Shown here: piece by piece, positions 1-64,000 of the stretch
How the letters are laid out: the number at the start of each line of letters is the position of its first letter
Position numbering within the stretch: position 1 is the first letter of the stretch
Source of the DNA: Agarilytica sp.
GTDB taxonomy: Bacteria > Pseudomonadota > Gammaproteobacteria > Pseudomonadales > Cellvibrionaceae
Assembly: GCA_033852175.1 (NCBI GenBank)
Contig: JAWSUY010000001.1
Coordinates: 463,408-527,407, forward strand
Direction of reading: 5' to 3'
Length of the DNA: 64,000 nt
Position numbers and translations under genes: made by a program
The notes under the pieces: generated by a model
Told to the model about the DNA's origin: nothing
Databases searched by the model: none
Seen by the model: only the letters and a program-made list of their open reading frames with translations

Positions 1-1409
1 GTGTCCTTATAAGGGATAGCCGTCAACAACGCTTCAACGGGAAACGTATCGCCATTTTTACGTATATGCATCCATTCAAAACGGTTGCTGCCTTTCTTAA
101 ACGCCGCCTGTATGGCTTTGTTGGCCTTTTCCCGAGACAACTGACCATCCGGCTGTCGACGGGGCGAAAAATTCGATGGATGCGCCAAACACAACTCCTC
201 TTTAGAGCCATACCCCAACATATCCAATGCGGCTTGATTACAATCCACAAATGAATTTCCTTCGATTAATAAAATAGCATCCGCCGATTTATCAAACAGC
301 GTTTTATATCGGCGCTTACTCTCACCTAAACTTTCATCCCGCTCTTGCACCATCATCTCTAATTGCGCCTTGCTTTCGACCAAGCTTGCTTCAACAGCAC
401 GACGCTCTTTAATCTCCCCCTCTAAACGACCCAAAATATCACCCAAGTATCGACGTAAGATGCCACTGTAAAGCAAATAGAAAACACAGATAATGATGCC
501 CAAAACACACACAAAAAGGCCGAACTCCAAAACAACCCTTTTCTGCTGCCGAACCAATTCCGTTTCGTCGACGGCGTAAGCTAAACGCCCCACCAACTCT
601 CCTGAAAAATCCACGACAGGAACCTGCGAAACGAACAAACTTTTGTCCCGCTGGCGGACAAGTCGAGAACCTCGAAAAGTATAATCTTCAATAAATTTTC
701 GCAACTCAGGCAACACGGGTTTCATACTGCTGTAAACAATAAAAGGGCCGCCTTCGTTTACCTTATCCCGTTGAATCAAATTTGATTCAACGGAAAGTAC
801 AAGTCCGATATTGTTATTGTGCGCCAAGCGCTCAAGAATATGATCGATAGATTCGCCCACTTCAATGTAGCCAATAACCTCACCATTGACCCGCCATGGA
901 TACACCACCCTTAACATCACATCGCCATAAGAAGTAACCTCTATACCTGCCACGGTATCTTTGCTATTCAAAGCTTCTAGAAATGTTTTACGCCGAATCA
1001 AATCGCCATACTGACTGGGCTGATGCATACGCAAAATAACCCGACCTTCAACATCGGTAAAATAGAATAGTGTCGCATTGTGGTGCTCATTCAGCTCGGA
1101 AAACACCTCCCGCACCTGTTCTTGCAGAGCCTCACGATCACCCGCAAGAAAAGCCGGCGCCAGATCAATATTATGTTCAAAGGAATAAACTAAACCCTCT
1201 AAATACTTCGCTTCCACAGACAGCGCATTGATGAAGTTTTTGCTCACCCGAGCATCGTAAGATTGCCCCAGAGTCGCCATATCCTCCTCTTGCTGCCGAT
1301 CCATCGCCCAAACAATCGCCCAAACAATCGCCACCAGAATAATCCCAATTGAGAGTACAAAAGGCATTACCAGATATGTGCGAACGTTCTTTAAAGGCGC
1401 ACTATTCAT
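1..1409 (-). CDS. Sensor-domain signalling protein (periplasmic Cache-like region, TM, coiled coil, PAS); C-terminal output domain lies beyond window start (partial)
   Basis: Minus-strand ORF starting ATG at 1409 (MNSAPLKNVRTYLVMPFVLSIGIIL...) and open to position 1. N-terminal TM, ~270-aa extracytoplasmic region, second TM (LEFGLFVCVLGIIICVFYLL), then a PAS-like segment (YKTLFDKSADAILLIEGNSFVDCNQAALDMLGY). Not in the ORF track because it lacks an in-window stop. Confidence 0.6.
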   Translation of the reverse strand, partial: MNSAPLKNVRTYLVMPFVLSIGIILVAIVWAIVWAMDRQQEEDMATLGQSYDARVSKNFINALSVEAKYLEGLVYSFEHNIDLAPAFLAGDREALQEQVREVFSELNEHHNATLFYFTDVEGRVILRMHQPSQYGDLIRRKTFLEALNSKDTVAGIEVTSYGDVMLRVVYPWRVNGEVIGYIEVGESIDHILERLAHNNNIGLVLSVESNLIQRDKVNEGGPFIVYSSMKPVLPELRKFIEDYTFRGSRLVRQRDKSLFVSQVPVVDFSGELVGRLAYAVDETELVRQQKRVVLEFGLFVCVLGIIICVFYLLYSGILRRYLGDILGRLEGEIKERRAVEASLVESKAQLEMMVQERDESLGESKRRYKTLFDKSADAILLIEGNSFVDCNQAALDMLGYGSKEELCLAHPSNFSPRRQPDGQLSREKANKAIQAAFKKGSNRFEWMHIRKNGDTFPVEALLTAIPYKD

Positions 1410-1692
1410 AACCAACCTCAAATCAAAAGCGGTATCTTTCTACTCTCACGGTGCGCCCAATAATCGCAAAAAATTCGGCAGGCACACGCGAATGCCCCGG
1501 AGCATAGCGAGCCTGTTTAAGTATAGTTGTATATGAGTAAATTCTGACCGAAAATTGGCTTTGAACACCCGCCAGACCGCCTAGACAGTTGAATGTTGTG
1601 CCTGTATCATGGCCGCCTTCTCAGCTATGAGACAGATGTATTGGGTAAGTAAACCCCTTACAGATGCATGCTTAGCGAGTAAACCAGCCTAC

Positions 1693-1769
1693 GCACCCGT
1701 AGCTCAGCTGGATAGAGTAGGTGGCTTCGAACCACTTGGTCGGGGGTTCGAATCCCTCCGGGTGCGCCA
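1693..1769 (+). tRNA. tRNA-Arg, anticodon TCG (UCG)
   Basis: 77-nt cloverleaf: acceptor GCACCCG/CGGGTGC, D-arm GCTC-AGCTGGATA-GAGT, anticodon stem GGTGG/CCACT with loop CTTCGAA, T-arm GGGGG-TTCGAAT-CCCTC, discriminator G, encoded CCA. Near-identical to E. coli tRNA-Arg(ACG) apart from the anticodon. Confidence 0.85.
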
Positions 1770-1779
1770 ATACCGAAAA

Positions 1780-1805
1780 CCTCGCCGAACGGCGGGGTTT
1801 TTTTA
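1780..1805 (+). terminator. Rho-independent terminator of the tRNA gene
   Basis: CCTCGCCG-AA-CGGCGGGG hairpin followed by TTTTTTT. Confidence 0.6.
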
Positions 1806-1956
1806 TGCGTGGCGCGCCAGACTTCATTCTATATTTTCGCCATTTCACGACATGTACCCAAGCCAACAAACTGCTACCATCTAGCCCTGAAGGCTAATAA
1901 GTTCGAACACATCCATAACATCAGCACCTTCGGCAAACTCAAGGAATTAGACAACC

Positions 1957-2292
1957 ATGTACAGTTTCAAAGTGAGGCCCGGTTACAATTCATCCGCAAT
2001 GCTCATCGACTTTTCTTTAGATGAGGCCGATGACGTTTTTTTCGGTACATTATATGGAGCGCTTCAAGGGATAAATCCGTCGAAAGTTGATTTGAAAGAG
2101 CTGTGGGTAGAAGAGAATGTCACACTTCAATGCAACAGTGATTTGGGCGAATTTGAAATAGTCAGCGACATATATGACTTGGTTTTTATAACAGCAAATG
2201 ACAACCAAAACATCATTCAGAAAATCGAAGAATTGCTCTCCAACCATCACGCGTTTACAAAGCAAAAATATGACGCGAGAGTGTATAACTGA
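1957..2292 (+). CDS. Hypothetical protein (111 aa), possibly the first cassette-like ORF
   Basis: ORF with no recognisable motifs; followed by a weak attC-like imperfect palindrome (2297-2441). Confidence 0.35.
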   Translation: MYSFKVRPGYNSSAMLIDFSLDEADDVFFGTLYGALQGINPSKVDLKELWVEENVTLQCNSDLGEFEIVSDIYDLVFITANDNQNIIQKIEELLSNHHAFTKQKYDARVYN

Positions 2293-2296
2293 GGGG

Positions 2297-2441
2297 ATAT
2301 AACTAAGAGTAAAGCTCTATCTATTACTGACTTTATTTTACCTGGCCAATACAGCGAACAAAGATCACCGCTATAAAGAACATAAAGAAAATACTACCTG
2401 AATACTGAACGAGCTGAACGACATCCATATTCGTTAGTTGA
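2297..2441. repeat. Candidate attC-like site (weak)
   Basis: 5' arm ATAACTAAG and 3' arm CGTTAGTTGAC are partially complementary (AACTAAG versus reverse complement AACTAACG). Confidence 0.3.
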
Positions 2442-2444
2442 CAA

Positions 2445-3067
2445 TGCAAGTGAAAATCGAATTGAAAATAATGTAAAGAAACAAGCTGTCATACCTCTGG
2501 TACCAAAAGTTGTATTCTCACGCTGAGACCTATGCAACAAAAAAAGGAAGCGAACAACACTGCAAACTTACGGTCCGCTCCCGGTCGCGGCCCCCTTTCA
2601 TGTTTGCTATTTTTATAGCTGTATTTTCTTATATTGCTTCTGGGCTATTTAGTCGAGAGCCTGAAATAAACCAATAGGGACCGCTGTGAGCTTAAAGGGG
2701 AAGTCCAAGTAAATGGCCTTGTGACTTCAAATCGTATACTTAACCCTTTCTAAGCTGCTCTCGCCAACAAGATTCACGTGCGGTCCTTCAGAAGAGCAAA
2801 CAAACGCGATCAAAAAACGAACTGGCCCGGCGCGTTATCCTGAGGGTTTGGCACAAATACGTAATCTATTGTTTAAAATCATAGAGTTAGGCCGCTCTCC
2901 ATATCTGGCGATAAGAGGCGCTAGGGCGGCATTTCCCAGACTGGGAATTTGCTTAAATGGTGTAAAGTCAGTTACTGTGGGGGTTACAGGGCGATGCTGT
3001 TTTTGAATTTAAAAAATAGCCGCGCCAGGGAAATCGCGCACTAGGGCGCGATATACAACTGTTAGCC
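2445..3067. other. ORF-less stretch with orphan integron core sites (GTTAGGC at 2886-2892, GTTAGCC at 3061-3067); degenerate/empty cassettes or attI remnant
   Basis: About 620 bp without an ORF over 30 aa on either strand. It contains a canonical R' core GTTAGGC and a second GTTAGCC 18 nt before the GTG start of the 3079 ORF. Confidence 0.3.
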
Positions 3068-3078
3068 GGGAGAATATA

Positions 3079-3516
3079 GTGAACGAAAAAAATGATTCAT
3101 TTCTTGATATAACCGAAGAGAAAACTTCTAAGTTTTGGAAGATTGTGGGGCTTGTTGTTATAGGGTTAATTATTTTATCAAGAATGGACGTATTCGACTC
3201 TGAGTTGAAAAAAGGGTTTGACTATACGATATCCGCTGAGCGTTTGAATGTTAGTTCTTCCGAAGACCTAGTTGCAATATTAAGTGAGTACGCAATAGAT
3301 AGGGAAGTCTTATCAAGCGAGCTAGGAAAAATAGATGTTTCAATGGAAGAGTTTGAAAATAATGTATCAATAGAAATGTTGGCTGATTCAGATCAAAATG
3401 GGTTTAAGGGGCTTTATGTAGAGCTTAGATCGAGCTACGACCCAAATATGATGAAGTCCGTATATGACTTTATTCTCTCAGATATTGAAGTTTTCGTATT
3501 GTCTAAGTCTAGCTAA
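3079..3516 (+). CDS. Hypothetical cassette protein with N-terminal TM helix
   Basis: GTG start 12 nt after GTTAGCC; hydrophobic segment WKIVGLVVIGLIILS; stop TAA embedded in AGCTAAC (attC R''). Confidence 0.5.
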   Translation: MNEKNDSFLDITEEKTSKFWKIVGLVVIGLIILSRMDVFDSELKKGFDYTISAERLNVSSSEDLVAILSEYAIDREVLSSELGKIDVSMEEFENNVSIEMLADSDQNGFKGLYVELRSSYDPNMMKSVYDFILSDIEVFVLSKSS

Positions 3517-3613
3517 CAAAGCTATTTTGCCTCGTTCGCTTTGCTCACTGGACAAATTTTCCGTGGCTGCGCCACTAAAAGAAAAAATTTGCCGCAAATA
3601 AGCGGCGTTAGAA
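3511..3613. repeat. attC site (cassette recombination site)
   Basis: 5' AGCTAACAAAGCTATTTTGCC pairs imperfectly with 3' GGCAAATAAGCGGCGTTAGAA, with bulged bases; internal GTGGCTGCGCCAC hairpin; R' GTTAGAA at 3607-3613, 20 nt before ATG 3634. Confidence 0.55.
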
Positions 3614-3633
3614 TTTAAACTAAAGGAGTAACG

Positions 3634-4104
3634 ATGGATCAGTTTAAAACTCTAGAAAACCTAAGAGATTACATAAAAGAAATAAAAGGTTTTTATTCTC
3701 GACCAACAACGAGAGGAGAGCATTCTACTCTGTACCTTGATCAAAACGACGGAGAGACAATACACGGAATTAGACGGCGAGACTATCTGTTTTCACCTTG
3801 CGGAAAGTTCGTTTTGCCAAGCGAAAATATGGGACTGTCATTTTCCGCTCATTGGCAACACCTTAAAAACATCTATCGCCTAAAATCGTCAAGAAATGGG
3901 GGAAAGCCTGTTGATGTTTGCTGGGCTCTAGAAGATGCAAATTTGCCTCAGGGGTTAAAATTTGTTGTAGATAAGGCTGACAAAAAAAATAGGCATTTCT
4001 TTCTAGCGGTTACCGAAAAAATGCATGTATCTCAGTTGGTTAGCAAACTTAAGTGGGTTGCTGATAGAATGGCTGTAATAAAGGATGCGACTAAAGCCTT
4101 ATGA
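3634..4104 (+). CDS. Hypothetical protein (156 aa, basic); first gene of a two-gene cassette
   Basis: RBS AAGGAG 8 nt upstream; overlaps next ORF by ATGA; no recognised domain. Confidence 0.5.
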   Translation: MDQFKTLENLRDYIKEIKGFYSRPTTRGEHSTLYLDQNDGETIHGIRRRDYLFSPCGKFVLPSENMGLSFSAHWQHLKNIYRLKSSRNGGKPVDVCWALEDANLPQGLKFVVDKADKKNRHFFLAVTEKMHVSQLVSKLKWVADRMAVIKDATKAL

Positions 4105-4391
4105 TTAAATTTAGACAAAAAGAAGAAAAAGATATCTCTCTTTTCTATGCCAGAAAACTTGGCAATGAGGTGGCCGCGTCAATCATTGAGAGTGGTGAGG
4201 TAGCTAATTCAAGCGAGGCTGTTACTTTGGCCCGATTTTACTGGTCTATGGTGGCAGAAACCGTCAAGGAGAAAAATGCCGGTATAGATCATGGTTTCGG
4301 AGATATGGATATGTGGCTCGAATATATTTGTAATGCATTTTTCTTCTATTTATCAAATAATGGGTATGAAGAAGAATGGGAATCCCAATAA
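4101..4391 (+). CDS. Hypothetical acidic protein (96 aa); second gene of the two-gene cassette
   Basis: Start overlaps stop of upstream ORF (ATGA); acidic C-terminus (YEEEWESQ); followed by attC-like repeat. Confidence 0.45.
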   Translation: MIKFRQKEEKDISLFYARKLGNEVAASIIESGEVANSSEAVTLARFYWSMVAETVKEKNAGIDHGFGDMDMWLEYICNAFFFYLSNNGYEEEWESQ

Positions 4392-4466
4392 TTCTGACCA
4401 TGCCATCATTGTTCGCCCTTCGGGCTGGACCGCTCTTCGTTCGGCCCAACATGGCGGGCGTTAGCA
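4392..4466. repeat. attC-like site
   Basis: Ends ...CATGGCGGGCGTTAGCA with R' GTTAGCA at 4460-4466, followed by ACAAGGAG RBS and TTG/ATG start; internal GCCCTTCGGGC hairpin. Confidence 0.45.
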
Positions 4467-4484
4467 CAACAAGGAGAATGAACT

Positions 4485-5120
4485 TTGAACCAGGCAGCTT
4501 CAAGATATCTATATTTTTCAGGATTACTTATTCCTTTCTGGCTTGCTATAGGTGTAATTATTGCTGGGAATCTTTATCCAGGTTACAGCCACCTTAATTA
4601 TGCAATGAGTCAGCTCGGGGCCGTCGGGTCACCAACACAGTTCATATCACCTGCTATCAATAATTATCCGCTTGGGATACTCTTCATTGTATTTGGTGTA
4701 TCCGTATATCGATCATTTTCGGATGCCAAGCTTGCAAAATTAACGGGCATATTGCTAGTGTTTCACGGAATAGGAAGTATTAGTGCGGGCTACTTTCCGT
4801 GTGACGCTGGGTGCAACCCGGAAGTACCATCTCTTAGTCAAAATCTTCACAACTTATCCGGTTTGGTAATGGCGCTTACCCTTTTAACCGCGAGCGCTCT
4901 CTGGGTGTACTTGTCAATTAACTTGGTGAATTTGAAATGGTTTTCCATGTTTTCCTTAATCTGCACTTTAGTTGCGCTAGTGGTAATTCCTTCTATGGCT
5001 TCAGCAATGGACGGTGGCGGAGGGTTTGGTCTATATCAACGCATTAATTATGGAGCTTCTGTAATTTGGGTAGCTACTTTAGCGGTGGTTCTTTATCATT
5101 ACGCTAGTAAAAAGTGCTAA
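4485..5120 (+). CDS. Polytopic membrane protein (about 6 TM), hypothetical
   Basis: Several hydrophobic helices (LLIPFWLAIGVIIAG, GILFIVFGVSVY, LVMALTLLTASALWVYL, LICTLVALVVIPSM...); stop TAA inside GTGCTAAC. Confidence 0.55.
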   Translation: MNQAASRYLYFSGLLIPFWLAIGVIIAGNLYPGYSHLNYAMSQLGAVGSPTQFISPAINNYPLGILFIVFGVSVYRSFSDAKLAKLTGILLVFHGIGSISAGYFPCDAGCNPEVPSLSQNLHNLSGLVMALTLLTASALWVYLSINLVNLKWFSMFSLICTLVALVVIPSMASAMDGGGGFGLYQRINYGASVIWVATLAVVLYHYASKKC

Positions 5121-5231
5121 CAAATTTCTCCTGCTGAAACCAAAAGCTACGAGATTTTTGTACTTTTCGTTCCGCTCAAACATAGCACAAAAACCGCTCC
5201 GCTTTCGTTTCAGAAGCGCAGGGCGTTAGCG
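5114..5231. repeat. attC site
   Basis: 5' GCTAAC...CCTGC-TGAAAC pairs with 3' GTTTCAGAAGCGCAGG-GCGTTAGC, with a 4-nt extrahelical bulge; R' GTTAGCG at 5225-5231; then ACAAGGAG RBS and TTG 5248. Confidence 0.55.
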
Positions 5232-5247
5232 TCACAAGGAGTTTAAG

Positions 5248-5736
5248 TTGGAATTTTTTTATAGTAGTTGGATTGGTGGAATACACTCATTTACAGCAGT
5301 CCTAGCTCTCTTGTTTGGAGCTGTAGTTGTTACATCTAAAAAGGGCACGGGAAAGCATAAAAAAATCGGGTACGCCTATGTAGTTGCCATGGTAGTCCTA
5401 AATATTTCTGCGATTCCTCTGAATGGCTTATTTGGAGGTGCTGGTTGGTTTCACCTATTCATACTCATGAGCTTGCCATACATTTTAATTGGGCTGTACT
5501 TTCCCATATTTAGACGGAGTGATCCAAATTGGAAAATTCGACATCTAGAAATGATGTCTTATAGTTATGTAGGTCTTCTTGCAGCTTTTGTTGCCGAGCT
5601 ATTTATTCGAGTTCCGCTATATTCAGGGGTGAACAATCTTAGTATTTATATCATGGGTATTTTTGTCGTGTCAGGAGTTATGGGTGGAATTGGATTCGCT
5701 ATAATACAAAAAACAAAACGTAGTGTTCAGCGCTAA
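5248..5736 (+). CDS. Membrane protein (4-5 TM), hypothetical
   Basis: Hydrophobic segments throughout; stop region CGCTAACAAG resembles R''. Confidence 0.5.
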   Translation: MEFFYSSWIGGIHSFTAVLALLFGAVVVTSKKGTGKHKKIGYAYVVAMVVLNISAIPLNGLFGGAGWFHLFILMSLPYILIGLYFPIFRRSDPNWKIRHLEMMSYSYVGLLAAFVAELFIRVPLYSGVNNLSIYIMGIFVVSGVMGGIGFAIIQKTKRSVQR

Positions 5737-5774
5737 CAAGTACAGTTGCCACGTAGCAAGAGAATCGATTTAGA

Positions 5775-6500
5775 ATGTACACATTTTCTGGTTTTTTTGT
5801 AAAGGGTAAAGTTGTCGAAGTTGAGAAAGACCATTGCATTGTCCGAAGAATTTCAGACCCATTTGTCGGTAGTGGAGTAAATGCACCCGAGCTGGTTTCA
5901 TCCCATTTAAGTGAGAAAGAAATACGGTGTCTGGCCGCAGATGTCGGAATTGATAAAACAGATCACTGGATGTGTATTGTCTATACATGCTGGGCAGGCC
6001 GAGTCGACTTAGTATTTGGCTATGTTAATAAACCATCTGAATCATATGGGCCTGTGTCAGGAGAGGAAGAAGATGGGGAGCAGGTTTTGGCTAATCTATT
6101 TCGAGAATTTGGCTTATCTGAAAAGCACACGGAATCATTTACACCATTTGAACGAGATTTTTGGGGTGAGTACAAGCTTGGCAAGCGGGACAGCTTCAGA
6201 CACGGCTCCTCCGCAAAGCCACCCCTTCCAAAGGCGCTAGCCTTCAAAAATAGTAACCCTATGGAAGGCGAAGAAGTAAGTGTGAATAAAATACCAGGGC
6301 GCATCATTGTCTTGGGTGTAGCATTGTTTATATTTGCATTGCTATTTGGATTTTTGTCTATGATTCCGGAGGTACAGGATTATGAAAAAGCGCTAATGCA
6401 GATCGCCAAATTTTGTTCAATTGGCTCTGGGATTGGATTTGTACTGGGCATTATTACAAATCTTACGGCGAAAAATACACCAGGAGAACGAAGGAAATGA
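5775..6500 (+). CDS. Hypothetical protein with C-terminal TM helices (start uncertain)
   Basis: ORF start sits only 1 nt after a TTTAGAA R'-like core, so the true start may lie downstream; C-terminal hydrophobic region RIIVLGVALFIFALLFGFLSMIP. Confidence 0.4.
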   Translation: MYTFSGFFVKGKVVEVEKDHCIVRRISDPFVGSGVNAPELVSSHLSEKEIRCLAADVGIDKTDHWMCIVYTCWAGRVDLVFGYVNKPSESYGPVSGEEEDGEQVLANLFREFGLSEKHTESFTPFERDFWGEYKLGKRDSFRHGSSAKPPLPKALAFKNSNPMEGEEVSVNKIPGRIIVLGVALFIFALLFGFLSMIPEVQDYEKALMQIAKFCSIGSGIGFVLGIITNLTAKNTPGERRK

Positions 6501-6614
6501 ATTTAAAAATCAAGAGGTCAAGGCAATTGAAGTTGGTGTTTGATATCGTTCAAAAAACTAAAATCGATTACTCTGACCCTTTGATTCGCGGCCTTACAAA
6601 TCGTAGGAGAGAAG

Positions 6615-7058
6615 ATGTCTATTGAGAAAATGAATGGCCTGGAAGTGATGCAGGGAATTGTGAATGGTGACATTCCTCACCCTAAAATGGCAGAAACGAT
6701 CCCAATGAAAGTTCTTTCAGCAAGCGAAGGCCGTGTTATGTTTGAAGTAATTGCAGATGACAGGCATACAAATCCTCTCGGGGGTATTCATGGAGGATTC
6801 GCTGCTACCGTTATGGATTCAGTTACGGGGTGTGCCGTTCATACCATGCTTAGTGCCGGTCAAGGATATGGAACAATAGAGCTCAATGTAAAGATGCTAA
6901 AGCCTGTTCCTAAGGATACAATCTTGAAAGCCGAAGGCTCTGTAATCAGCATGTCAAAATCACTTGGCGTTTCTGAGGGGAGGCTAACTGACGATAATGG
7001 TAAGGTATTGGCATATGCCTCCGCAACCTGCATGTTAATGGGGCCGCGAAATTTATAA
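6615..7058 (+). CDS. PaaI/4HBT-family hotdog-fold thioesterase
   Basis: Motif NPLGGIHGGFAATVMDSVTGCAVHT, typical of PaaI-family thioesterases; 147 aa. Confidence 0.75.
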   Translation: MSIEKMNGLEVMQGIVNGDIPHPKMAETIPMKVLSASEGRVMFEVIADDRHTNPLGGIHGGFAATVMDSVTGCAVHTMLSAGQGYGTIELNVKMLKPVPKDTILKAEGSVISMSKSLGVSEGRLTDDNGKVLAYASATCMLMGPRNL

Positions 7059-7103
7059 AAAGACAGTGCAATTTATCACGTAGTTGATGACGGCGTTAAT
7101 AAC

Positions 7104-7481
7104 ATGAAAGAAATCATGAAATATTTAATTACTATTGCTATCTTGCTTATTATTTTTTCGTGTTCAAATCAAGATACCAAAAAGAATATTAGCAAGAACA
7201 AGAATGACTCACTGCTGGCTGGCGAAATCGTCGATATAGATGAGAAAAAGGTGGTGCTATCTGAAAAAAATGAACAGTACTGTATTGTTGGCTACACCGT
7301 AACGAAAGAGGGCTTTACCAAAGATGTTAAAACGGTAGATTGTCCGAGTGATATTTTTATATCAGCATCTATCAATGCTGCTAAAAAATTCAAATTCAAA
7401 CCAAAAAAAGTTGACGGCGAAGCAGTTGAAGTAAAAGGTGTAACTAATAGGTTTACTTTTACCGTACAAGAAGACAACTAA
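7104..7481 (+). CDS. Lipoprotein with TonB C-terminal-like domain (alternative start 7116)
   Basis: Signal peptide plus lipobox (IFSCSN); C-terminal segment INAAKKFKFKPKKVDGEAVEV resembles the TonB_C fold consensus; R'-like GTTAATA at 7094-7100. Confidence 0.5.
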   Translation: MKEIMKYLITIAILLIIFSCSNQDTKKNISKNKNDSLLAGEIVDIDEKKVVLSEKNEQYCIVGYTVTKEGFTKDVKTVDCPSDIFISASINAAKKFKFKPKKVDGEAVEVKGVTNRFTFTVQEDN

Positions 7482-7570
7482 CCAGTATGTTTTTCGGACA
7501 CTTTTAAGTTGCTTAAAGAAAAACAACTTAAAGACCGCTGTAAATACAGACGCTAAATCCAAGGAACCTC

Positions 7571-8077
7571 ATGAAAGCACATCACTACCTAAGTATTATT
7601 GTAAGACTATTTTCAGTTTTTTTATTTCTATACGCGCTGGGTCAAACTGGTTTAATTGTCGAAGCCGCGTTACACGGGACTATCAAGGGCATTGTTGTTT
7701 CAGCTTGGCTACCTGCTTTTTTAAGTATTCCTTGGTTGGTGGTCTCTGCGATACTCTGGTTTTTTCCTATGTCGATCGCAAAAAAAATAGTGCCTCTAGA
7801 AAGCGACACAACGCCATCAAACTTGTCTCCAATATCAATTTTGGCTGTTCTTCTGACGGCCATGAGCGTGTACTTTTTATACTACGCAGTAGTTGATACG
7901 TTATATTGGATTACGTTCTGGAATATGCTGCAACATTCCAGTAATGGAGGGTATCCCATTGAGCTGAACCCTGAGAACAAGGCAACTATGTACTCTAACG
8001 CTCTGGAACTTTTCTCTGCGTTGGTTATATTGTTCAATTCAAAAAGGATTGCGGCGAGGCTTCATTCTGTTGGATGA
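7571..8077 (+). CDS. Membrane protein (4 TM), hypothetical
   Basis: Hydrophobic helices (IIVRLFSVFLFLYALG, VVSAWLPAFLSIPWLVVSAILWFF, ISILAVLLTAMSVYFLYYAV). Confidence 0.5.
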   Translation: MKAHHYLSIIVRLFSVFLFLYALGQTGLIVEAALHGTIKGIVVSAWLPAFLSIPWLVVSAILWFFPMSIAKKIVPLESDTTPSNLSPISILAVLLTAMSVYFLYYAVVDTLYWITFWNMLQHSSNGGYPIELNPENKATMYSNALELFSALVILFNSKRIAARLHSVG

Positions 8078-8187
8078 TGAGTCTTTGATAATGCGCGAAA
8101 GCACCATACAACAACCTGCATTTGACTCGCTGCCGCTCAGCGTTATGTTCTCCTTAGACTTTACGTTGTTGAGAGGGAAATCTACCT

Positions 8188-8577
8188 TTGATTTGGTCTA
8201 GTAGCTTTAAGCAGTTTTTTATGGGGCTTGGCGTAGCTTGTCTGATGATATCCTTTGGTATCTATTTACTAGACCCAAACGATCGTGGAATTACGCCAAG
8301 CTCCGGGGAATTTTCTCAAAGTGAAGCAGCACTTATAATGGCTGTAATGGGGCTGCTCCTAATTTTTATTTACTACATTGGAGCGTGGGTGCTTAAGTCT
8401 AACTACCGTGAAGAAAATTCGAGAGACAGGTCTGGCGACAACTGGTGTGTCAAAACACTACACGTGCGTCTTAGATCAGCCACTGCGTGGCTTGAAGGTT
8501 TTTCACGGCGCGTGCTTTGCGCTGAACCACAGCCCCTTAACACTGCTTTTAACATGCATATAACACCCAGTCTTTGA
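8188..8577 (+). CDS. Hypothetical protein with 2 N-terminal TM helices (TTG start; ATG 8221 alternative)
   Basis: ORF follows a GTTATGT R'-like core (8141-8147); in-frame stop at 8170 bounds the start. Confidence 0.35.
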   Translation: MIWSSSFKQFFMGLGVACLMISFGIYLLDPNDRGITPSSGEFSQSEAALIMAVMGLLLIFIYYIGAWVLKSNYREENSRDRSGDNWCVKTLHVRLRSATAWLEGFSRRVLCAEPQPLNTAFNMHITPSL

Positions 8578-8818
8578 AAATTTTTGAGTAATGAATTACA
8601 GATCCAACACTTTTACGAAATTTTCTACTTTTAATTCGAAGGTGTACTATTTTGAGACATAATCAAGAAAATAATAGCGATAAATCCGGTATGATTAGCT
8701 TGGATTGTTACAAATACTACTTGCTATAGGGATATTTCTTTGTAGATATCAACGTCTGTAGGCCGCAAAGGAAAACCGCCTGACAATATACTGAGCTAGT
8801 AGTGTTTGAACAAATTTA

Positions 8819-9181
8819 ATGGGAAATTTAAGGAAGATCAGTATGTATTATAATTGCCAGATAAACAGTAGTAAGCCCGTCGACGTAGAATCTGTTATGT
8901 CTTTTTTTGAATCAAAATTTCAGGGTAAATACGAAGTCGAAAAAGCTTTGGCTCCGGGGCGCGACTTTGTACTTAAAAAAAGCGGTCTCATTGGTATATT
9001 CCTATCGGTTAAGCCTAATGATAAAGGCGCGGTGCTAAAGTTCAATGCTTGCCCACCCTCGATGTTATGGCGATTACTTGGCTTTGTTACTATGTTGATA
9101 TGCCTAATGAAAAGCGGGCCTATTGTGGATGACATTAAGGCGCTAGCGGCATATACGAAGGACATGTCTGCGGAGTCCTAA
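8819..9181 (+). CDS. Hypothetical protein (likely start 8843)
   Basis: AGGAAG RBS before ATG 8843 (MYYNCQ...); no recognised domain. Confidence 0.4.
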   Translation: MGNLRKISMYYNCQINSSKPVDVESVMSFFESKFQGKYEVEKALAPGRDFVLKKSGLIGIFLSVKPNDKGAVLKFNACPPSMLWRLLGFVTMLICLMKSGPIVDDIKALAAYTKDMSAES

Positions 9182-9352
9182 GAATTAATTTACCCCGTAT
9201 ATATGATGGTTGCAGGTCTTGCGTTTTCTCCCGAGCATAAAATGATGCCATTACGCCAAGTTTAGGTCGACGAATATGTTGTTGTGTCTTACTGAGGGGG
9301 TCAACCTATTGCAAAGGAAAATTTCAAAGTCCTAGCCACTGCCTTCCACATT

Positions 9353-9379
9353 GCAATCCCTTGATTCTCAAGGGATTGC
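9353..9379. repeat. Perfect inverted repeat, 10-bp arms with 7-nt loop (GCAATCCCTT-GATTCTC-AAGGGATTGC)
   Basis: Read directly in the sequence; overlaps the annotated TTG of the 9361 ORF. Confidence 0.6.
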
Positions 9380-9870
9380 TCTCGGATGAAAACCACTTGA
9401 TCAAAATAATTAGCGTATTAATTCTCTCCACGCTCTTGGTGGGCTGCCCAAATACAGACGCCAGGGTCAAGAACCCTACACCGAAAGATATTGAAGGTGT
9501 TTGGGAGGCTTTATATGACAATAGTACAATTCCATACCTGTTATTGCGGATGGACGACAAAGGAATAGGAAAGGTGATTGGCGCAGGCGACGAAGGTGCC
9601 GGAAAGATATTTGACTTACACTCGTTTGAGACTCTTCAGAAGTCCTTCTTCATTATCGCTGAGCTAGCTACTGACGAAGAGGACGCTGATGATGAGGTAA
9701 TGAAATTCGAGGGTACACTATCCGATGGGTTGCTATGCTTTGCATCAATAAACCCAGACGAAGAAGCAGAAACGCCGGATGCGGAACTTAATATCTGTTT
9801 TGCCCGATTTAAAAAACTGGCAGAATACAGGAAGTCGGCACTGGCGATAGGGGATGAGCTATTGCTCTAA
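9361..9870 (+). CDS. Lipoprotein, hypothetical (probable start TTG 9397)
   Basis: Signal peptide with lipobox LLVGC (from TTG 9397: MIKIISVLILSTLLVGC); acidic C-terminal half. Confidence 0.45.
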   Translation: MILKGLLSDENHLIKIISVLILSTLLVGCPNTDARVKNPTPKDIEGVWEALYDNSTIPYLLLRMDDKGIGKVIGAGDEGAGKIFDLHSFETLQKSFFIIAELATDEEDADDEVMKFEGTLSDGLLCFASINPDEEAETPDAELNICFARFKKLAEYRKSALAIGDELLL

Positions 9871-9901
9871 ATTTTCAATCAAGCGCAGCAATCATTGAAA
9901 A

Positions 9902-10489
9902 ATGGAATATACGATGAACGACGATATTATTGATTACCCTGCAGCATTTCATGACATCTCCACAGAAACTAAGACTATGGATTTCCATCAAGTTTCGGAT
10001 GGAAAGCTAGGCTCGCTGCTGTCGACGCTTTGCGCGAGCAAACAAAAAGGGACTTTCCTAGAGTTGGGAACTGGGAGTGGGCTATCAACATCTTGGATGT
10101 TGTCAGGGATGTGCCAGTCATCATCTCTTGTAACCGTGGATGACGACGTGTCACTTGTGGCTATTGCCAAGAATTTTCTGGGGCATGACAAGCGAGTGCG
10201 ATTTGTTGTTGATCAGGGCGAAGCGCTTATTGATACACTGGAGCCTGAGTCATTTGATCTAATATTCGCCGACACATGGCCCGGAAAGTACTTTCATCTA
10301 GAAGAAACTTTAGATCTACTCAAAACTGGGGGAATGTACATTATCGATGATATGCTACCCCAAGAAAACTGGCCGGAAGGGCATGAAAATAAAGCCGCTA
10401 CGTTAGTGAGTGCTCTATCGCGGAAAGAGAACTTTACGATGACCAAATTGAATTGGTCTACCGGCATTGTTATTTGCACGAAAAAATAA
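9902..10489 (+). CDS. Class I SAM-dependent O-methyltransferase (family 3, caffeoyl-CoA OMT-like)
   Basis: Motif I LELGTGSGLSTSWM, acidic loop VTVDDD and post-I DLIFADTW, typical of O-MTase family 3. Confidence 0.7.
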   Translation: MEYTMNDDIIDYPAAFHDISTETKTMDFHQVSDGKLGSLLSTLCASKQKGTFLELGTGSGLSTSWMLSGMCQSSSLVTVDDDVSLVAIAKNFLGHDKRVRFVVDQGEALIDTLEPESFDLIFADTWPGKYFHLEETLDLLKTGGMYIIDDMLPQENWPEGHENKAATLVSALSRKENFTMTKLNWSTGIVICTKK

Positions 10490-10577
10490 TGTGTATTTGA
10501 TGAAGATGAATGAATCAGATCGCGCTTTCGGTAAAATCATTACCGATTCTAGCGTGATGCATTTTTAGTTTTGGAGG

Positions 10578-10997
10578 TTGTACAACGTGGAAAGAAAAGC
10601 TAGATGTTCATGTGGCCAGTTACGCATTACCGTGAAGGGCGATCCACAAGTAGTCGTCGTATGTCATTGCACTAGATGCCAAATACGAACGGGGTCGGTG
10701 TTTGGCGTTTCTTCGTATTTTGGAGATGACACTGTAGTTTCGATTGAAGGTAACTCTAAGACGCTTGAACGTACGAATGATGCCGGCCGAAAATCGAAAC
10801 GAGATTTTTGCCCTGATTGCGGCACTACTGTTTTTTGGAAGACGTATTCGTTTCCAGAAAGTACGGGTATTGCTGTCGGTTGTTTTGCAGATCCTACGTT
10901 TCCGGCGCCGAAAGCTTCGGTGTGGAATTCATCAAAGCATGATTGGGTTAATTTACCTGAAGATATGCCGTGCTCTGATACGCAAGAATTTGGTTAG
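10578..10997 (+). CDS. GFA (glutathione-dependent formaldehyde-activating / CENP-V-like) family protein; likely GTG start 10587
   Basis: Cysteine pattern CSCGQ...CHCTRCQ...CPDCG characteristic of the GFA family; GGAGG RBS 9 nt upstream of GTG 10587. Confidence 0.7.
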   Translation: MYNVERKARCSCGQLRITVKGDPQVVVVCHCTRCQIRTGSVFGVSSYFGDDTVVSIEGNSKTLERTNDAGRKSKRDFCPDCGTTVFWKTYSFPESTGIAVGCFADPTFPAPKASVWNSSKHDWVNLPEDMPCSDTQEFG

Positions 10998-11062
10998 TTA
11001 CATTCTCGGCTTGGTAAGGGCGTTCACCCTCTTAAAGATGGTTATTACAACAAGGAAAAATT

Positions 11063-11518
11063 ATGGCCAGACAAAATGATAGCGTTGTTTGGATTCTATT
11101 CGCTTATTTATTTAGCTTCTCGTCTTTAGCCGCAGCATATTTTGTTGCGAATGAGATGATCGACCCTAGCAACCTCAATGCGGGCCTTGGCGATAATAAA
11201 CTTGAGCGAATTACTGAGTCAGTAAGGAAGTATAGAGCGGTCATAACAATCGGCACTATTTTCACTGTCCTTTCTTGGTTTGTCATCGCCATTCAGACAT
11301 TTCGTCTAGCCGCGCACGGAAAAGTGTACTTTATTTCCTCTTATATTTGGGGCGGTATTTATGTCTTACTGTCACCGAGCATAATCATTTTCGTTGGTCC
11401 AGTCTTAATCATGATAAGTTTAAACCGCCAGAAGATTTTACACCCTGAACAGTTTGAAGAGCCGGATATATCACCGGCTGATCGAGTCAAAGCATCAAGC
11501 AGTGAAAATAGTGTATGA
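11063..11518 (+). CDS. Membrane protein (3-4 TM), hypothetical
   Basis: Hydrophobic helices (VVWILFAYLFSFSSLAAAYFV, AVITIGTIFTVLSWFVIAI, GGIYVLLSPSIIIFVGPVLIMI). Confidence 0.45.
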   Translation: MARQNDSVVWILFAYLFSFSSLAAAYFVANEMIDPSNLNAGLGDNKLERITESVRKYRAVITIGTIFTVLSWFVIAIQTFRLAAHGKVYFISSYIWGGIYVLLSPSIIIFVGPVLIMISLNRQKILHPEQFEEPDISPADRVKASSSENSV

Positions 11519-11593
11519 ATATATCGGCTCTAGTAATCCATCGAATTAAAACTTAATCTGAACAAATAATTAATTCCACTCAAAGAGAATCAT

Positions 11594-11866
11594 ATGAATA
11601 TAAAAACAATAGCCATCCCAGCCATTAGTACGTTGATGCTCTCTCTTTCTTGTGTCGTATTTTCACACGAGCATGAACACGAAAAGTCCGAGAAACCAGA
11701 CGGAAAACAGAATTACACGATGTGTGCAGCCATTAGGATGAAAGAAGTCAACCTTGGTCATATTATTAAGAACCCAGACAAGTATTCAACTCACATCCCT
11801 GAAGGTTGGTCGGTAGTAAGTGGGACTGGGGGAGACGGTCACCCTAAGTTATTGATTTGTCGATAA
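11594..11866 (+). CDS. Small secreted protein, hypothetical
   Basis: N-terminal signal peptide (MNIKTIAIPAISTLMLSLSCVVFS); His/Glu-rich stretch. Confidence 0.4.
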   Translation: MNIKTIAIPAISTLMLSLSCVVFSHEHEHEKSEKPDGKQNYTMCAAIRMKEVNLGHIIKNPDKYSTHIPEGWSVVSGTGGDGHPKLLICR

Positions 11867-12136
11867 GACTCATGCCTATACCCAACATTTAGTCTCTGGC
11901 GGTGAAAGTGGGCGTAATTTGTCCACTACATAGCTTCCTTTTTTGTTCATTCCATCGATTAGTCCACAGACTGCCCAGCGCCTACGCTTAGTATTGAACA
12001 ACCTGCTTATGCCAGATACCCAATAGTAACGTGGCTTTCTTTTTGCGCTTGTGCTTTTGATGTAGTATCGGCGCTTCAGTTTGAGTCCTTTCTGTTTTTA
12101 CGAAGCAAATCTATTTTTGAATATGAGTTCAGTTGC

Positions 12137-13243
12137 ATGAATGTCGACGGTAACCCTTTTAGAACTATTTCCCTGGCCGAAGATAATTGGCGAGTGGTGA
12201 TTATTGATCAAACACTGCTTCCACATAAATTTGAGACCATAGCCCTTGAATCCCTTGAGGATACGGCGCAAGCCATTAACGATATGCAGGTACGCGGCGC
12301 CCCATTAATTGGCGCTACCGCAGCTTACGGTGTGGCACTTGCCATGCGGAACGATCCATCAAATGCGATGCTTTCCCATGCTTACCAAAACCTATTGGAT
12401 ACGCGACCGACTGCCGTGAATCTTCGCTGGGCCTTAGATGAGATGACAAGTACGCTAACGAATCTACCACCGGAAGAACGGCAATCAGCAGCCTATGAAC
12501 GCGCCGCTGCTTTATGCAATGAAGATGTGGAAATCTGTTCAAGCATTGGTGATCACGGGGTTAAGCTAATCGAAACCCTTTGGGAGCAGAAGGGGAAGAG
12601 CGGGGTTGTTAATGTACTCACTCATTGCAACGCCGGCTGGCTGGCCACGGTTGATTGGGGTACGGCCTTAGCGCCCATTTATAAAGCTCACAATAAGGGT
12701 ATACCCATTCATGTATGGGTAGATGAAACCCGGCCTCGCAACCAGGGCTTTAATCTCACAGCTTGGGAGCTGGGCAAACACGGTGTGCCCCATACGATTA
12801 TTGTGGATAACGTTGGCGGTCATTTGATGCAACACGGTCAGGTGGACATGTGTATCGTGGGTACAGATCGAACGACACGCACGGGGGATGTGTGTAATAA
12901 AATTGGGACATATTTAAAGGCATTGGCGGCTAAGGATAGTCACATTCCCTTTTATGTCGCGCTTCCCAGCCCCACTATTGATTGGACGACGCGAGATGGA
13001 TTAAGTGAAATACCCATTGAACAACGGAGCGGCTCTGAAGTAACGCATATTTCCGGCCGTGCTGACGACGGCAGTGTTCAAACGATTTGTATTTCCCCTG
13101 AAGGCAGTGTCGCTGCCAACTATGGTTTTGATGTGACGCCCGCGAGATTGATCACGGGTTTGATCACAGAACGCGGTGTCACTGATGCGACAGAGGAGGG
13201 GCTTACGAAACTGTTCCCAGATGAGGCTGGCATTACAAAATGA
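12137..13243 (+). CDS. mtnA: S-methyl-5-thioribose-1-phosphate isomerase
   Basis: Collinear similarity to MtnA/eIF-2B family throughout ([59 protein letters not shown]). Confidence 0.85.
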
Positions 13244-13950
13244 ATGATTTAGAGTTACGTAATAACCTTATTGCTACCGCCATCGCGTTAAACACCAGCG
13301 GTATCAATCAAGGGACTTCTGGCAATGTTTCTGTTCGCACTGAAACTGGTTTTTTAATCACTCCGTCCGGAATGCAATACGCGGAGCTGGAGCCAAGTGA
13401 TGTGGTGTTAATGGATTTTAATGGGGGCTTTGATTCTGACCGAAAGCCTTCTAGTGAATGGCGTTTTCATCTCGAAATTTATCGGCATAGCGACGATGAA
13501 GAGAAAAACAACGGCGAAGGTAAAGATGGGAACAGTGAGTATAAAGTTGGCGCTATCGTCCATACGCATTCCACTTACGCCACGGCCATCGCTTGCTTAA
13601 AACGATGCATTCCCGCGTTTCATTATATGGTCGCTGTGGCAGGAGGTCACGATATCCGCTGCGCGCCTTACGCAACTTTTGGCTCACAAGAACTTTCTGA
13701 TTATGCCATTGAAGCCTTGGTCGATAGAAAAGCCTGCTTACTTGCCCACCATGGCGTTATTGCCACGGGGGCAAACCTTGCCAAGGCTTTTGCTTTGGCC
13801 GGTGAGGTGGAAACCCTCGCGCATCAGTATCTTGAAGCGCTTAAGGTTGGCCAACCCGAAACGCTTTCTCGTGATGAGATGGACAGGGTTGTTGAGAAGT
13901 TCAAAACTTATGGTGCGCAGGCTCAGCAAAAAAGGGGGGCAGGGCAGTAA
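13240..13950 (+). CDS. mtnB: Class II aldolase/adducin-family protein, probable methylthioribulose-1-phosphate dehydratase
   Basis: GNVSVR and [11 protein letters not shown] motifs of class II aldolases; start overlaps mtnA stop (ATGA), giving the methionine-salvage context. Confidence 0.6.
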
Positions 13951-14164
13951 AGTAACATTCTGGCGGCTGAATATTTATTCTCATTTCTGTATCCGTCATT
14001 AGAAGGAACTCCCTCAACAATTCTTCCTTATTAATATCTGAAACCCCGCATTTACTTACCCCGTTATCTAACACTCGTAAAAGTAGCCAGTAGCGTAGGA
14101 GGTTGTTAGAGTAACTCCGCTTTTAGAGCAAAATAATTTAGCGAACACTTAAAGGGTTAAGTAA

Positions 14165-14464
14165 ATGACTGATATGAAGAAAATCTATATCAAACAAGAC
14201 GCGGAGAGCAGCGCACTCACCATCGCGTGTAGACTCATATCTGACGATGACCCTCAAATACAGTTAGTGCCTGGTGAATGGGTAAAAGTGGCCACCTGCC
14301 CCCCCGGCAATCACCAATTGCGAGTCGGCTCTATCCTCGCTTCAGGGAAACAAGCTGTGACTCTTCATTTGAACGGTCTTACACATAATTCAAACGATAA
14401 GATTGAGGAGCTGTTCTTTTCCCCTACCGATGGATCTCTCTATGATCTAGAGATTCAAGAATGA
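14165..14464 (+). CDS. Hypothetical protein (99 aa)
   Basis: ORF with start overlapping the next gene (ATGA); no recognised domain. Confidence 0.4.
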   Translation: MTDMKKIYIKQDAESSALTIACRLISDDDPQIQLVPGEWVKVATCPPGNHQLRVGSILASGKQAVTLHLNGLTHNSNDKIEELFFSPTDGSLYDLEIQE

Positions 14465-15549
14465 AAATACAATTTTCTTTAGTGGGGTTGCTCTTCGCAT
14501 CCAGTTTCGCATTTTCTGATATTGAAAGCCTGACGGCGTCAGATTTATCTTCGCCTTTTTCTGGACCTACCAGTATTTTGAGTTTGGATATCGCAAAAGA
14601 TAAAAAGACGGCGGAATTGAAGTTTAAGGCTTGGGACTTGGGAAAAAAAACGACCACCAGCATTTCTGTAAAATCCCCATTTGATAAGGACAGTGGAGAA
14701 TCGTCTTTTGCCAATTTCGATGGCCTTGGCGACTCAGCGACCATCACTTTTGGATTGGACTCTAAGATAATCGGAAATTTAGGCGCTAACAACACAGCCG
14801 AAAGTAATAACAAAGAACTGTGTCAAAAATACATGCTGAAAGACAAAAAGAGTTCTTGCTCGTATGGCACTGTAAAGACTGCTGCTGAGAAGTTTTTTTC
14901 CGACAACAGTAAAGATGCCAATCTGGTCATCTGCAACGCTTTTGGTTTTAATCAACTCCAGTGTAATAAGGATGATTTCCCGGCCTTACTCGCGGAACAG
15001 TATGCCAAACAACGTTCAGCTGTTTTTGCACCGCTTACAAGCGCGCACCTTATTCCAGTCAAGCTCACGTATGGTAAGGCTAGCTATAAATATTTGGATG
15101 TTGATAGCTTAGCAACGGAAAAAAACAGCTTAGGTGCTCTTGCGGCATCTATCGGTTATGGCTTTCTCACGCATAAGTGGTTTGCTGGGACGACTTTGGC
15201 TTATCAAAAATACCATAAGGCTGGGGATACAAAATCGTATTGCACTTCTATCAATGAATCTTCTTCTGCTACACAATGTGAGAACATTGCTTTTGGCGAC
15301 CCTACTAAGAAGGTCCGCCATAATCTCTCTTTTGAATTCAGATACCGGGCTGTAAATGAAAAATTTGCGATTGGTATTAAAGTCACCAGTGATGTCAAAA
15401 ATTCTGAAGAAGCAGTGGAAATTCCTATCTACTTTTTACAGCCCAATAAATACGGCCTGAGTACTGGCGTGAAAATAGGGTGGGACTCAATAGGAAAAGA
15501 TGTGGGTGTTACGCTTTTCTTTGGGACTTCATTTGCGTTTTTTAAATAG
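14461..15549 (+). CDS. Putative outer-membrane beta-barrel protein
   Basis: Signal peptide (MKIQFSLVGLLFASSFAFS), alternating amphipathic strands, C-terminal aromatic ending ...TSFAFFK. Confidence 0.4.
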   Translation: MKIQFSLVGLLFASSFAFSDIESLTASDLSSPFSGPTSILSLDIAKDKKTAELKFKAWDLGKKTTTSISVKSPFDKDSGESSFANFDGLGDSATITFGLDSKIIGNLGANNTAESNNKELCQKYMLKDKKSSCSYGTVKTAAEKFFSDNSKDANLVICNAFGFNQLQCNKDDFPALLAEQYAKQRSAVFAPLTSAHLIPVKLTYGKASYKYLDVDSLATEKNSLGALAASIGYGFLTHKWFAGTTLAYQKYHKAGDTKSYCTSINESSSATQCENIAFGDPTKKVRHNLSFEFRYRAVNEKFAIGIKVTSDVKNSEEAVEIPIYFLQPNKYGLSTGVKIGWDSIGKDVGVTLFFGTSFAFFK

Positions 15550-15613
15550 GGATGTGGATATAATTCTTCCGAGCATATCACTGCTCGGAAGAAATTTATT
15601 ATCTAGTCTAAAT

Positions 15614-16126
15614 TTACTCAGATAGGTAGGCAACAACCTTCGGGTCGTTAAGAAACTCCATTACAGACTCAGCTATACAACCATCAAGATCTTGTTGAAC
15701 AACTCCACTTCCGTGATTGACTGTTTTTTCAATTATAACTCCGTTTCCTAAGGTCGCGGTGAATCGAAGCTCACTCTTCCAGTAAAACGCGATATACGTA
15801 CTTTTGAGATAAGTAATAGTAAGGTCTATCGTTTTTGAATGGTTTTCAGAAACTGAGTTAGAATTTTTGATTATCTCTTTTGTCGTTTGATCAACCATAA
15901 CCTGGGTAATAGCTTTGTAATCCGAAGCCAGTTTCGTACCCATATAAGAATAGACGATCGCCTCATCTGTTGAACCTTGAACGTTAGATACCGTCACATC
16001 ACCATTAACCGTAAACGGCTGAATTAACCCGGTCCTCAATTCGTATTCTGCCGGAACATAGGGAATAACACCGCATCCTGCTAAAAAGAACATAACGAAT
16101 GTATATACTGTTAACCTTAATTTCAT
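15614..16126 (-). CDS. Lipoprotein, hypothetical
   Basis: Start MKLRLTVYTFVMFFLAGC with lipobox LAGC. Confidence 0.5.
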   Translation of the reverse strand: MKLRLTVYTFVMFFLAGCGVIPYVPAEYELRTGLIQPFTVNGDVTVSNVQGSTDEAIVYSYMGTKLASDYKAITQVMVDQTTKEIIKNSNSVSENHSKTIDLTITYLKSTYIAFYWKSELRFTATLGNGVIIEKTVNHGSGVVQQDLDGCIAESVMEFLNDPKVVAYLSE

Positions 16127-16449
16127 TTCCCACCTCAATATAGATTTTTGTTTATCGTTCCCATACCGAAATAGGTAGGTTCAACAACGAAAATTAGTGT
16201 TTTGTTTCTATTGCACCACTACCTCAAACCTAGGCACATACAACCGTGTGAACTTAAACGATATGGCACGCGATTGCTAGCATTATCAGCCTAGACCAAT
16301 GGCGATCAATACAGGTTCTAAGACAAGAATCGAACCGAGTATTCGCGCTCGATATTGTGTGGTGCTTTGATTTCATGCGTGGTAATTTTACGCTCGCTAA
16401 TCATTTTTCACATAACCCCCCTCTCAACATATGCCTGCCACGAAATAAT

Positions 16450-16821
16450 ATGAACCTAAATCAAGTTACCGTTCAATCCACTAACATTGTCGATTCTATT
16501 TTCTTTTACCAGAAATTAGGACTAAAGCTAATCGTCGAAAGTGACCACTATGCACGTTTTGAGTGTCCAAACGGAAACGCTACGTTTTCGGTGCATGCCA
16601 CTGGTACACCACAAACCGGCAATACGGTCGTTTATTTTGAGATAGCAGATCTAGACTCTAAAGTAAGGAACTTGGAATCGAACGGCATCCTTTTTAGCAA
16701 GCCGCCAACTAAGGAACCCTGGCTATGGTACGAAGCTAGGATGATTGACCCTTCAGGAAACGAGGTCTGCATATATTCAGCTGGTGATAATAGAAAAAAC
16801 CCACCTTGGCGAGTGGGTTAG
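16450..16821 (+). CDS. VOC/glyoxalase-family protein
   Basis: About 124 aa beta-alpha-beta-beta-beta module (LGLKLIVESDHYARFECPNGNATFSVH...VYFEI..LD); the track ORF is N-terminally extended. Confidence 0.55.
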   Translation: MNLNQVTVQSTNIVDSIFFYQKLGLKLIVESDHYARFECPNGNATFSVHATGTPQTGNTVVYFEIADLDSKVRNLESNGILFSKPPTKEPWLWYEARMIDPSGNEVCIYSAGDNRKNPPWRVG

Positions 16822-16869
16822 AATACTGACCGGCCATACTCTCTTTCTCGTTACGACATTGGTATTAAA

Positions 16870-17484
16870 ATGACACTCTCAATTGTATTAGCCTTGTTTT
16901 TCGCTTTAGTTTTACTCGCTGTGATTCCTGGCCCTGGCATTATGATTGTTGTGGCACGAACCCTCTCTCATGGTTTCAAGGGCGGTGCTGTAACAACCGC
17001 GGGGATTGTCATGGGCGATTTTATTTTTATCTGTCTCGCCATTTTCGGTCTTACCGCCTTATCTGAGCTTATGGGGAGTGTATTTTTAATCGTGAAATAT
17101 GCCGGAGCGGCTTATCTAATTTGGCTCGGCATTAAGATCTTCCGCGCTAAAAAACCGTACGATAATTCCACCTCGCCAAGTAACCGCAAGCATTCCGCTA
17201 ATTTTATCGCAGGCCTTCTGACGACTCTTGGTAACCCTAAGGCGATACTGTTTTATGCCAGTTTTTTTCCTGCATTTTTAGACCTATCATCCGTCACTCT
17301 ATCGGAGGTCGGAATCATTATGCTTGTAACAGCTTTTGCGGTTGGCGGTGTCATGCTGGCATATAGCTATGTGGCCACTAAATCTAGATCTTTGTTTAAG
17401 TCGTCCTCTGTCGCCACCTATTTACGATATGCTACGGGAAGTATTTTGATAGGTGGTGGTGCCTATATCGCTGTGCGTAGCTAG
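16870..17484 (+). CDS. LysE/RhtB-family amino-acid exporter
   Basis: 6-TM, 204 aa; N-terminal LAVIPGPG motif typical of LysE-type translocators. Confidence 0.8.
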   Translation: MTLSIVLALFFALVLLAVIPGPGIMIVVARTLSHGFKGGAVTTAGIVMGDFIFICLAIFGLTALSELMGSVFLIVKYAGAAYLIWLGIKIFRAKKPYDNSTSPSNRKHSANFIAGLLTTLGNPKAILFYASFFPAFLDLSSVTLSEVGIIMLVTAFAVGGVMLAYSYVATKSRSLFKSSSVATYLRYATGSILIGGGAYIAVRS

Positions 17485-17538
17485 CGCGGCCATTGAGTAA
17501 TCGCCCCATTACATTTCTGTAGCGCTACGGAGTTCTCG

Positions 17539-17952
17539 ATGAATCCAGATGTGAACGACAAGTTTAAATCTTATCCGAGTCATATCCGCCCTAAATTGGA
17601 GTTGCTGCGCTCGCTTATTTTTGAAGTCGCTGCGAACACGCCAGCTGTGGGAAAATTGGAGGAGACTCTAAAATGGGGGGAGCCTTCTTACCTCACTTCC
17701 GAATCGAAAAGTGGGACGACGATCCGCATTGATTGGAAAGCAAAAACACCTGATCAGTATGCGATGTATTTCAACTGCCAAACGACCTTAGTTGAGGACT
17801 GCCGTTCACTTTTTGGCGACACACTGTCCTTTGGCGGTAATCGTGCAATCTTGTTTAATGTAACCGAGCCGCTTCCTGAAAATGAAGTGCGGGCCTGTGT
17901 TGGTATGGCGCTTACTTATCATCTTGATAAAAAGCTACGACGTGCGCGCTGA
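17539..17952 (+). CDS. DUF1801 (YdhG-like) domain protein
   Basis: 137-aa protein with length and motif pattern (LKWGEPSY...NRAILFN) of DUF1801. Confidence 0.55.
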   Translation: MNPDVNDKFKSYPSHIRPKLELLRSLIFEVAANTPAVGKLEETLKWGEPSYLTSESKSGTTIRIDWKAKTPDQYAMYFNCQTTLVEDCRSLFGDTLSFGGNRAILFNVTEPLPENEVRACVGMALTYHLDKKLRRAR

Positions 17953-18037
17953 CATGCTAACTTACGCTCTATTCCAGAATTATTTCTATCTAAACAGTCG
18001 CGACAGACTACGGCATTACGATTAAAGGAACTATCCA

Positions 18038-18688
18038 TTGAAACTTATTATCGGCAACAAGAACTATTCGTCTTGGTCTCTGCGACCTTGGTTGTTACTT
18101 TCATTTCACGATATCGAGTTTGAAGAGTTACGCGTTCCTCTCGCCGTCGACGGCTTTAAAGACAGCTTACTTAAATACAGTAAAACGGGGCTTGTCCCTG
18201 TTTTACAAGATGCTGACCTCACGATTTGGGATTCTTTGGCAATATGCGAATACCTTTCTGAGCAATATTTATCGGGTAAGGGCTGGCCCTCTGATTCGGC
18301 GTCACGCGCAGAAGCTCGATCCGTATGCTCTGAAATGCATTCGGGATTTCCCCAGATTCGAAATTGCATGCCGATGAACGTTCGCGCTACGGAGCGAACA
18401 ATCAAAATTTCGCCTGCTCTTCAAAAGGAAATTGAACGCATTCAAGACCTTTGGTGCGGTTTGCGCCGAAAGAATACAGTGCACGGGCCTTGGTTATTTG
18501 GTAAATTTTCTATAGCCGACTGTATGTTCGCGCCTGTGGTGTTTCGATTTTCTACCTACGGTGTTGCACAAAGCGACGCATCCAAGAGCTATATGGATTT
18601 TGTATTATCTCATCCGATTATGAAAAAATGGTTTTCTGATTCGGTAAACGAAATTGAGACTATCGGGCAATCAGAAGTCGGCGCTTAA
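18038..18688 (+). CDS. Glutathione S-transferase family protein
   Basis: N-terminal thioredoxin-like GST fold (LIIGNKNYSSWSLRPWLLL, VPVL, IWDSLAICEYL) and helical C-domain. Confidence 0.8.
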   Translation: MKLIIGNKNYSSWSLRPWLLLSFHDIEFEELRVPLAVDGFKDSLLKYSKTGLVPVLQDADLTIWDSLAICEYLSEQYLSGKGWPSDSASRAEARSVCSEMHSGFPQIRNCMPMNVRATERTIKISPALQKEIERIQDLWCGLRRKNTVHGPWLFGKFSIADCMFAPVVFRFSTYGVAQSDASKSYMDFVLSHPIMKKWFSDSVNEIETIGQSEVGA

Positions 18689-18747
18689 ATTGACTCATGC
18701 TGTGGGACAACCAACTTCGCCACACTTAACATTAAGGTCTCTGGACT

Positions 18748-19374
18748 ATGAGCCAACCTGAAGACAACACCTTCGAAGGCACCGACGGTAAACCCCGCTG
18801 TAAGTGGTGCGACGCCGCGCCTGACTATATTGCCTACCACGATAAGGAATGGGGGTTTCCTGTAGACGACGACCAGCGTCTATTCGAAAAAATTAGCCTG
18901 GAGGCATTTCAGTCTGGCTTAAGCTGGCGAACGATTCTCACCAAACGTGAGAATTTTCGCGCTGCATTCTGTCATTTTGATTTTGATAAAATCGCCCGCT
19001 TTACACAACGTGACGTTAATCGCTTACTCAAAGATGCGGGAATTGTTCGGCACAGGGGAAAGATTGAGGCGATTATTAATAACGCCAAACGCGCACAAGA
19101 ATTGATTAAAGAGAAGGGGTCTTTAGCGGCTTACTTTTGGTCTTATGAGCCGGACCCATCAACTTTGGGAGAACGACAGTCTCTGACCACATCAGCTGAG
19201 TCGGTAGCCATGTCTAAGGACCTTAAAAAACGCGGCTGGAAGTTTGTCGGGCCAACAACTGCCTATGCCTTCATTCAGGCAATGGGTCTTATTAATGATC
19301 ACGTTGAGGCCTGTATGGTGAGTGCTAAGGTAGACCGCGCTCGGAAGAAGTTTAAGCGGCCTACGTCGAAATAA
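18748..19374 (+). CDS. tag: DNA-3-methyladenine glycosylase I
   Basis: Conserved Tag motifs (CKWC, YHDKEWGFPV, EAFQSGLSWRTIL, FGPTTAYAFIQAMGLINDH). Confidence 0.85.
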   Translation: MSQPEDNTFEGTDGKPRCKWCDAAPDYIAYHDKEWGFPVDDDQRLFEKISLEAFQSGLSWRTILTKRENFRAAFCHFDFDKIARFTQRDVNRLLKDAGIVRHRGKIEAIINNAKRAQELIKEKGSLAAYFWSYEPDPSTLGERQSLTTSAESVAMSKDLKKRGWKFVGPTTAYAFIQAMGLINDHVEACMVSAKVDRARKKFKRPTSK

Positions 19375-19462
19375 ACGATGCTCTACTAACAATAGAGCTG
19401 ACTTTACTTTTCAAACCAGAGGCAGTTGAATGAGCATTCGCCCCATATGAGAACGACTTGAG

Positions 19463-20122
19463 ATGTTGGATGACGGATTTAAGTTGATCGATAATTTCAT
19501 ATCAGAAGATCAAATCAATAATATTGTTAACGAACTCAACAGTTTCCCTATAACAGGAAAGGTCGGTGGGTTACGAAATGCCAATGCAAAACTCTCTACT
19601 GTAGGGGCATATGCGAAAACGGAATACGTATTAGAACATGCCGCTCAGTTTCTCCCTTCTCGACCAATGCTCGTTCGCGCGATTATTTTCAATAAAACAC
19701 ACGAAAATAATTGGCTGGTCACATGGCACCAAGACAAAACCGTCGCTGTATCCGAGAAATTTGAGTTGGATGGATGGGGGCCGTGGAGCGTAAAAGATGG
19801 AACAATACACGTTCAACCGCCATTAAAAGTTTTGGACCAAATGGTGACTTTCCGTATTCATCTCGATGATAGCAATCTAGAAAATGGCTGTTTAAAGGTT
19901 ATACCTGGAAGCCACAACTTAGGCATTATCCCACAGGCCAGTATTGCAGAGCACACAAGTCCGTCTAAATCACACGAGTGCATTGCAACACGTGGGTCTG
20001 CCTTGGTTATGCGGCCGCACATATTGCACGCGTCCAGTAAAGGCTCTCAACCCAGTCAGCGCAGGGTTCTACATTTGGAATTTAGCTCTTATCAGTTGCC
20101 CCCTGGAATTACATGGGCATAA
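19463..20122 (+). CDS. Phytanoyl-CoA dioxygenase (PhyH) family protein
   Basis: WHQD...iron-binding region and IPGSH of the PhyH 2OG-Fe(II) oxygenase family. Confidence 0.7.
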   Translation: MLDDGFKLIDNFISEDQINNIVNELNSFPITGKVGGLRNANAKLSTVGAYAKTEYVLEHAAQFLPSRPMLVRAIIFNKTHENNWLVTWHQDKTVAVSEKFELDGWGPWSVKDGTIHVQPPLKVLDQMVTFRIHLDDSNLENGCLKVIPGSHNLGIIPQASIAEHTSPSKSHECIATRGSALVMRPHILHASSKGSQPSQRRVLHLEFSSYQLPPGITWA

Positions 20123-20178
20123 AGAATGCTCAATACAGCAATATCGATCATGCTTTATCATTTCAGCCAAATTAAGAT

Positions 20179-21081
20179 ATGTCAGCTGAGAAGGTTTTGA
20201 GAAATGCGTATATGACCAACAATCACGATCGGTATCACAAAGTATTTGAATATATCGACCAACACTTAGACGATGCGCTTAATGTTGAATTGTTAAGCCA
20301 GGTCGCCTGCCTTTCGAAATTTCACTTTCATCGACAATTTTCTGCGCTGTACGGTATAGGCGTTGGGGCCTACATAAAGTTGGTGCGGTTAAAACGGGCG
20401 TCCTATCAATTAGCGTTTAGGGATAACCAGAAAATAGTGGAAATTGCTTTTGCGGCTGGATACGAAAGCCCCGAAGCTTTTTCAAAAACGTTTACTCGTA
20501 TTATGGGGAAAAGCCCTTCTGCTTTTAGAAAACAATCGAATGATATTGCTTGGCACAACCAATACGAATCCATATCCAAGCTAAGGCAGAAAGTTATGGT
20601 TGAAAAAGCACAGTCACCTGAAGTCACCGTTGTCGATTTTCCTGAAACGCCGATTGCCGCATTAGAACATAGAGGGCCGGTTGGCTCTCTCGGCCATACT
20701 ATTCAACACTTTATTGCGTGGCGAAGGCAACATCACACTCCGCCCAGTAAAAGTAGAACCTTTAATATTATGTATGACGACCCTGCTACCACTGAGCCTG
20801 AACGGTATAGGTTCGATATCTGTGCGTCATATAAAGGTAAGGTCCCAAACAACAAACTTGGGGTCATCAATAAAGTCATCCCTGAGGGCCGCTGCGCCTT
20901 AGTACGGCACATTGGCCCCGATGATATTATCGAACAAGTGGTCTCTTATCTTTATGGTGAATGGCTAATCAAAAGTCATAAAGAACTTCGGGATTTCCCT
21001 CTATTCTTCGAGCGGGTCACACTTTTTCCAGACGTTCCTGAAAACGAGTCGATTACGGATATTTACCTGCCTTTGCTATGA
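20179..21081 (+). CDS. AraC-family transcriptional regulator with GyrI-like effector-binding domain
   Basis: N-terminal AraC HTH (LSKFHFHRQFSALYGIGVGAYIKLVRLKRA...YESPEAFSKTFTRIMGKSPSAFR) and C-terminal GyrI-like domain. Confidence 0.75.
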   Translation: MSAEKVLRNAYMTNNHDRYHKVFEYIDQHLDDALNVELLSQVACLSKFHFHRQFSALYGIGVGAYIKLVRLKRASYQLAFRDNQKIVEIAFAAGYESPEAFSKTFTRIMGKSPSAFRKQSNDIAWHNQYESISKLRQKVMVEKAQSPEVTVVDFPETPIAALEHRGPVGSLGHTIQHFIAWRRQHHTPPSKSRTFNIMYDDPATTEPERYRFDICASYKGKVPNNKLGVINKVIPEGRCALVRHIGPDDIIEQVVSYLYGEWLIKSHKELRDFPLFFERVTLFPDVPENESITDIYLPLL

Positions 21082-21125
21082 TTAATGCTCATCTGTCTCC
21101 AATTAACTCCACTCCTATTTGATGA

Positions 21126-21905
21126 CTAATTGCGGCCAGCCATCACGCCGCCATCTACATCCCAAACCGCTCCAGTTACCCAGGCACTTTCTTCGGATAA
21201 CAAAAATCCAATCACGCCAGCAACGTCACCCGGCTCACCAATTCGGCCAATCGGGTGAAGGCCATTAAATGACGCCAAAGTAGCGTCTACCTCGTCTTTG
21301 GGTATGAAGCTTTCGTATACCGGGGTGCGAACGACTGCTGGGGCCACGGCGTTCACGCGAATATTATCTTCGGCAAATTCCATCGCTAGGTGTTGTGTCA
21401 GTGCGTGTAAACCAGCCTTGGCCATGGAGTAAGCCGAAGACGGCGTCGCTTTGATGGCTTGCTTTGCCCACATGGAACCAATGTTAACAATGGCCCCAGT
21501 TTGATGACGTTGCATGTTACGAATAATGGCCTGGGTTATCGTAAACAGGGATTTATTGATGTTGTGGTAGGCATCAAAATCGTCACCCGTATGATCCAGG
21601 AAGGGCAAGGGAGTGAAGCAGCCTGCAGCATTCACCAGGTATTTGATCTGCCGCGGTTCCTGGTTAATTCGATCGATGAGGCTTTTCACATCTTCAGCTT
21701 TATATAAGTCTGTTCGAAACACCTCTACCTTACCAAGCTGGCTCAATAATTTTTGTGCCGATTCTAGGTGCTCCGGGCTCCTTCCGGTTATACACACTGA
21801 TATTCCATTTTTGAGTAGGCGTTTTGCGGATTCCAATCCGATACCACTACTTCCGCCCACGATGTATGCGACTGTATTGCTCTCTACATTACTCTCTACT
21901 GACAT
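21126..21905 (-). CDS. SDR-family oxidoreductase
   Basis: GGSSGIGLE cofactor motif, NAAG, and catalytic YSMAKAG (YxxxK). Confidence 0.8.
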
Positions 21906-22054
21906 GTATATTCTCCAAAATTAATGAATTATCGTGCGGGCTGATTAGCCCTTGTTTCGAATCTCCAAACACTTCATGCTTGGCCTTAGATCAATAATTT
22001 ACAGAGCAACTGCCACGCTGAAAAGTAAGCACTTTTTTGTAGGGTAGGCACTTT

Positions 22055-22396
22055 TTGGTAGCAATTGTGATGCAGCAAAGCCCTCAGACGACACGAAAAA
22101 TTGCCCCTGGAAAAACAGGCGGGCTGATCGAAACCATCTTTCGCTGTAAATGGTCTCTGACTGTCCTAGACCTCATTACTCAGGACATTAAACGTCCAGG
22201 GGAAATGGTACGAACGGTTGAAGGGCTGAGTACTAAGGTATTGAATGATTGCCTGCGGGCGAATGTGAAGTTTGGGGTTTTGGAAAAGCGCTCTTTTCCT
22301 GAGATCCCCCCGCGTGTGGAATATGAATTTACGGACTACGGCTTAAAGTTTGTTGAGATTATTAACCAGATCCAAAAACTCGAAGAGGAGATGTAG
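22055..22396 (+). CDS. HxlR-family winged-helix transcriptional regulator
   Basis: FRCKWSLTVLDLI...PPRVEYEFTDYG, typical of HxlR; divergent from the SDR gene. Confidence 0.7.
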   Translation: MVAIVMQQSPQTTRKIAPGKTGGLIETIFRCKWSLTVLDLITQDIKRPGEMVRTVEGLSTKVLNDCLRANVKFGVLEKRSFPEIPPRVEYEFTDYGLKFVEIINQIQKLEEEM

Positions 22397-22444
22397 CATG
22401 GGAATTAATGTTCATCTGACCCCAGTTTTGACGGCTATATCAGC

Positions 22445-22816
22445 GTGAATATCGACCACTTTAATATCAGCGCGCCTTTTGACCTCTTAGAGGAGGTTCG
22501 GGATTTTTACTGTGCAGTGTTTGGGCTTTGCGTAGGCTTTAAGCCGACGTCGATGCGGAGAGGGTTTTGGCTGTACGAAGGTGATGCGCCCATTATTCAT
22601 CTTTCTGAAAGCAATCAGCATTCTGCTAATGAGCGGCCTGGGTATTTAGATCATGTTGCCTTTAAGCTGACGGGACTAGTCGATCTACAAGAAAAACTGG
22701 GTGGGCTTGGCGTTACTTATACGTCTAATTATATTGATGAACTCGATATGACCCAGTTATTTTTTACGGACCCTGCAGGATTGAAGCTAGAGGCGAACTT
22801 TAGTGGGGAAAGGTAA
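22445..22816 (+). CDS. VOC/glyoxalase-family protein
   Basis: 123-aa VOC fold (HFNISAPF...HLS...HVAFKL...FFTDPAGLKLE). Confidence 0.55.
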   Translation: MNIDHFNISAPFDLLEEVRDFYCAVFGLCVGFKPTSMRRGFWLYEGDAPIIHLSESNQHSANERPGYLDHVAFKLTGLVDLQEKLGGLGVTYTSNYIDELDMTQLFFTDPAGLKLEANFSGER

Positions 22817-23244
22817 ATAGACCATGGTGCGCCTGCCGACTTGGACACCTGCATGGATGTATCGAGCTATGCAACCGATGCGTCGTTAACGGCAAACCCG
22901 TCATCAATGCCCCGCTGAACTCATCACCATTAAGTAATAGCATTGCCAACCAACAACCGCTCAGCCTAGATTGATTTTCATTTGCAGGCTACCTCATCGC
23001 TTTCCTAACCTTACCCCTCCCTCGACCTACGGGCAAAACGAACTGACTAATCCTGCATTTCCAGCATTCCCTGTGTGATAAAGCTTCGACCTCTCCCTAT
23101 GTATTCACCGAAACTCGGCAAAAAAGGCACAGGATCACCCAAAATCACCGGTATTTGTCCGAATTAGTGTTAACAAAAGCGGGGGGTTTATCGCTATAAT
23201 GCCCCCAACAAATTTATGGGCTTAATGGTAAAGGGTACGACTGA

Positions 23245-23646
23245 ATGAAAAGCGTAAAAATTTTAGTGTGTTTGATCTTAGCGATCTCAGCATTTCACGT
23301 AGCAGCAGAAACGGTTGAAGACCGTATTAAACCAGCAGGTACTGTGTGTATGGCTGGCGATGACTGTGCTTCTGCCGCAGGTAAAGTTGCTTCAGCAGAC
23401 GGCCCACGCTCAGGCAAAGACGTTTACGACGCAAAATGCGCAATGTGCCACGCGACTGGCGCTGCAGGTGCACCTAAGCTTGGCGATGTTGCTGGTTGGG
23501 CTGCTCGTATAGGCAAAGGGTCTGATGTTTTATACGCTAGCGCAATCAGCGGTTTCAAAGGCATGCCAGCGAAAGGATTGTGTTTTGATTGTTCTGACGT
23601 TGAGCTTAAAGCTACTGTTGACTACATGGTAGACAACTCTAAGTAA
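23245..23646 (+). CDS. Cytochrome c5 (c-type monohaem cytochrome)
   Basis: Signal peptide; haem-binding CAMCH; C-terminal CFDC disulfide pair as in cytochrome c5. Confidence 0.8.
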   Translation: MKSVKILVCLILAISAFHVAAETVEDRIKPAGTVCMAGDDCASAAGKVASADGPRSGKDVYDAKCAMCHATGAAGAPKLGDVAGWAARIGKGSDVLYASAISGFKGMPAKGLCFDCSDVELKATVDYMVDNSK

Positions 23647-23670
23647 GCTGTTAGACAATAAAGCGTTTTA

Positions 23671-23696
23671 CGAAAGCCGCCTTGAGCGGCTTTTTT
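23671..23696 (+). terminator. Rho-independent terminator
   Basis: AAGCCGC-CTTGA-GCGGCTT followed by TTTTGTG. Confidence 0.55.
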
Positions 23697-23811
23697 GTGC
23701 CTGTCCATAGGATAATCCACTAAGGCCGTGGATTATCGCCGCAAAAAGCTCTAGAATCCCGCCGCGCTCATGTGAGCCAATCTCTAATTTCATAATATAA
23801 TGAGGAAAGGT

Positions 23812-24018
23812 ATGAAAACCGTTAAAAAGACTGCTGAGTACACCATCTTCGTCCGTAACGACAAGCGTCATGCGATTCTTAGCTCTGCTAACAAGTGGAT
23901 CAACGGAGAAGATAAAGTGGCTATTCTTCAAAAAGAAGAGTTGTTGAAAGCTCCTGCTCCTAAAGCTGCAGAGCCTGCTGCTGAAGAAGCCGCTGCACCA
24001 GAAGCTGCTGCTGAGTAA
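23812..24018 (+). CDS. Small hypothetical protein with Ala/Glu/Pro-rich C-terminus
   Basis: GAGGAAAGG RBS then ATG 23812 (MKTVKKTAEY...); tail APAPKAAEPAAEEAAAPEAAAE. Confidence 0.4.
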   Translation: MKTVKKTAEYTIFVRNDKRHAILSSANKWINGEDKVAILQKEELLKAPAPKAAEPAAEEAAAPEAAAE

Positions 24019-24035
24019 GGCACGTTTCAATACGA

Positions 24036-24070
24036 AAAAGGGGCTACTCGATGAGTAGCCCCTTTTTTAT
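24036..24070 (+). terminator. Strong Rho-independent terminator
   Basis: AGGGGCTACTC-GATG-AGTAGCCCCT followed by TTTTTT. Confidence 0.75.
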
Positions 24071-24163
24071 GTCCTATTTCTTTATGCCCTACTCACACAT
24101 TTTGAGGTGATGACGGAGGCACTCCTTAGGGAAGCGCCAAAGGCCCAAAGAAAAGAAAGGCCC

Positions 24164-26992
24164 TTAAACCGTTATCGCACTCCAACTCGCGTAGAAACGC
24201 TCAAATAACGTTTTGTATTCGTCTTCGGATACTGGCCCTACACCACACCATTCTTTTGCGATGGTCAGGCTAGTGTTGCGATCATCTCGCTGAGAACCCA
24301 AGCCCTTCTGCAATAAGCTGACTTGGTATTCCATCCGCAGTTGCTTATCGGTTACTGGCGTTTCTTGATCAGAGAGAATCTCTGCCCGAATACATAAGAT
24401 TTTTAAGGCTTTTAAATTTTCAGCAGAGTCAGCACCAGGTTCAGAAGCCACTTGTAGCAGTTTTTGTTTAACAAAAGACTGAGCCCCTTCTGGCCACTGG
24501 TTTACGCCTTCAATAAACGCTTCTACTTCTTCACGCAAGCTGTTATCAGCTTCATCAGATTGTGCAACGTTATGGTAATTATTAATCTTTTCACAAGCGG
24601 CAAAAAAGTCCTGCCAAGCATGGGAGGCGCTTTCGCGTAAGAGTTTCGCCACTTTATTATCAAAAGCATCCAGCCCTTTATTAAAATCACGTTCAATTGC
24701 ACGCTGCACTTTTTCTGGAATTTCTTCTAGCTCAGCAAACTCGTTTTGTAAGCGGTCTCTATCGGCACGAGCAGCGAGTAATTCAACGGCTGGTTTTTCC
24801 GTTAACGTCTGAATGTTCGTAATGAAGGCACGAGCATTGTTGATAATTCCGTCCATTGCGCTGCGTTTTTCATTTTCTGCCAGTGTTTTGGCCTCGAAAA
24901 TTTGATCGCACGACGCACGAAACTCCTTCCAAAGGCTTTCATTATCGCGGTACTGACAACGACCTGTCATTTTCCATTGCGCTTGTAAACGCTTAACCCC
25001 TTCGATGCCTTGCTGAATATCTTTAAGTTCAGCCATTTTCTTCGCTTGATCGATTAAGACTTCTTTAGCCGATTTATTTTTCGCAAACTCTTCATTCAGC
25101 TTTTCTTGAAGCTTATCCATGGCGAGATCAAAACTGACGACGACCTCTTTGTTCGCAGCACGTTCAACTGGTGCGTACGAATGCAGCTCTTTACGCGCGC
25201 TACGTAATATTTGCTCAACGTGTTTCCAGTCGGCGTCTTCCCAATCGTAATCTGTACAAAAATCTTCGAGCTGTTTGACCAGTGATTTTCGTTTTTCTAA
25301 ATTGGCTTTTCGTAAGTCACCCAGCTCGTCATAATAGGCTTTACAGGGCACATACGCTTTGTCCGCAAGTTCTCTGAATTTTTCCCAGAGTTCTTCTTGA
25401 CGATCTTTTCCGCTTTGACTTAATGACTTCCATTCATCTTGCAATTTTTTAATTTTAATCGCTAAGGCTTCTGGAGGAACATCGAGCCCCACTAATTTTT
25501 CCATCGCTTCAACAAGTGAGTGTTTTTTAGGGACAACTGCGTAGGCTTGCCAATCCACGAGCTTTTGAATTTGCTCGTCTAGCACTTCTAATTTTTTGGG
25601 CAAAAATGAGGGTACGCTATCCAAGTGTGCTAATTTTTCATCAATAGAATGGCGAACGCCGATGGCTTGCTTCAAGCGCCCTTGATCAATCGCTTGGCTA
25701 GACTTACGAATAAGAGAAGTAATTGCACGAACAGTTTTTTCGTGGTTCTCCTTTTGTGTCGCAAAGTCAGCATCAACACTTTGCAAGAGTGTATTCGTTT
25801 CCGTAAGAGCTTCACAGGTAGAATATTGGTTAAGCGAAGAGGCTGGCTGAAGTAAACGACGTAGGGTTTTAATATCTAACTTTTTCTGATCGTCATCATC
25901 TTGATTACTGGCTAAGCGATTACGACAAACAATCAAGCTACCGTTTTTCTCGTATTCACCAAGCAACATTTCAACGCCATCACAGATAACCGTGTAATCA
26001 CGTAACTGCTTGGCAGCAGGTTTGTTAAATGCTTTTAATTCGTCCCATTGCGCTTTGGTTTCAGTCAGCGCTAAACGTAGCTCTGTTATAGCAAGTTCGT
26101 CTATATTTTCGAGTTCATAAAGCTTAGTCATTAATGCCCATAAGGCAGTGAGCACACCGCCACGTTTGTCGCCGGCTTCTAGAACTTTGATTTTCAGTTC
26201 TTCTTCTGCTTTCAAAGCATTTTGAACGGCGTCTAGTTTTTCCTGGCATACCGACACTTCTGCAGCAAACTGCGCGGCCACTTCACCTTCACTGATATCG
26301 CCCAATTCTGACCAACGACGTTCAAGACGATTAAGGCGAGGTTGCGTATCTTTGTCCACATCACGTTTGGCGAGGTAGATCATCTCATCGACCAAGATAC
26401 TAATCGCTTCCTCTTTTTCCTCTCTTTTGTGCTCTTCTTCACGCAGCACATCTAACTTCACCTTGAGAATTTTATAGGCTTTCTTATCTTTGGTTTTGAG
26501 TGCTATAGAAAGCTCTCGAAGTTCTAGCGGAGATTCAATTTTGGACGCTAGCAGCTGCCGAACCTTAGAGGAGGTTGCCGAACGGCATAATTTGCATATT
26601 AGCGCTTCGTCCTGAATTTCACTAAGGACTCGGGTTTGAAAGGCATCGTTGGTACATAAGGCGGCTATGGTGAGCCGTTGTTCGGTATCTTTAAAGGCGC
26701 TTGTCACTTCAGCATCGCTTACAGTGCCTGCATCCATGAGTATTGCGATACGTTTACGGGCTTGTTTGACGATATCGGCATTTTGGCTATCGGAGGAGCC
26801 CATGGCAAATAGCGTGGGAGAGCTGACTTTCTCGACCAATGCGGAACGAAGCTCAAAGTCGTCAGCCGTTCCGCTCTTACCGAGATAGAGCGACTCTAGC
26901 TCCGAAACCGGGCTATCTTTCAATTGAAGAAGTTTGTCTGCGAGGGTGAGTGGCTTTTTGTTACCACCGAAAATTTTGCCGAAAATACTCAT
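24164..26992 (-). CDS. DUF349-repeat coiled-coil protein (942 aa)
   Basis: Recurrent ~70-aa helical repeats carrying the W-x2-F/W-x3-A/C signature (ELWEKFRELADKAYVPCKAY, SLWKEFRASCDQIF, HAWQDFFAACEKI), characteristic of DUF349. Confidence 0.6.
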   Translation of the reverse strand: MSIFGKIFGGNKKPLTLADKLLQLKDSPVSELESLYLGKSGTADDFELRSALVEKVSSPTLFAMGSSDSQNADIVKQARKRIAILMDAGTVSDAEVTSAFKDTEQRLTIAALCTNDAFQTRVLSEIQDEALICKLCRSATSSKVRQLLASKIESPLELRELSIALKTKDKKAYKILKVKLDVLREEEHKREEKEEAISILVDEMIYLAKRDVDKDTQPRLNRLERRWSELGDISEGEVAAQFAAEVSVCQEKLDAVQNALKAEEELKIKVLEAGDKRGGVLTALWALMTKLYELENIDELAITELRLALTETKAQWDELKAFNKPAAKQLRDYTVICDGVEMLLGEYEKNGSLIVCRNRLASNQDDDDQKKLDIKTLRRLLQPASSLNQYSTCEALTETNTLLQSVDADFATQKENHEKTVRAITSLIRKSSQAIDQGRLKQAIGVRHSIDEKLAHLDSVPSFLPKKLEVLDEQIQKLVDWQAYAVVPKKHSLVEAMEKLVGLDVPPEALAIKIKKLQDEWKSLSQSGKDRQEELWEKFRELADKAYVPCKAYYDELGDLRKANLEKRKSLVKQLEDFCTDYDWEDADWKHVEQILRSARKELHSYAPVERAANKEVVVSFDLAMDKLQEKLNEEFAKNKSAKEVLIDQAKKMAELKDIQQGIEGVKRLQAQWKMTGRCQYRDNESLWKEFRASCDQIFEAKTLAENEKRSAMDGIINNARAFITNIQTLTEKPAVELLAARADRDRLQNEFAELEEIPEKVQRAIERDFNKGLDAFDNKVAKLLRESASHAWQDFFAACEKINNYHNVAQSDEADNSLREEVEAFIEGVNQWPEGAQSFVKQKLLQVASEPGADSAENLKALKILCIRAEILSDQETPVTDKQLRMEYQVSLLQKGLGSQRDDRNTSLTIAKEWCGVGPVSEDEYKTLFERFYASWSAITV

Positions 26993-27501
26993 AGTTATTA
27001 CCTTATGCTTACCGAGGCCTTAGACCTGGAATGACTCACATTCGCTCTTTGCGAATAGGGTCCACGATCATACAAAGACTCGGTCGTCTTTTGAACCACT
27101 TAAACCAAAATCTGACGCCTAAAACGCCTTGATAGCTATTCTGTATGATCAGATTCTCTTTTGTTAATCTATACCTAGATATATGACGACATTAATAAGG
27201 ATACCTAAGCCATTTCACTGTATGTAAGGAAGTATTCACACCCGATTTGTAAATTAGTGGCGAAGTGCAGGCCGCTCTGGCCCAATCTCGGCCTTTACAC
27301 GGTACCTCGCAAGCGCAGGCGCTTAAGTTCTCAGGTTTTTTACCGGAGATTAGGCGACCTGAGCAAGCGCGAGAGCTCAAGGCAGACACGTACTTATAAG
27401 CATAAAACTCATCAAATGGTTTGGCCTCTTAAACGCACTACCCGCCCCATAATGGAGCCCTCACAAAGACCTATCGATAGACATATAGTGAATCACGCCT
27501 A

Positions 27502-28872
27502 ATGGAACAGCGGATACGATTTACACGTGCCAACCTGCGTCAAGAAGCAAAAAAGCTCGGCTCCCTTGCAGGGCCAGTGCTGATAGCCCAATGGCTGCAA
27601 ACCTTCATCGTCGTGATTGATACGATGATGTCAGGGCATTACAGCGCAACAGACCTGTCGGCAGTCGCTATTGGGGGCAGCATTTGGTTTCCGATTTATC
27701 TAATGGCCATGGGTGTCATATCGGCCCTTACTCCTGTTGTTGCGCATTTTCACGGCGCAAATAAGCCCAAAGAGATCGTCAATGCGACTTACCAGTGTTT
27801 CTTTTTGGTATTGATTCTCTGCCCAGTTCTGATGTGCTCAATGTTCTTTTTTGAACCCATACTCGCGTTTATTCAAGCTGACAGTGAAGTCCAGCCCATT
27901 GCGGTGGGTTACCTCAAGGGCATTTTCATTGGTCTTCCGCCACTGTTGTTCGCCAGCTTACTGCGCTGCTATAGCGATGGCGTATCGATGACACGACCTG
28001 CCGTTATCGGCAGTCTTATAGGACTTATCGTCAATGTGCCGCTTAATTATGTTCTGATTTACGGCAAATTTGGTTTCCCAGAAATGGGCGGGGAGGGCTG
28101 TGGCTGGGCCAGCGCCATTTCCTTTTATGTTACGTTTTTATATATGTTGTTTGTGGTTTTTCAAAAACAGTACCGAGAATTCTATTTGTTTGAACAATTT
28201 TATAAGTGGTACTGGCCCGAGTTTAAGCACTTGCTCATTGTTGGCCTTCCTATTGGTCTGACATTTTTTATTGAATACAGTATGTTCGGGGTCATCGCCT
28301 TATTTTTAGCGAAGCTCGGCTCGACTGTTGTTGCCGCCCATCAAGTGGTTCTCAACATTACGGCTGTTGTTTTTATGATTCCTTTGAGTTTGGGAATGGC
28401 GTTAACGATTCGAGTTGGGTTTTTACTGGGATCCAACGATCCTCAACAGGCCCGATTTTCGGTTATTTTCGGTGTCGGGGTGGCTGCTTTATATTCTGTG
28501 TTTGCCGCCGTCATGCTATATAGCCTTCGTTTTTATGTTCCGCTTTTGTATACGGATGAAGCTGAGGTTATTGCACTGTGTGCCATTTTGTTAGGCTACG
28601 CCGCTGCGTTTCAAATTGCGGACCCACTTCAGGCAATTGCTGCAGGGGCTCTTCGAGGTTATAAAGATACAAAGTCGGTTTTGGTAATTGTGATGATTGC
28701 GTTTTGGTGTGTTGGGCTTCCGCTGGGGTATGTGTTGGGGCTGACGGATATATTGGGCGCGGCGCGAAGTGCTGAAGGGTTTTGGATGGGACTGGCTGTT
28801 GGTTTGTTTTTCGCTGCGGTTTTGTTGGGGGGGAGATTGAGGTTTGTTGTTCGGAGGTTTTGTAAGGTTTAG
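27502..28872 (+). CDS. norM: MATE-family multidrug efflux transporter (NorM-like)
   Basis: 456 aa, 12 TM; N-terminal KKLGSLAGPVLIAQWLQTFIVVIDTMMSGH, matching the NorM/MATE family. Confidence 0.8.
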   Translation: MEQRIRFTRANLRQEAKKLGSLAGPVLIAQWLQTFIVVIDTMMSGHYSATDLSAVAIGGSIWFPIYLMAMGVISALTPVVAHFHGANKPKEIVNATYQCFFLVLILCPVLMCSMFFFEPILAFIQADSEVQPIAVGYLKGIFIGLPPLLFASLLRCYSDGVSMTRPAVIGSLIGLIVNVPLNYVLIYGKFGFPEMGGEGCGWASAISFYVTFLYMLFVVFQKQYREFYLFEQFYKWYWPEFKHLLIVGLPIGLTFFIEYSMFGVIALFLAKLGSTVVAAHQVVLNITAVVFMIPLSLGMALTIRVGFLLGSNDPQQARFSVIFGVGVAALYSVFAAVMLYSLRFYVPLLYTDEAEVIALCAILLGYAAAFQIADPLQAIAAGALRGYKDTKSVLVIVMIAFWCVGLPLGYVLGLTDILGAARSAEGFWMGLAVGLFFAAVLLGGRLRFVVRRFCKV

Positions 28873-28887
28873 GTTGGCGTTAAAATT

Positions 28888-28914
28888 AACCACTACGAAA
28901 TATTCGTAGTGGTT
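28888..28914. terminator. Bidirectional hairpin terminator between convergent genes
   Basis: Perfect 12-bp stem AACCACTACGAA-ATAT-TTCGTAGTGGTT flanked by T/A runs. Confidence 0.6.
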
Positions 28915-28952
28915 ATTGTCAACCTAAGAAATACACGATTGATTCAATCACT

Positions 28953-29294
28953 CTAATCTGCGTAAACTCGATACGACCCAACGACACAGTCATCACCACT
29001 TCTACTCATATAAACCGTAGATTCATTCTTTATTGAATATATAAACTCTTTCAACTCATCGTAATTATTAGAATCAGAATATGCATGGCAATTGAATATG
29101 TCGTCATTCGCATCACGGGCGAATATACGCACATAATTTGGCTGCACTCTGAAGTAAAAATCTTCATCATGTGCGAGTTCAGCGCCTATTGTCGCAGTGA
29201 ACGACCGCCCTGAATTGTACACATTAACATCAGCATTTGAAAACGAACTTACAGTTAACAATGTAGCAGCAACTAGTGAAATAATTTTTTTCAT
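28953..29294 (-). CDS. Small secreted protein, hypothetical
   Basis: Signal peptide MKKIISLVAATLLTVSSFSNA; Cys pair; AT-rich islet. Confidence 0.45.
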   Translation of the reverse strand: MKKIISLVAATLLTVSSFSNADVNVYNSGRSFTATIGAELAHDEDFYFRVQPNYVRIFARDANDDIFNCHAYSDSNNYDELKEFIYSIKNESTVYMSRSGDDCVVGSYRVYAD

Positions 29295-29384
29295 ATTTTT
29301 AATTCCATTTTTAATTTTAAATATTTTTAAGTGTTGACACTATTTTTTCAGACCATATGAACCTCCTTGCTACCCGAGATGTAT

Positions 29385-29933
29385 TTAGAATAATTTCTTA
29401 TGAAACTCAGATCGCCTAGACACGGGAATGGTCGACAATAAATCCATCACTTCCCCCTCCTTATCAAACCTGTCCTTCGAATTACTATCCGAGGAAATAC
29501 CCTCCATAATGGAAAGAGCCTCCTGATAAACTGAATCAATTTCAGCTTCACCTAATTCCGATTTTTTCAGCGCGCCATTTGAATTAATGTTAGTTCCATC
29601 ATTAGATTCAGACAGATCATCGATCCTGTCCGAGAAGGACTCTAACTGGTATGCAATTTCGTTAATTTTATCCGCCAAATAATCTACCCCTCCTCCTTCA
29701 CATTGGTCAGACCTTCCAGAATCAGCCTGAACTTTGTTAGCAATGGATACAGAAATTATTTCCCTCTCATCCTTTTTATCGCTATGCATATCACGCGACA
29801 AAGAAACCTCATCACGGGGAAAATCATGGCCATGAGGCAAAAAATATTGAGCAGCCACTTGAACGCCAACCAGCGTAATAATTAGGGTTATAAACTGAAC
29901 TTTCGACACAGAAAAACTCCTTTTGATTTTCAT
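29385..29933 (-). CDS. Secreted acidic protein, hypothetical
   Basis: N-terminal hydrophobic signal/anchor; Asp/Glu/Ser-rich remainder. Confidence 0.45.
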   Translation of the reverse strand: MKIKRSFSVSKVQFITLIITLVGVQVAAQYFLPHGHDFPRDEVSLSRDMHSDKKDEREIISVSIANKVQADSGRSDQCEGGGVDYLADKINEIAYQLESFSDRIDDLSESNDGTNINSNGALKKSELGEAEIDSVYQEALSIMEGISSDSNSKDRFDKEGEVMDLLSTIPVSRRSEFHKKLF

Positions 29934-30540
29934 ATGAAACTATTTTTTCATTACCCGACGCACACGTGTAACGTACATACACACCAAACTTCCGTAAGCC
30001 CACAAATTACAGACGTCAAAATCTGTAATCTCAGAACAGAAACATTACAAGCTGTGTTAAAGATTAATTTATCGAGTTAATATTTTTAAGGATTATGCGT
30101 TGCAATAAAACGCATAAGCGAGAGGGGGTAGACCTGCATGTTTTTAAATGTTTTTTTACGGGAAACGGTAACTGTGCGTATAAAGTAGAGCCAATTGAAT
30201 TCAATCATTACTGGTCATTCCGTGATTAGTAGTCCATGTCAAAATATATTATTAGCAAACATGTTAACCATCAATATATTTATTGAACACTGCAACAAAA
30301 CGTGACCCAGCTCACGCTACGAACGCCCGAAAAACAATTGAGGCGTCAGACCTAGAGATTTTGATGACGACAATAACACTTACTATTTTTCGAACACTGC
30401 GAATAGAACATCAAAACCCAGTAAACGAGTAAGAGCCTAGATATAGGATAGTAATACTGAGAAATTAAATATGCGTGTAATTATTAGACAGCCCACAGAA
30501 AGTGGAACAACAACCGAAAGGAGATATTCGGAAAACATTA

Positions 30541-30577
30541 AAAAAGCGCGAACATTTTCGCGCTTGCTTAGTTTTTG
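30541..30577 (-). terminator. Rho-independent terminator ending the minus-strand cluster
   Basis: On minus strand GCGCGAA-AATG-TTCGCGC followed by TTTTTT. Confidence 0.65.
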
Positions 30578-30580
30578 ACC

Positions 30581-30835
30581 TTAAGAAATCAGCTCTTCAA
30601 GCTCTTGCATTTTCTCGGCTAAAGCGGTGTCTATTTCACTAGACCTGATTCGTGAAACGATATTCTTCAATACTCGCTTTTCGTTGTCGTCGATAACACC
30701 GTCTCGCTTGGCGATGTACATCAGGTCATTAAGTTCTTTCGCATCTAACTTACCATCTGCGAAACAATCTATTGAACGAAACGTAAGTTCTAAATAATCA
30801 CGACTTTCCATACTGTCTTCCTTTTTATTTATCAA
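30581..30835 (-). CDS. Small helical protein with TerB-like ADG...E motif, hypothetical
   Basis: 84 aa; FADGKLDAKELNDLMYIAKRDGVIDDNEKRVL resembles TerB/DjlA-N family motifs; start overlaps upstream gene by 11 nt. Confidence 0.35.
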   Translation of the reverse strand: MINKKEDSMESRDYLELTFRSIDCFADGKLDAKELNDLMYIAKRDGVIDDNEKRVLKNIVSRIRSSEIDTALAEKMQELEELIS

Positions 30836-31367
30836 AGTTTGTTGTTAAATAGTGTTTTATGTCTGGCATACTTTTATGCGAGTCCAGCCATTCCTTGAAT
30901 ATTTTCACTTTAGCAAAGTCATCTTCGCCAATTAATCGGCTAAAATGCTCATCCCATTTTTTTTGCTCGCGATCCTTGCGGATTTTCCGCTGCCAACTAT
31001 CGGTGAAAATGTTGGCCAGGTCGCCGTGTAGCTCCAAGCTTTTAAGTAATGTCCATTCACCTGAGTCTAGCCATGCTTCGTCGCAATGAGCACACAGATC
31101 GACGCGATTGTCCTGCTCCAGGCCTATTCGGTATTTGGTCATTAACTTACTGCATTTGGGGCATATTTTGGCGCTCTTACTATCTTCGGCTTCGACTGCA
31201 TCAACATCATGGCCACAAACCTCTGGGCCTCTTTGATTCTCAGCCCAATAGCGGTACTGAAATAGGGATAGCAATACGCCGGTACAAGATTCACAGCCAG
31301 CACCGACTAGGCCGTGCTCAACTTCCGTTGGTAATAGGGCTGCTGTTTTACAACTAGGGCATTTCAT
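30825..31367 (-). CDS. Double zinc-ribbon protein
   Basis: Two Cys4 ribbons (CPSCKT...CESCTG and CPKCSK...CAHCDE) followed by a basic helical tail. Confidence 0.5.
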   Translation of the reverse strand: MKCPSCKTAALLPTEVEHGLVGAGCESCTGVLLSLFQYRYWAENQRGPEVCGHDVDAVEAEDSKSAKICPKCSKLMTKYRIGLEQDNRVDLCAHCDEAWLDSGEWTLLKSLELHGDLANIFTDSWQRKIRKDREQKKWDEHFSRLIGEDDFAKVKIFKEWLDSHKSMPDIKHYLTTNFDK

Positions 31368-31438
31368 ATTCTTACCTCTTCTCTTTCCGCTTATGTGTCA
31401 GCGTTTTGTACTTATTCTTAATTTTGACTTCTTATGGC

Positions 31439-31996
31439 TTATTTCTTTCGAGAGGCTTTAGGGCGAGTTAGCACATAGGCCGCAAACACGCCCGCCAAAG
31501 CACCGAATAGATGCGATTCGAAAGAGACGTGAGGGTTTGACGGTAATACCCCCCAAATCATACCGCCATAAAATACGGCCACAAATACTGCGATCACGAT
31601 ATTGAGAAAACTACGCTGGAACCAAGCCACCGCTATCGAAAGGCTCCATAAACCAAAGATCCATCCACTGGCCCCGATATGTGTAGCCCCTGAGCGAGCG
31701 AATAACCATACCAAAATACCCGTTAAACAAATAATAATCGCACTGGCTTTGATAAAAAAGTTAGTGCCTCGAATGAGGCTCAAGGCACTAAACACAGCCA
31801 TCCCGACTAGGTTATTCATTAAATGCGACCAACTGCCGTGTAACCAAGGTGCCGTTATGATGTAGGGCAGGGTACTAATATCACCGGGACGAATACCGAA
31901 AACCGATAGTTGGTTGCTCAATACGACGTTTGCGATATGAATCACAATCATCGCTAAGCACGGGTAAACAATCAGTTTTACTTTTCTATCTAACAT
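31439..31996 (-). CDS. Rhomboid-family intramembrane serine protease
   Basis: 6-TM; catalytic GASGWIFG (GxSG) and downstream HLFGALAG histidine helix. Confidence 0.8.
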   Translation of the reverse strand: MLDRKVKLIVYPCLAMIVIHIANVVLSNQLSVFGIRPGDISTLPYIITAPWLHGSWSHLMNNLVGMAVFSALSLIRGTNFFIKASAIIICLTGILVWLFARSGATHIGASGWIFGLWSLSIAVAWFQRSFLNIVIAVFVAVFYGGMIWGVLPSNPHVSFESHLFGALAGVFAAYVLTRPKASRKK

Positions 31997-32006
31997 CTTT
32001 TACGTT

Positions 32007-35000
32007 TTAGGGATTGGGCTTTGGTTTAGGCTCTGATTTGGGTCTGGACTTGGTTTTGGCCTTTTCCAGATTTCCGGATTTTTGTTGCCTTTCCAAAGAG
32101 CGCAGCTGCTGTAAGACTTCTGTCATTTTTTCATGGGTACCTAAATCGATATCCAACTTTTTATCCATGCTGCGCACCAACGGGAAGATACTGCTTTCTA
32201 TGGTCGTCGCCAGTACACGTAGAAGCTTATCAATACCGGGCACCGGTTCGTTAACGACTTCAACGTTGGGCTCACTATCAATAATTGCCTGCTTAATTTC
32301 TCCTAGCGCCGAAAGAAAGACTTTTTCTTTTCCTTCATCACTTTGAAATTCTTTCTTAGCGATTTGCTTATTCAGACGATTCTGAAGCTTCGCTTCTCGC
32401 GAGATATGTGCGGTTGCATCTGCAATCGTTTGCACACTGCCGGCCAAATCCAATAATTGGCCAACCACTTTTTGACCTGTATCTGTCGAACCACCACCCA
32501 TAGCTTTATTGCGAATAAAATCTTCTTTTATTTTCGTCCAGCGTGCTTGCTCTACATCTGTCATGTTGCCGCGCAATTCAGCAAGCTTGAGTAGGTTTTC
32601 TTCTGCACCAGCTGTGAGTAGTTGTGCTTCACCAAGATAATGATCATGGATCAGCTGCATCATTTCTTCGTGGTTCATCACTGCCGAAATTTTCTCACCC
32701 ATTTTATTCATATTGCGATAGCTGCCTTGCAATTTGAATGAGGGTTCGGTTCGATATTCCTCTGCCTGAGCAGCCGATGCAATGTATTGTTTGTTGACTT
32801 TCAATACCACATCGCGAATCACGAACATCTTTTTCAGGATGTCGACAATTTCATTAACTTCAGCGCCGCTGTATTGGTGGCCGAAATCAGTGGTGGTAAC
32901 TTCTTTACCATTAGCCATATCGACAAATAGATAGACGTCTTTCATTTCCCGTGTTGCCAAGGGAGCCAGAACAGCGTTGGAGGTTAAACTGTTTTCTATA
33001 TAGCTAAGCTCGAACTGTTCATCCATTCCACCTAAAATATCGCCGAGGTTATAAATGTCCGCACGGTTTGCCAGCATGTCCGGAATTTTGAACATTTCGC
33101 CAGATTCGGTATAGGGGTTACCCGCCATTACCACACAGAATTTTTTGCCGCGCATATCATAGGTTTTGGTATCACCTCGCCATACACCTTCAATCCGGCG
33201 CGTACCATCACAAAGGGATATAAACTTCTGTAGAAATTCGGGGTGAGTGTGCTGGATATCATCGAGATACAACATGACGTTGTTACCCATTTCCAACGCG
33301 AGGTTTATTTTTTCAAGCTCTTGCTTCGATGTCGCATTTGAGGCCTGGGAAGGATCAAGCGAAAGAACATCGTGACCCAACGACGGGCAGTTGATCTTCA
33401 TAAAGATCAAACCCAAGCGGCTCGCGACATATTCCATCAATGTCGTTTTACCGTAGCCAGGAGGTGAAATCATCATCAACAAGCCCATCAAATCTGTACG
33501 CTTGGTATCACCAATCGTGCCCATTTGTTTAGCCAAGTTATCGCCAATAATGGGTAAGTAGGAATCGTTAATTAGCTTGTTGCGAACGAAAGAACTTAAC
33601 GGACGCGGCTTGAATTCCTCTAGCCTTAGAGATTTCCGTTCACGCGTCGACACTTCCTGCCGAATTTTGAGGTAGCTTTGGTAATTGGGAATGTGTGTAG
33701 CGACGTGATCATTTAAACGCATGATAAAATCGTCTAATGAGAATTGTAAGCATCGATTCTTGATGATCGCATGCTCTCCCATCAATCCTTCAACCGAGAT
33801 TTCCAATTCCGCTTCTGTCAGACGACGGTCAATGCGCTCATCTGCGTTGATCAGGCCAGCGGCTTCTGGGATATAGCGCGCTAATGATTCTAGCCCTTTT
33901 TCCGCGACCATTGCGCTCAACCATGCGCAGGATAGATTCCAACGTTCTGCTGGCCAACCCATCATTTTTTCTAATGCGGTTTGAAAACGACGCCAGCTTT
34001 CATCATCAAGAGAACGACGAAGCTCACTCGCCAATCGCTGAGCATATTTACTGCCGATAAATTCTGCTCGCTCTCGTCCAAGCTCTTGTACAAGGTAATC
34101 AGCTGCGCGAGCGATATCCAGCTCCGAAAGCTCCATTGGATGTATGGTGATAAATTCGTGCATTGCCGATCGAACTTCGATTGCCAATAATTTTTGTGCC
34201 TCATTACTCGAAAATACATTATGCATTTGCATCGCGGATTGAGCACGCTCAGTCCACGTTTCGAAAGTCAGACGTTTATTTTCGAGCTGTTCTGTAATTC
34301 GCTTTATATTGACCCAAAATACCTGAGCAAAGCCACGACAAAGCGGATCAAATCGAAGTAAGTCTGCCGACTGTAACGCAGGCATTAGTTTTTGGAGAAT
34401 TTTTACCGCATCGTAATCGTGAATGCCTTTCTCATAACCTTCTTTATAGCGAGGTCCAGCAAAGTCTTTTACGATTTTGCCGATTTCTTTATCGTCCAAA
34501 CACGCACTGTTCAGCACTTCGAGGTTTAAGCCATTCTGCTCTAACTCTGCTTGACGCAAAATACTATACGCAAGGTATTCAGCACGGTAAACAATGTCAC
34601 TTTCTGAGATAACACTAATATCCCAGTAGGGCTTTAATTCAAGTAATTCATCATCGATTATCGGCTCAAAGTAGTCAGTGCCGCTAAGGTGGAGATTCAG
34701 ATAACCCGCTCGTGGAATAATCGTAAGGTCGAGTTCTTGTCGGTTAACGCTAAATTTGTGACGTGGCCCAAGCCTAATCACCGCACCACCTTCTTCGTAT
34801 ATATCCGATTTATCACGAAGGATGCGAATGGCTTGCTCTTTTACACTTTTAAAACGCGCGTCAATATCATCTGCTTTAACCGAGGCGTTCAATTCGCCAA
34901 GGCTTGCAACAAATTCTCGAATCTTCATGACCAGAGGATCAGCGGCAAAGTAAGTGTTTAATTGATCGACTTCAGTGAACTTGGATGATCGCCTCTCAAT

Positions 35001-37355
35001 GCTCTTAATCGCTCGCTCGGCAGCATCTGTAATGGACTGTGCTTTGCGTTGTTGCTGATCGATTAATTGTTGTTTATGCGATTCAAATACTTCGTAAATC
35101 TCGTCACGTTTGCCAATGATATCTGTTAAAAACTGGTCAAAACCACTGAACTGAGATTCTAATTCTTCTAGCTGTGCCAGTAAGCGTGACATTTGCTCAT
35201 CGCAGCTGTCGGGTGTATTGGCAAGGCTCAAGGCATTGGTGATGCTCTGTGAAAATAATTTGAACTGGGCCGAAAACTCAGCAGTCGCTTCTTCGCTGCC
35301 AATGCCTTTTTGTTTATGCTTGGCATTCGCTTTGACTTGGTTCAGTTTTGAATAGACTTCTGATATCGAATCGACGATACGCGTACGCACCGTCGCATCA
35401 TTTACTTTTAGCGTCGATAACAATTCTGAAAGCAAGTCTAGACCTGAAGCTGTTGCTTCGATCACTTCAATCAAAGGCTTCAGCTCAGCTACTGTACTGG
35501 CTGCTTCTAAGTCTTGATTAATATTGGAAATTTTATCAAGGTAAGGCGATAGGGCGTCTTCATTCCCCAAAAACGTGACGGTTTTTTCACTAAGATCTTG
35601 CTGAAGAGAAAGAAGCTCTTCTTCCATTTTTTCAATACGCGATACATCGATGTAGCGAAATTCTTTTATCGTCGCAAGATGGCCACGGGCATGACGTATT
35701 TTATCCAACGATATTACGTAATCCTCTGCCGTTTCCCAGGATGCGGAGCGGACTTCTGTCTCCAAACTGTCCAGTTTTCCCTCAGCATCTTTCAATGCTT
35801 TTACTGATTGCTGCCGGATACTCTGAACTTTTTCAAATTCGTCAATAGCCAACTCTGCTGTATTAGAGATCTCCTTCAATACACCAGGAATATCACCAAG
35901 CTCACCTTCTGACACCCAATAGTGATCGTCGAATATTTTGAGTGACGCTTTACTGAGCTCTTCATAAAGTCTTACAGAGACCGATTGATTATCAATGGCT
36001 CGGCACACACTGTATAAGTCAGAAACACCTCGTACGAGTTGAGCATTACCGATACGGCCATAAAAGGTTTTGCTTTCTGGTTGGTTACTGGCGAACTCGT
36101 CACTTACGTAAGGCGTTACCCAGATTTGCATGGGGTGAACGCGGGTTGGCTCATCGTCTGCAGAAAACAAAACAAGCATGCCGTTTTCCGCTAAAGCATA
36201 ACCATGACCATATATAGGGTTTTGAATTTTTTTGTTAATGACGTTGTAACCGAGCAACGCTACCGTGCCTTTCACTTGCTCGTAGAAAATAAAGAATACA
36301 TCTTCACCATTGGGTGAACGAATCGATCTTTTAAATTTCAAACCTTCATGCTCGTCACCAAAGGTTTTGTACTCACCGGACTGCAAATAGTATCCACCGG
36401 GGAAAATAATCCCATGGTCCTCTGGTAGCTGTACGCAAGACGCACCGATGGCATCAATCCGTATGACACTTTCCGTTATGATATTAAACACAAAGAAACG
36501 CCATTGCTCTTCTTGATAAGGAAGAATTTTAATAAGAATGAGATCGCCAAGGCGTGCGTAGCTGTACTCACCATCGTCAAGCGATTGCGTTTTATTGTCT
36601 ACAGGTTCCCGATATATCCCTAGGCCATCTTGCGTATTATCTTCAATTTTTACGGTTAAATCACCGCCGAGACATTCAACAAACACGCTATCAAGAATAT
36701 TAAGATGTGCATGTTTACCATTAACGATATTTTCGCGTGTACATTCGATCCATTCGAAATCATATTCCGGCGGTAATTGTATGTCGCGCTCACCACGGTT
36801 ATCGATATACTCTAATGACCCATCGGGGGAAACAGCCCAGCGAAACACGCGAATATCTTCTATGCGCTCACCGATTTGAAAGCCCATCAAAAGCTTACCG
36901 TCTTTGATGGTTAGTTCTTGTAACTTAGTTTGCTTGTAGTAGTGATAGAGCTCTTGAAAATCCTTAACGAAACGAACGTCAGATAAAAATGTGGTCGTTT
37001 CGTCGACTTCTTGTAAGTCAAAATTATCGTCTTTCTCCGTCAGAGAAAAAATAGAGAAGACGTCTTCGACTTGGGTTTCTTTTTTTAGACCAATAAAAAC
37101 GTTGTAACCGAATAGAAGATAATTACCCACTTGAACAATATCACGTGCTACACAATTATTTTCTGTTCTAATACGCACGCGCGCAGCCACGTTCATATCG
37201 GCGCTGCCGAATTCCTCTAACCGCGATTGATTCAATTTTGCAACTTGGGTATTGAGTTCTCGTCCTCTTTCCAGAAGCCGTTTTTTTATAACTTCATAAG
37301 CCCCTCCTTCGGCTACTGCAGCATCCACTATATTTTCAGCAACGGCTTCTGACAT
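32007..37355 (-). CDS. Giant (1782 aa) multidomain protein with MoxR/AAA_5-like AAA+ ATPase core (residues about 1280-1480) and extensive coiled coils
   Basis: Walker A ISPPGYGKTTLM (DNA about 33437-33460), Walker B VMLYLDDIQH (about 33249-33280), then MAGNPYTESGEMFKIPDMLANRADIYNL, which parallels the MoxR ATQNP...LPEAQLDRF sensor/arginine region. About 1250 aa of N-terminal sequence has no recognised domain. Lys/Pro-rich C-terminal tail; 10 bp from rhomboid and 17 bp from the Gly-zipper gene. Confidence 0.7.
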   Translation of the reverse strand: MSEAVAENIVDAAVAEGGAYEVIKKRLLERGRELNTQVAKLNQSRLEEFGSADMNVAARVRIRTENNCVARDIVQVGNYLLFGYNVFIGLKKETQVEDVFSIFSLTEKDDNFDLQEVDETTTFLSDVRFVKDFQELYHYYKQTKLQELTIKDGKLLMGFQIGERIEDIRVFRWAVSPDGSLEYIDNRGERDIQLPPEYDFEWIECTRENIVNGKHAHLNILDSVFVECLGGDLTVKIEDNTQDGLGIYREPVDNKTQSLDDGEYSYARLGDLILIKILPYQEEQWRFFVFNIITESVIRIDAIGASCVQLPEDHGIIFPGGYYLQSGEYKTFGDEHEGLKFKRSIRSPNGEDVFFIFYEQVKGTVALLGYNVINKKIQNPIYGHGYALAENGMLVLFSADDEPTRVHPMQIWVTPYVSDEFASNQPESKTFYGRIGNAQLVRGVSDLYSVCRAIDNQSVSVRLYEELSKASLKIFDDHYWVSEGELGDIPGVLKEISNTAELAIDEFEKVQSIRQQSVKALKDAEGKLDSLETEVRSASWETAEDYVISLDKIRHARGHLATIKEFRYIDVSRIEKMEEELLSLQQDLSEKTVTFLGNEDALSPYLDKISNINQDLEAASTVAELKPLIEVIEATASGLDLLSELLSTLKVNDATVRTRIVDSISEVYSKLNQVKANAKHKQKGIGSEEATAEFSAQFKLFSQSITNALSLANTPDSCDEQMSRLLAQLEELESQFSGFDQFLTDIIGKRDEIYEVFESHKQQLIDQQQRKAQSITDAAERAIKSIERRSSKFTEVDQLNTYFAADPLVMKIREFVASLGELNASVKADDIDARFKSVKEQAIRILRDKSDIYEEGGAVIRLGPRHKFSVNRQELDLTIIPRAGYLNLHLSGTDYFEPIIDDELLELKPYWDISVISESDIVYRAEYLAYSILRQAELEQNGLNLEVLNSACLDDKEIGKIVKDFAGPRYKEGYEKGIHDYDAVKILQKLMPALQSADLLRFDPLCRGFAQVFWVNIKRITEQLENKRLTFETWTERAQSAMQMHNVFSSNEAQKLLAIEVRSAMHEFITIHPMELSELDIARAADYLVQELGRERAEFIGSKYAQRLASELRRSLDDESWRRFQTALEKMMGWPAERWNLSCAWLSAMVAEKGLESLARYIPEAAGLINADERIDRRLTEAELEISVEGLMGEHAIIKNRCLQFSLDDFIMRLNDHVATHIPNYQSYLKIRQEVSTRERKSLRLEEFKPRPLSSFVRNKLINDSYLPIIGDNLAKQMGTIGDTKRTDLMGLLMMISPPGYGKTTLMEYVASRLGLIFMKINCPSLGHDVLSLDPSQASNATSKQELEKINLALEMGNNVMLYLDDIQHTHPEFLQKFISLCDGTRRIEGVWRGDTKTYDMRGKKFCVVMAGNPYTESGEMFKIPDMLANRADIYNLGDILGGMDEQFELSYIENSLTSNAVLAPLATREMKDVYLFVDMANGKEVTTTDFGHQYSGAEVNEIVDILKKMFVIRDVVLKVNKQYIASAAQAEEYRTEPSFKLQGSYRNMNKMGEKISAVMNHEEMMQLIHDHYLGEAQLLTAGAEENLLKLAELRGNMTDVEQARWTKIKEDFIRNKAMGGGSTDTGQKVVGQLLDLAGSVQTIADATAHISREAKLQNRLNKQIAKKEFQSDEGKEKVFLSALGEIKQAIIDSEPNVEVVNEPVPGIDKLLRVLATTIESSIFPLVRSMDKKLDIDLGTHEKMTEVLQQLRSLERQQKSGNLEKAKTKSRPKSEPKPKPNP

Positions 37356-37372
37356 CGATCTATTCCTTAAAT

Positions 37373-37621
37373 TTATTCTGAGTCGGCAGAGTGAATCTGC
37401 ACCTCTTTTTCGGATCCTTTACTGGAGTCAGCAGGGCTAACTTCAGTGTATTGCTCAAGCGCCCAAGCGATGGTGGCGCCGAGACCGGCCCCGACCATCG
37501 TGTTTTTTACCATGTCGCCTTTGGTAGCGCCTAACAGCGCTCCAATGGCAGCGCCGATACCGGCACCTTTTTTGATATCGTCTTGGGAGATGCTTTCGAG
37601 CAGGTCAGTGATTTCTTTCAT
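37373..37621 (-). CDS. Small glycine-zipper protein
   Basis: GAGIGAAIGALLGATKG...VGAGLGATIAWA GxxxG-type zipper repeats; 82 aa. Confidence 0.5.
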   Translation of the reverse strand: MKEITDLLESISQDDIKKGAGIGAAIGALLGATKGDMVKNTMVGAGLGATIAWALEQYTEVSPADSSKGSEKEVQIHSADSE

Positions 37622-37651
37622 TAGAATTCCTCTGTCTGGTTTTATGCTCGA

Positions 37652-39625
37652 TTAGCTGACGTCTTTTTCTTTGCTAGAGGATTCCATCACTTTGCCTAAT
37701 ATCGCTTGTATGGTTCCGCTTTTCTCAGCTAAGCCGTCAATTGCTTTACCAATGGATAAGGATTTAGCAAAGTTGTTAAAGAAGTGATCTTCACCACCGA
37801 CAATATCAATTTTCGCTTTTTCCAGAGCTGTTGCGAGTACTTCTGCATTTTCTTTCGCAATTTCTTTACCTGCATCAAGAGTCGCAAGCGCTTCTTTAAG
37901 TGCAGTCTCTAATCCCATACGGAATTCTTCATGCTCACGTGCATCAGTACTCATGCTGTTCATCGCCTGGAACTTATCAACAAGGCCGTCGGCTTCCGCT
38001 TTAAACTTCTGACGAATAACTTCAGCTTCAGCAAAACCGGTTTCATTGGTCGCCTTCGCTTCAGATGTACCTTTAAGCGCAACAACATCTGCTTCTGCGG
38101 TACCTACGTTAGCAACAACACTTGCTTCCGATTCACCTTTAGCTGCAACAACGCGCGCTTCAGACTCACCTTTAGCAGCAACAACATGTGCTTCGGCTAG
38201 ACCTTCTTTTTCAAGCGCATCCGCTTTGGCTTCTTGTACTTTCGCATCCGCAAGGCCTGGGGCAGCTCGTTCTGCTTGTGTACCTTCTGCCAGTTTTTTC
38301 TTCGCATCGGCTTCTTTTGCAGAAGCTTCTAAGTTAGCTTGCGCTAGAACCGTGATTTCACCCGCTTTATGCTTCGCTGATAGCTCTTCAGATTCTGCGC
38401 GCTTAACTTCTTTGACTTTAGCTTCTTCTGCTTTTGCTTCGGCTTCTAATACTTGCACTTGCTTCAGTCGATCCGCTTCAGAAACTTCTCGAACTTCTTT
38501 GATTTTCTCTTCTTCGATTGCGACAGATTTGTCCACAACAATTCGTTCACGAATAACGTTAGCAATTTCTTTACGTTCGACTTCAACAGCTTTTTCAGCT
38601 TCGATACGTTGCAGCTCAACTTCACGTTCACGTGATACGATTTCGAGATCTCTTGCCCGTGTTACTTTTTCAATTTCAATAACAACAGCGCGCTGACGAT
38701 TTTGCTCAGCAACTTCAATTTCACGTTTTTGATTTTCGGTTTGAACTGCAAGTTCTTGATCAGAAGCAATCGTTGCGCTTTCAGACTTGAGACGCTCCTC
38801 TTCTTGCACTCGAATAGTTTCAGCATCTTCTCTAGCTTGAACAGTTGCAACTTCGCGCCCCTGCCTTGCTTCTGCATCCGCTTGTTGACGCTCTAGCTCC
38901 AACATAGACTCAATAGTTTCGACATTTTTCTTTTTGATAGCGAGTTCTTCATCACGCTCAAAGACATTAGTTTTTACATTTTGCGCTGCGGTTAGTTCGG
39001 TAATTTTCCGAATACCTTCAGCATCGAGAATATTATTGGGATCAAGCTGGCTTTTCGGCGTCTGCTCTAGGTAATCAATCGCAACATCTTCAAGGATATA
39101 GCCATTGAGATCATCACCAATGACTTCAATAATTTTGTCTCGGAATTTTTGTCGATCTTCAAACAAATTCACAAATTCAATTTGTTTTCCAACCGTTTTC
39201 AATGCTTCTGAAAATTTTGCGTTAAATAGGTCGTTAACCGCCTGTTTGTCTGACGCTCTTCTAGCACCTAATGACTTCGCCACTTTCAACACATCATCAG
39301 CCGTTTCGTTAACCCGTAGGTAAAACGCTACCGTGATATCAGCACGCATATTATCCAGGCAGATTAGGCCGTCTTGACCGCGTCTATCCACTTCCATGGT
39401 GATAAGCGATATACGCATAAGTTCTTTTTTATGAATAACGGGGTAAACAAAAGTCCCGGTGAAAAACACCTTCGGCTTGGACCCCATGTCATTTTTGATT
39501 AGTGCAACTCCTTGCTCTACCTTGACGTAAAAGAATTTGAACCACATGGGAATGGCCAAAACCATCAGCAAAATAACTCCACTGAAAACGAATAGACCAC
39601 CCATTTGTTCGATAAACTGAGACAT
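37652..39625 (-). CDS. yqiK: Flotillin-family SPFH/band-7 protein (YqiK-like)
   Basis: N-terminal TM, SPFH domain, and long Glu/Ala/Lys/Arg-rich coiled coil with 11-aa tandem repeats; architecture collinear with E. coli YqiK. Confidence 0.8.
   Translation of the reverse strand: MSQFIEQMGGLFVFSGVILLMVLAIPMWFKFFYVKVEQGVALIKNDMGSKPKVFFTGTFVYPVIHKKELMRISLITMEVDRRGQDGLICLDNMRADITVAFYLRVNETADDVLKVAKSLGARRASDKQAVNDLFNAKFSEALKTVGKQIEFVNLFEDRQKFRDKIIEVIGDDLNGYILEDVAIDYLEQTPKSQLDPNNILDAEGIRKITELTAAQNVKTNVFERDEELAIKKKNVETIESMLELERQQADAEARQGREVATVQAREDAETIRVQEEERLKSESATIASDQELAVQTENQKREIEVAEQNRQRAVVIEIEKVTRARDLEIVSREREVELQRIEAEKAVEVERKEIANVIRERIVVDKSVAIEEEKIKEVREVSEADRLKQVQVLEAEAKAEEAKVKEVKRAESEELSAKHKAGEITVLAQANLEASAKEADAKKKLAEGTQAERAAPGLADAKVQEAKADALEKEGLAEAHVVAAKGESEARVVAAKGESEASVVANVGTAEADVVALKGTSEAKATNETGFAEAEVIRQKFKAEADGLVDKFQAMNSMSTDAREHEEFRMGLETALKEALATLDAGKEIAKENAEVLATALEKAKIDIVGGEDHFFNNFAKSLSIGKAIDGLAEKSGTIQAILGKVMESSSKEKDVS
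38040..38210. repeat. About 33-bp tandem repeats inside the flotillin gene (encode AKGESEA(R/S)VVA repeats)
   Basis: Repeated ...CACCTTTAGCAGCAACAAC(A/G)... units visible on the plus strand. Confidence 0.6.
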
Positions 39626-39647
39626 TACTTACTCCTTAAAATTAGAC

Positions 39648-40301
39648 TTAATCACAAAAATCGGACTCTGAAACTACCTTATAAATATTTTTACTTTCTA
39701 CATATTCGAGAAGGACAATACGATCACCCCTCTCAAAAACTTCGTCCTTATAGGACCTAACCTTTACCAGCAATCCAGCTCCGCCATCTTCGACCCTAGC
39801 CTCACCAAATTTTTTATCAACACGGCCCGTTCGAACAATTCCCACTTGGCCAACTATTGTTTTTTCTATATGTTGATCCGCCAACTTAAAAAGTTTGCGT
39901 AAAGGCTTAATCACTTGAGCAGTCACAATAATGGCCGCATAAAGGGCCGCTATAAATACAGCAATCCCCACAAATGGTTCAAAAAAGTCGGGCACAAAAG
40001 GAAATCCAAAATAAACAATGTAATAACTGAATAACCAACCCGTTGTTGATATGAGTGAAACAATGATCGGCAAAGGAACGCCATTGAGGCCCAGCTTCAT
40101 AGCTAAACCGGCAACGCCATTAACCCCCACATCGCCATCAGAAATGTCAGTATCGAGCACATCAATATCGATCACGCCCAAAAATGATATTAGCCAGTAG
40201 AAAACGCTGACAATAAGGAAAACACTAAATATAACGGTCGGAAAAGATGTGACTATGGAATAGAAACCGTCCATTTTGTCAGTGAGTAATATTGTAAACA
40301 C
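39648..40301 (-). CDS. yqiJ: NfeD-like membrane protein (YqiJ-like) partner of flotillin
   Basis: N-terminal multi-TM region and C-terminal OB-fold-like soluble domain (QVGIVRTGRVDKKFGEARVEDGGAGLLVKV); sits immediately upstream of flotillin, as in yqiJK. Confidence 0.65.
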   Translation of the reverse strand: MFTILLTDKMDGFYSIVTSFPTVIFSVFLIVSVFYWLISFLGVIDIDVLDTDISDGDVGVNGVAGLAMKLGLNGVPLPIIVSLISTTGWLFSYYIVYFGFPFVPDFFEPFVGIAVFIAALYAAIIVTAQVIKPLRKLFKLADQHIEKTIVGQVGIVRTGRVDKKFGEARVEDGGAGLLVKVRSYKDEVFERGDRIVLLEYVESKNIYKVVSESDFCD

Positions 40302-40653
40302 CTTAGTCCTCCTTTTTCTTTTGATACGATTATTTTGAGGCTAGCTTTCTAGCTAGAGCTAAACGCTCCTCGAAGTAATCCGCGATTTATTGTGGGATCT
40401 AATCCCAATCTGTAGCTTCGAAACATGCCTATGAATGGCCGCTAGCAAAATTTCCTTTTTTATTCTGTCTATCCCTTCTCGCTTTTTCTATCTTATGCCT
40501 TCCTTACCCTGCATTTTGTTCACTCCCTCGCTCCCTATCCGCCCTCTCCAGCCTTAAGCCTCAAGGGACACTTCACGCCTGACCATGCAGAACCATCTGG
40601 AGAAAAAGAGCAACAGCATAGCCTACGACACCCACGAAGCATACCCTCTAATT

Positions 40654-40977
40654 TCAGTTACGCTTCGCTATTTTTACTGCTGTACCATAGGCAAGCAGCT
40701 CTGCCGCCCCCCTCATCATTGAGGCGGTGGTAAACTTCACGCCAACGATGGCATCTGCCCCCATTATCGTGGCATCGACTATCATTCGATCAACCGCCTG
40801 CTCGCGTGACTCCGCTATCATTTTTGTGTATTCGGTAATCTCTCCACCGATAATCATCCGCAGGCCCGCAATAATATCTTTACCAACATGCCTCGCACGG
40901 ATGGTATTACCCTTAACTAAGCCAAGGGTTTCCGAAATGTCCAAATCGGCAAAATTGTCCTGCGTAGTTATCAGCAT
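40654..40977 (-). CDS. ybjQ: YbjQ/UPF0145 (DUF74) family protein
   Basis: 107 aa, collinear with E. coli YbjQ (GNTIRARHVGKDIIAGLRMIIGGEI..Y......R..A..RM...A..MGADAIVGVKF......G..E..AYGTAVK). Confidence 0.8.
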   Translation of the reverse strand: MLITTQDNFADLDISETLGLVKGNTIRARHVGKDIIAGLRMIIGGEITEYTKMIAESREQAVDRMIVDATIMGADAIVGVKFTTASMMRGAAELLAYGTAVKIAKRN

Positions 40978-41189
40978 TATTTTTCCACCTTTTTTGAATA
41001 GTAATCATCTTCCTTGTTCGCCAATCGCTCTTTGACAACCTTGGTCATAAACACGCCAATACTCAGCAAGAGCAGCAAACCAACAAAACCGTAGGGTAGC
41101 AGTGCCAACAAACCCAAAAACATCGCCACCAGATAAGAACCCACAACCATGATCAAAAGTGCATATCCAACTTTTTCATATTTATCCAT
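40977..41189 (-). CDS. Small 2-TM membrane protein
   Basis: 70 aa, two hydrophobic helices, Lys/Glu-rich tail; stop overlaps the ybjQ start. Confidence 0.45.
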   Translation of the reverse strand: MDKYEKVGYALLIMVVGSYLVAMFLGLLALLPYGFVGLLLLLSIGVFMTKVVKERLANKEDDYYSKKVEK

Positions 41190-41412
41190 ATCGACCTCCC
41201 AGCTTTTCCAGTAAGTGATTCATCCATGAATCCTTCAACATCCTGTAACAGCTATCCTTACTAAACCGCTCCTTTGAGGATTTCTCCCTTAGCTTCCTTG
41301 CTACCAACACGGTAAATAGGCAGTCCATTTTCCTATTCACACCCGCAATGCCTCCTGACAAATACGGTTCCTCCTTGATGCCCTTGCATCCATTTCCTCA
41401 TTCCGCAATCCT

Positions 41413-42096
41413 TTACTTATTCTTCAAACGTTCAAGCACTTTTTCAGCACTCGATCCGTTAGGCGCTATCCCAGCGGCTTTTAGTTTTTCATCCAATGAA
41501 TCTTCAGTTCCGTCCTGGGAAATTTCACTTGCCGCATTAATTTTTGCTTGCTTTAGATCCTGCTTTTCTTTGATCCGATCTAACGAGTCCATCGCTGTGC
41601 GCAATTTGGAATTGGTGCCGCTGTGGCGCTCAGCTACGGCCGACTGTGCCCGCAGCACATTCTCTGTCGCTTTGACCGTATCCACTTGCTGCTTCAATCG
41701 CCGAATATTTTGTTCCGCATTTTTTATTGCCGTGCGCAGGTCATTTGCATTTGATGCAAAACTTTTTCCTGCTTCACTTTCTGTTGCAAATTGATTTTCA
41801 AGATCAGCAACCTTTTGCGCCACCTCCATTGCCAACGTGTCATCTCCTTTTTTAAGCGCCTGACCCGCATAGCCCTCATACTCATCAATATTCGCCTTCA
41901 GCTGGTCGGCCTTTTCTTCAGCCAACTTTTGCCGCGCAATAATCGACGCAAGCCCATCTTTAGACTGCCTTAACTCTTCAGTTGCATCTCGGACCTCTTG
42001 ATCCAAAATTCGTAATGCCTGCGAATCTATCGCGGCTTCTCCGGCTTCGTTCAATCCGCCGCGTAATGCTGTTACCAGTTTTGACCACATGTTCAT
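41413..42096 (-). CDS. yjfJ: PspA/IM30-family (ESCRT-III superfamily) protein, YjfJ-like
   Basis: Helical coiled-coil protein collinear with E. coli YjfJ/PspA, including C-terminal LDEKLKAAGI...SAEKVLERLK. Start ATG 42096 has an AGGA RBS; the track ORF is 5'-extended. Confidence 0.8.
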   Translation of the reverse strand: MNMWSKLVTALRGGLNEAGEAAIDSQALRILDQEVRDATEELRQSKDGLASIIARQKLAEEKADQLKANIDEYEGYAGQALKKGDDTLAMEVAQKVADLENQFATESEAGKSFASNANDLRTAIKNAEQNIRRLKQQVDTVKATENVLRAQSAVAERHSGTNSKLRTAMDSLDRIKEKQDLKQAKINAASEISQDGTEDSLDEKLKAAGIAPNGSSAEKVLERLKNK

Positions 42097-42106
42097 TTCC
42101 TTTTTC

Positions 42107-42739
42107 TCATTTCGTCGCTTGTTTTTGCAGGAGCAAATATTCGCTATAGGCTTCTGCGGCTTGAATAACATTTGAAGCCAAGACTTCAATTTCAAAAATT
42201 ACGTTCGATAGAATCGAGGTTGCGCTCAACGCACCGAACATTTGGTAATAGGCTTTGCCGTCTCCCAGCACGTCTAAGCTGATTGTCGATAACGGAAAGA
42301 ATTTATGGGTTCGCAATACGGCATCATTAAAGCCCTGCGTATCTGCCACCTCATCTTCAGACCAAAGCACGGCTTCCACCAATATCTGCTCACCCGATAC
42401 GGTTAAGAACAGGGGAAGATCACCTTGATCATGCATCACAAAATGCACCGCTGGGGCCACACCATCGATCAATTCAATGGTTGCCTTATCCCCGTCAAAG
42501 AGGGGATCTACCGCTAACGCATCGAACAAACTTTGTGTCGTCCACTTTTTCATTTCTGTCATTTCCAGTACTCCATTTTCCAATAAGGTTTCATCAAATT
42601 CTGCACGCAGAAGCTTTTCAAATTTCGCTAACCACTTTGCATTCTCTGGCAGAATCCACGCTTCTTTCTTTACGAGGCCCAACTCTCTGAGCCGCCGCCG
42701 GTATTCACGCTGATAATGTGCTGATGTCTTCTCTTTCAT
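42107..42739 (-). CDS. Hypothetical protein co-operonic with the PspA-family gene (position analogous to E. coli yjfI)
   Basis: 210-aa ORF ending 10 nt before the PspA start; no motif recognised by eye. Confidence 0.4.
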   Translation of the reverse strand: MKEKTSAHYQREYRRRLRELGLVKKEAWILPENAKWLAKFEKLLRAEFDETLLENGVLEMTEMKKWTTQSLFDALAVDPLFDGDKATIELIDGVAPAVHFVMHDQGDLPLFLTVSGEQILVEAVLWSEDEVADTQGFNDAVLRTHKFFPLSTISLDVLGDGKAYYQMFGALSATSILSNVIFEIEVLASNVIQAAEAYSEYLLLQKQATK

Positions 42740-42757
42740 GTGACCTACCTTATAGCC

Positions 42758-42815
42758 TTACATGTAATGCGTCAATAATAATTACATGTAACGCGCAAAC
42801 ATTATTACATGTAAC
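42758..42815. promoter_or_regulatory. Three copies of the perfect 10-bp palindrome TTACATGTAA (42758-42767, 42783-42792, 42806-42815); putative operator/UAS of the psp-like cluster (and/or divergent hemH)
   Basis: Read directly in the sequence; spacing 25 and 23 bp; located 19-76 bp upstream of the minus-strand start at 42739. Confidence 0.5.
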
Positions 42816-43071
42816 ATTTGATATTACGAAATCGCCCATCGCTAACATCTATATATCCGCTATCTTGTACATTTTTAGGGCTATACAGAGCCATCTGAAC
42901 ATTGATTTGGCAAAAATCCCTAAAGCACTCCCCCGTACCCGTAATTTCACATAGACTTCAGCTGCTTTAACACTGCAACGTAATAAACTAGCCCCACCCA
43001 GAAAGGTATGCCTGCTGAGGCTCGACTTCTGGACGGTGCTAACTCTGTGATTTGGAAAGGGCAGGTACTCT

Positions 43072-44196
43072 GTGGCTTATAAAGATTCTTCATATTTCAC
43101 CCACACACAGCAAGATAAAGTCGGCCTGTTGATCACCAACCTCGGCACTCCCGATGCGCCGACGACAAAGGCTGTGCGACGGTACCTGAAAGAATTTTTG
43201 TCTGACCCTCGCGTGGTGGAGATTCCCCGCTTGATCTGGTGGTTCATGCTCAACGTTGTCATTTTGAACATCAGACCCAGCCGCTCTGCCAAGGCCTACC
43301 AAAAGGTCTGGAAGGAGGAGGGTTCTCCACTCGCTGTGCATACCGAAAAGCAGGCCCGCTTATTACATGACAAGCTAAAGCAAAGTTGGGGCGACGACAT
43401 TTTAGTGGAGCATGGGATGCGCTACGGATCTCCATCTATAGAGAGTGCTCTGCAAAAACTGATAGAGCAGGGAGCACGCAAGTTATTGGTCATGCCCATG
43501 TACCCTCAGTATTCCGGCTCGACCACCGCTTCAACATTCGATGCCATCGCTAAGGATTTTGGTTCGCGTCGATTGCTGCCCGAATTCAGGTTTATCAATA
43601 ACTATCACGATTTTGGCCCTTACATTGAAGCGCTTGCGACTTCGGTTCGACAATATTGGGAAGACAATGGCCGCGCGCAGATGCTGTTGTTTTCGTATCA
43701 CGGCCTACCTATGAATTTTCTGCATAACGGCGACCCTTATCATTGCCATTGCCATAAGACCTCTCGGTTACTGGCTGCGGCGCTAGACCTCAAAGATGAC
43801 GAGTGGACTACTGCATTTCAATCTCGTATGGGTCGCGAACCTTGGTTGCAGCCGTATGCTAATGAGACGTTGAAGTCCTTCCCCGGAAAAGGCATTAAGT
43901 CAGTGCAGGTTGTGTGCCCTGGATTTCCGGCAGACTGTCTCGAAACCATTGAAGAAATTGGAATGGAAAACCGTGAATATTTTATGGAAGCAGGCGGGGA
44001 GAAGTATCAATACATTCCCTCACTGAACGATCAAGACATCCACATTGATGCATTGGCTCAACTGGCCGAGAAACATTTGGGCGGATGGCGAGAAGACTTT
44101 GCGCCTAGCTCCAGCTCTACAACAGCCTCAGGCTGCCCAGCATCACGATCTGAATTATTTAAAGCTCACGGCTATAACCAGAAGAGTGAAACTTAA
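43072..44196 (+). CDS. hemH: Ferrochelatase
   Basis: Collinear with E. coli HemH (LGTPDAPT, RYLKEFLSD.RVV, MRYGSPS, PMYPQYS, GFPADCLETIEEI); about 50-aa C-terminal extension. Confidence 0.85.
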   Translation: MAYKDSSYFTHTQQDKVGLLITNLGTPDAPTTKAVRRYLKEFLSDPRVVEIPRLIWWFMLNVVILNIRPSRSAKAYQKVWKEEGSPLAVHTEKQARLLHDKLKQSWGDDILVEHGMRYGSPSIESALQKLIEQGARKLLVMPMYPQYSGSTTASTFDAIAKDFGSRRLLPEFRFINNYHDFGPYIEALATSVRQYWEDNGRAQMLLFSYHGLPMNFLHNGDPYHCHCHKTSRLLAAALDLKDDEWTTAFQSRMGREPWLQPYANETLKSFPGKGIKSVQVVCPGFPADCLETIEEIGMENREYFMEAGGEKYQYIPSLNDQDIHIDALAQLAEKHLGGWREDFAPSSSSTTASGCPASRSELFKAHGYNQKSET

Positions 44197-44310
44197 TTTC
44201 ATCTCAACGCTCTTTATACCGGAATCGCTACGCTGGAAACTAACTTCAGCATGGTTCACTGCTTATTGAAGTATCCGCACTAATTTTACTTTTTAGACTA
44301 GGACGCCACT

Positions 44311-46617
44311 TTGGCAAAACGCAAAACAAAACAAACCAAAAAAACCGGATTTCCTTGGCGAGTTTTGACCTTACTTATTATCGGATTTTCGATACCTCTC
44401 GCCGTCTATACTTTTTACTTAGATCGTCTGGTCGTTTCTCAGTTTGAAGGCAAAAAGTTTTCCCTGCCTGCAAAAGTATTCGCGCGACCACTAGAGCTAT
44501 ACAGCCAAAAAAATATCACAGCAAAGCAACTCGAACAAGAACTGGGTTTTCTAAACTACACGCGCGCAAACCGTGTAACGCACCCTGGGCAATACAAACA
44601 AACCGCCAATGCGATTGAAATTTATGTTCGGCCTTTTACCTATTGGGATGGTGCGCAGGTTTCTCAGCATGTTCGTATTTTTTTCAAGCGCGGCATTGTT
44701 AATACGATTGTTGATATTGATAGCAGCGAGTCAGTTGAGTTACTGCGGCTGGACCCAGTTACCATCGGCGGCATTTACCCCAACCAAGGTGAAGACCGCA
44801 CCTTGGTTCGGTTGCAGCAAGTCCCCAAAACACTGATCAATGCCTTGATCGCAATCGAAGACAAACGTTTTTATCACCATCATGGCGTCGATCCGAAAGC
44901 GATTCTGCGAGCGGTAACGACAATTATTTTTAGTAAGTCTCTCCAGGGCGGCAGCACACTCACTCAGCAACTGGTTAAAAACTTTTATTTAACGCCCGAG
45001 CGAACCATTCGCCGAAAAGTTAAAGAAATGATTATGGCCATACTGCTGGAACTGCATTACAGCAAGAACGAGATTTTAGAAACTTATATTAATGAAGTGT
45101 ATTTTGCACAGGATAGAAACCGAGCCATTCATGGTTTTGCATTGGCGAGTCAGTTTTACTTTTCCCGCAGCATAGAACACATAACACTCGACCAAGCCGC
45201 CTTACTGGTTGGCATGCTGAAAGGCCCTGCGCTGTATAACCCACGAAAACACCCGCAACGCGCAAAAAAACGCCGCAATACCGTTCTTATGGCAATGCTC
45301 GACCAAAGTTTTATTAAACGTTCAGTTTTTGATAGCGCCAGTAACGCAAAAATTCATGTCAGCAAGATTACAAACCGTGGACAGTCTCCGTACCCAGCCT
45401 TTATGGACTTGGTTATACGTCAGCTAAAGCGTGACTATAAAGAATCCGATTTGCGCACAGAGGGTTTGCGAATATTTACCAGCCTGAACCCTTTGACACA
45501 AAACGCTGCCGAAACATCGCTAAGCTCACGGTTAGTTCAACTTGAAAAGTCACGACAATTACCTCCTAAACATTTGCAAGGCAGCGTAGTGATTGTGAAT
45601 GTAGCCGACGGCGAAGTCAGTGCGATTGTCGGCGATCGAAATACTAGCTTCCCTGGATTTAACCGCGCGCTCGATGCTTCACGGCAAATCGGCTCATTAA
45701 TTAAACCGGCTATTTATTTAACAGCTTTAAGCCAACCCGAAAAATACCACCTTGCCAGCCCACTAGACGACAGCCCCTTTACTTGGAGCGAACCCGGGAT
45801 TGAGGATTGGAGCCCGTTAAATTATGACAAAAAATTTCATGACGAAGTACCACTTTGGTTAGCGTTGGCGAAATCGTATAACGTCGCAGCCGCGCGTTTA
45901 GGTACAGAGCTTGGCGTTGAATCGGTAATGAATATGGCAGGGCGCTTAGGCGTCGAAAAATCACTTCCCAATTATGCTTCTGGCTTACTGGGTACGGTTC
46001 ACCTCACGCCCTACCAAGTTGCCCAGATGTATCACACGATTGCTAACGGAGGGTTCCGTACATCATTTCGGGCTATTCGTAATGTAACCACTACAGATGG
46101 CGTTCCGCTTAACCGCTACAAACTCAGAGTAGCGCAAGCCATTCCCAGTACTCCAAATTATTTATTAGTAAGAGGTTTACAGGAAGTGGTGAGTAACGGA
46201 ACTGCCAGCGGCTTAAAACGTTATCTTTCAAAAAATATTCATGCGGCAGGGAAAACGGGAACCACGGATAATTTGCGCGATAGCTGGTTTGCAGGTTTTA
46301 CCGGGAACCATGTGGCCGTCGTGTGGGTTGGCAATGATAAAAACGAAAGTATTAAGCTCACTGGCGCAAGTGGGGCGCTAACTATTTGGGGGGATATTAT
46401 GAAACAAATTTCTCCAACGCCGATTAACATGATTGCACCTGAAGGAATCGAGCTCTTAGGCATCGATAAAACCACTGGATTTCTAAGTTCAAGGAATTGC
46501 CAAAGTAGTCGTGCGCTGCCCTTTGACCAGAACTCAATTGAAAACGAAGCCCAATACTGTGGCAGAATAAAACAGAATAAAATTAAATCATGGATTAAAG
46601 GAATATTTGGCCGATGA
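44311..46617 (+). CDS. mrcB: Penicillin-binding protein 1B (bifunctional glycosyltransferase/transpeptidase)
   Basis: N-terminal TM, UB2H-like region, GT51 motifs (EDKRFYHHHGVD, GGSTLTQQL), transpeptidase SLIKP (SxxK) and KTGTT. Confidence 0.85.
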   Translation: MAKRKTKQTKKTGFPWRVLTLLIIGFSIPLAVYTFYLDRLVVSQFEGKKFSLPAKVFARPLELYSQKNITAKQLEQELGFLNYTRANRVTHPGQYKQTANAIEIYVRPFTYWDGAQVSQHVRIFFKRGIVNTIVDIDSSESVELLRLDPVTIGGIYPNQGEDRTLVRLQQVPKTLINALIAIEDKRFYHHHGVDPKAILRAVTTIIFSKSLQGGSTLTQQLVKNFYLTPERTIRRKVKEMIMAILLELHYSKNEILETYINEVYFAQDRNRAIHGFALASQFYFSRSIEHITLDQAALLVGMLKGPALYNPRKHPQRAKKRRNTVLMAMLDQSFIKRSVFDSASNAKIHVSKITNRGQSPYPAFMDLVIRQLKRDYKESDLRTEGLRIFTSLNPLTQNAAETSLSSRLVQLEKSRQLPPKHLQGSVVIVNVADGEVSAIVGDRNTSFPGFNRALDASRQIGSLIKPAIYLTALSQPEKYHLASPLDDSPFTWSEPGIEDWSPLNYDKKFHDEVPLWLALAKSYNVAAARLGTELGVESVMNMAGRLGVEKSLPNYASGLLGTVHLTPYQVAQMYHTIANGGFRTSFRAIRNVTTTDGVPLNRYKLRVAQAIPSTPNYLLVRGLQEVVSNGTASGLKRYLSKNIHAAGKTGTTDNLRDSWFAGFTGNHVAVVWVGNDKNESIKLTGASGALTIWGDIMKQISPTPINMIAPEGIELLGIDKTTGFLSSRNCQSSRALPFDQNSIENEAQYCGRIKQNKIKSWIKGIFGR

Positions 46618-47000
46618 TTTCTCAGTACGTATCGCTGCAATTACTGACACAGCGATTACTCGCACCTCTGTTACTCACACTGCTTATTACTGCATGCGGC
46701 ACAATGCCCCTCATTCTTCGGCCGCCCATTTCAACCAATCCTGCGGTTGTCCAACTGATTGATGATGCCTTCTGGCATATTGACCATGAACAATACGAGC
46801 TTGCCACATCGAAACTGGAGCGCGCACTTCGTGTAGAACCCAGTAATGCAGCTCTTTGGTTCGAGTTGGCTGAAGTGCATTTATTGCAGAACGACGCCAT
46901 CAACGCACGTAATTTCGCCGTTCGTGCGAAAAGCCTCTCGCGAGATTCAGCACTTTCACGCGACATCGATCAATTTGTTTTACGGCTTGATGAAATGTAA
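46614..47000 (+). CDS. TPR-repeat lipoprotein immediately downstream of mrcB; LpoP-like PBP1B activator candidate
   Basis: Start overlaps mrcB stop (ATGA); lipobox LITAC; TPR-like helices (ALRVEPSNAALWFELAEVHLLQNDAINARNFAVRA). Confidence 0.5.
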   Translation: MISQYVSLQLLTQRLLAPLLLTLLITACGTMPLILRPPISTNPAVVQLIDDAFWHIDHEQYELATSKLERALRVEPSNAALWFELAEVHLLQNDAINARNFAVRAKSLSRDSALSRDIDQFVLRLDEM

Positions 47001-47176
47001 AAGGCCATAATTTTTATTGCACCAGAGCTCGAGATGAACTTGGAATTTTTAGTTATTAAACTCAGTCTCGACATTCAAGAAGATGCTAAGCACTATGACA
47101 TAGTTGACCTGGGCGCCCACAATCGATCATCTTTCCCGCCTAAATCTCGTCTATTTAGGTTAAGAAAGCCGATCAA

Positions 47177-47959
47177 ATGGCAAAGACTTTGAATAGCAGC
47201 TTAACTACTAAGATGAGCTTGTTTAGGATGCACAGTCCTCTGAAATTGATAAATCACGTTATACGGAGCCTGGGTTTTCTCACCTTTTTTATTTGCCTGC
47301 CTGCTCATAGCGTCCAACATCTGCGCATGGGCTATATCGAATTCCCGCCGCATTACTACACCGATGAAAACGGCGCCGCCGGAGGACTGTTGATCGACCT
47401 TATAAAGTCGCTGGCGAGACAGTCTGGTTACACCGTCGCCTTCCACTCATACCCTGCAAACCGCTTAGTTCAATATTTAGTGGAAGGGAAGCTGGATCTT
47501 TTTATTGGTTTAAGCTCGCTGCCCCAATTTGTGGAGGCCACCTTTATATCCGACGTGGTTGTCGGCAAACTTTTTATGCGGGTATATTCATTAACCCCAC
47601 TCCCAGACGAATCGCATAAAGAGGATTTAGCTGGATCACGTGTTTTGATCATTCGAGGTTACAGCTATGGGGACTGGCTTCGGTATATAAAAGATCCGAT
47701 CAATAACGTGGATATTCGAATAGCCGATACACACTTGCAAGCACTGAATATGATCAACCAGCGGCCCATCGATTACCTATTGGATTACAAGCTGCCGATT
47801 ATTCATGCCGCACAAAATACAGACGTACCGGACCTGTTTTTTAATGATATTGATTCATATCCATTGCATATTATTATTTCGAAAAAATCCCCGAACGGGG
47901 AGAAAGCCCTGAAGGCACTTCAAAACGCATATCGCGTACTTTTCCCAAAAGGAGAATAA
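47177..47959 (+). CDS. Periplasmic substrate-binding protein, family 3 (orphan SBP)
   Basis: SBP_bac_3-like two-lobe pattern; N-terminal signal-like hydrophobic region; start uncertain. Confidence 0.55.
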   Translation: MAKTLNSSLTTKMSLFRMHSPLKLINHVIRSLGFLTFFICLPAHSVQHLRMGYIEFPPHYYTDENGAAGGLLIDLIKSLARQSGYTVAFHSYPANRLVQYLVEGKLDLFIGLSSLPQFVEATFISDVVVGKLFMRVYSLTPLPDESHKEDLAGSRVLIIRGYSYGDWLRYIKDPINNVDIRIADTHLQALNMINQRPIDYLLDYKLPIIHAAQNTDVPDLFFNDIDSYPLHIIISKKSPNGEKALKALQNAYRVLFPKGE

Positions 47960-48166
47960 TAGCCCAACAACTGAAATCGAGAATTAACGCCCTATAAGCA
48001 GGACGCTCTGCAACGTACATAAAATATCCGGTTTGCATCACTCGACGTGAACACCCGGTCATTCCTCGCAACTCGCAACACTTATGCAAGAACCCGCAGT
48101 ACAAAGAAGGAGTTGCATTTATTCTCAGCAGATATCAAATTATGTATGGAGACAAATGCGTCGCCA

Positions 48167-48685
48167 TCATGCATTCACAATGGCGTTGAGCACATGGTCT
48201 TCCCATTGACCATTTATAAAAATATATCGCTTAGCAAGCCCTTCTCTAGTAAACCCCAGGCTCTTCAACAATACTTCTGAACGTGTATTACGTGGCATGT
48301 GGTTTGCCATAATACGATTGAGCTTTAGGTTGGAAAAAGCATATTGAATAGCGTGAAGGCAAAGCTTTTTCATGTAGCCTTTGCCTTCATGCTCTTTTCC
48401 AATCGCGTAGCCCATGTAGCAGGCCTGAAAATAGCCGTACATGATGCCGGTAAGATTACAAACGGAAACCACCTCCTTTGACGCGGGACTGAGCATAATA
48501 AAATATGCCGACAGGCCTTTCTCTTGGACCTGTACCCTGTCATTCACGCGGCTGACCCAGGACTCATAACTGTGGTAATTCGGATCGCGGTTGGGTTCCC
48601 ATGGGTTCAGGTGATCAGCATTATCGGTATAAAATTTTGATAACAGCTCAGCATCATCTCTGGAAACTAATTTGATCTCCATCAC
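48167..48685 (-). CDS. GNAT-family N-acetyltransferase (RimJ/RimL-like)
   Basis: Acetyl-CoA binding motif region (AIGKEHEGKGYMKKL) and GNAT fold length. Confidence 0.7.
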   Translation of the reverse strand: MMEIKLVSRDDAELLSKFYTDNADHLNPWEPNRDPNYHSYESWVSRVNDRVQVQEKGLSAYFIMLSPASKEVVSVCNLTGIMYGYFQACYMGYAIGKEHEGKGYMKKLCLHAIQYAFSNLKLNRIMANHMPRNTRSEVLLKSLGFTREGLAKRYIFINGQWEDHVLNAIVNA

Positions 48686-48686
48686 C

Positions 48687-50588
48687 TTAGCCCTCGCTCT
48701 TTACCCATTGCTTAATATTGCCATCCAACACGGAAAGCGGAACCGAGCCACTGCCCAGTACTCGATCATTAAACTCACGGATATCAAACGTATCACCAAG
48801 TTCTCTTCGTGCGAATTCACGCAGCTCAAGAATTTTTAGTTGCCCAAGCTTGTAAGAACAAGCCTGCCCCGGCCAAACAGAGTAACGTTCAACTTCCCGA
48901 GTAACGCTGTCTTTTACGCCGCCTGTATTTTCCAACAAGTATTCTATGGCCTTTTCCCTTGTCCATTTTTTATGATGTAAGCCGGTATCCACCACCAAGC
49001 GCGCCGCTCTGAACAACTCCATCTGTAATCGACCTAAGTCACCCAGCGGATCATTTTTATAAAGGCCCAGTTCTTTCGCCAGCACTTCAGCATACAGCGC
49101 CCAGCCTTCACCATAGGCACCGAACCACAGCATTTTCCGTATCATTGGCATGTTCTCAATTTGCTGAGAGATGGCAACTTGTAAATGATGACCGGGACTC
49201 GCTTCGTGGTAGGTTAACGAGGGCAATCTAAATTTGGCCCATGCGGCGGTATCTTTTAAATTGATCCAATAAATGCCAGGGCGGCTGCCGTCTAAAGAAG
49301 GGCTGGTGTAATAACCGCCAGCGGAGCCGTCTTGCTCATACTCCGCGATGCGCCTTACTTCTACTGCAGCCTTGGGCAATACATTGATGATCGCGGGGAG
49401 CAGGTCGGTTATCTCCTGCATTTTTATATTGAGGCCATCCAGCAAGGCTTTGCGGCCGTCACCTGTGTTGGGGTAAAGATATTGCTCATCAGTTGTCAGC
49501 GCGTTGTAACGCTCGATAACACTGCCCTTCATGTGACCTTGGCTGAGTAATATAGCATCCATCTCTTTTTTGATACGCGCCACTTCGACCAAACCAATCG
49601 TGTGAATCTCTTCTGCGGTTTTGCCGTTAGCGCCAAAGTTTTCTAAAGCCAACTGGTAGCGAATATCACCATTTTCCAGATCCCAAATACCCGCATGCTC
49701 AGAAGCTTGTGGCAAAACTTTTTGTAAGGATTGAAGCAACGCCTTGTAGCCAGCATAAACATTCTGTTCAACAAGTACGGTTGCACTACCAACCACTGCC
49801 GTTACTTTCTCATCTGGCAGGTTATCAGCCTCGGTTAAACGTTGCTTATACGTCGCCACCAAGGGATTGTCTGCGGCGGGCTTGGCGGTAAACTTTTGAA
49901 TAAAATTAATCGCGCCTTCGACGGCAAAGGTCGGCGGATGAATACCCTCGGCTGCTTCGTGCTCAACAGCCAAAGCAATTTCTTTTAACGTCAGTTCCAA
50001 CTGTTCAAGACGCTTGAGATAGGCGAGGGCATCCGCTTCTGATTTGAGCGGGTGCTGGGTTTGCAAAGAACGGGGAATGTTAATGTGAGGGCCGGAAAGC
50101 TGCGTCACAATAAACGGGGTAAAAACACTGAACTGAGAAAAACTGCCGTGCACATACGGCTTAAGTTTTTCGGCCATTGAAGCACTGGCGAGCAGCGTGT
50201 CGTATGTTGAAAGGGCAACACCACTCAAGGCCGAACGATCGATAGCCGCCAAAGAACTTAGGGTTTCACTGTTCAGACGCTTTTCTTCAGCTATATTGGC
50301 AGCACTGTAATCAAAGAGCTTATCGTTAAAGTAAGCGCCCACATACTCTTCGGACACACCCAAACTGGTGGCTTCCAATGGCATACGCTGCAGTGTGTGT
50401 TTCGCTTTTGTTTCTGCCCATTCAAACAGCACTTCATTTGCTGTGGACTGTGACATATGGGATTTTTTAGTGACGGCTGTGGATGCTTCCGCGTTTTTGT
50501 CTACGCCAGGGGTTTGATCGTTTTCCCCACAAGAAGCAAAACCTATCGATATAACGGCTACTGCCGCCGAAATGATTATTCTCTTCAC
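48687..50588 (-). CDS. DUF885-family protein (probable lipoprotein)
   Basis: Signal peptide plus lipobox (GFASCG); HEASPGHHLQ motif characteristic of DUF885. Confidence 0.7.
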   Translation of the reverse strand: MKRIIISAAVAVISIGFASCGENDQTPGVDKNAEASTAVTKKSHMSQSTANEVLFEWAETKAKHTLQRMPLEATSLGVSEEYVGAYFNDKLFDYSAANIAEEKRLNSETLSSLAAIDRSALSGVALSTYDTLLASASMAEKLKPYVHGSFSQFSVFTPFIVTQLSGPHINIPRSLQTQHPLKSEADALAYLKRLEQLELTLKEIALAVEHEAAEGIHPPTFAVEGAINFIQKFTAKPAADNPLVATYKQRLTEADNLPDEKVTAVVGSATVLVEQNVYAGYKALLQSLQKVLPQASEHAGIWDLENGDIRYQLALENFGANGKTAEEIHTIGLVEVARIKKEMDAILLSQGHMKGSVIERYNALTTDEQYLYPNTGDGRKALLDGLNIKMQEITDLLPAIINVLPKAAVEVRRIAEYEQDGSAGGYYTSPSLDGSRPGIYWINLKDTAAWAKFRLPSLTYHEASPGHHLQVAISQQIENMPMIRKMLWFGAYGEGWALYAEVLAKELGLYKNDPLGDLGRLQMELFRAARLVVDTGLHHKKWTREKAIEYLLENTGGVKDSVTREVERYSVWPGQACSYKLGQLKILELREFARRELGDTFDIREFNDRVLGSGSVPLSVLDGNIKQWVKSEG

Positions 50589-50844
50589 ATGTGTCCCTTT
50601 TATTTTAATTAGTGCCGTTAATGTCGTAATTTAACGATTCGCAGCATAATTGATCAAAAACTTTTTCGTTAACTAATGAGGTTTATCAATGAATAGAATG
50701 GTGATTCCTGTCAGCAATCACCATTCATAACACGTGTTAACACCGATAAAGCAAACGGGGCTTTTTCACATTACATAAAGTGCCGAATAAAATCAGGCAG
50801 CCAAACACCGCAAGATACTTTTAACGCCACCCGAAATTAAGCGA

Positions 50845-52017
50845 TTATTTTTTTGCCAACCATACCATAAGTTCAATATGGGACGTCTGCGGAAACATAT
50901 CCAAAGGTTGAATCTCTTTAATTTTATACTTTTGCTCCAGCATAAATTCGAGGTCGCGCGTTAGGGTTGCCAAATCGCAGGAGATATAAAATATATTTTT
51001 GATTTTAGATTTATAATTTCCCTTAGCATCAAGCAGGGTGCCTTTAATTTTAAGGCCATCGCGGGGCGGATCGAGTATAAGTGCCGTCGCATCTTTCGCT
51101 CGGAACTTAACAATGTCAATGCCTTTTTCGCTTAAAAGGTCGGCCTTTAATGGCTCGACGTTTTCTAAGGCTAAAGCACCTAAACTGTCGACGGCTTCTT
51201 GCACACCTTCAACAGCGGTCACTTTGTCAAAACCTGCTTCGCTGATGACGCGGGTAAGGTTACCCGAACCACAAAACAACTCTAAAGCATGGGCCATTAC
51301 GCTCGGTTTCTGCGGCAGCTTTTGAAGGCGCTCGGCTAACCATGCGCGCATCTTATCGTTTTGGTCACTGTTGGCCTGAATAAACGGCAGACGCTGGTTA
51401 ACACTCACATCGCCTGCATCGATCGACTCATCAATATCTAAAGTCGTGAGGCCGTTACGTTTTTTGGGTTTCCATTCTGTATTCGGCAGTTTTTCGATTA
51501 AGCCTTTTAACGTTTCGGCATTTTTTTCAGTCAACACTTCACAGCTTTGAATCGGCGCGAGGGTGTTTGATTGCGGCGACATATAACCAATACTTTTACC
51601 GTCAGTTTTTAGCTGCGCGCGATTACGGTATTGAAGAGGAGATGCCGAGGGCCAAATAGGCTGCACCTTATCCGATGCGTCTAAACGGTCAAAGGCCATT
51701 AGCACTCGCTGCTGCTTCGCCTCAAGTTGCGCTTCGTACTCCATAAACTGCCAAGGGCAACCGCCGCATTTACCGTCTTCAAAACCATGGTGCGGGCAGG
51801 AAGCGGATATGCGCTCTTTGCTCGCCTCGATCACTTCAACACAATCCGCAAAGCCTACTCGGCTTTTAAGCTCGGTAATTTTGACCAAGACCAATTCGCC
51901 CGGCCATACGCCCGGAATAAAAAACGTTCGCCCACTCGGGTGGTTGGTGATACCACGTCCATCGCTCGCTAAACTGCGAATCCGCGCTTCAAAGCTCTGA
52001 CCAATATTCTCTTTCAT
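50845..52017 (-). CDS. TrmA-family 23S rRNA (uracil-C5)-methyltransferase (RlmD/RlmC-like)
   Basis: N-terminal TRAM-like region, Fe-S cysteines (CPHHGF..CGGCPWQ), SAM motif LELFCGSGNLT, C-terminal DMFPQTSHIE. Confidence 0.75.
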   Translation of the reverse strand: MKENIGQSFEARIRSLASDGRGITNHPSGRTFFIPGVWPGELVLVKITELKSRVGFADCVEVIEASKERISASCPHHGFEDGKCGGCPWQFMEYEAQLEAKQQRVLMAFDRLDASDKVQPIWPSASPLQYRNRAQLKTDGKSIGYMSPQSNTLAPIQSCEVLTEKNAETLKGLIEKLPNTEWKPKKRNGLTTLDIDESIDAGDVSVNQRLPFIQANSDQNDKMRAWLAERLQKLPQKPSVMAHALELFCGSGNLTRVISEAGFDKVTAVEGVQEAVDSLGALALENVEPLKADLLSEKGIDIVKFRAKDATALILDPPRDGLKIKGTLLDAKGNYKSKIKNIFYISCDLATLTRDLEFMLEQKYKIKEIQPLDMFPQTSHIELMVWLAKK

Positions 52018-52105
52018 CTGTTTAATTTCTTCTTTTTACTTTCGTCTTTGTGCTGGCACCTTTTGTTTCGTGCCTATCGGTTAACATCCTGCCTGGCTCT
52101 GGGCT

Positions 52106-52369
52106 TCAATCCCCAGGAGCCGCGCCTTGGGCAACCAACTCATTTTTTTGTTTACGGCTGAGTTTTTTGATCGCCATTTCTAGCCTAGTGGCTCGGGAAC
52201 GATCTTCTGCCGGTTGGGAATAGACCAAGTGCACTGGTCGCTTGCCTCGGGTATAGCGTGCGCCTTGTTTCTCATGATTATGCTCGTGAACACGTCGCTC
52301 GATATCGGTGGTGATACCGGTATATAAGCTGCCGTCCGCGCATTCGAGCATGTAAACAAACCACGTCAT
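52106..52369 (-). CDS. GIY-YIG nuclease-domain protein (UPF0213/YhbQ-like)
   Basis: WFVYMLECADGSLYTGITTDIERRVHEHN, the GIY-YIG motif. Confidence 0.75.
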   Translation of the reverse strand: MTWFVYMLECADGSLYTGITTDIERRVHEHNHEKQGARYTRGKRPVHLVYSQPAEDRSRATRLEMAIKKLSRKQKNELVAQGAAPGD

Positions 52370-52635
52370 ATTGCTAACACTGTCAATTTTGGGGGGATTC
52401 TACTCTTTTACAGCGTTTTAGCCGAGGTTTTGTCATTATCGGCGCAAAGTTAGTGGTATTAATCGTAATAACATAGTCCCCAGGCATACAGGCTATGTAC
52501 CTCTGCTCGCGTCATTGTGAGCCAAAACCACTAACGATAGTGACCACTTACACACGTTCTCAGCGAAGCCACTCATTATCGACTAAAATTAAATTGATAC
52601 CCGCCATTTTACGCCAACTCAATTGCGAAGACTGA

Positions 52636-55600
52636 ATGCAGATTGCGAAGCCACTGAACCGATTACTTTGTTCCTCTGCGATAGGACTAAGCGGGTTGTT
52701 TGCGCTAGTTTTCCAACCTGTAATCGCCGCACCCGGTGACATACTGTTTCAAGAAGAATTCGATAGTACCGGAGATTACATAAGCGATTGGACATCGTTC
52801 GGCTTTGGTACAGCCGCCGTGACTACCGCAACATTCAGCTCCAGCCCAAGAGCCCTGCAGACGGGTGGTTTCGCCGTTACCGTTACCTCCCGCTCTGGCC
52901 GTATCGATACTTCCGGGATCGACGGCGCCGACGTTACCGCCTGGATTCGGCGTGGCGACGATAGCTTTAGTGAAAACCCCGACGCTGGCGAAGATCTTAC
53001 ATTCCAGTATTTAAATTCATCGGGCACTTGGATCGATATTGCCAGCTACATCGGTGAAGGCACTCCCGGTGAAATTTATACGCCAACTTTTAGCCTACCC
53101 GCAGACGGCTTGTATTCAACCCTACAAATCCGCTTTGTACAGGCATCCGGGTCGCTTTATGGCTTCGACTATTGGCACATGGATGATGTCATCGTCACAG
53201 AAACAGGGCCTGGTGGAGACTGTTTGACCACTTATTCAGACCTTTTTGACTCATCAAATTACAACAACAGCGACGGAACACTCGATTGGACAGGCGAAAC
53301 CTGGAGCGAAACAAATGATGACGGCAGTGCAAGCGGCGGACTCATCTCTATTTCTAGCGGACAATTAGAATTGTCCGGCAATGGGACATCCACCAACACG
53401 GCTATCACACGGCAAGTGGATACCGACTCGGCCACATCCATCGCCCTAAGCTTCGACTTTCAAATGGTCGGCGGCGTTGATACCGGCGACTCCTCCTTAG
53501 TGGAAATTTCTGACGATGGCGGCAGTTCATGGACAACGCTGGAAACCTTCACTGGTTTTGCCAACAACTCGAGCGGCTCTCGGAGCTACACCGTCACCAC
53601 GTATGCCGCCAGTAATATGCAGGTACGCTTTGCCATATCGCCCGATAGCGGCGGCGATTGTTGCTACGACAGCGGTGGCGAGCGCTGGGAAATCGACAAC
53701 CTGGTTATCGAGTACTGCGTCATCACGCTCCCAGACCCAATCGCGGAATATCGGCTCGATGAAGACAGCTGGGACGGCAGCGCCGGAGAAGTTATTGATA
53801 GCAGTGGCAATGGGCTTAATGGCCGCGCAGTTAATCTCAATGATTTACCCACCACTGACGACAGCAACCCAGCAGCGAGTGGAGACCCCGGTACCTGCGG
53901 CTATGGAGAATTCGACGGCACCTCCGATGGCTATGTGCAAATCGATGATCCTGGGACCGGCTCCATTCTCGATTTATCGCCAGATTTATCCGTCGCGGTA
54001 TGGATCTATCCCACCACTCTCCCTTCGAGTGGGCTCGCCACTATCGTTTCCAAAGATGAAAACTTTGAATTTCATTTAGACACGTCGGGCCGGATCAACT
54101 GGTGGTGGGGCGGTGGCAGCCGCTCGATGACTAGCACCGGCACAGTTACGCTCAATACCTGGAACCATATAACGATTACCCACGAACTCGGTTCGCAGGT
54201 GATTTATATTAACGGCGTGAGTCAGGGCACCAATAACTCTTCAGCGGCCATCACCCTCAATAACGACGCCTTGTTTATCGGCACCGATCTCGCGTATCAC
54301 TCACGCCGTTTTACCGGCTTTATTGACGAGGTAAAAGTTTACGATGAAGCCTTAAGCATTGCACAGGTGGGCGTGGTCATGGCCCAGACACATGCCTGCG
54401 CAGTGTCAACGACTGACCACTTCGCTATATTTCACAGCGGGACCGGCGTCACCTGCGAGGCTGAAGTCATCACCGTAACCGGACATGACTCATCCGACAC
54501 CGGTGTCGATGTCGGTGCCAGCACGATACAAATAACCGCAACATCCGCTACTGCAGGGTGGACGACGGCCGACACAACTTGGCTGCTCGGTAGCGGAACG
54601 GGTTCGTTTTCAACACCCAGTGCTGGCGTCGCCCAGTATCAATTCGGCACGGGTGAGACCTCCGTCGTATTGAGCTTTAGTAACAGCTCCGAAGCGGTAA
54701 TCGATTTTGATGTGGAGGATACTAGCGACCCATCTCTCACCGATGCAGACGGCGGAGTAGAAGACCCGACCTTGAGCTTTTCGGATACTGGGTTTCGTTT
54801 TTACAACGACGCTAATGGGGATGGTGACCGTGATGGCACCGACGGCATTGCGTCGCCCCTAACCGCAGGCATAACCAGCGGGCAATTAATACTGCGGGCA
54901 GTAGAAACCGATAGCTATACCGGGGCCTGTATCGCCAGAGTGACCGGCGCTCAAACAGTGAATATGGGCTATCAATGTGAAAACCCCACCACCTGTATCC
55001 GTTTAGACGACGCCGATATCAGTGGCACCGCCATTGGCGAAAATGACTTTGGCGTAAGCAGTAACGTAAACGCCGTTAACCTGACGTTTGATGCCGATGG
55101 CGAGGCACCATTTACCTTCGAATATTACGATGCTGGCTCAGTTCGTTTAGTCGCATCCTTACCACTTGCCGCGAGTGGCAACGAACCTGCGTTTACCCTT
55201 TTCGGCACCAGCGATGCCACCATCGTTAAGCCCGCCGATTTAGTGATTACTCAGGTGACCGGCAACCCTAGTACCACAATTTCAGGCTCCGGCTTTGTAA
55301 CCAGCGGATCATTATTCACCACCATCGTCCAAGCACGAAACGACGATGGCGGCACGACACCCAATTTCGGCAATGAAACATCGAGCGAAGGCATCATCTT
55401 AATTGAGCAGGTACTTATTATGCCCGCTGGTGGCACGCTAACAGCCCTCACGTCCCCTTCCACATTTGACCCAACTGGGACAGCAGGGGAGTTTGAAAAT
55501 ACAGATTTACGCTGGAATCAAGCCGGAACATTCACCATGCGTGCTCAAATAGCGGATTTGGACTATTTGGGAGAGGGTGATGTTACTGGCACCACCAGTG

Positions 55601-56598
55601 GCAATATTGGCCGCTTTTACCCCGACCACTTTGATTTAACGTCTTCCACACTGATCCAGGGCTGTGCCGCCGGCGGCTTTACCTTTATGTCCGATCAGTC
55701 TTACGTACACCGGCCAATGGATGCCCTCTTTTCGATTAGCGCGCTCAGCGTTTTATCATCCGTACTCACCAATTACGATGCTGCACTTGGCTACCCTGTA
55801 CGCGGTTTTACCGCCGTTGCTGAAAACGCCAATAACGGCAGCGACCTTAGCGGTCGGGCGTTTATTGCAGCCAGCACGTGGGGCAGTGGCATTTATGCCT
55901 TTTCCAGTACAAACAATGCCGGGTTCTCGCGTGACCTTTCTGGCCTCAACGAAATCGTCAATGGACCATATAGCAGTATTCAGCTCGGCTTAGTCGTCGA
56001 CGCTAGCGGACCCGATCCCATCGATTTTATGAGTGCCGACCTCACCATGCACCCCGGTCAGCCAAATAACTGTGTCAGCGATGGGGATTGCATAGCAGCA
56101 GCAATAAGCTCTACCGCAAACTTAGTCTTTGGTCGCCTTTACGGCAGAAGCTCACACGGCCCAGAAAGTGCGGCACTCGCGGTTCCATTGGAAACACAAT
56201 TTTGGGATGGCAGTGAATACCAGACAGCAGCAGGCGATACCTGCACCGCCATTGCCGCGACGGCGACCTTATTCGACGGCAGCAGTATTAGCACAGACGC
56301 CAACCGTACCGTGGTAATCGGAGGCAGCAACTCGACCGGCAGTTTCGATAACCTAGCTGCGACCGTAGAATTTACGATGGTCGCAGGCGAGGCTGGCTTG
56401 GAATTTTCGGCACCAGGAGCAGGCAATACCGACTCATTTATTGTGAGCATTAATCTCAACAATTACCCCTGGTTACGCAGTGACTGGGATAACGATGCCG
56501 ACAATGCTGACGATACATTCTTGCCCAGTTTGGTGATTCAGTTTGGCAGTTACCGGGGGCATGATCGGGTTATTTTTTGGAAAGAGGTTTTGAATTAA
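52636..56598 (+). CDS. Large secreted LamG/ConA-like domain protein, MshQ-like (1320 aa)
   Basis: Signal peptide; central LamG-like jelly-roll region (LSVAVWIYPTT...NTWNHITITHELGSQVIYINGVSQG...FIGTD); Thr/Ser/Gly/Asp-rich beta-rich composition resembling MSHA MshQ proteins. Confidence 0.55.
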   Translation: MQIAKPLNRLLCSSAIGLSGLFALVFQPVIAAPGDILFQEEFDSTGDYISDWTSFGFGTAAVTTATFSSSPRALQTGGFAVTVTSRSGRIDTSGIDGADVTAWIRRGDDSFSENPDAGEDLTFQYLNSSGTWIDIASYIGEGTPGEIYTPTFSLPADGLYSTLQIRFVQASGSLYGFDYWHMDDVIVTETGPGGDCLTTYSDLFDSSNYNNSDGTLDWTGETWSETNDDGSASGGLISISSGQLELSGNGTSTNTAITRQVDTDSATSIALSFDFQMVGGVDTGDSSLVEISDDGGSSWTTLETFTGFANNSSGSRSYTVTTYAASNMQVRFAISPDSGGDCCYDSGGERWEIDNLVIEYCVITLPDPIAEYRLDEDSWDGSAGEVIDSSGNGLNGRAVNLNDLPTTDDSNPAASGDPGTCGYGEFDGTSDGYVQIDDPGTGSILDLSPDLSVAVWIYPTTLPSSGLATIVSKDENFEFHLDTSGRINWWWGGGSRSMTSTGTVTLNTWNHITITHELGSQVIYINGVSQGTNNSSAAITLNNDALFIGTDLAYHSRRFTGFIDEVKVYDEALSIAQVGVVMAQTHACAVSTTDHFAIFHSGTGVTCEAEVITVTGHDSSDTGVDVGASTIQITATSATAGWTTADTTWLLGSGTGSFSTPSAGVAQYQFGTGETSVVLSFSNSSEAVIDFDVEDTSDPSLTDADGGVEDPTLSFSDTGFRFYNDANGDGDRDGTDGIASPLTAGITSGQLILRAVETDSYTGACIARVTGAQTVNMGYQCENPTTCIRLDDADISGTAIGENDFGVSSNVNAVNLTFDADGEAPFTFEYYDAGSVRLVASLPLAASGNEPAFTLFGTSDATIVKPADLVITQVTGNPSTTISGSGFVTSGSLFTTIVQARNDDGGTTPNFGNETSSEGIILIEQVLIMPAGGTLTALTSPSTFDPTGTAGEFENTDLRWNQAGTFTMRAQIADLDYLGEGDVTGTTSGNIGRFYPDHFDLTSSTLIQGCAAGGFTFMSDQSYVHRPMDALFSISALSVLSSVLTNYDAALGYPVRGFTAVAENANNGSDLSGRAFIAASTWGSGIYAFSSTNNAGFSRDLSGLNEIVNGPYSSIQLGLVVDASGPDPIDFMSADLTMHPGQPNNCVSDGDCIAAAISSTANLVFGRLYGRSSHGPESAALAVPLETQFWDGSEYQTAAGDTCTAIAATATLFDGSSISTDANRTVVIGGSNSTGSFDNLAATVEFTMVAGEAGLEFSAPGAGNTDSFIVSINLNNYPWLRSDWDNDADNADDTFLPSLVIQFGSYRGHDRVIFWKEVLN

Positions 56599-56904
56599 GG
56601 AGTTGCCACCACCCTTCAAAGTTAAGTAAATCAAACTCTCAAACACAGACATGCAATCGCACAAGCTAAGTCTGTATCAATGAAGCATGTTAATTACGTC
56701 AGGAAATCGTTTTGTGTCATGGCGAATTAGATGGCTAAAAATGCACCACTTCAGCGCAATTGCCGGAGTTCAACTACAATAATATGAAGCGCTTAAATAT
56801 CTATAATGTCGTTAAATATCAACTTTTCCTAAGGCTTGTTATGAATATAGCTGGTGGAAACTCACAGCCAACCATGTATTGAATACCATTATCGGAACGT
56901 TTCT

Positions 56905-57411
56905 ATGACAACAACTGAATCGCCAAGTAAATCAGCGATTAGTATGATTTTTATTTCAGCTTTCTTGGAAGCGACGACAAATGTCATTTCCACGATGGCA
57001 GAGCTGGGCGTGCAAGCTCAAGCACCTCAAATAAAGAAGACCCCTGCACCTTTCGGTGACATCGCCGGCATTATGCCCATGAGCTCTCCGGATGTACGTG
57101 GCCAGCTGGTGATATCTTTCACCAAAGAATCGATTCTGGGTGTTAGTAGTAAAATGCTCAGAGAGGAGTTTCTCGAACTCAATGAGGAGATAATGGACGT
57201 TGTCGGTGAAATTACCAACATGGCAACGGGCGGAGCAAAAGCAAAATTAGACCTTGAAGGTTTTGACTTTGATATGGCACGCCCATATGTGGTGTTGAAA
57301 AAAGATTACGATACCTTGGACCTTCCTTCCGAAAAATCACAAATAGTCATTCCCTATAAAACAGATGTAGGGCCAATATTCATCGAAATTGGTTTTGAAC
57401 ATATTGGCTAG
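56905..57411 (+). CDS. CheX-like chemotaxis phosphatase family protein
   Basis: VVGEITNMATGGAKAKL matches the CheX GE-I-xN-G-A signature; about 168 aa. Confidence 0.5.
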   Translation: MTTTESPSKSAISMIFISAFLEATTNVISTMAELGVQAQAPQIKKTPAPFGDIAGIMPMSSPDVRGQLVISFTKESILGVSSKMLREEFLELNEEIMDVVGEITNMATGGAKAKLDLEGFDFDMARPYVVLKKDYDTLDLPSEKSQIVIPYKTDVGPIFIEIGFEHIG

Positions 57412-57646
57412 AAGAGACTTGACGAGTATTGTTGCCCCAATGAAAACCGTTGAACAATTCAGGACAGACCCGCCTTAAAACAATTTATAACCTCATCCAT
57501 AAAAATAAACTCGCGCATATTTTTATAGACCCTCCTCAGTAGTAAAGGAGATGCATCATTGTGATTAAGAATGAGGGAGTGATTAGCCCAGCTTACAATT
57601 AAATAATGACATCGGAAGCCGGAACGCGCATAGCGATACAATCGAA

Positions 57647-57934
57647 TTAACGATCGTCGATTTTAATCGCTTGACGGTTATAAATGAAGGCAATTGAAAA
57701 AGCAGACAAGAAAGATAAACCGATGATGACACCGATAGTAGAGAGATAAGTACCGGCCTGCTGGCTAGAAATAGACTCCGCAGAGAACGACGCTAAAACA
57801 GGTAAAACCGCATAATACGCGCCCATCACGATAGCAAAAGCAGCGCAAACCATTCCAATAAATGAACCTATTCTCATAAAGAACTTTCCGTTTGTTGACG
57901 AAGATACACTACCCCATCTTTGCCATGACTGCAA
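57647..57934 (-). CDS. Small 3-TM membrane protein
   Basis: 95-aa hydrophobic ORF downstream of mepA. Confidence 0.4.
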   Translation of the reverse strand: MQSWQRWGSVSSSTNGKFFMRIGSFIGMVCAAFAIVMGAYYAVLPVLASFSAESISSQQAGTYLSTIGVIIGLSFLSAFSIAFIYNRQAIKIDDR

Positions 57935-57952
57935 AGCGTTATCAGCAATTTA

Positions 57953-58630
57953 TTATTGCTGACACGGAATCGAAAAATCCACATGATAATGTTCATCGTG
58001 CCGGACCCAAGAACTCTTTTTGGAAAACTGTATATTATCTTTAAGATAGACGGCATATGCCGTCTTGTATAAGTTTGGCTGCAACTGCGGATCAAAAATA
58101 ACTCGCCATAAATCATAGCCCTGTTTTTTAGCTTGCTTGTGCAGTGCAACAATATGCGCAGCGATGGCATCGTAATCAATTCGAAGGCCGTCAAAATTAT
58201 CATTTTTATCGAATTCGATTGTGTAGCCCACTTTATTAAAGAGGTGAGTCGGTAAATGCACCGACTTTCCTTTTTTGTTCAAAACCGGCGTCATAAAATC
58301 AACCGATAAACCATTGCGATGGGTTTTATGGGGCCGAAATTTCCCTCCTTCCTTAAAACCTGTTTCTGCGTATTTGTAAACTTTTGCGGGCTGCTCCAAT
58401 TCAAGATCACGATAGGCCGACACAACAATTTCTTTCACCGATGAATGAACATACGTTCTTCCCAGTAAGCGTGCTAAATAACTGTAACCAACAAAGTTTT
58501 TTCCAGAAGAGGGAAGTTGAACACCGTGATCTAAAGACCCATTAGACGTTGTTCCGTAACAGGTGCTGGTTTCCGCAATGGCGAAAAGAGGGATACATAA
58601 TATAAGTGGGAGGAGGTACTTCAAGTTCAT
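57953..58630 (-). CDS. mepA: Penicillin-insensitive murein endopeptidase
   Basis: Signal peptide; conserved MepA motifs (HRNGLSVDFM, HYHVDFS) and Cys pairs. Confidence 0.85.
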   Translation of the reverse strand: MNLKYLLPLILCIPLFAIAETSTCYGTTSNGSLDHGVQLPSSGKNFVGYSYLARLLGRTYVHSSVKEIVVSAYRDLELEQPAKVYKYAETGFKEGGKFRPHKTHRNGLSVDFMTPVLNKKGKSVHLPTHLFNKVGYTIEFDKNDNFDGLRIDYDAIAAHIVALHKQAKKQGYDLWRVIFDPQLQPNLYKTAYAVYLKDNIQFSKKSSWVRHDEHYHVDFSIPCQQ

Positions 58631-58839
58631 AATATCGTCGCATCTCTTTCAAAAATAAGAATAAGTCAATTCAAGCCCCTTATAAGAGAGCCTTACCACT
58701 ATCTACTCCAGAGTAATGTGAAGTAGGTCTATATTCATAAGTTTTCCGGTTTACGCGCAACACTTACAAGGCTATGGTTTCCATTGTCAGAAAATCTAAC
58801 CCCCAAAGATGTCAATTCAGACAAGGAAATGGAGAAATC

Positions 58840-59631
58840 ATGAGCATACCAATGCGAATCGTAGGGACCTTCAAATATGAAGATGGAAAATTTGTCTCAG
58901 CCGAATCGATAGACAAAAACCGAAACGACTTCAATCATCATAAAACCGTTTCAATTCCTACCAAAGACATTGCACAATATTACCCTATGAACCTTAGATC
59001 ACGAGTCAAGGTTGGTTCAGCACTCAATCAAATGACACTTGTGGCCGGTGAGACTTACTTTGTCCCCGGCGGTCGTAGAATTATCTTAGAAGCTAAGAAT
59101 CAACACATACTGTTCATATTCAATAGTAATAACAAAATCGAACCGCCTGGGTTTTATATTCAAAGCCCTCAGGGTTTTCATCAAGAATGGCTAGACCTGG
59201 TCCGAATTAGTGCCTCTAAAAATCTTCAAGGCGCTCGTATATTGGCCGAATGGGAAATACAATTTTTAGTAGGCGTTGTAGCCGGCGCCAGCTGGACAGG
59301 GTTTGCCATCGTCATCGGAATGTCCTTCTTAGAAGAAGCCATTACAGGTAAAAATAGAAAGGCTGTAACCGATTTAATTACGATGATTGATGTTTTAACA
59401 AAACATCAAGAACGCCTTAAAAAAGTAGCACCAACGCTAGAATCCGTACTAGTCGGTATGTTTTGGCTAACCTTACTCAAAGGCCAACAAGAGCACCTTA
59501 TTCCAACGATGGCTAAGGACCCAAAAATGGCTGCACGAGCCGCAGGGACAATTGCAGCTAAACTTGGTAATCAAGCGCTTGACGGACGACTTACTGCAGC
59601 CTCGGTTATTATCAACACACCCTTCAGTTAG
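58840..59631 (+). CDS. Hypothetical protein (264 aa)
   Basis: GGAGAAATC RBS then ATG 58840; one hydrophobic helix (FLVGVVAGASWTGFAIVIGM); low-GC islet. Confidence 0.4.
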   Translation: MSIPMRIVGTFKYEDGKFVSAESIDKNRNDFNHHKTVSIPTKDIAQYYPMNLRSRVKVGSALNQMTLVAGETYFVPGGRRIILEAKNQHILFIFNSNNKIEPPGFYIQSPQGFHQEWLDLVRISASKNLQGARILAEWEIQFLVGVVAGASWTGFAIVIGMSFLEEAITGKNRKAVTDLITMIDVLTKHQERLKKVAPTLESVLVGMFWLTLLKGQQEHLIPTMAKDPKMAARAAGTIAAKLGNQALDGRLTAASVIINTPFS

Positions 59632-59633
59632 TA

Positions 59634-59870
59634 TTGAAGCTTGCCCTAACAGTCCCTAATGCAGCCAAGAAAACAGTCGACCAACTCACGACAATGGACG
59701 ATATTGAAGACTATCGGAAAAACTTGGACAATCTTCTAACCACAGCTCACGTTGTAGTTAGTAAATCCGAAAAAGACAAAATCATTGAAGAACTCAAAGC
59801 CCACCCGATAGAGATTTCTGTAATATTTAAAGACCTAAAATCTGATATTATGACCACCGTCCCCAAATAA
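59634..59870 (+). CDS. Hypothetical small protein
   Basis: 78-aa ORF starting 2 nt after the previous stop. Confidence 0.35.
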   Translation: MKLALTVPNAAKKTVDQLTTMDDIEDYRKNLDNLLTTAHVVVSKSEKDKIIEELKAHPIEISVIFKDLKSDIMTTVPK

Positions 59871-59888
59871 ATTCATTGAGACCATCAC

Positions 59889-60269
59889 ATGCATATCCGG
59901 TGCTTTATCGTTTTTTTCATAGCTCTATTAGGAAGTGCTGCTAGCTGCTCACGCGAGCAGCACTCAAAAACGAGTACTCATCAGAGAGAAGCAAATGAAT
60001 TTTGTTATGCCCATTCGATTGATTACTGGGAAGAAACTGGAAAAATAGCACTCATAGAAGCAGCCAGAGCGACGGAGAAGCAGAATATTTTTATTTCCGA
60101 ATTTCGGTCAAAAATCACAAGTAAAGACATGAAAGCCATAGTGTATGATCAGACTAAAGATATGCCAGCGGCCGATTTCTACCAATATCTGAAAGAACAT
60201 ATTCCGTCACTAACAAAACAACCATTTGAATGCGAGGCAATTGCAGAATTCTATATTGCATACCCATAG
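59889..60269 (+). CDS. Secreted hypothetical protein
   Basis: Signal peptide MHIRCFIVFFIALLGSAASCS. Confidence 0.4.
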   Translation: MHIRCFIVFFIALLGSAASCSREQHSKTSTHQREANEFCYAHSIDYWEETGKIALIEAARATEKQNIFISEFRSKITSKDMKAIVYDQTKDMPAADFYQYLKEHIPSLTKQPFECEAIAEFYIAYP

Positions 60270-60464
60270 TCAGACTGAGCAAATAAAATAAGTCGGTGAA
60301 AACTAGCCAGTGCCCATACATAAACTTGTAAATCATTGATATACAGGCTTGTGAATGAGCACTAGCTATACCAGTCTCTCAACCTAAAAGCGTCAAATAA
60401 CCCTACAGCATATAAACACTTTACCAGCGTAAATACTGAAAATCAGCTGTGTCCTTTACCGCCG

Positions 60465-61397
60465 TCAATCCTCTACCATATCAAACATCGTCTTTAACCA
60501 ACGAACATCCTCAGCACCAAGCTTTGCTTTTCCATGTAGAGACGCGTCTTCATAAGCTTCTTTATACACATGGCAAATTGCCTTCTCTGTTAATTCTCGC
60601 CATCGGTCATTTGATAGCTCTGGAATACTGCCTGTTGCTAGGTTTGGATCAGTCAAGGGGTCGTGCTGTTCTACCGTAGTATTGAGAGCAAAATCCAATT
60701 CCTGCAGTATTGGATTAATGACTCGCAAGGTTTCAGCGTCTTCAAATTGCTTCGCAACGTTTTCCTCCGCTATGCGAATGTCCTTTTTTAATTTAATTTC
60801 GCTAATTTTCTCGCCGCTAGGTCGCAAACCATACTTGCTCAACAACCCTGACACGCCAGGAACCACCGCCTTAATCGCAATGCCCGCGCCGAGTATGGGA
60901 TTAAATATGGCCGCCGCTCCTCCAACCAATAACATTCCGTATGTTAGCTTCCGATCTAACGAATCGATAGAATCCGCTAACGAGACCAGCGCGTTCGTTT
61001 TCGCCTTGTGATTCTCCTCGACAAGTTCTCTGGCGCTTTCTTGCATGTAGGATTTCAGTTCAAACTCAGCATGTTCGTTCGCAAAGTGAAAAATTCTTTT
61101 CTTAGGCAGATCATTGATTTCAGGAACTGATTTCGGCAGGCATCGCATCGTGTGCAATGCAAAGTTATATTCCGATAGATAAAAGGGAATAACGAAGTAA
61201 TGCTTTTCATCAAACTGTTGATCAACATAATTGTTTGATGCTTCTTGAGAAACAAAAACTGGCAACCCATTAACCATCTCCGTAACAAGAGAAACCTTTG
61301 AAGACACCTCACTTATCGCTTTCTCGGCTACGGAGTTCACCGAACGCATTCCCTTTTCTATTAATTTTTTCATATTCGAACTCGGATTGTTAAGCAT
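60465..61397 (-). CDS. Hypothetical protein with central Gly-rich TM hairpin
   Basis: 310-aa ORF; LTYGMLLVGGAAAIFNPILGAGIAIKAVVPGVSGLL hydrophobic segment; alternative start at 61373. Confidence 0.4.
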   Translation of the reverse strand: MLNNPSSNMKKLIEKGMRSVNSVAEKAISEVSSKVSLVTEMVNGLPVFVSQEASNNYVDQQFDEKHYFVIPFYLSEYNFALHTMRCLPKSVPEINDLPKKRIFHFANEHAEFELKSYMQESARELVEENHKAKTNALVSLADSIDSLDRKLTYGMLLVGGAAAIFNPILGAGIAIKAVVPGVSGLLSKYGLRPSGEKISEIKLKKDIRIAEENVAKQFEDAETLRVINPILQELDFALNTTVEQHDPLTDPNLATGSIPELSNDRWRELTEKAICHVYKEAYEDASLHGKAKLGAEDVRWLKTMFDMVED

Positions 61398-61481
61398 CTA
61401 TAGTCGTGTTTTTATTTCATGCATTGAGTTCATACATACACTTCCGTATGTCCACAAATGGATTAATCACTTCCCAAATAT

Positions 61482-62039
61482 TTAGCCTGGCGATGCATAA
61501 CTATTTTTAAAATCAAAGACTTCTTCTGAAGCCCCATTCTTGGCATATAAAAACATTTTCTCTGACGCTAATTTTTCAGTAATCGTTTCACCTGCTTTCA
61601 CCCAAAACATGACATATTTTGGGTGAGGGTGCTCGGTAAACCATTGCTTACGATCTTTCATTGCAGTCGCATGCATGCCCGTATAAACGAACTCTTTAAG
61701 ATCAGTAATGCCTTTCCAGCCAGAAGCATTTAAAACGTGCGGATTTGCAAAAACACTAAACCGATCCGGCATATCGATATTTCTGGTAAAACCCGAGTAG
61801 GTTCTCGCGAGTTCATTAATGGGGGCTTCAAGCGCCCAAAATGATTGCATTTCTTTGCTATCAAGTGGGTACTTTGCTAATGACAAGTTGATATGTATTA
61901 ATTCGTGCTTCATTGGGTAATCCGTTCCGAACATTTCGAACCCTGATCGTATAATAATTGAAGCGATAGATCGATAGTTTTGTACAGTAGCCGTCGAATG
62001 ACAATGAGCCCCAATAGTAATGAGACCCAGTAGTTTCAA
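61482..62039 (-). CDS. Hypothetical protein
   Basis: 185-aa ORF; no recognised domain; start uncertain. Confidence 0.35.
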   Translation of the reverse strand: MKLLGLITIGAHCHSTATVQNYRSIASIIIRSGFEMFGTDYPMKHELIHINLSLAKYPLDSKEMQSFWALEAPINELARTYSGFTRNIDMPDRFSVFANPHVLNASGWKGITDLKEFVYTGMHATAMKDRKQWFTEHPHPKYVMFWVKAGETITEKLASEKMFLYAKNGASEEVFDFKNSYASPG

Positions 62040-62198
62040 CGATACCCAACTTATCGGCCGGTGGCCCTACCTCTTAGTTTTTCACAATAATATTTCCCCT
62101 AGAAAGTACTCTTTTAACAAGTAGCAAGAATCGGGTCGAAGCCAGAATATTAGGTCTCTATAGTCGTTGGATCACACGAACTTAACAGAGATTTAACG

Positions 62199-62960
62199 AT
62201 GAAAAGACTCATGAATAAGACCGCCATTGTCACAGGCGCTAGTTCAGACATTGGCCGTGCTACAGCAAAGCTGTTTGCTGAAGAAGGTGCAAATATAGTC
62301 GTGGCAGCACGGCGACAAGAGGAGCTAGACACACTTATCCAAGAAATTACACAGGCAGGCGGAAAGGCCATTGCCTTAGCCGGGGATGTTACAGAAGAAG
62401 ACTATGCAAAGGCTCTAGTCGATCTCGCGCTATGCGAGTACGGCAACCTTGATATTGGCTTCAATAATGCCGGCACTTTAGGCGCTTCTGGCGCAACACC
62501 GGATATAACACTTAAAGCCTGGAACAGTACGCTTAACACCAACTTAACCGGTGCTTTCCTGGGCGCCAAATACCAGATACCCGCCATGCTGCAATCTGGG
62601 GGTTCTCTTATCTTCACCTCATCGTTTATTGGCTACACGGCTGGCATACCGCAAAAGGCTGCATATGCGGCAAGCAAAGCCGGGGTTATTGGTTTAGCGA
62701 AAGCCCTGGCCGGGGAATACGGCACAAATTCAATTCGCGTAAATGCCTTGCTGCCGGGCGGAACCGATACCCCGATGGCGGAAGAATTTGGTACATCGCC
62801 CGAAGTGATTGAATTCGTCAAACAGATGCATGCGTTAAAGCGTACAGCCGTACCCGAAGAAATTGCGAAATCTGCACTGTACCTTGCATCAGACGATTCT
62901 AGTTTTACTACCGGTACTGCTATGCTAGTTGATGGCGGCGTGTCCATTAGCAAAACCTGA
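62199..62960 (+). CDS. SDR-family oxidoreductase
   Basis: TGASSDIG cofactor motif, NNAG, catalytic YAASKAG (YxxxK). Confidence 0.8.
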   Translation: MKRLMNKTAIVTGASSDIGRATAKLFAEEGANIVVAARRQEELDTLIQEITQAGGKAIALAGDVTEEDYAKALVDLALCEYGNLDIGFNNAGTLGASGATPDITLKAWNSTLNTNLTGAFLGAKYQIPAMLQSGGSLIFTSSFIGYTAGIPQKAAYAASKAGVIGLAKALAGEYGTNSIRVNALLPGGTDTPMAEEFGTSPEVIEFVKQMHALKRTAVPEEIAKSALYLASDDSSFTTGTAMLVDGGVSISKT

Positions 62961-62996
62961 ATCTACGAAAGTTACTATTCACGACACCCAAACGAG

Positions 62997-63851
62997 TTGA
63001 AAATGGCTGAACAAGAACACATCAATTATGGGCGCATTGCCGCTGCAATCGACTATATAAAATTAAATTTCAAAGATCAGCCTTCTTTAGATGACATCGC
63101 TGGAGAAATTGGCATAAGCCCGTTTCACTTTCAGCGATTGTTCATACAATGGGCTGGTGTGAGCCCAAAAAAATTCATGCAATACCTGGGTATTGAGCAC
63201 GCCAAAATTTTACTCAAACAAAATCAATCAACATTGCTAGAGACGGCATATGAAACCGGCCTGTCTGGAACGAGTCGGCTGCACGATTTATTTATCAATA
63301 TAGAAGGCATGACCCCTGGCGAATTTAAAAATGGTGGTGAAAACCTCGTTATTAATTACGGGTTTTCGGAAAGCCCATTCGGCAAGCTGATCGTAGGCTC
63401 TACAGTCAAAGGCATATGCCATATGTTTTTTGAAGAAGATGAGTCACAAGCATTGAACGATCTCAAAACGCGTTTTCCAAATGCTGAATATTATTTTTCT
63501 GTTGATGCACACCAGAAAAATGCGCGCTTTATTTTTCAAAAAGATTGGCAGCAGCTAGACCAAATTAAATTACACTTAAACGGTACAGACTTTCAGTTAA
63601 AGGTATGGGAAACCCTGCTTAAAATTCCATTAGGTAACGTTTCCACTTACGGCACTATCGCTAAAAGTATCATGAAGCCCCAAGCCGCAAGAGCGGTGGG
63701 CACAGCTATTGGCAAAAACCCTGTCGCATTTCTTATTCCGTGTCATCGGGTTATTCAAGCAAGCGGTAATATTGGTGGCTATATGTGGGGGACAACACGT
63801 AAGTCGGCCATTGTGGGCTGGGAAGCGGCGAAAGTAAGCCGTCAACAATGA
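62997..63851 (+). CDS. Ada-like bifunctional protein: AraC-type HTH plus methylated-DNA-protein-cysteine methyltransferase
   Basis: N-terminal AraC HTH (LDDIAGEIGISPFHFQRLFIQWAGVSPKKFMQYL) and C-terminal MGMT domain with active-site IPCHRVI. Confidence 0.8.
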   Translation: MKMAEQEHINYGRIAAAIDYIKLNFKDQPSLDDIAGEIGISPFHFQRLFIQWAGVSPKKFMQYLGIEHAKILLKQNQSTLLETAYETGLSGTSRLHDLFINIEGMTPGEFKNGGENLVINYGFSESPFGKLIVGSTVKGICHMFFEEDESQALNDLKTRFPNAEYYFSVDAHQKNARFIFQKDWQQLDQIKLHLNGTDFQLKVWETLLKIPLGNVSTYGTIAKSIMKPQAARAVGTAIGKNPVAFLIPCHRVIQASGNIGGYMWGTTRKSAIVGWEAAKVSRQQ

Positions 63852-64000
63852 TAGGCCTTATTTAGAATTAACGAGAAGAAGGATGCCGGTAAGAAATATT
63901 CATAAGCCCAATGTATAAAAACGGTTATTAAATTGCTTTTATTACGATCGAACATTCACGACAACACTCAACGGAGTATAGCTAGTGCCCATCCAGAAAT

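Follow-up and report, generated by a model that had tools for sequence, protein, structure and literature searches.

Does the interval between a tRNA-Arg gene and mtnA in an Agarilytica-like marine gammaproteobacterium (Cellvibrionaceae) hold an array of integron gene cassettes without an integrase, and how much of the interval does such an array account for? IntI, the integron integrase, is a tyrosine recombinase that excises and inserts cassettes, recognizes the folded bottom strand of their attC sites and recombines between G and TT of the GTTRRRY core. In the proposed array, each cassette would consist of a promoter-less ORF or ORF pair together with an attC recombination site. Clusters of attC sites without an integron-integrase, with sites <4 kb apart, are known as CALINs; formal membership requires E ≤ 1 under the attC model of IntegronFinder (Cury et al., 2016, PMC4889954), and 83% of CALINs have fewer than six attC sites (PMC4889954). 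We analyzed the locus within a stretch of 64 kb (the window), in which no integrase or integrase remnant, IntI or Xer-like, was detected, as an earlier note on this DNA had stated. It is probable, in our view, that three integron cassettes form a short array at about 3061–5231, which we class as CALIN-type because no integron integrase lies nearby. The rest of the variable segment, 5232–11570, most likely consists of older DNA, derived from cassettes or acquired in some other way, in which attC has decayed.

The Variable Island between tRNA-Arg and mtnA

The interval is framed by two conserved neighbors, tRNA-Arg(TCG) (1693–1769, + strand; identified by ARAGORN and Rfam), which lies outside the element and occupies the same position in the relative L001, and mtnA (12137–13243, +), the right-hand anchor, which encodes methylthioribose-1-phosphate isomerase (Pfam IF-2B, E = 1e-62; 87% identity to an Agarilytica sp. 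MAG protein). All 17 ORFs between them are on the + strand. The first (1957–2292, +; 111 aa) and the last (11594–11866, +; a 90-aa secreted protein) are conserved non-cassette genes, with homology to L001 (81% and 75%, respectively) and to a second relative, L195 (89% and 87%), and the four protein clusters of the 111-aa ORF all come from this same locus. Homology of L001 and L195 through the 111-aa ORF stops at 2292 and 2287. Because these two ORFs are flank genes, the variable island is limited to about 2293–11570 (~9 kb, 15 ORFs). Its GC content is 41.3%, compared with 44.9% for the rest of the window, in agreement with the low-GC island of the earlier note. Of the 14–16 cassettes claimed there, the run of co-oriented ORFs stands, but only about three cassettes can be demonstrated and the outermost ORFs are chromosomal. 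Nor does the array sit directly at the tRNA 3′ flank, as was thought, since the 111-aa ORF intervenes and the left edge of the island lies near 2293. The link to the tRNA is incidental, given this conserved ORF and the lack of a second copy of the tRNA-Arg 3′ end anywhere in the 64-kb window.

Comparison of relatives at this locus bears out the expectation that its content varies. The island is absent from L001 and partly present in L195, so that three lineages have three contents, with an IS3 fragment at the same locus in L001 and gene fragments in L195. Judged from these alignments, the locus is hypervariable among closely related Agarilytica-like lineages.

The island opens with an ORF-free leader (2293–3060), which separates the flank gene from cassette 1 and has no ORF >93 codons, no IntI similarity and no Rfam match. 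L195 shares a conserved stretch of it (2516–2589), strong structure is predicted for 2918–3067 (folding z = −4.3), and four metagenome contigs end inside the leader, at 2955.

Three Consecutive Spacers Have attC Anatomy

A complete attC layout occurs in only three consecutive spacers, 3511–3613 (attC1, 103 nt), 4392–4466 (attC2, 75 nt) and 5115–5231 (attC3, 117 nt), all on the + strand. Each is an imperfect CTAAC…GTTAG palindrome with a stop codon within CTAAC and with GTTAG 11–21 nt before the next start, and, measured from one R′ core to the next, the cassettes are 546, 853 and 765 bp long. By inspection, attC1 (CTAAC-AAAGC-TATT(T)TGC … GCAAATA-AGCGGC-GTTAGAA) and attC2 (TTCTGAC-CATGC-CAT(C)ATTG … CAACATG-GCGGGC-GTTAGCA) follow the canonical arrangement, with R″ separated by 5 nt from an L″ that carries a bulged base, and L′ separated by 6 nt from R′. 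The R″ of attC2 is mutated, with GAC in place of AAC, whereas the orthologous copy in a metagenome contig, L198, has the canonical TTCTAAC. In attC3 (TGCTAAC … GTTAGCG) a 7-bp R-box stem is combined with a non-canonical L-box geometry; as single-stranded DNA it is predicted at minimum energy to form one imperfect end-to-end hairpin closed by the R boxes, the only one of the three sites to do so, and fold z-scores of the three are modest (−0.5 to −1.7). Pairwise identity among the sites is 0.45–0.59, no better than that of shuffled sequence (0.55 ± 0.02). The earlier view that the first attC sites are highly similar to each other is therefore contradicted, and with it the resemblance to sedentary chromosomal integrons, since the sites are heterogeneous.

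Two covariance models were used to score the sites. R1 was built from 12 class 1 attC sites only and recovers 89 sites in 71 integrase-anchored loci, 87 of them on the expected strand; R2 was built from these 89. Searching both strands of the whole window, R1 returns attC3 (18.1 bits, E = 0.045) and attC1 (13.6 bits, E = 0.65) as its two best matches and finds attC2 as a partial match only (9.2 bits). The top three R2 matches in a search of the island are attC2 (10.4 bits), attC1 (7.9 bits) and attC3 (7.4 bits), all full-length and on the + strand, with E values of 0.55–2.9 that apply to the island only; when R2 is run on the whole window, its best matches lie elsewhere. These scores are weak beside those of intact attC sites in general (20–78 bits), of integrase-linked sites (18–78 bits with R1) or of intact AT-rich attC sites (26–28 bits with R2), and would probably fail an IntegronFinder-style genome-wide threshold of E ≤ 1. 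The refutation set out in the earlier note, no score from attC covariance models for any of the repeats, is escaped by a small margin only.

Features of the ORF boundaries also distinguish the island. A stop codon lies within CTAAC in 4 of 15 island ORFs vs none of 52 outside (p = 0.002), GTTAG is found ≤40 nt upstream of the start in 4 of 15 vs 1 of 52 (p = 0.008), and the window has 13 GGCGTTA matches, 4 of which lie within 3604–7098, all four intergenic and on the + strand. The boundaries are far less uniform than first described, when every ORF was said to begin about 20 nt after GTTAG with ACAAGGAG: GTTAG precedes the 4 ORFs just mentioned, and the exact ACAAGGAG is present at only 2. Loose motif-plus-energy and arm-PWM scans did not separate the attC sites from background, and terminator-like matches are at chance level.

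Cassettes and Their Cargo

The first R′-type core read from the sequence, GTTAGCC (3061–3067, +), is separated by 11 nt from the GTG start codon (3079) of the next ORF. Neither R1 nor R2 finds a partner R″ for it, and presumably it marks the left junction of cassette 1, formed at attI, at a secondary site or at an older attC. Cassette 1 carries an ORFan (3079–3516, +; 145 aa) with its stop codon within AGCTAAC, the sole member of its family among 5.8 billion protein clusters and without a Pfam or PADLOC match.

Cassette 2 contains two genes that overlap by 4 nt, a candidate Tse2-like toxin with an ADP-ribosyltransferase fold (3634–4104, +; 156 aa) and a 96-aa partner, a putative immunity protein (4101–4391, +). 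The toxin candidate itself matches Pfam PF18648 below threshold (E = 0.03), and the family is matched by 26 of the 37 members of its protein family (best E 1e-5). Its AF2 model (pLDDT 90) has Tse2 as its best PDB fold match (5ako_C, probability 0.89, TM 0.47). The partner has no protein-family match, and its gene is paired with the toxin-like gene in every case (L098, L100, L101, L102 and L198). We infer a toxin–immunity function for the pair, which could serve as an addiction module and favor retention of the array. Cassette 3 encodes a DUF998 membrane protein (4485–5120, +; 211 aa; PF06197, E = 6e-28), with its stop within TGCTAAC. Cargo of this kind, including an ORFan, DUFs and a toxin-like pair, is typical of cassettes.

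The junctions of these cassettes would have been made by IntI. Without a local intI, the array would stay fixed unless mobilized in trans by an integrase from another locus, and the cassette genes would then be expressed only through read-through or internal promoters.

Cassette 2 as a Mobile Unit

In the contig L198, cassette 2, with the candidate toxin gene and its partner, is surrounded by unrelated sequence and is 91% identical to the window copy. The left limit of homology coincides exactly with the attC1 crossover G|TTAGAA (window 3607), with identity of 15% in the 20 nt to the left and 95% in the 20 nt to the right. L198 and L199, a metagenome contig from the same strain as the window, both break inside attC2, and the right-hand junction of cassette 2 lies beyond the end of L198. 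Cassette 2 accordingly appears in these alignments as a mobile unit bounded exactly at the G|TT crossover, an alternative context being demonstrated for this one cassette only. This comparative evidence, together with that from a third genome, L102, is decisive for the integron reading.

In L102 the pair is enclosed by …GGCGGGC|GTTAGGG on one side and a CCCTAAC…GTTAAAG site on the other, and the ORF preceding the pair has an attC (9871–9971) whose ends nearly match those of window attC3. Another Agarilytica genome, L098, has a textbook attC (20.5 and 26.6 bits). More distant homologues of the toxin pair, in L100 and L101, are found in ordinary chromosomal contexts without attC.

The Distal Island: Relics and Spacers without attC

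Beyond attC3, site remnants are few: one degenerate site, two orphan half-sites and seven spacers that show nothing. The segment 5248–7103 contains a DUF2306 ORF (Pfam; 5248–5736, +), which ends in an orphan R″, CGCTAAC (5731–5737), followed by an ORF at 5775–6500 (+) and a 4HBT thioesterase ORF (Pfam; 6615–7058, +), after which comes an orphan R′-like core, GGCGTTAAT (7092–7100, +), with a GGCGTTA match at 7092. Folding shows the spacers of this segment to be unstructured, and we interpret it as cassette relics with broken attC sites. The next ORF encodes a TonB_C-domain lipoprotein (Pfam; 7104–7481, +) and has its stop within AACTAAC, where a degenerate attC relic begins (7476–7558, +; AACTAAC … GCTAAAT, then CCAAGGAA). 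This relic, which neither R1 nor R2 detects, has a folding z of −3.1 and a strong central stem, with 4 of 7 R-box pairs formed.

Between 7571 and 10258 (+), the ORFs 7571–8077, 8188–8577, 8819–9181 and 9361–9870 and the 5′ part of a methyltransferase gene have no recognizable attC. R1 and R2 give no significant matches here, and the spacers fold no better than shuffles, local hairpins excepted. This segment is absent from L195 and L001 and 100% identical in L199. The remainder, 10259–11570, is an older distal part of the island, with 84–87% identity to L195 (blastn). It comprises the 3′ part of the SAM methyltransferase ORF (Pfam; 9902–10489, +), truncated in L195, a GFA ORF (Pfam; 10578–10997, +), a doubtful attC relic (10993–11048, +; GTTAGTTAC … GTTATTAC-AACAAGGAA) and an ORF for a 151-aa membrane protein (11063–11518, +). 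A repeat family, D2, was also noted in this distal part.

The claim that attC palindromes separate most of the ORFs is not borne out, as three sites are convincing, one is degenerate (7476–7558), one is doubtful (10993–11048), two are orphan half-sites, and the rest look unstructured or lack R boxes. The CALIN-like reading holds for the tRNA-proximal part, where the three sites top two models and cassette 2 is bounded at G|TT; the distal two-thirds offer relics or nothing, and a cassette origin for that attC-less portion is conjecture.

Alternative Origins of the Locus

The same element could have another origin, in which its cassettes never resided in an integron and a trans-acting IntI inserted the first at attG and later ones into existing attC sites. 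We regard this as possible but rather unlikely. It would explain why no intI remnant adjoins the array, a feature shared by ~95% of known CALINs (PMC4889954), and integrase-mediated insertion at non-att sites has experimental precedent (Loot et al., bioRxiv 10.1101/2022.09.11.507474). Heterogeneous attC sites are what cassettes of diverse origin would bring, isolated attC-bearing genes exist elsewhere in the genus (L098), and at the start of the array a GTTAGCC core stands alone, with neither a recognizable attI nor a partner R″. However, the 770-bp non-coding, partly structured leader (2293–3060) could be a leftover intI–attI region, the distal genes shared with L195, including its truncated methyltransferase, point to an older, larger structure under deletion, and there is no empty site to define attG.

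A reading without integrons, in which the island is an ordinary flexible part of the chromosome, its spacers are chance palindromes, terminators or a lineage-specific repeat family and the weak model scores are noise, is improbable. The individually non-significant E values of R2, the failure of the motif-plus-energy and arm-PWM scans to set the sites apart and the many spacers without attC features would all suit such a region, as would the IS3 and gene fragments in L001 and L195, which suggest a general hotspot of recombination and decay. Against this, R1 and R2, trained independently, agree on these three sites, all on the right strand, boundary signatures are enriched, and the 3′ ends conserve GGCGTTAG, which fits the attC consensus and would be superfluous for a plain hairpin; furthermore, the homology breakpoint in L198 falls exactly on the G|TT crossover, in L102 the toxin-like pair is flanked by attC-type sites, and the chance level of terminator-like matches argues against terminators. 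A remnant genomic island or prophage integrated into tRNA-Arg by a tyrosine integrase would fit the nearby tRNA gene, the lower GC and the absence from the sister species L001, yet it is effectively refuted and very improbable: the window has no IntI or Xer-like integrase, no direct repeat of the tRNA 3′ end and no phage, plasmid or defense-system matches, and the variable segment begins 524 bp after the tRNA, beyond the conserved ORF.

Comparison with Known Systems

For cassette 2 alone, the closest parallel is Tse2/Tsi2 of Pseudomonas aeruginosa (PDB 5AKO), likewise a small ART-fold protein with a tightly coupled small partner, the likeness consisting of PF18648 similarity at family level and of Tse2 as best fold match. 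The toxin candidate nevertheless is only weakly similar (TM 0.47) and below the Pfam cut-off, it has no T6SS context, and its partner has no detectable Tsi2 similarity.

At the level of single sites, attC1 matches the proven dfrA5 attC of class 1 integrons collinearly at three places, in the 5′ arm (R″–AAAGC–TAT…), in the center (CGTTCGCTT) and at the 3′ end (…CGGCGTTAG), with the same spacer geometry and a length in the same range. It differs in that its outer two R-box pairs are mismatched, host and cargo are others and no integrase platform is present. Like sedentary integrons of the Vibrio superintegron type, the array is chromosomal, with promoter-less co-oriented cassettes, ORFan and DUF cargo and a toxin-type cassette that could stabilize it. 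The attC sites of sedentary integrons are typically highly similar within one array, whereas those in the window are mutually unrelated, at shuffle level; moreover, intI, attI and Pc are lacking and only ~3 cassettes are recognizable.

SALIN or attG insertions (Loot et al., bioRxiv 10.1101/2022.09.11.507474) similarly place cassettes outside an integron platform, as with the single attC-bearing gene of L098, but the window array has at least three consecutive cassettes rather than one, and attG is undefined without an empty site. CALINs provide the nearest match. The array departs from them in having been judged by the substitute models R1 and R2, with borderline scores, rather than by the formal IntegronFinder model, and in lying within a larger island whose other spacers have lost attC features. 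It resembles them in being small and co-oriented, with three attC sites within 1.7 kb, no nearby intI or intI pseudogene, and cargo of unknown function free of resistance genes. So read, the array is a small, eroded CALIN, a common and already known kind of integron remnant.

A Hypervariable Locus between tRNA-Arg and mtnA

Seventeen ORFs, all on the plus strand, lie between the tRNA-Arg(TCG) gene (1693–1769) and mtnA (12137–13243). Pfam families were found for six of them, which encode a DUF998 protein (4485–5120), a DUF2306 protein (5248–5736), a 4HBT thioesterase (6615–7058), a TonB_C protein (7104–7481), a SAM methyltransferase (9902–10489) and a GFA protein (10578–10997); the others have no family match. 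Upstream of tRNA-Arg, a minus-strand gene for a PAS-domain sensor continues past the window edge. mtnA is 87% identical to its counterpart in an Agarilytica sp. MAG (L001), with remoter matches in other Proteobacteria, which places the window in an Agarilytica-like lineage of the Cellvibrionaceae. The tRNA-Arg–mtnA distance is 10.4 kb in the window and 1.8 kb in L001, where window positions 1–2292 and 11571 onward are kept at 75–82% (blastn). Because these flanks are conserved, ORFs 1957–2292 and 11594–11866 are core flank genes and not cassettes, and the variable segment extends from ~2293 to 11570. The GC content of this island is 0.413, compared with 0.449 in the remaining window.

In a sister lineage (L195), the flanks have 87–90% nucleotide identity to the window, and only two parts of the island are held in common, namely the distal 10259–11570 and one 77-nt non-coding piece (window 2516–2589; L195 8942–9018; 80% identity), the sole part of the 770-bp ORF-free leader kept there. 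The methyltransferase gene is shortened at its 5' end in L195, and the island is otherwise filled with material of its own, including gene fragments, among them a fragment of a MazG-like pyrophosphohydrolase gene (L195 8500–8700). L001 has, at the corresponding position, a minus-strand fragment of an IS3-like orfA (9054–9335). Three lineages thus carry three different contents, and the locus is therefore hypervariable; the fragments in L001 and L195 are a further sign of a gain-and-decay hotspot. The plasmid collection contains no match to the island.

Downstream of mtnA and mtnB (14046–22801), short genes, most of them on the plus strand, again follow one another and look cassette-like by eye (glyoxalase, LysE, DUF1801, GST, adenine glycosylase, PhyH and an AraC/GyrI-like regulator). 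This stretch was rejected as a cassette array and assigned to the core genome, being conserved and collinear in L001 at about 81–82% identity.

Anatomy of Three Probable Proximal attC Sites

attC sites are bounded by two mutually complementary inverse cores, RYYYAAC on the 5' side (R'') and GTTRRRY on the 3' side (R'). Between these R boxes and the L'' and L' boxes lies an unpaired spacer of ~5/6 nt, and one or more bases are extrahelical. They are about 55–141 nt long, and one follows each ORF or ORF pair, oriented as the ORFs are. The three sites at the proximal end of the island, attC1 (3511–3613; 103 nt), attC2 (4392–4466; 75 nt) and attC3 (5115–5231; 117 nt), all on the plus strand, are within this length range, and at each of them R'' overlaps or adjoins a stop codon and R' stands 11–21 nt ahead of the next start. 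GTT cores at 3061, 3607, 4460 and 5225 delimit units of 546, 853 and 765 bp, which hold ORF 3079–3516 (cassette 1), the toxin-like ORF 3634–4104 with its partner 4101–4391 (cassette 2) and the DUF998 ORF (cassette 3).

By inspection, attC1 (CTAAC-AAAGC-TATT(T)TGC … GCAAATA-AGCGGC-GTTAGAA) has the canonical 5/6-nt spacers (AAAGC / AGCGGC) and a bulged T, and its R boxes (CTAAC / GTTAG) form five of seven pairs; it is close to the proven dfrA5 attC at both ends and in the centre. attC2 (TTCTGAC-CATGC-CAT(C)ATTG … CAACATG-GCGGGC-GTTAGCA) is likewise canonical in geometry by inspection (CATGC / GCGGGC, bulged C), with one A→G change in R''. attC3 has R boxes (TGCTAAC / GTTAGCG) that pair at 7/7 positions in a perfect 7-bp stem and folds as single-stranded DNA into one end-to-end hairpin; its L region is non-canonical, with an 8/2 asymmetric loop and non-standard pairs marked by both covariance models described below. 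attC1–3 are putative substrates that IntI would recombine as folded single strands. The earlier note had described the first attC sites as alike, as in sedentary integrons, a claim that the pairwise identity of attC1–3 contradicts: at 0.45–0.59, it is at the level of shuffled sequences (0.55±0.02), and the sites have no mutual similarity.

The arrangement of cores around the ORFs is enriched in the island. A stop codon lies within CTAAC in 4/15 island ORFs and in none of the 52 ORFs elsewhere (p=0.002), and GTTAG is found ≤40 nt upstream of the start in 4/15 vs 1/52 (p=0.008). This boundary signature is statistically real and restricted to the island's proximal half. The window has 13 GGCGTTA heptamers, and four of them fall in 3604–7098, all four on the plus strand and intergenic.

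Covariance Models Rank the Same Three Spacers

We built a first covariance model, R1, from twelve genuine class 1 attC sites on plasmids, with only the R''/R' and L''/L' helices paired. In a control set of 80 integrase-anchored metagenome loci, R1 found 89 sites in 71 loci, 87 of them on the strand opposite intI, as expected of real attC, and these 89 sites were used to build a second model, R2. R2 gave 26.6 bits to an independent AT-rich attC from another Agarilytica sp. MAG (L098) and 28.3 bits to the dfrA5 attC. When R1 was run on both strands of the whole window with filters off, the best match was attC3 (18.1 bits, E=0.045) and the second best attC1 (13.6 bits, E=0.65), both full-length and on the plus strand; attC2 gave only a partial match (4444–4466, E=8.6). 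With R2, the top three matches of the island are 4392–4466 (10.4 bits), 3511–3613 (7.9 bits) and 5115–5231 (7.4 bits), with island-only E-values of 0.55, 2.2 and 2.9; on the whole window, attC2 is the only one of the three listed (E=3.8), and none stands above R-box-only matches elsewhere. R1 and R2 thus pick the same three consecutive spacers, correctly oriented, and both score them weakly.

The best whole-window match of R2 (14.5 bits), also the third best of R1 (12.1 bits), lies at 44987–45025 on the minus strand. It is a 39-nt R-box-only match (TTTAAC … GGGCGTTAAAT) in which L boxes are absent, almost certainly a false positive that marks the noise level of the models.

The E-values for attC1–3 come from R1 and R2 as substitutes for the IntegronFinder model attC_4 (E≤1). 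IntegronFinder applies its attC threshold of E≤1 genome-wide (PMC4889954), and attC1–3 would probably be missed under it.

A loose scan that combined motif and folding energy (AAC…GTT with partly complementary boxes and R pairing forced) was uninformative; it returned 640 candidates, with GC-rich coding hairpins ranked first by energy per nucleotide. Arm PWMs from the 89 integrase-linked sites, with an L-pairing bonus, gave ≤12 for the window sites and ≥16 for the training sites and did not set the window sites apart from background; they were dropped as a discriminator because the training set is biased towards GC-rich L boxes. An alignment of long AT-rich attC sites mixed two L-box geometries. 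In blastn-short comparisons of candidate sites with known attC, control tiles gave equally many word matches, and the sole informative signal was that attC1 and dfrA5 match collinearly. The spaced pattern GTTAG-N7-AAGGAG had the wrong spacing and matched at chance level, as did promoter and terminator consensus scans, and Rfam (gathering and E-value thresholds) matched the tRNA alone.

The Boundary of Cassette 2 in Other Genomes

ORF 3634–4104 and its partner 4101–4391, which overlaps it by 4 nt, form a conserved two-gene module in many marine Gammaproteobacteria (Agarilytica, Hahella, Cellvibrio, Microbulbifer, Aliikangiella and Agaribacterium). Its context varies, being sometimes a cassette and sometimes ordinary chromosomal sequence without attC. 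One metagenome contig (L198) carries the module with 91% nucleotide identity, behind an unrelated ORF of 717 aa, and the homology begins at window position 3607, the G of the attC1 R' core GTTAGAA. Identity to the window over the 20 nt on each side of 3607 is 15% on the left and 95% on the right; over 200 nt with gaps allowed it is 58% (aligner background) and 91%. Integron integrases cross over at G|TT of the R' core, and the L198 breakpoint is exactly this point. The boundary of the mobile unit at G|TT is seen at the left junction only, the L198 contig stopping inside attC2. The L198 copy of attC2 has a canonical R'' (TTCTAAC), and the window's TTCTGAC is therefore a decayed version.

L198 and a contig of the same strain as the window (L199) both break inside attC2, as expected if this site is common to different contexts in the community. 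The same-species metagenome contigs are all collinear with the window, and no direct presence/absence polymorphism was seen among them. Contigs of independent runs share stop positions: four end at 2955. One further contig ends at 2677, one starts at 8854, and inside attC2 one contig begins at 4402 and another stops at a point equivalent to 4428. The shared break positions suggest assembly-graph branch points arising from repeats or from strain differences in island content.

In an unrelated marine genome (L102, GCA_030590405.1), the same pair (69% amino acid identity) comes after …GGCGGGC|GTTAGGG and before a CCCTAAC…GTTAAAG site, and the ORF ahead of the pair has attC ends (TGCTAACAAAT…GCGGGCGTTAG) that match window attC3. 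L102 9500–10850 is a second integrase-less cassette array, in which a DUF5992-like secreted-protein cassette precedes the toxin-like pair, each with an attC-type site. Neither R1 nor R2 flagged these sites; the models, derived from class 1, thus give this attC family scores that are too low, and this accounts in part for the weak window scores. Remoter homologues of the pair, in two further loci (L100, L101), have ordinary contexts without attC.

In the L098 MAG (GCA_045430285.1), the stretch 12797–14840 holds genes with MC6/MC7 and DUF2326 domains that resemble an ABC-3C-type conflict system and, behind them, a textbook attC (14728–14840; R1 20.5 bits, R2 26.6 bits), with no integrase within 10 kb. 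This would be a predicted defence/conflict system as an isolated cassette.

Cargo of the Proximal Cassettes

The cassette 1 ORF is an ORFan, the only member among 5.8 billion protein clusters, and exact-protein look-ups gave no record for this ORF or for the toxin ORF of the source genome. Of the 37 members in the family of the first gene of cassette 2, 26 match PF18648 (Tse2 ADP-ribosyltransferase toxins) at E≤0.01 (best 1e-5); ORF 3634–4104 itself is below the Pfam threshold (15.4 bits vs a cut-off of 26.6). Its AlphaFold model (pLDDT 90) has Tse2 (5ako_C) as the top Foldseek match in the PDB (probability 0.89, TM 0.47, E=0.14), followed by other ART folds. From these family and fold matches, a putative toxin–immunity function of cassette 2 is plausible but unproven. 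Toxin cassettes are known to stabilise arrays, and such a role would fit. PADLOC found no defence-system match for the unannotated ORFs.

Relics in the Rest of the Island and the Leader

Beyond attC3, the DUF2306 gene has an orphan R'' (CGCTAAC, 5731–5737) at its stop codon, and a second orphan, an R'-like core (GGCGTTAAT), lies at 7092–7100; both are on the plus strand. Between them sit ORFs 5775–6500 and 6615–7058, flanked by a 7-nt direct repeat, CACGTAG (5752–5758 and 7078–7084). The two orphan cores were considered as one attC split by an insertion, and this was rejected, as the rebuilt site is ~42 nt, too short and not palindromic. A degenerate plus-strand palindrome at 7476–7558 (AACTAAC … GCTAAAT, then CCAAGGAA; fold z −3.1) has 4/7 R-box pairs and is undetected by R1 and R2, and a doubtful relic lies at 10993–11048. 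By folding and R1/R2, attC features are absent from the spacers 6501–6614, 8078–8187, 8578–8818, 9182–9386, 9871–9901, 10490–10577 and 11519–11593. The demonstrable cassettes are thus about three, with perhaps three or four more as relics, and a cassette origin of the remaining island is conjecture. The 14 to 16 cassettes of the earlier note are accordingly an overstatement; an integrase-less array is upheld for the proximal three.

Just upstream of cassette 1, the non-coding stretch 2918–3067 folds as single-stranded DNA far more stably than shuffled sequence (z = −4.3); it makes several hairpins, and the first GTTAGCC core forms its end. Without a match in Rfam and not scored as attC by R1 or R2, it may be what is left of an attI, or else a structured element unrelated to one.

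Integrase, Class and Origin of the Array

We searched for an integrase with IntI1 and 14 divergent IntI proteins as tblastn queries and with an IntI profile HMM run on the six-frame translation of the 64 kb. The best E was about 0.2, with nothing in the ORF-free leader (2293–3078), in agreement with the earlier note that the window has no integrase; IntI was also not detectable in L001, L098, L102, L195 or L198. There is no intI that would make this a complete or sedentary integron, the 770 bp upstream are non-coding without a recognisable attI, and promoter-like matches are at chance level. An integrase is absent from the cluster neighbourhood within 64 kb, as in CALIN elements. The three sites in 1.7 kb were identified with R1 and R2, formal CALIN membership being defined by the IntegronFinder model (PMC4889954). 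The proximal part of the island is probably a small, eroding, integrase-less cassette array of CALIN type within a hypervariable locus.

That the sites are chance palindromes, with no integron involved, is poorly supported, since two models converge on them, the boundary signatures are enriched, and the L198 junction is exact at the crossover. An island targeted to the tRNA gene is also poorly supported. The earlier note had placed the array directly at tRNA-Arg; the island starts 524 bp past the tRNA, after the conserved ORF 1957–2292, which separates the two, and the tRNA 3' 22-mer occurs once in the window, even with up to 3 mismatches allowed. With no att repeat and no integrase, a tRNA-integrated genomic island was ruled against.

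For an eroding cassette array, two origins come into question. It may be the remnant of a resident integron, an older structure under deletion; this is favoured by the truncation of the methyltransferase in L195 and by a leader that is long, non-coding and structured. Alternatively, an integrase acting in trans may have added the cassettes one by one at a secondary site; in favour of this are the lack of any intI remnant, the heterogeneity of the attC sites and the isolated first core.

It is doubtful that cassettes of Agarilytica and related marine Cellvibrionaceae use an attC family departing in its arms and L-box geometry from the class-1-centred consensus, of which attC3 and L102 9871–9971 are examples (7-bp R stem, 8/2 asymmetric spacer, no canonical L pairing). 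If so, standard covariance models would under-score or miss such sites, integrase-less arrays in this group, including toxin and conflict carriers such as L098 and L102, would be considerably under-counted, and the cognate integrase would tolerate unusual site geometry.

Taken alone, the array is of little weight, being small, eroded and without resistance genes. It is a natural example of array decay, with intact, mutated, half and vanished attC sites side by side, of a toxin-type cassette moving between genomes with a boundary exact at the crossover, and of how model-based attC detection can come up against the limit of its sensitivity in AT-rich marine lineages. For annotation, 1957–2292 and 11594–11866 should be treated as core genes and only three cassettes called. 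Thousands of integrase-less attC clusters have already been catalogued. A sedentary chromosomal integron has attC sites of its own that are highly alike, whereas attC1–3 are not.

What the first reader, a model, noticed from the sequence alone, without database searches (positions are those of the whole stretch)
3511..5231. Three well-preserved attC sites with an R'' arm (...GCTAAC) overlapping stop codons, an R' arm (GTTAGAA/GTTAGCA/GTTAGCG), and extrahelical bulges
Site 3511-3613 pairs 5' AGCTAACAAAGCTATTTTGCC with 3' GGCAAATAAGCGGCGTTAGAA. Site 5114-5231 pairs GCTAAC..CCTGC-TGAAAC with GTTTCAGAAGCGCAGG-GCGTTAGC, leaving a 4-nt bulge on one strand. Such extrahelical bases are the hallmark that lets IntI recognise the folded bottom strand. 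The stop codon TAA sits inside GCTAAC in three consecutive cassettes, and GGCGTTAG lies 20-24 nt before each start.
Basis: seen in the sequence. Interest (0 to 1): 0.65.

Follow-up and report, generated by a model that had tools for sequence, protein, structure and literature searches.

The report
Integrase-less gene cassette array, eroded attC
The three sites are real integron cassette recombination sites (attC) in a short cassette array that has no integrase gene of its own, a well-known kind of element, and they are partly eroded rather than well preserved.

Summary
The motifs are at the stated coordinates: AGCTAAC...GTTAGAA (3511-3613), TTCTGAC...GTTAGCA (4392-4466) and TGCTAAC...GTTAGCG (5115-5231). 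All lie on the + strand between small same-strand ORFs. They are attC-type sites. The strongest evidence is comparative. In other strains and samples, homology to this array breaks within a few bases of the predicted G|TT crossover of four R' boxes (3061, 3607, 4460, 7095), and different cassettes are swapped in. Sites 1 and 2 have the canonical geometry: R''(7), 5 nt, L'' with one extra base, then L', 5-6 nt, R'. Site 3 does not, and its 5-nt bulge lies on the wrong arm. All three fold poorly into the recombinogenic hairpin (pfold 4e-4, 2e-5 and 1e-7, against 0.04-0.6 for bona fide sites). Only site 1 reaches borderline significance with an independent attC covariance model (E=0.046). The 64-kb window has no intI. 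The element is therefore a CALIN (cluster of attC sites lacking an integrase). It has about six cassettes (3062-7101) inside a 9.3-kb strain-variable island beside tRNA-Arg, in an Agarilytica-like gammaproteobacterium. It is a new member of a known kind, and interest is low to moderate.

The parts
1693..1769 (+). tRNA-Arg(TCG). This is the conserved flank to the left of the variable island.
   Evidence: ARAGORN and Rfam. It is conserved in the Agarilytica sp. MAG locus L001.
2293..11570 (+). A ~9.3-kb strain- and species-variable island that holds the cassette array. It is absent from the closest genome.
   Evidence: blastn against L001: homology covers window 1-2292 and resumes at 11571, with only ~700 bp in between in L001. 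GC is 0.40-0.42 against 0.44-0.47 in the flanks.
3061..3067 (+). Left junction of the array (J): the first R'-type box, GTTAGCC, 12 nt before the first cassette ORF.
   Evidence: L099 and L100 are identical to window 3035-3064 and diverge immediately after ...ACAACTGTTA into a different cassette.
3079..3516 (+). Cassette 1 ORF (145 aa, no known family).
   Evidence: ORF list. No hits in Pfam, NCBIfam or PADLOC.
3511..3613 (+). attC1: AGCTAAC|AAAGC|TAT[T]TTGC ... GCAAATA|AGCGGC|GTTAGAA. The geometry is canonical, with one extra base in L''.
   Evidence: 7/7 L-box pairs. Top hit of the independent attC model R3 in the window, 18.4 bits, E=0.046. pfold of the bottom strand is 4.4e-4. L102 homology starts exactly at this R'.
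3634..4391 (+). Cassette 2: two overlapping ORFs. The first is a Tse2-like ADP-ribosyltransferase toxin family protein of 156 aa (3634-4104). The second is a 96-aa partner (4101-4391), a putative immunity protein.
   Evidence: 15 of 20 homologues match PF18648. The same gene pair occurs at 91% nucleotide identity in another context in L102. Relatives lie in attC arrays.
4392..4466 (+). attC2: TTCTGAC|CATGC|CAT[C]ATTG ... CAACATG|GCGGGC|GTTAGCA. The geometry is canonical, but the R'' core is mutated (GAC instead of AAC).
   Evidence: 6/7 L-box pairs. The L102 orthologue has TTCTAAC|AATGC. L099 homology resumes at 4456, 4 nt before R'. R3 finds only the R' half, 10.1 bits. pfold is 1.7e-5.
4485..5120 (+). 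Cassette 3 ORF (DUF998 membrane protein, 211 aa).
   Evidence: Pfam PF06197, E=6e-28.
5115..5231 (+). attC3: TGCTAAC ... GTTAGCG. It has good R boxes and a long imperfect hairpin, but the interior is non-canonical: an 8/2 internal loop, then CCTGC/GCAGG, then a 5-nt bulge GAAGC on the R' arm.
   Evidence: MFE fold. Only 7 of 11 canonical pairs are possible and pfold is 1.4e-7. R3 gives 12.2 bits, E=1.8, with L-box pairs flagged. No comparative breakpoint was observed here.
5248..5736 (+). Cassette 4 ORF (DUF2306 membrane protein, 162 aa).
   Evidence: Pfam PF10067, E=1.6e-10.
5731..5775 (+). Probable truncated attC vestige of 45 nt: CGCTAAC|AAGTA|CAGTTGCC ... TTTAGAA.
   Evidence: Read from the sequence. 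Not detected by R3 at E<=10. This assignment is an inference.
5775..6500 (+). Cassette 5 ORF (241 aa, no known family).
6508..6599 (+). Imperfect hairpin followed by TTTGATT|CGCGGC|CTTACAA. This may be a decayed attC right arm, which is speculative.
   Evidence: Inverted repeat I1 and the sequence. Not detected by R3.
6615..7058 (+). Cassette 6 ORF (4HBT thioesterase, 147 aa).
   Evidence: Pfam PF03061.
7053..7101 (+). attC6 remnant. R' is GTTAATA at 7095-7101, preceded by GTTGATG|ACGGC. The left arm is eroded compared with the L099 allele.
   Evidence: L099 homology ends at 7099 (GGCGTTAA) and different genes follow. The L099 allele TCATAAT|ACAGC|TAT[G]CAAT...GTTGATG|ACGGC|GTTAAAT scores 13.3 bits with R3.
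7104..11518 (+). The rest of the island: eight small same-strand ORFs. They include TonB_C, a methyltransferase and GFA, and the rest have no known family. None has a recognisable attC.
   Evidence: Pfam. No R3 hit at E<=10.

Best explanation
Window 3061-7101 is a short array of about six promoterless gene cassettes on the + strand. Each ends in an attC-type site, and there is no integron integrase nearby. That makes it a CALIN (cluster of attC sites lacking an integron-integrase). It sits inside a 9.3-kb variable island, about 0.5 kb downstream of tRNA-Arg, in an Agarilytica-like (Cellvibrionaceae) chromosome.

[quoted passage not shown] An IntI tyrosine recombinase cleaves between G and TT of R', so a cassette (ORF plus attC) is excised as a circle or inserted.

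Shown here:
- The cassette boundaries are real crossover points, because different strains carry different cassettes joined exactly at these R' boxes.
- The fixed left junction at 3061 has received at least two different first cassettes.

Inferred:
- The recombinase acts, or acted, in trans from elsewhere in the genome or from a transient mobile integron.
- The array arose either by cassette insertion at a genomic secondary (attG-type GWT) site or by loss or separation of intI.
- The sites in this strain are decaying. The evidence is the R'' point mutation in attC2, the eroded left arm of attC6, the aberrant attC3, the truncated site at 5731 and pfold values of 1e-4 or lower. Present-day mobility is probably low.
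For: 1. Motifs and position: R''/R' boxes and same-strand ORFs with an RBS 18-22 nt after each R'.
2. Geometry: all 16 bona fide attCs parsed from class 1 integrons and environmental arrays follow R''7, 5 nt, 3 bp + 1 extra base + 4 bp ... L'7, 5/6 nt, R'7. Sites 1 and 2 follow it with 7/7 and 6/7 L-box pairs, and the extra base is on the R''/L'' arm.
3. Comparative breakpoints:
 - L099 and L100, from two independent samples at 99.1% identity, diverge after 3064, carry a different cassette with a canonical attC, rejoin at 4456, and diverge again after 7099.
 - L102 carries cassette 2 at 91% identity in an unrelated context, with homology starting at GTTAGAA 3607.
4. Covariance model: R3 was built only from attCs outside the window. 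It ranks sites 1, 3 and 2 as hits 1, 2 and 4 of the whole window on both strands.
5. Model validation: R3 finds 32 hits (31 on the gene strand, up to 46 bits) beside relatives of the cassette 2 gene in metagenomes.
6. No intI: Pfam on the larger ORFs and tblastn with IntI1 find nothing at E<=10 beyond noise.
7. The island is absent from the closest genome.
8. Literature: CALIN is defined in PMC4889954. Genomic insertion of cassettes at GWT attG sites is described in 10.1101/2022.09.11.507474.
Against: - Individually, only site 1 is borderline significant with the independent model (E=0.046, and calibration is rough). Sites 2 and 3 score in the noise range of 10-12 bits.
- The canonical hairpin is not the minimum-energy fold of any of the three sites. 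pfold is 3-6 orders of magnitude below bona fide sites.
- Site 3 cannot form the canonical L box, and no breakpoint has been seen at it.
- IntegronFinder's own attC model could not be run.
- Whether the genome encodes an IntI elsewhere is unknown.
- Only about 3 kb to the left of the array is visible in the window, although it is occupied by a conserved sensor gene and the tRNA.
Confidence: 0.85

Rival explanations
1. The array is the remnant of a once-complete sedentary chromosomal integron. Its intI and attI were deleted, or were separated from the array by a rearrangement. Under this reading it did not arise from cassettes inserted at a genomic secondary site. This is a rival only for the origin of the array, not for what the sites are.
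For: - The left junction at 3061 has been used by two different first cassettes, which is attI-like behaviour.
- Two direct GTTAC repeats at 2976-2994 lie upstream of the crossover, loosely like the IntI-binding direct repeats of attI1 (sequence; attI1 sequence).
- A 770-bp non-coding stretch (2293-3060) precedes the array.
Against: - There is no IntI-like remnant anywhere in the window (tblastn).
- No IS elements are present.
- The non-coding stretch is too short for intI.
- Cury et al. found that 95% of CALINs lack intI pseudogenes.
Confidence: 0.3
2. The palindromes are ordinary intergenic structures, such as intrinsic terminators or REP-like repeats, and their GCTAAC/GTTAGC ends are coincidental.
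For: - Fold energies are no better than those of shuffled sequences.
- A terminator-like stem is called inside site 1 on the minus strand.
- Loose attC-geometry matches occur at chance frequency: 143 found against 135 expected.
Against: - No T-tract follows the hairpins on the coding strand, and terminator-like sites are not enriched.
- The three sites share no sequence beyond the R boxes, so they are not a repeat family.
- Four independent homology breakpoints coincide with R' boxes.
- Relatives of the cassette 2 gene sit among high-scoring attCs.
Confidence: 0.03
3. The 9.3-kb region is a classical tRNA-targeting genomic island, integrated by a P4- or phage-type integrase. Under this reading the attC-like sites are irrelevant passengers.
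For: - The island lies next to tRNA-Arg.
- Its GC content is lower than that of the flanks.
- It is absent from the closest genome.
Against: - No integrase gene is present.
- There is no direct repeat of 11 nt or more of the tRNA 3' part between 1900 and 14000.
- The variable region starts 520 bp past the tRNA, after a conserved ORF.
- Variation between strains is cassette by cassette, not all or none.
Confidence: 0.05

Closest known systems
[quoted passage not shown] 2016, IntegronFinder)
   Same: - Two or more attC sites lie less than 4 kb apart on one strand, with no intI nearby.
- The array is small, about the typical five sites.
- The cassettes have unknown function and include no resistance genes.
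- There is no intI pseudogene.
   Different: - The classification here rests on my own attC model and on comparative breakpoints, not on IntegronFinder's curated model.
- Several sites are visibly eroded.
- Population data show cassette replacement at the array's fixed left junction.
Class 1 mobile-integron attC sites, for example attC of dfrA5 and arr-3
   Same: The arm architecture is identical and the spacers are almost the same. dfrA5 reads GGTTAAC|AAAGC|TAT[G]CAAT...ATTGATA|ACGGC|GTTAGTA. Site 1 reads AGCTAAC|AAAGC|TAT[T]TTGC...GCAAATA|AGCGGC|GTTAGAA.
   Different: - The central (VTS) regions of the window sites are long, AT-rich and poorly self-complementary.
- pfold is 1e-4 or lower, against 0.04-0.6 for the class 1 sites.
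- No IntI1 or attI1 is present.
Sedentary chromosomal integron arrays, for example the Vibrio cholerae superintegron with VCR sites
   Same: - Both are chromosomal arrays of small, mostly unknown-function, same-strand cassettes.
- Both include a toxin-type cassette.
- Some VCRs have similarly low pfold. VCR126 is about 1e-5, with low recombination rates (PMC5371416).
   Different: - The attC sites here are heterogeneous in sequence and length (75-117 nt), not a homogeneous repeat family.
- The array is tiny.
- There is no adjacent intI or attI.
Genome-inserted cassettes at attG sites (SALIN and small CALIN; Loot et al., bioRxiv 2022.09.11.507474)
   Same: - Cassettes lie outside any integron platform.
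- The junctions have G|TT preceded by unrelated chromosomal DNA, both here (ACAACTG|TTA) and in L102 (AATAAAATG|TTA).
   Different: - Insertion at an attG site is inferred, not shown.
- The same junction carries different first cassettes in different strains, which is more attI-like than a one-off attG event.

Membership tests
attC recombination site | Inverse core R'' (RYYYAAC) and core R' (GTTRRRY) as terminal inverted repeats | tested here: met
   Site 1 is AGCTAAC/GTTAGAA and site 3 is TGCTAAC/GTTAGCG. Site 2 is TTCTGAC/GTTAGCA, with one core mutation, and its L102 orthologue has TTCTAAC.
attC recombination site | L''/L' boxes at fixed spacing (5 nt after R''; 5-6 nt before R'), with an extra (extrahelical) base in L'' on the R''/L'' arm | tested here: inconclusive
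   Met by site 1 (7/7 pairs, extra T) and site 2 (6/7 pairs, extra C), and by 16 of 16 reference attCs. Not met by site 3, which has an 8/2 loop and a 5-nt bulge on the R' arm.
attC recombination site | The bottom strand folds into the recombinogenic hairpin with appreciable probability (pfold as defined by Loot et al. 2017) | tested here: not met
   pfold is 4.4e-4, 1.7e-5 and 1.4e-7. The comparison values are 0.04-0.62 for class 1 attCs and a median of 0.21 for 22 environmental attCs. Some functional VCRs are equally low, so this argues for weak activity rather than against identity.
attC recombination site | Recognised by a covariance model trained on independent attC sites | tested here: inconclusive
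   With R3 (16 outside sites), site 1 scores 18.4 bits, E=0.046; site 3 scores 12.2 bits, E=1.8; site 2 gives the R' half only, 10.1 bits, E=5.8. The same model gives 21-46 bits for 29 of its 32 hits at E<=1 in metagenomic cassette arrays. IntegronFinder's own model was not available.
attC recombination site | The site marks a cassette boundary, with the crossover at G|TT of R' | tested here: met
   Homology breakpoints lie after 3064, at 3607, at 4456 and after 7099, each within 4 nt of a GTT. This was not observed for the R' of site 3 (5225).
attC recombination site | Recombined by an integron integrase | not testable with these tools
   This needs an in vivo or in vitro recombination assay.
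Complete integron | An intI gene with an adjacent attI and a Pc promoter next to the array | tested here: not met
   No tyrosine recombinase is found among the ORFs. tblastn with IntI1 finds nothing in 64 kb. No promoter enrichment is seen.
CALIN | [quoted passage not shown] | tested here: met
   Sites lie at 3511, 4392, 5115 and 7053, all on the + strand, with spacing under 2 kb. No intI is present. Caveat: attC calling was not done with IntegronFinder, and only ~3 kb is visible to the left.
tRNA-associated integrative island | An integrase gene plus a direct repeat of the tRNA 3' end at the far border | tested here: not met
   No integrase is present, and there is no repeat of 11 nt or more.

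The most novel reading that the evidence does not exclude
The array is not a dead remnant. It is an integrase-less satellite platform that is still serviced in trans. The fixed chromosomal junction at 3061 behaves as an orphan attI-like or reusable attG site, and it has accepted different first cassettes within a single species (about 99% identity between strains). If so, CALINs would take an active part in cassette exchange in natural marine populations even with low-pfold attC sites.
Probability: 0.3. Interest if true: 0.5.

Novelty: new member of a known kind. Interest (0 to 1): 0.3.

Why it matters
CALINs are common, but how they arise and whether they are active is not well understood. 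This locus gives a small, tractable example with natural variants.
- Two strains of one species differ by cassette-precise swaps at a junction that has no integrase beside it.
- The attC sites show graded erosion: a point mutation in R'', a decayed L box and a truncation.
- The locus could therefore be used to test whether cassettes in CALINs are mobilised in trans, and how fast attC sites decay without a resident integrase.
- It also adds a Tse2-like toxin and partner pair to the list of cassette-borne toxin modules.
- For annotation, it is simply an ordinary cassette array.

Tried and rejected
- **Generic scans for R-box or L-box palindromes.** Loose versions hit at chance frequency and missed sites 1 and 2. 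They were kept only as a null model.
- **Covariance models R1 and R2.** These were built from full class 1 attCs. They were dominated by the GC-rich aadA-type central region and gave all three window sites only 9-10 bits. R3, an arms-only model with the centre as an insertion, replaced them.
- **Curated attC alignments in paper supplements.** None are held as text.
- **Exact-protein look-ups for cassette 1 and cassette 2 proteins.** Nothing was found. The source assembly, an NCBI contig of 527 kb, could not be fetched, so a genome-wide search for intI was impossible.
- **Rfam.** It found only the tRNA.
- **Promoter and terminator scans.** They showed no enrichment.
- **Reading site 3 on the opposite strand.** It gives a geometry match using TTGTGAC as R''. 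I judged this a chance match, because it puts the CTAAC core in the spacer.
- **Searches for function of the unknown cassette proteins.** NCBIfam and PADLOC gave nothing.
Full report
**Observation**

The window was read at 3000-6000.
- The three sites exist: AGCTAAC...GTTAGAA (3511-3613), TTCTGAC...GTTAGCA (4392-4466) and TGCTAAC...GTTAGCG (5115-5231).
- All lie on the + strand, in the gaps between small + strand ORFs.
- GGCGTTAG ends 22, 20 and 18 nt before the next start codon.

Several details in the finding are wrong.
- The quoted right arm of site 1 (GGCAAATAAGC...) is not in the window. The real sequence is GCCGCAAATAAGCGGCGTTAGAA.
- The stop codon before site 2 lies outside R''.
- The third 'TAA inside GCTAAC' is at 5734-5736. 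It belongs to a 45-nt vestige, not to one of the three listed sites.
- The bulge in site 3 is 5 nt.

Against chance, the picture is mixed.
- GCGTTAG is not enriched in the window: 6 found against 7.1 expected. Three copies on one strand within 1.7 kb is unlikely by my estimate (about 0.004).
- Folding energies are unremarkable: z = -1.3, -0.1 and -1.2.

**Surroundings**

- Window 1-1409 (-) encodes a dCache/PAS sensor.
- tRNA-Arg lies at 1693-1769.
- About 10 kb of small + strand ORFs follows. They include DUF998, DUF2306, 4HBT, TonB_C, a methyltransferase and GFA, and many have no known family.
- Housekeeping genes resume at mtnA (12137).
- No tyrosine recombinase is found among the larger ORFs. 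tblastn with IntI1 finds nothing in the 64 kb.
- The closest genome is an Agarilytica sp. MAG, with MtnA at 87% identity. Agarilytica belongs to the Cellvibrionaceae.
- That genome has the same tRNA-Arg, 111-aa ORF, 90-aa ORF and mtnA, but only about 700 bp where the window has 2293-11570.
- No tRNA-derived direct repeat marks the island.

**Reference geometry**

I retrieved bona fide attC sites from class 1 integrons on plasmids and parsed them.
- All thirteen show R''(7), then 5 nt, then L'' of 3 bp + one extra base + 4 bp, then L'(7), then 5 or 6 nt, then R'(7).
- Three further sites fit as well: orfF, one from strain contig L099 and one from Agarilytica MAG locus L103.
- Site 1 fits exactly: AGCTAAC|AAAGC|TAT[T]TTGC ... 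GCAAATA|AGCGGC|GTTAGAA. It almost copies the arms of attC-dfrA5.
- Site 2 fits with one L-box mismatch and a mutated R'' core: TTCTGAC|CATGC|CAT[C]ATTG ... CAACATG|GCGGGC|GTTAGCA.
- In both sites the extra base is on the R''/L'' arm, which is the canonical side.
- Site 3 cannot adopt this register. Its best fold pairs the R boxes, but it then has an 8/2 internal loop, CCTGC/GCAGG, and a 5-nt bulge on the R' arm.

**Comparative evidence (decisive)**

Exact-protein look-ups returned contigs of the same species from public sequencing runs.
- L098 and L101 are identical to window 4402 onward.
- L099 and L100 come from two different samples and are 99.1% identical in the shared parts. They match window 3035-3064 and diverge right after ...ACAACTGTTA.
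- They then carry a different cassette with a canonical attC: AGATAAC|AATCA|AAT[C]ATGG...CCATATT|TGGGC|GTTAGCA.
- They rejoin the window at 4456, which is GGGC before GTTAGCA of site 2. They run to 7099 (GGCGTTAA) and diverge again into other genes.
- L102 comes from a third sample. It carries the two-gene cassette 3634-4391 at 91% identity behind unrelated DNA (a glucodextranase-like gene). Its homology starts exactly at GTTAGAA 3607.
- The L102 copy of attC2 has the canonical TTCTAAC|AATGC, where the window has TTCTGAC|CATGC.

Four breakpoints therefore coincide with predicted G|TT crossovers. This is the signature of integrase-mediated cassette exchange. It also reveals an extra, eroded attC at 7053-7101 and the array's left junction at 3061.

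**Model-based test**

Models built from whole class 1 attCs were too specific. I then built an arms-only covariance model, R3, from 16 attCs outside the window, with the central region treated as an insertion.
- Over the whole window, both strands, filters off, its best hits are site 1 (18.4 bits, E=0.046, exact boundaries), site 3 (12.2 bits, E=1.8) and, in fourth place, the R' half of site 2 (10.1 bits). Noise sits at 9-10 bits.
- The L099 allele of attC6 scores 13.3 bits.
- As a validation, I fetched 72 metagenomic loci encoding relatives of the cassette 2 protein.
- R3 was run on 69 of them and found 32 hits at E<=1, 31 of them on the gene's strand. Scores reached 46 bits.
- So the model works, and this gene family is a genuine cassette family. 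The window's sites are weak by comparison.

**Folding**

I used the published pfold definition, which constrains YAAC/GTTR and L'/L'' pairing with DNA parameters (PMC5371416).
- Class 1 controls give 0.04-0.62.
- Twenty-two environmental attCs have a median of 0.21.
- The Agarilytica MAG site gives 0.49.
- The window's sites give 4.4e-4, 1.7e-5 and 1.4e-7.
- The canonical fold is 3.5 and 5.0 kcal/mol above the minimum-energy fold for sites 1 and 2.
- Such values occur in some Vibrio VCRs that recombine poorly. The sites may therefore still be weakly active, but they are not well preserved.

**Interpretation**

The element is a CALIN as defined by Cury et al.. It has about six cassettes (3062-7101) with graded attC decay.
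- attC1 is intact but folds poorly.
- attC2 has an R'' point mutation.
- attC3 has an aberrant interior.
- The site at 5731-5775 is truncated.
- The site at 6508-6599 is doubtful.
- attC6 has an eroded left arm.

Downstream ORFs (7104-11518) have no detectable attC. The origin is unresolved. One possibility is insertion of cassettes at a genomic GWT (attG) site by an integrase acting in trans. The other is loss or separation of intI. The reuse of junction 3061 by two different first cassettes shows that the junction itself has been recombinogenic within the species.

**Side observation**

Fifteen of 20 homologues of the 156-aa protein (3634-4104) match PF18648, the Tse2 ADP-ribosyltransferase toxin family. 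The overlapping 96-aa ORF is probably its immunity or antitoxin partner. No solved structure matches by sequence.

**Verdict**

The identity of the sites holds. The claims of good preservation and of a bulge hallmark do not hold. The element is a new member of a known kind, of low to moderate interest.

Noticed in passing
window 3634-4391: A two-gene cassette with overlapping stop and start codons. The 156-aa protein belongs to a family in which 15 of 20 homologues match PF18648 (Tse2 ADP-ribosyltransferase toxin). The 96-aa partner is probably an immunity or antitoxin protein. Relatives are widespread in Cellvibrionaceae, Hahella, Microbulbifer and marine metagenomes, usually inside attC arrays.
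   Followed up: partly
window 2956-3064: The stretch just upstream of the first crossover contains two direct GTTAC repeats (2976-2982 and 2988-2994). It is flanked by contig break points in several independent assemblies: contigs end at 2955 and others start at 3035. It might be an attI-like integrase-binding region or a repeated sequence.
   Followed up: partly
window 2293-3060: About 770 bp with no convincing ORF and no Rfam match lies between the conserved 111-aa ORF and the array. It is absent from the closest genome (L001) but present in same-species contigs. Its function is unknown.
   Followed up: partly
L103 10001-14840 (Agarilytica sp. MAG GCA_045430285.1): This is a second integrase-less cluster. 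It has a Tse2-like gene pair, several small ORFs and a DUF2326 gene, followed by a high-scoring canonical attC (14728-14840; 39.8 bits with R3, though this site was in the R3 training set; pfold 0.49). Such arrays recur in this genus.
   Followed up: partly
L105 (metagenome contig Ga0256830_1030184) 1-2379: A very dense cassette array with six attC hits in 2.4 kb, five of which I parsed. Its R boxes are TTCTAAC...GTTAGAA, like those in the window, and it surrounds the closest metagenomic relative (69% identity) of the toxin gene.
   Followed up: partly
window 20179-21081: An AraC-family regulator with a GyrI-like domain that also matches Pfam Cass2 (integron-associated effector-binding protein). 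It lies outside the array and is probably unrelated to it.
   Followed up: no
window 44987-45025 (-): A 39-nt mini-palindrome, CTTTAAC...GGGCGTTAAAT, scores 10-16 bits with the attC models. It lies inside a 768-aa ORF on the opposite strand, so it is most likely a chance match.
   Followed up: no
window 32007-37355 (-) and 24164-26992 (-): A very large ORF of 1782 aa and a 942-aa DUF349 protein. Neither was examined.
   Followed up: no
L091 3147-4478 and L096 3198-4547 (class 1 integron control loci): Group II intron reverse transcriptase genes are inserted at or next to attC sites in two of the plasmid integrons fetched as controls. This association is already known.
   Followed up: no

Follow-up and report, generated by a model that had tools for sequence, protein, structure and literature searches.

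What does it mean that a PspA, a flotillin, a giant ATPase and a rhomboid are encoded side by side: do such genes form one system, is that system new, and what might it do? These questions are raised by a gene run in the window, a 64,000-nucleotide stretch of an Agarilytica sp. contig. As the first-pass annotation had stated, the genes lie on one strand; every gene named there was found, all of them on the minus strand within 30581-42739. The features are, in the direction of transcription:

42747-42814, minus strand: candidate promoter/operator of the cluster; three palindromes with -35-like and -10-like boxes
42107-42739, minus strand: bacA (DUF2170/BacA, YjfI family), 210 aa; matches Pfam DUF2170 and the BacA crystal structure
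41413-42096, minus strand: pspA (YjfJ-type PspA_IM30), 227 aa; Pfam PspA_IM30
41217-41262, minus strand: conserved non-coding block before the 2-TM gene; 79-94% identity in the related loci L084 and L085
40977-41189, minus strand: 2-TM membrane protein, 70 aa; ORF listing and hydropathy
40654-40977, minus strand: ybjQ (UPF0145), 107 aa; Pfam YbjQ_1
39648-40274, minus strand: NfeD/YqiJ-like protein (BacC orthologue), 208 aa; profile–profile comparison
37652-39625, minus strand: flotillin/YqiK-like SPFH protein (BacD orthologue), 657 aa; profile–profile comparison
37373-37621, minus strand: Gly-zipper protein, 82 aa; sub-cut-off match to Pfam Gly-zipper_OmpA
32007-37355, minus strand: giant AAA+ ATPase (BacE/PA3728 orthologue), 1782 aa; Pfam DUF3686, DUF7902 and AAA
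31439-31996, minus strand: rhomboid, 185 aa; Pfam Rhomboid
30825-31367, minus strand: double Zn-ribbon protein, 180 aa; Pfam Zn_ribbon_TFIIB
30581-30811, minus strand: p84, acidic protein, 76 aa; sub-threshold TerB and EF-hand_7 matches
30544-30565, minus strand: intrinsic-terminator-like hairpin closing the cluster; 9-bp stem and T-run

The run holds 11 genes rather than the twelve first counted; an extra 59-aa ORF (41182-41361) was rejected as a gene, since indels break its reading frame in relatives. From nfeD through the rhomboid gene the gaps measured 22, 30, 17 and 10 nt in turn, in agreement with the 10-30 nt given earlier, and the terminator reported at the cluster end was recovered as a hairpin starting 15 nt past the last stop codon. 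Wider gaps set the 2TM–ybjQ pair apart: 223 nt separate it from pspA upstream and 379 nt from nfeD downstream.

The giant ATPase has at least 4736 homologues. We took a census of 68 complete related loci; as these are phylogenetically related, the counts overstate independence. The proposal of a conserved functional neighbourhood centred on the giant ATPase was borne out by co-occurrence: its homologues were accompanied by flotillin and NfeD in 68/68 loci and by BacA and PspA, upstream of these, in 48 (about 70%). The same gene order was found in all 68 complete loci of other species, far beyond chance. Insertions aside, order and strand are kept in Gammaproteobacteria, Zetaproteobacteria, Burkholderiales and a Gemmatimonadota MAG. 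Within Pseudomonas and Cellvibrionaceae the locus shows broad, vertical conservation, and related genera keep it in synteny with the adjacent hemH and a gene for PBP1. The giant soluble ATPase, described at first as inserted into the run, belongs with NfeD and flotillin to what these counts delineate as the invariant core. Directly downstream of it a rhomboid gene is present in 30 loci and absent from 38, more often present with PspA (25/48) than without (5/20). Three of four independently sampled rhomboid homologues likewise directly follow the giant gene; that of Teredinibacter turnerae is located elsewhere. PLD was present in 27 of the 68 loci, the double Zn-ribbon protein in 14, and p84 in 20, at three different operon positions and exclusively in PspA-bearing loci (20/48, against 0/20). 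Downstream of the core, the membrane-active enzymes (rhomboid and/or PLD) and the small accessory proteins (double Zn-ribbon, TerB/EF-hand-like) are thus additions whose combination varies between loci.

Only L084 and L085, the closest relatives, share the 2TM–ybjQ pair; it was found in none of 80 other loci. The 70-aa protein has two TM helices by eye (a crude hydropathy scan marked one segment, residues 10-28), and the stop codon of its gene overlaps the start of ybjQ by 1 nt; YbjQ matched Pfam YbjQ_1 with 117 bits. The block 41217-41262, which precedes the 2-TM gene by some 28 nt, contains the palindrome GATTCAT-GG-ATGAATC and is a candidate separate promoter/operator of the pair. In L084 and L085 it carries frame-breaking indels and is therefore non-coding. 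We read the pair as a later, clade-specific insertion with its own upstream element, which may split the operon and may be functionally unrelated to the rest. Similarly, the Gly-zipper protein (25.3 bits against Pfam Gly-zipper_OmpA, cut-off 27) has equivalents only in L084, L085 and L086, the window's own clade; elsewhere its position is a gap of 60-200 nt in most loci and holds the p84 gene in Pseudomonas. The restriction of the pair and of the Gly-zipper gene to this clade, with the pair's own upstream block and long flanking gaps, speaks for a chance juxtaposition of uncoupled units (yjfIJ-like, ybjQ, yqiJK-like, ATPase, rhomboid). Such an origin of the whole cluster is nevertheless highly improbable, given that all other genes keep their order and strand across the groups named above, that the gaps are 10-30 nt, and that co-transcription and co-regulation have been shown in P. 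aeruginosa (PMC10948618); for the core genes it is already refuted.

We then considered what the proteins are. PspA proteins belong to the ESCRT-III superfamily. The window's PspA matched Pfam PspA_IM30 (158 bits) and, over its full length, E. coli YjfJ (34% identity, E 1e-32), as against a partial match to E. coli PspA (E 0.001), which points to a YjfJ-type member of that superfamily. The NfeD and flotillin proteins of the window had no Pfam match, and their labels come solely from profile–profile comparison with E. coli YqiJ (probability 90.5, E 1e-6) and YqiK (probability 99.9, E 3e-34, 408 columns), respectively. YqiJ_N was matched by 8/32 NfeD orthologues, and Pfam Band_7 or Flot by 2/33 flotillin orthologues. 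In the flotillin, a TM helix at the N terminus is followed by an SPFH domain and a long coiled coil rich in E and A.

The giant ATPase consists of DUF3686 (residues 33-479, 675 bits), DUF7902 (600-683, 99 bits), a helical middle, one AAA+ module and a helical C-terminal part; its N-terminal DUF3686 region has been reported as a beta-propeller (PMC11237479). Walker A (G1300-T1304), Walker B (D1365/D1366), sensor-1 N1413 and R1431 are invariant. Pfam AAA and AAA_5 scored alike, at about 28 bits each, which does not establish the MoxR-like class proposed in the first-pass annotation, and the AAA+ fold was backed by Foldseek with a poor AF2 model (pLDDT 56 in the ATPase part), in which a beta-hairpin seems to precede the sensor-1 strand, unlike in the classical clade. 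The protein has neither a detectable TM segment nor an MIT domain, and no aromatic pore loop was recognisable on reading the stretch that separates the two Walker motifs. In most databases it is labelled a DNA-repair ATPase. The sole support for this label is the Pfam description of DUF3686 ('ATPase involved in DNA repair'), together with names taken over from there, and we consider such a function scarcely credible: domain searches of the giant found neither a nuclease nor a helicase nor a DNA-binding domain, all conserved neighbours are membrane or membrane-associated proteins, and no mention of DUF3686 was found in the searchable literature.

Downstream, the rhomboid is of the minimal six-TM form (68 bits against Pfam Rhomboid). 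Across 30 cluster-linked rhomboids, conservation of the motifs HxxxxHLxxN and GASG and of the TM6 His reaches 90% or more, predicting an intramembrane serine protease with its catalytic residues kept. The double Zn-ribbon protein is soluble, with two TFIIB-type stretches (E 6e-10) and a helical C-terminal half. p84 carries twin DGxxDxxE motifs, and its invariant residues are D, E and G; its matches to TerB (E 0.008), EF-hand_7 (E 0.003) and calmodulin (E 0.07) were sub-threshold and do not establish the TerB-like label given at first.

The system had been called undescribed, which does not hold for its core: this is the published bacABCDEF operon (PMC2587700, PMC10948618) and the neighbourhood of Ravi et al. 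2024 (PMC11237479). By sequence and gene order, the run is the orthologue of P. aeruginosa bacABCDE(F), described but poorly understood, with extra accessory genes. The P. aeruginosa operon (PA3732-PA3727, 'biofilm-associated cluster') has the same five genes in the same order: BacA, BacB (PspA family), BacC (NfeD/YqiJ-like), BacD (flotillin) and BacE (giant DUF3686 AAA+). A tblastn search with the five core proteins on the P. paraeruginosa locus L038 also returned this order, with identities of 49-65% for BacA, PspA and flotillin, 42% for NfeD and 56% for the giant. L038 shares the palindromic operator and promoter frame upstream, and in it a PLD gene, presumably the sixth gene bacF, directly follows the giant. 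The window lacks this PLD and adds the rhomboid, double Zn-ribbon and Gly-zipper genes and the 2TM–ybjQ insert; its p84 stands at the end, whereas in the bac operon p84 lies between flotillin and giant. In P. aeruginosa the six bac genes are co-transcribed, as shown by RT-PCR, a bacA mutant has BacB-F up 6-13 fold, and a BacA–BacB interaction is mentioned as unpublished (PMC10948618). PA3731 accumulates upon osmotic shock, and biofilm and virulence phenotypes have been described for it (PMC2587700). Our 68-locus census reproduces the CesT/Tir(YjfI)–PspA–band-7/flotillin–AAA+–YqiJ/YuaF neighbourhood of Ravi et al. (mSystems; PMC11237479). Rhomboid has 0 occurrences in the main text of that paper, and the accessible part of it describes for the operon no double Zn-ribbon or TerB-like partner, nor the BacA N-terminal module or the operator.

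The first-pass annotation also held that scattered E. coli genes are united here. By homology matches this stands for yjfIJ and yqiJK; the absence of the 2TM–ybjQ pair from the 80 other loci speaks against counting YbjQ among the system's components. E. coli yjfIJ(KLMC) and yqiJK encode proteins homologous to the window's (YjfJ, YjfI, YqiK, YqiJ) but are unlinked, and neither a giant ATPase nor a rhomboid accompanies them; the genes linked to yjfIJ are polyamine-related. In B. subtilis, pspA–ydjGHI (samGHI) joins PspA to an SPFH protein responsible for its membrane recruitment (PMC8581546), and yuaF–floT pairs NfeD (YuaF) with flotillin, as in the window. These systems lack an AAA+ ATPase, a rhomboid and a BacA-type regulator, and their proteins are non-orthologous to the window's. 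YdjG of the pspA operon has two Zn-ribbons according to Ravi et al. (PMC11237479); its likeness to the window's soluble protein is that of two Zn-ribbons by description.

We next asked how the operon might be controlled. BacA consists of a conserved N-terminal module of ~45 aa (residues 1-~48; SAHYQREYRRRLRELGLVKKEAWILPE...) and a DUF2170 CesT-like domain (residues 65-202), scoring 164 bits against Pfam DUF2170 and 294 bits against NCBIfam BacA (cut-off 300). Its AF2 model (pLDDT 80) matched the P. aeruginosa BacA crystal structure 8Q8O with a TM score of 0.91-0.94 at 47% identity; identity to E. coli YjfI is 32%. The 45-aa module is absent from the crystallised protein and from E. coli YjfI (133 aa). 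It also occurs as free proteins of 44-58 aa with near-threshold MazE-like matches. No DNA-binding fold was demonstrable in the BacA module itself (model pLDDT 55-73, Pfam MazE-like matches sub-threshold).

Upstream of bacA we found three exact copies of the palindrome TTACATGTAA (42805-42814, 42782-42791 and 42758-42767, minus strand), the only ones in the 64 kb, where 0.05 are expected by chance. A -35-like TTGACG (42770-42775) and a -10-like TAAGGT (42747-42752) stand 17 nt apart on the same strand, with the proximal palindrome inside this spacer, and the -10-like box ends 7 nt before the bacA ATG. Among 50 loci whose BacA has the N-terminal module, 47 carry at least one copy and 37 at least two; the copies keep fixed positions, spaced by 22 bp. 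Outside the operator position only 26 copies occurred in 1.87 Mb, and the enrichment at the operator is about 1000-fold relative to the remainder of the loci. The -35/-10 frame is kept across loci, and the promoters carry two or three palindromes, one within the spacer. Palindromes were absent where BacA lacks the module (L060, L082 and E. coli yjfI). The co-occurrence of palindrome and module fits BacA as a candidate DNA-binding autorepressor. A search of the window for a σ54 site found none, and the promoter, overlain by the palindromes, looks σ70-like; for P. aeruginosa the authors propose a σ54 promoter, with regulation through protein–protein contacts instead of binding to an operator (PMC10948618). 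As far as the searchable literature shows, the TTACATGTAA operator has apparently been overlooked.

We consider it probable, at roughly 70%, that the region is a self-repressed envelope/membrane-stress module, with the soluble giant AAA+ protein and a rhomboid servicing a flotillin/NfeD scaffold and a YjfJ-type PspA. BacA would bind the TTACATGTAA operators through its MazE-antitoxin-like N-terminal module and repress the operon, while its CesT-like chaperone domain would bind a partner, most likely PspA. Membrane stress would draw PspA to the membrane and thus relieve repression, a partner switch by analogy with PspA–PspF. Flotillin, anchored by NfeD, would assemble at the inner membrane into an SPFH scaffold or a cage, and PspA would polymerise on damaged membrane. 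The giant ATPase, with a long helical arm following DUF3686, would spend ATP on assembling, remodelling or recycling the scaffold. The rhomboid would cleave a membrane protein within this membrane domain, and the PLD of other species would act on lipid or another phosphodiester substrate.

That PspA, of the ESCRT-III superfamily, is encoded beside a dedicated AAA+ ATPase, as in ESCRT-III/Vps4, suggests ATP-driven remodelling of its polymers. Unlike Vps4, however, the window's ATPase has no MIT domain and, in the weak model, has the beta-hairpin before sensor-1; it is also linked more tightly to flotillin than to PspA. Owing to this universal linkage, flotillin/NfeD rather than PspA is most likely its client.

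Pairing of SPFH proteins with proteases is a recurrent theme, as in HflK/C–FtsH, stomatin–STOPP and SLP2–PARL–YME1L (cited in PMC7966987 and PMC11667180). The locus could be a quality-control hub, comparable to mitochondrial SLP2–PARL–YME1L or to HflK/C–FtsH, in which a flotillin/NfeD cage encloses the rhomboid, the giant ATPase extracts or delivers membrane-protein substrates, and PspA/BacA are a stress add-on. The core's persistence in the 20 loci without PspA, and the catalytically intact rhomboid next to the giant in 30/68 loci and for most independently sampled homologues, favour this arrangement, and the SPFH scaffold, rhomboid and AAA+ enzyme of mitochondrial SLP2–PARL–YME1L act as one unit, an analogy drawn here from genes alone. 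We regard it as rather unlikely: the rhomboid is missing from over half of the loci and is more frequent with PspA than without, and the giant, unlike the mitochondrial AAA+ enzyme, has no protease domain, nor a recognisable aromatic pore loop.

The proposed self-repressed stress module also has to be weighed against an anti-phage or abortive-infection defence. On that reading the giant ATPase would be the sensor of infection, and the rhomboid, PLD, 2-TM and Gly-zipper proteins would serve as membrane effectors that kill the cell or arrest it. The composition, a large NTPase with PLD or a protease and small membrane proteins, is common in defence systems. Even so, the abortive-infection function suggested at first is unsupported, because PADLOC gave no real match, only coiled-coil noise on PspA, and the syntenic surroundings of the locus, with hemH and the PBP1 gene, are of the housekeeping kind; it is vertically conserved and not in a variable island. 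We found no evidence for a defence system in this analysis and judge one very unlikely. Classical Psp genes are induced by phage as part of a membrane-stress response. In P. aeruginosa two lytic phages up-regulate 17 genes, PA3728-PA3732 included (PMC12041424), an observation that in itself favours defence; the published mutants have biofilm, osmotic and virulence phenotypes (PMC2587700).

We combined an ORF listing, an independent gene call and family scans, which together gave 11 genes on the minus strand of the window. In transcription order, these are as follows.

42107-42739, minus strand: BacA/YjfI-like DUF2170 protein, first gene
41413-42096, minus strand: PspA_IM30 protein
40977-41189, minus strand: 2-TM protein, 70 aa
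40654-40977, minus strand: YbjQ
39648-40274, minus strand: NfeD/YqiJ-like protein
37652-39625, minus strand: flotillin/YqiK-like protein
37373-37621, minus strand: Gly-zipper protein
32007-37355, minus strand: giant ATPase (DUF3686+DUF7902+AAA), 1782 aa
31439-31996, minus strand: rhomboid
30825-31367, minus strand: double Zn-ribbon protein (ZnR)
30581-30811, minus strand: acidic protein (p84), 76 aa, last gene
30565-30544, minus strand: terminator-like hairpin after the last gene (terminator prediction)

The first-pass annotation had counted 12 genes on one strand; the same-strand run was reproduced, but the count was not, as a 59-aa ORF (41182-41361) is ruled out as a gene by frame-breaking indels in relatives and was dropped. 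The short gaps described between nfeD and the rhomboid gene were found again (22, 30, 17 and 10 nt), and the terminator proposed for the end of the cluster corresponds to the hairpin at 30565-30544; none was predicted in the intergenic gaps ahead of 30565. Two long gaps of 223 nt and 379 nt flank the pair formed by the 2-TM gene and ybjQ (2TM–ybjQ), and an Rfam scan of 29800-43200 at E ≤ 1, both long gaps included, detected no RNA family. Two σ70-like matches at 40255 and 40213 were set aside, both lying within nfeD. The best matches came from Agarilytica, Thalassocella, Saccharophagus and Teredinibacter, which places the organism in the Cellvibrionaceae, near Agarilytica.

BacA of the window scored 164 bits against Pfam DUF2170 and 293.9 bits against the NCBIfam BacA equivalog, slightly below the cut-off of 300. 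The best Foldseek match of its predicted model (pLDDT 80) was 8Q8O, the crystal structure of P. aeruginosa BacA (TM 0.91-0.94, 47% identity). The PspA protein reached 158 bits against Pfam PspA_IM30 (cut-off 33.9) and, in BLASTP, matched E. coli YjfJ with 34% identity and E 1e-32, as against E 0.001 for PspA proper; by sequence, it is assigned to the YjfJ subfamily of PspA/IM30 (ESCRT-III superfamily). Neither the flotillin of the window, with a TM segment at residues 11-29, nor its family profile had a sequence match in Pfam or the PDB. Band_7/Flot was matched by 2/33 of its orthologues, and the profile built from these orthologues aligned with E. coli YqiK at an hhalign probability of 99.9 (E 3e-34). 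The NfeD-like protein, whose gene adjoins the flotillin (SPFH) gene, had no Pfam match and its family profile no usable PDB match; YqiJ_N was matched by eight of its 32 orthologues, and the profile matched E. coli YqiJ (hhalign probability 90.5, E 1e-6). The profile match to YqiK confirms the flotillin label, the match to YqiJ makes the NfeD label probable, and the flotillin gene product can be classed from its profile as an SPFH/flotillin protein of the YqiK type.

YbjQ was identified as a member of UPF0145 by Pfam YbjQ_1 (116.8 bits, cut-off 23). The rhomboid scored 68.4 bits in Pfam (cut-off 22.6) and has all the catalytic motifs of a rhomboid serine protease, namely the GxSG serine, the TM6 histidine and the TM2 HxxxN, each at least 90% conserved among 30 cluster-linked rhomboids. 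Rhombosortase identity was rejected (TIGR03902, 38.8 against a cut-off of 84). Matches of p84 to TerB (E 0.0076, 17 bits, below the cut-off of 24.4) and EF-hand_7 (E 0.003) were sub-threshold, and its family profile gave weak EF-hand matches only in the PDB, with calmodulin at E 0.07, so that the TerB-like label given at first was not confirmed; its twin DGxxDxxE motifs are invariant.

Scanning a one-genome-per-species collection revealed at least 570 stretches encoding a relative of the giant ATPase. We analyzed the best 80 loci of these, and the census refers to the 68 with enough flanking DNA. The first-pass proposal of a linked set around the giant ATPase, which complete lack of co-occurrence with flotillin or PspA genes would have contradicted, was borne out: NfeD and flotillin genes precede the ATPase gene in 68/68 loci, themselves preceded by BacA and PspA genes in 48/68. 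A rhomboid gene follows the ATPase gene in 30 loci and a phospholipase-D-type (HKD) gene, PLD, in 27; p84 is present in 20 and ZnR in 14. Strand and gene order are conserved across the compared loci, with the order BacA-PspA-NfeD-flotillin-ATPase found in the P. paraeruginosa locus L038 and in the 48 of the 68 complete loci.

The five core proteins of the window map in order onto L038, where PLD follows the ATPase. By this locus comparison, we take PLD to be bacF, the sixth gene of the bac operon. By tblastn, PLD was found in 28/80 loci, L038 among them, and no homologue was found within the 64-kb window. The window thus shares the first five genes of the bac operon in order but lacks its PLD gene. 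We conclude, with a probability of about 0.9, that the cluster is a bac-type envelope-stress operon. It had been called undescribed at first; it is, however, already represented by the bac cluster of P. aeruginosa (PMC2587700), and Ravi et al. 2024 describe this same operon as well as abbreviated versions without PspA (PMC11237479). The P. aeruginosa cluster was later extended to bacABCDEF, with co-transcription seen by RT-PCR, over-accumulation of BacB-F by 6-13-fold in a bacA mutant, and a crystal structure of BacA (PMC10948618). Overall, the first-pass interpretation finds partial support: the system is of a known type, of which the window holds a variant with extra partners.

Expression of PA3728-PA3732 rises upon infection with lytic phages (PMC12041424). 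The suggestion of an abortive-infection or phage defence system was not upheld: PADLOC returned no system match, its only hits being low scores of the PspA coiled coil against JetC/LmuB, and the context of the locus is syntenic and housekeeping, making a defence role quite unlikely.

What the comparison adds to the bac-type reading is mainly a conserved BacA operator that goes with an N-terminal module, together with a quantitative census of accessory genes. Rhomboid, ZnR and p84 are frequent partners in this family and were not found described for this operon in the searchable literature; a search for rhomboids linked with PspA or flotillin operons likewise found none. Among rhomboid homologues sampled independently, three of four lay directly after a giant ATPase gene and one did not. 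The p84 gene occurred only in PspA-bearing loci (20/48 vs 0/20; Fisher p 3e-4 without phylogenetic correction), at three different positions within the operon; in Pseudomonas, it occupies the position held by the Gly-zipper gene in the window. The Gly-zipper protein had no tblastn match in the 80 loci, partly owing to low sensitivity, and gene calls show equivalents in the two closest relatives (L084 and L085) and in Thalassocella blandensis (L086). Most loci have no Gly-zipper-type ORF between flotillin and ATPase, and the gene is restricted to the clade of the window.

YbjQ and the 2-TM protein had no tblastn match in the 80 loci. The two closest relatives (ATPase identity 80% and 75%) carry the 2TM–ybjQ pair at the equivalent place, and Thalassocella (71%) lacks it. 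Upstream of the pair lies a 46-nt non-coding block (41217-41262, minus strand) that is 79-94% identical in L084 and L085, above the level of protein conservation, and contains the palindrome GATTCAT-GG-ATGAATC; this block is probably a separate regulatory site. The absence of the pair from the 80 loci and the conserved block ahead of it suggest a recent insertion that has a control element of its own. Chance juxtaposition of the genes would account for this pair only, and is very improbable as an explanation of the cluster.

Other loci carried additional genes. Between flotillin and the giant ATPase, L055 (7.9-10 kb), L065 and L076 contain 2-3.4 kb of unrelated genes, in L055 two copies of an ORF of approximately 306-311 aa, indicating that this junction tolerates insertions. 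Three Pseudomonadales/Cellvibrionaceae loci (L017, L044 and L057; about 15.7-16.8 kb) have an MscS-like channel gene between p84 and ZnR (Pfam MS_channel_2nd, E 2e-4); in L017 and L044, the rhomboid gene has moved upstream on the opposite strand, and L057 has none nearby. In T. blandensis (L086:666-2852), a 728-aa membrane protein with LemA and GIDE domains, which may be another accessory partner, is encoded just before bacA in the same orientation.

Directly upstream of bacA in the window, the palindrome TTACATGTAA occurs in three exact copies (42758-42767, 42782-42791 and 42805-42814), with no exact copy elsewhere in the 64 kb (0.05 expected by chance); the candidate operator/promoter region spans 42747-42814. 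At its N-terminus, BacA of the window and of most bac-type loci has a strongly conserved module of about 45 aa (SSAHYQREYRRRLREQGLVKKEVWILPE...), which is missing from E. coli YjfI (133 aa) and from the crystallised 139-aa P. aeruginosa BacA construct (8Q8O). In the 50 loci with the module, we counted palindromes in the 130 nt ahead of bacA, allowing one mismatch: at least one was present in 47/50 loci and at least two in 37/50, at fixed positions 22 bp apart. The remaining 1.87 Mb held only 26 copies, corresponding to about 1000-fold enrichment upstream of bacA. No palindrome was found where the DUF2170 protein has no module (L060, L082 and E. coli). A constant frame, P. paraeruginosa included, consists of a palindrome, TTGAC (-35), a 17-nt spacer with the second palindrome, TAnnnT (-10), 6-8 nt and ATG; as read from the sequence, this arrangement corresponds to a nearly leaderless promoter of the σ70 type that a repressor would occlude. 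Scanning the regions that precede bacA, the 2TM gene and nfeD in the window for σ54 -24/-12 elements gave nothing convincing (best 6/12), nor was a conserved σ54 site found upstream of bacA in the 50 loci.

A profile search with the module retrieved 152 representative proteins, among them free-standing proteins of 44-58 aa (P0304-P0373) that consist of the BacA module alone (…ERQR.YRERLR..GLVK.EVWI.PE…). BacA N-termini matched the MazE-like antitoxin family PF11455 at E 0.03-0.06, and the free-standing relatives at up to E 5e-4 (20.5 bits, cut-off 22). In the predicted BacA model, the module folds as helix–extended–helix (pLDDT 55-73). It is apparently an independent, uncharacterised small domain family. 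Co-occurrence of operator and module supports DNA binding, and we infer that BacA is a putative DNA-binding autorepressor, which would explain the derepression in the P. aeruginosa bacA mutant. Absence of the module from the crystallised construct suggests that P. aeruginosa BacA, as crystallised and annotated, is N-terminally truncated; the older PA3732 annotation probably has no module either. It follows that the σ54 site proposed for P. aeruginosa may fall within the actual bacA ORF. The operator, which seems to have been missed before, offers a concrete regulatory mechanism from cross-locus comparison. As P. aeruginosa bac mutants are biofilm-defective and attenuated, regulation of bac is of some medical relevance.

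The giant ATPase belongs to a family of at least 4736 homologues. Its 1782 aa comprise a large N-terminal DUF3686 domain, a DUF7902 coiled-coil segment (Pfam) and a single AAA+ module in which Walker A K1303/T1304, Walker B D1365/D1366, sensor-1 N1413 and R1431 are invariant; no TM segment was found. PDB sequence searches with the single sequence and the family profile gave no usable match. The AF2 model of residues 1225-1782 is poor (pLDDT 56, core 70-87), and Foldseek on it matched many AAA+ clades alike (MCM, Clp, Skd3, NorQ and RuvB), that is, the generic AAA+ fold only. In Pfam, the module scored equally against AAA (30.0 bits) and AAA_5 (29.9 bits), with AAA_3 at E 0.12, and the cluster contains no VWA gene. 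A MoxR-like identity is plausible but unproven. Vps4-type classical-clade identity is unsupported, since Pfam and PDB sequence searches gave no MIT or Vps4 match, the poor model has a beta-hairpin ahead of the sensor-1 strand, and the sequence reads without an aromatic-hydrophobic-Gly motif between Walker A and Walker B.

The family is widely named 'DNA repair ATPase/protein' in databases, a name copied from the Pfam description of DUF3686. This label is the sole basis for reading the giant protein as a DNA-repair ATPase; neither its domains nor its conserved membrane-protein neighbours back it, so that such a role is extremely improbable and the name would be a mislabel. A literature search for DUF3686 returned no papers, and PA3728 appears in gene lists only. 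To our knowledge, there is no study of the giant ATPase. PspA (ESCRT-III) and flotillins of bacteria are under intensive study, and we know of no dedicated ATPase for either; in the bac operon family, one is encoded beside both, and the window adds a rhomboid-bearing variant. Because the linkage of the giant ATPase to flotillin/NfeD is constant and that to PspA occasional, flotillin/NfeD is more likely its client than PspA.

Within the envelope-stress model, we propose four steps, each possible, with even odds at best. BacA would repress the operon at the palindromes while its chaperone-like domain binds PspA, and membrane stress would release repression. Flotillin with NfeD would form a membrane scaffold and PspA would cover damaged membrane; the giant ATPase would then remodel or recycle the scaffold, where the rhomboid, or PLD in other species, would act on a membrane substrate. 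A BacA–PspA interaction is mentioned as unpublished in PMC10948618. Tentatively, and with less confidence than in single steps, these can be joined: the NfeD–flotillin–giant-AAA+ core would be an ATP-driven builder or dismantler of flotillin cages, coupling them to ESCRT-III-like PspA polymers in the BacA/PspA version, with rhomboid or PLD inside the microdomain and BacA as switch. In BacA, an antitoxin-like DNA-binding module that reads the TTACATGTAA operators would then be fused, in a combination not recognised before, with a sensor domain resembling T3SS chaperones, and the twin DGxxDxxE motifs of p84 could let the system sense membrane damage through divalent cations (Ca2+). If true, no earlier motor dedicated to an SPFH/ESCRT-III assembly in bacteria would be known, and the machine would parallel the SLP2–PARL–YME1L hub of mitochondria as its bacterial counterpart. 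A quality-control hub of SPFH protein, rhomboid and AAA+ protein, which overlaps with the envelope-stress model, is a rather unlikely alternative, with the rhomboid motifs intact and a rhomboid gene after the ATPase in fewer than half of the loci.

Some features of the DNA itself were also observed. A strong terminator-like hairpin (13-bp stem, then a T-run) lies within the rhomboid coding sequence (31761-31791, minus strand), either by chance or as an internal attenuator. The 379-nt spacer between ybjQ and nfeD (40275-40653, minus strand) is purine-rich and has no ORF, Rfam match or conservation; at its position, L084, the 80%-identical relative, has an 83-aa Zn-ribbon+TM gene (L084:2456-2707). 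GC skew of the plus strand is strongly negative at 38000-42000 (-0.21 to -0.27), owing to minus-strand coding sequence that is purine-rich where it encodes the E/K/A-rich coiled coils of flotillin and PspA, and to spacers that are purine-rich as well.
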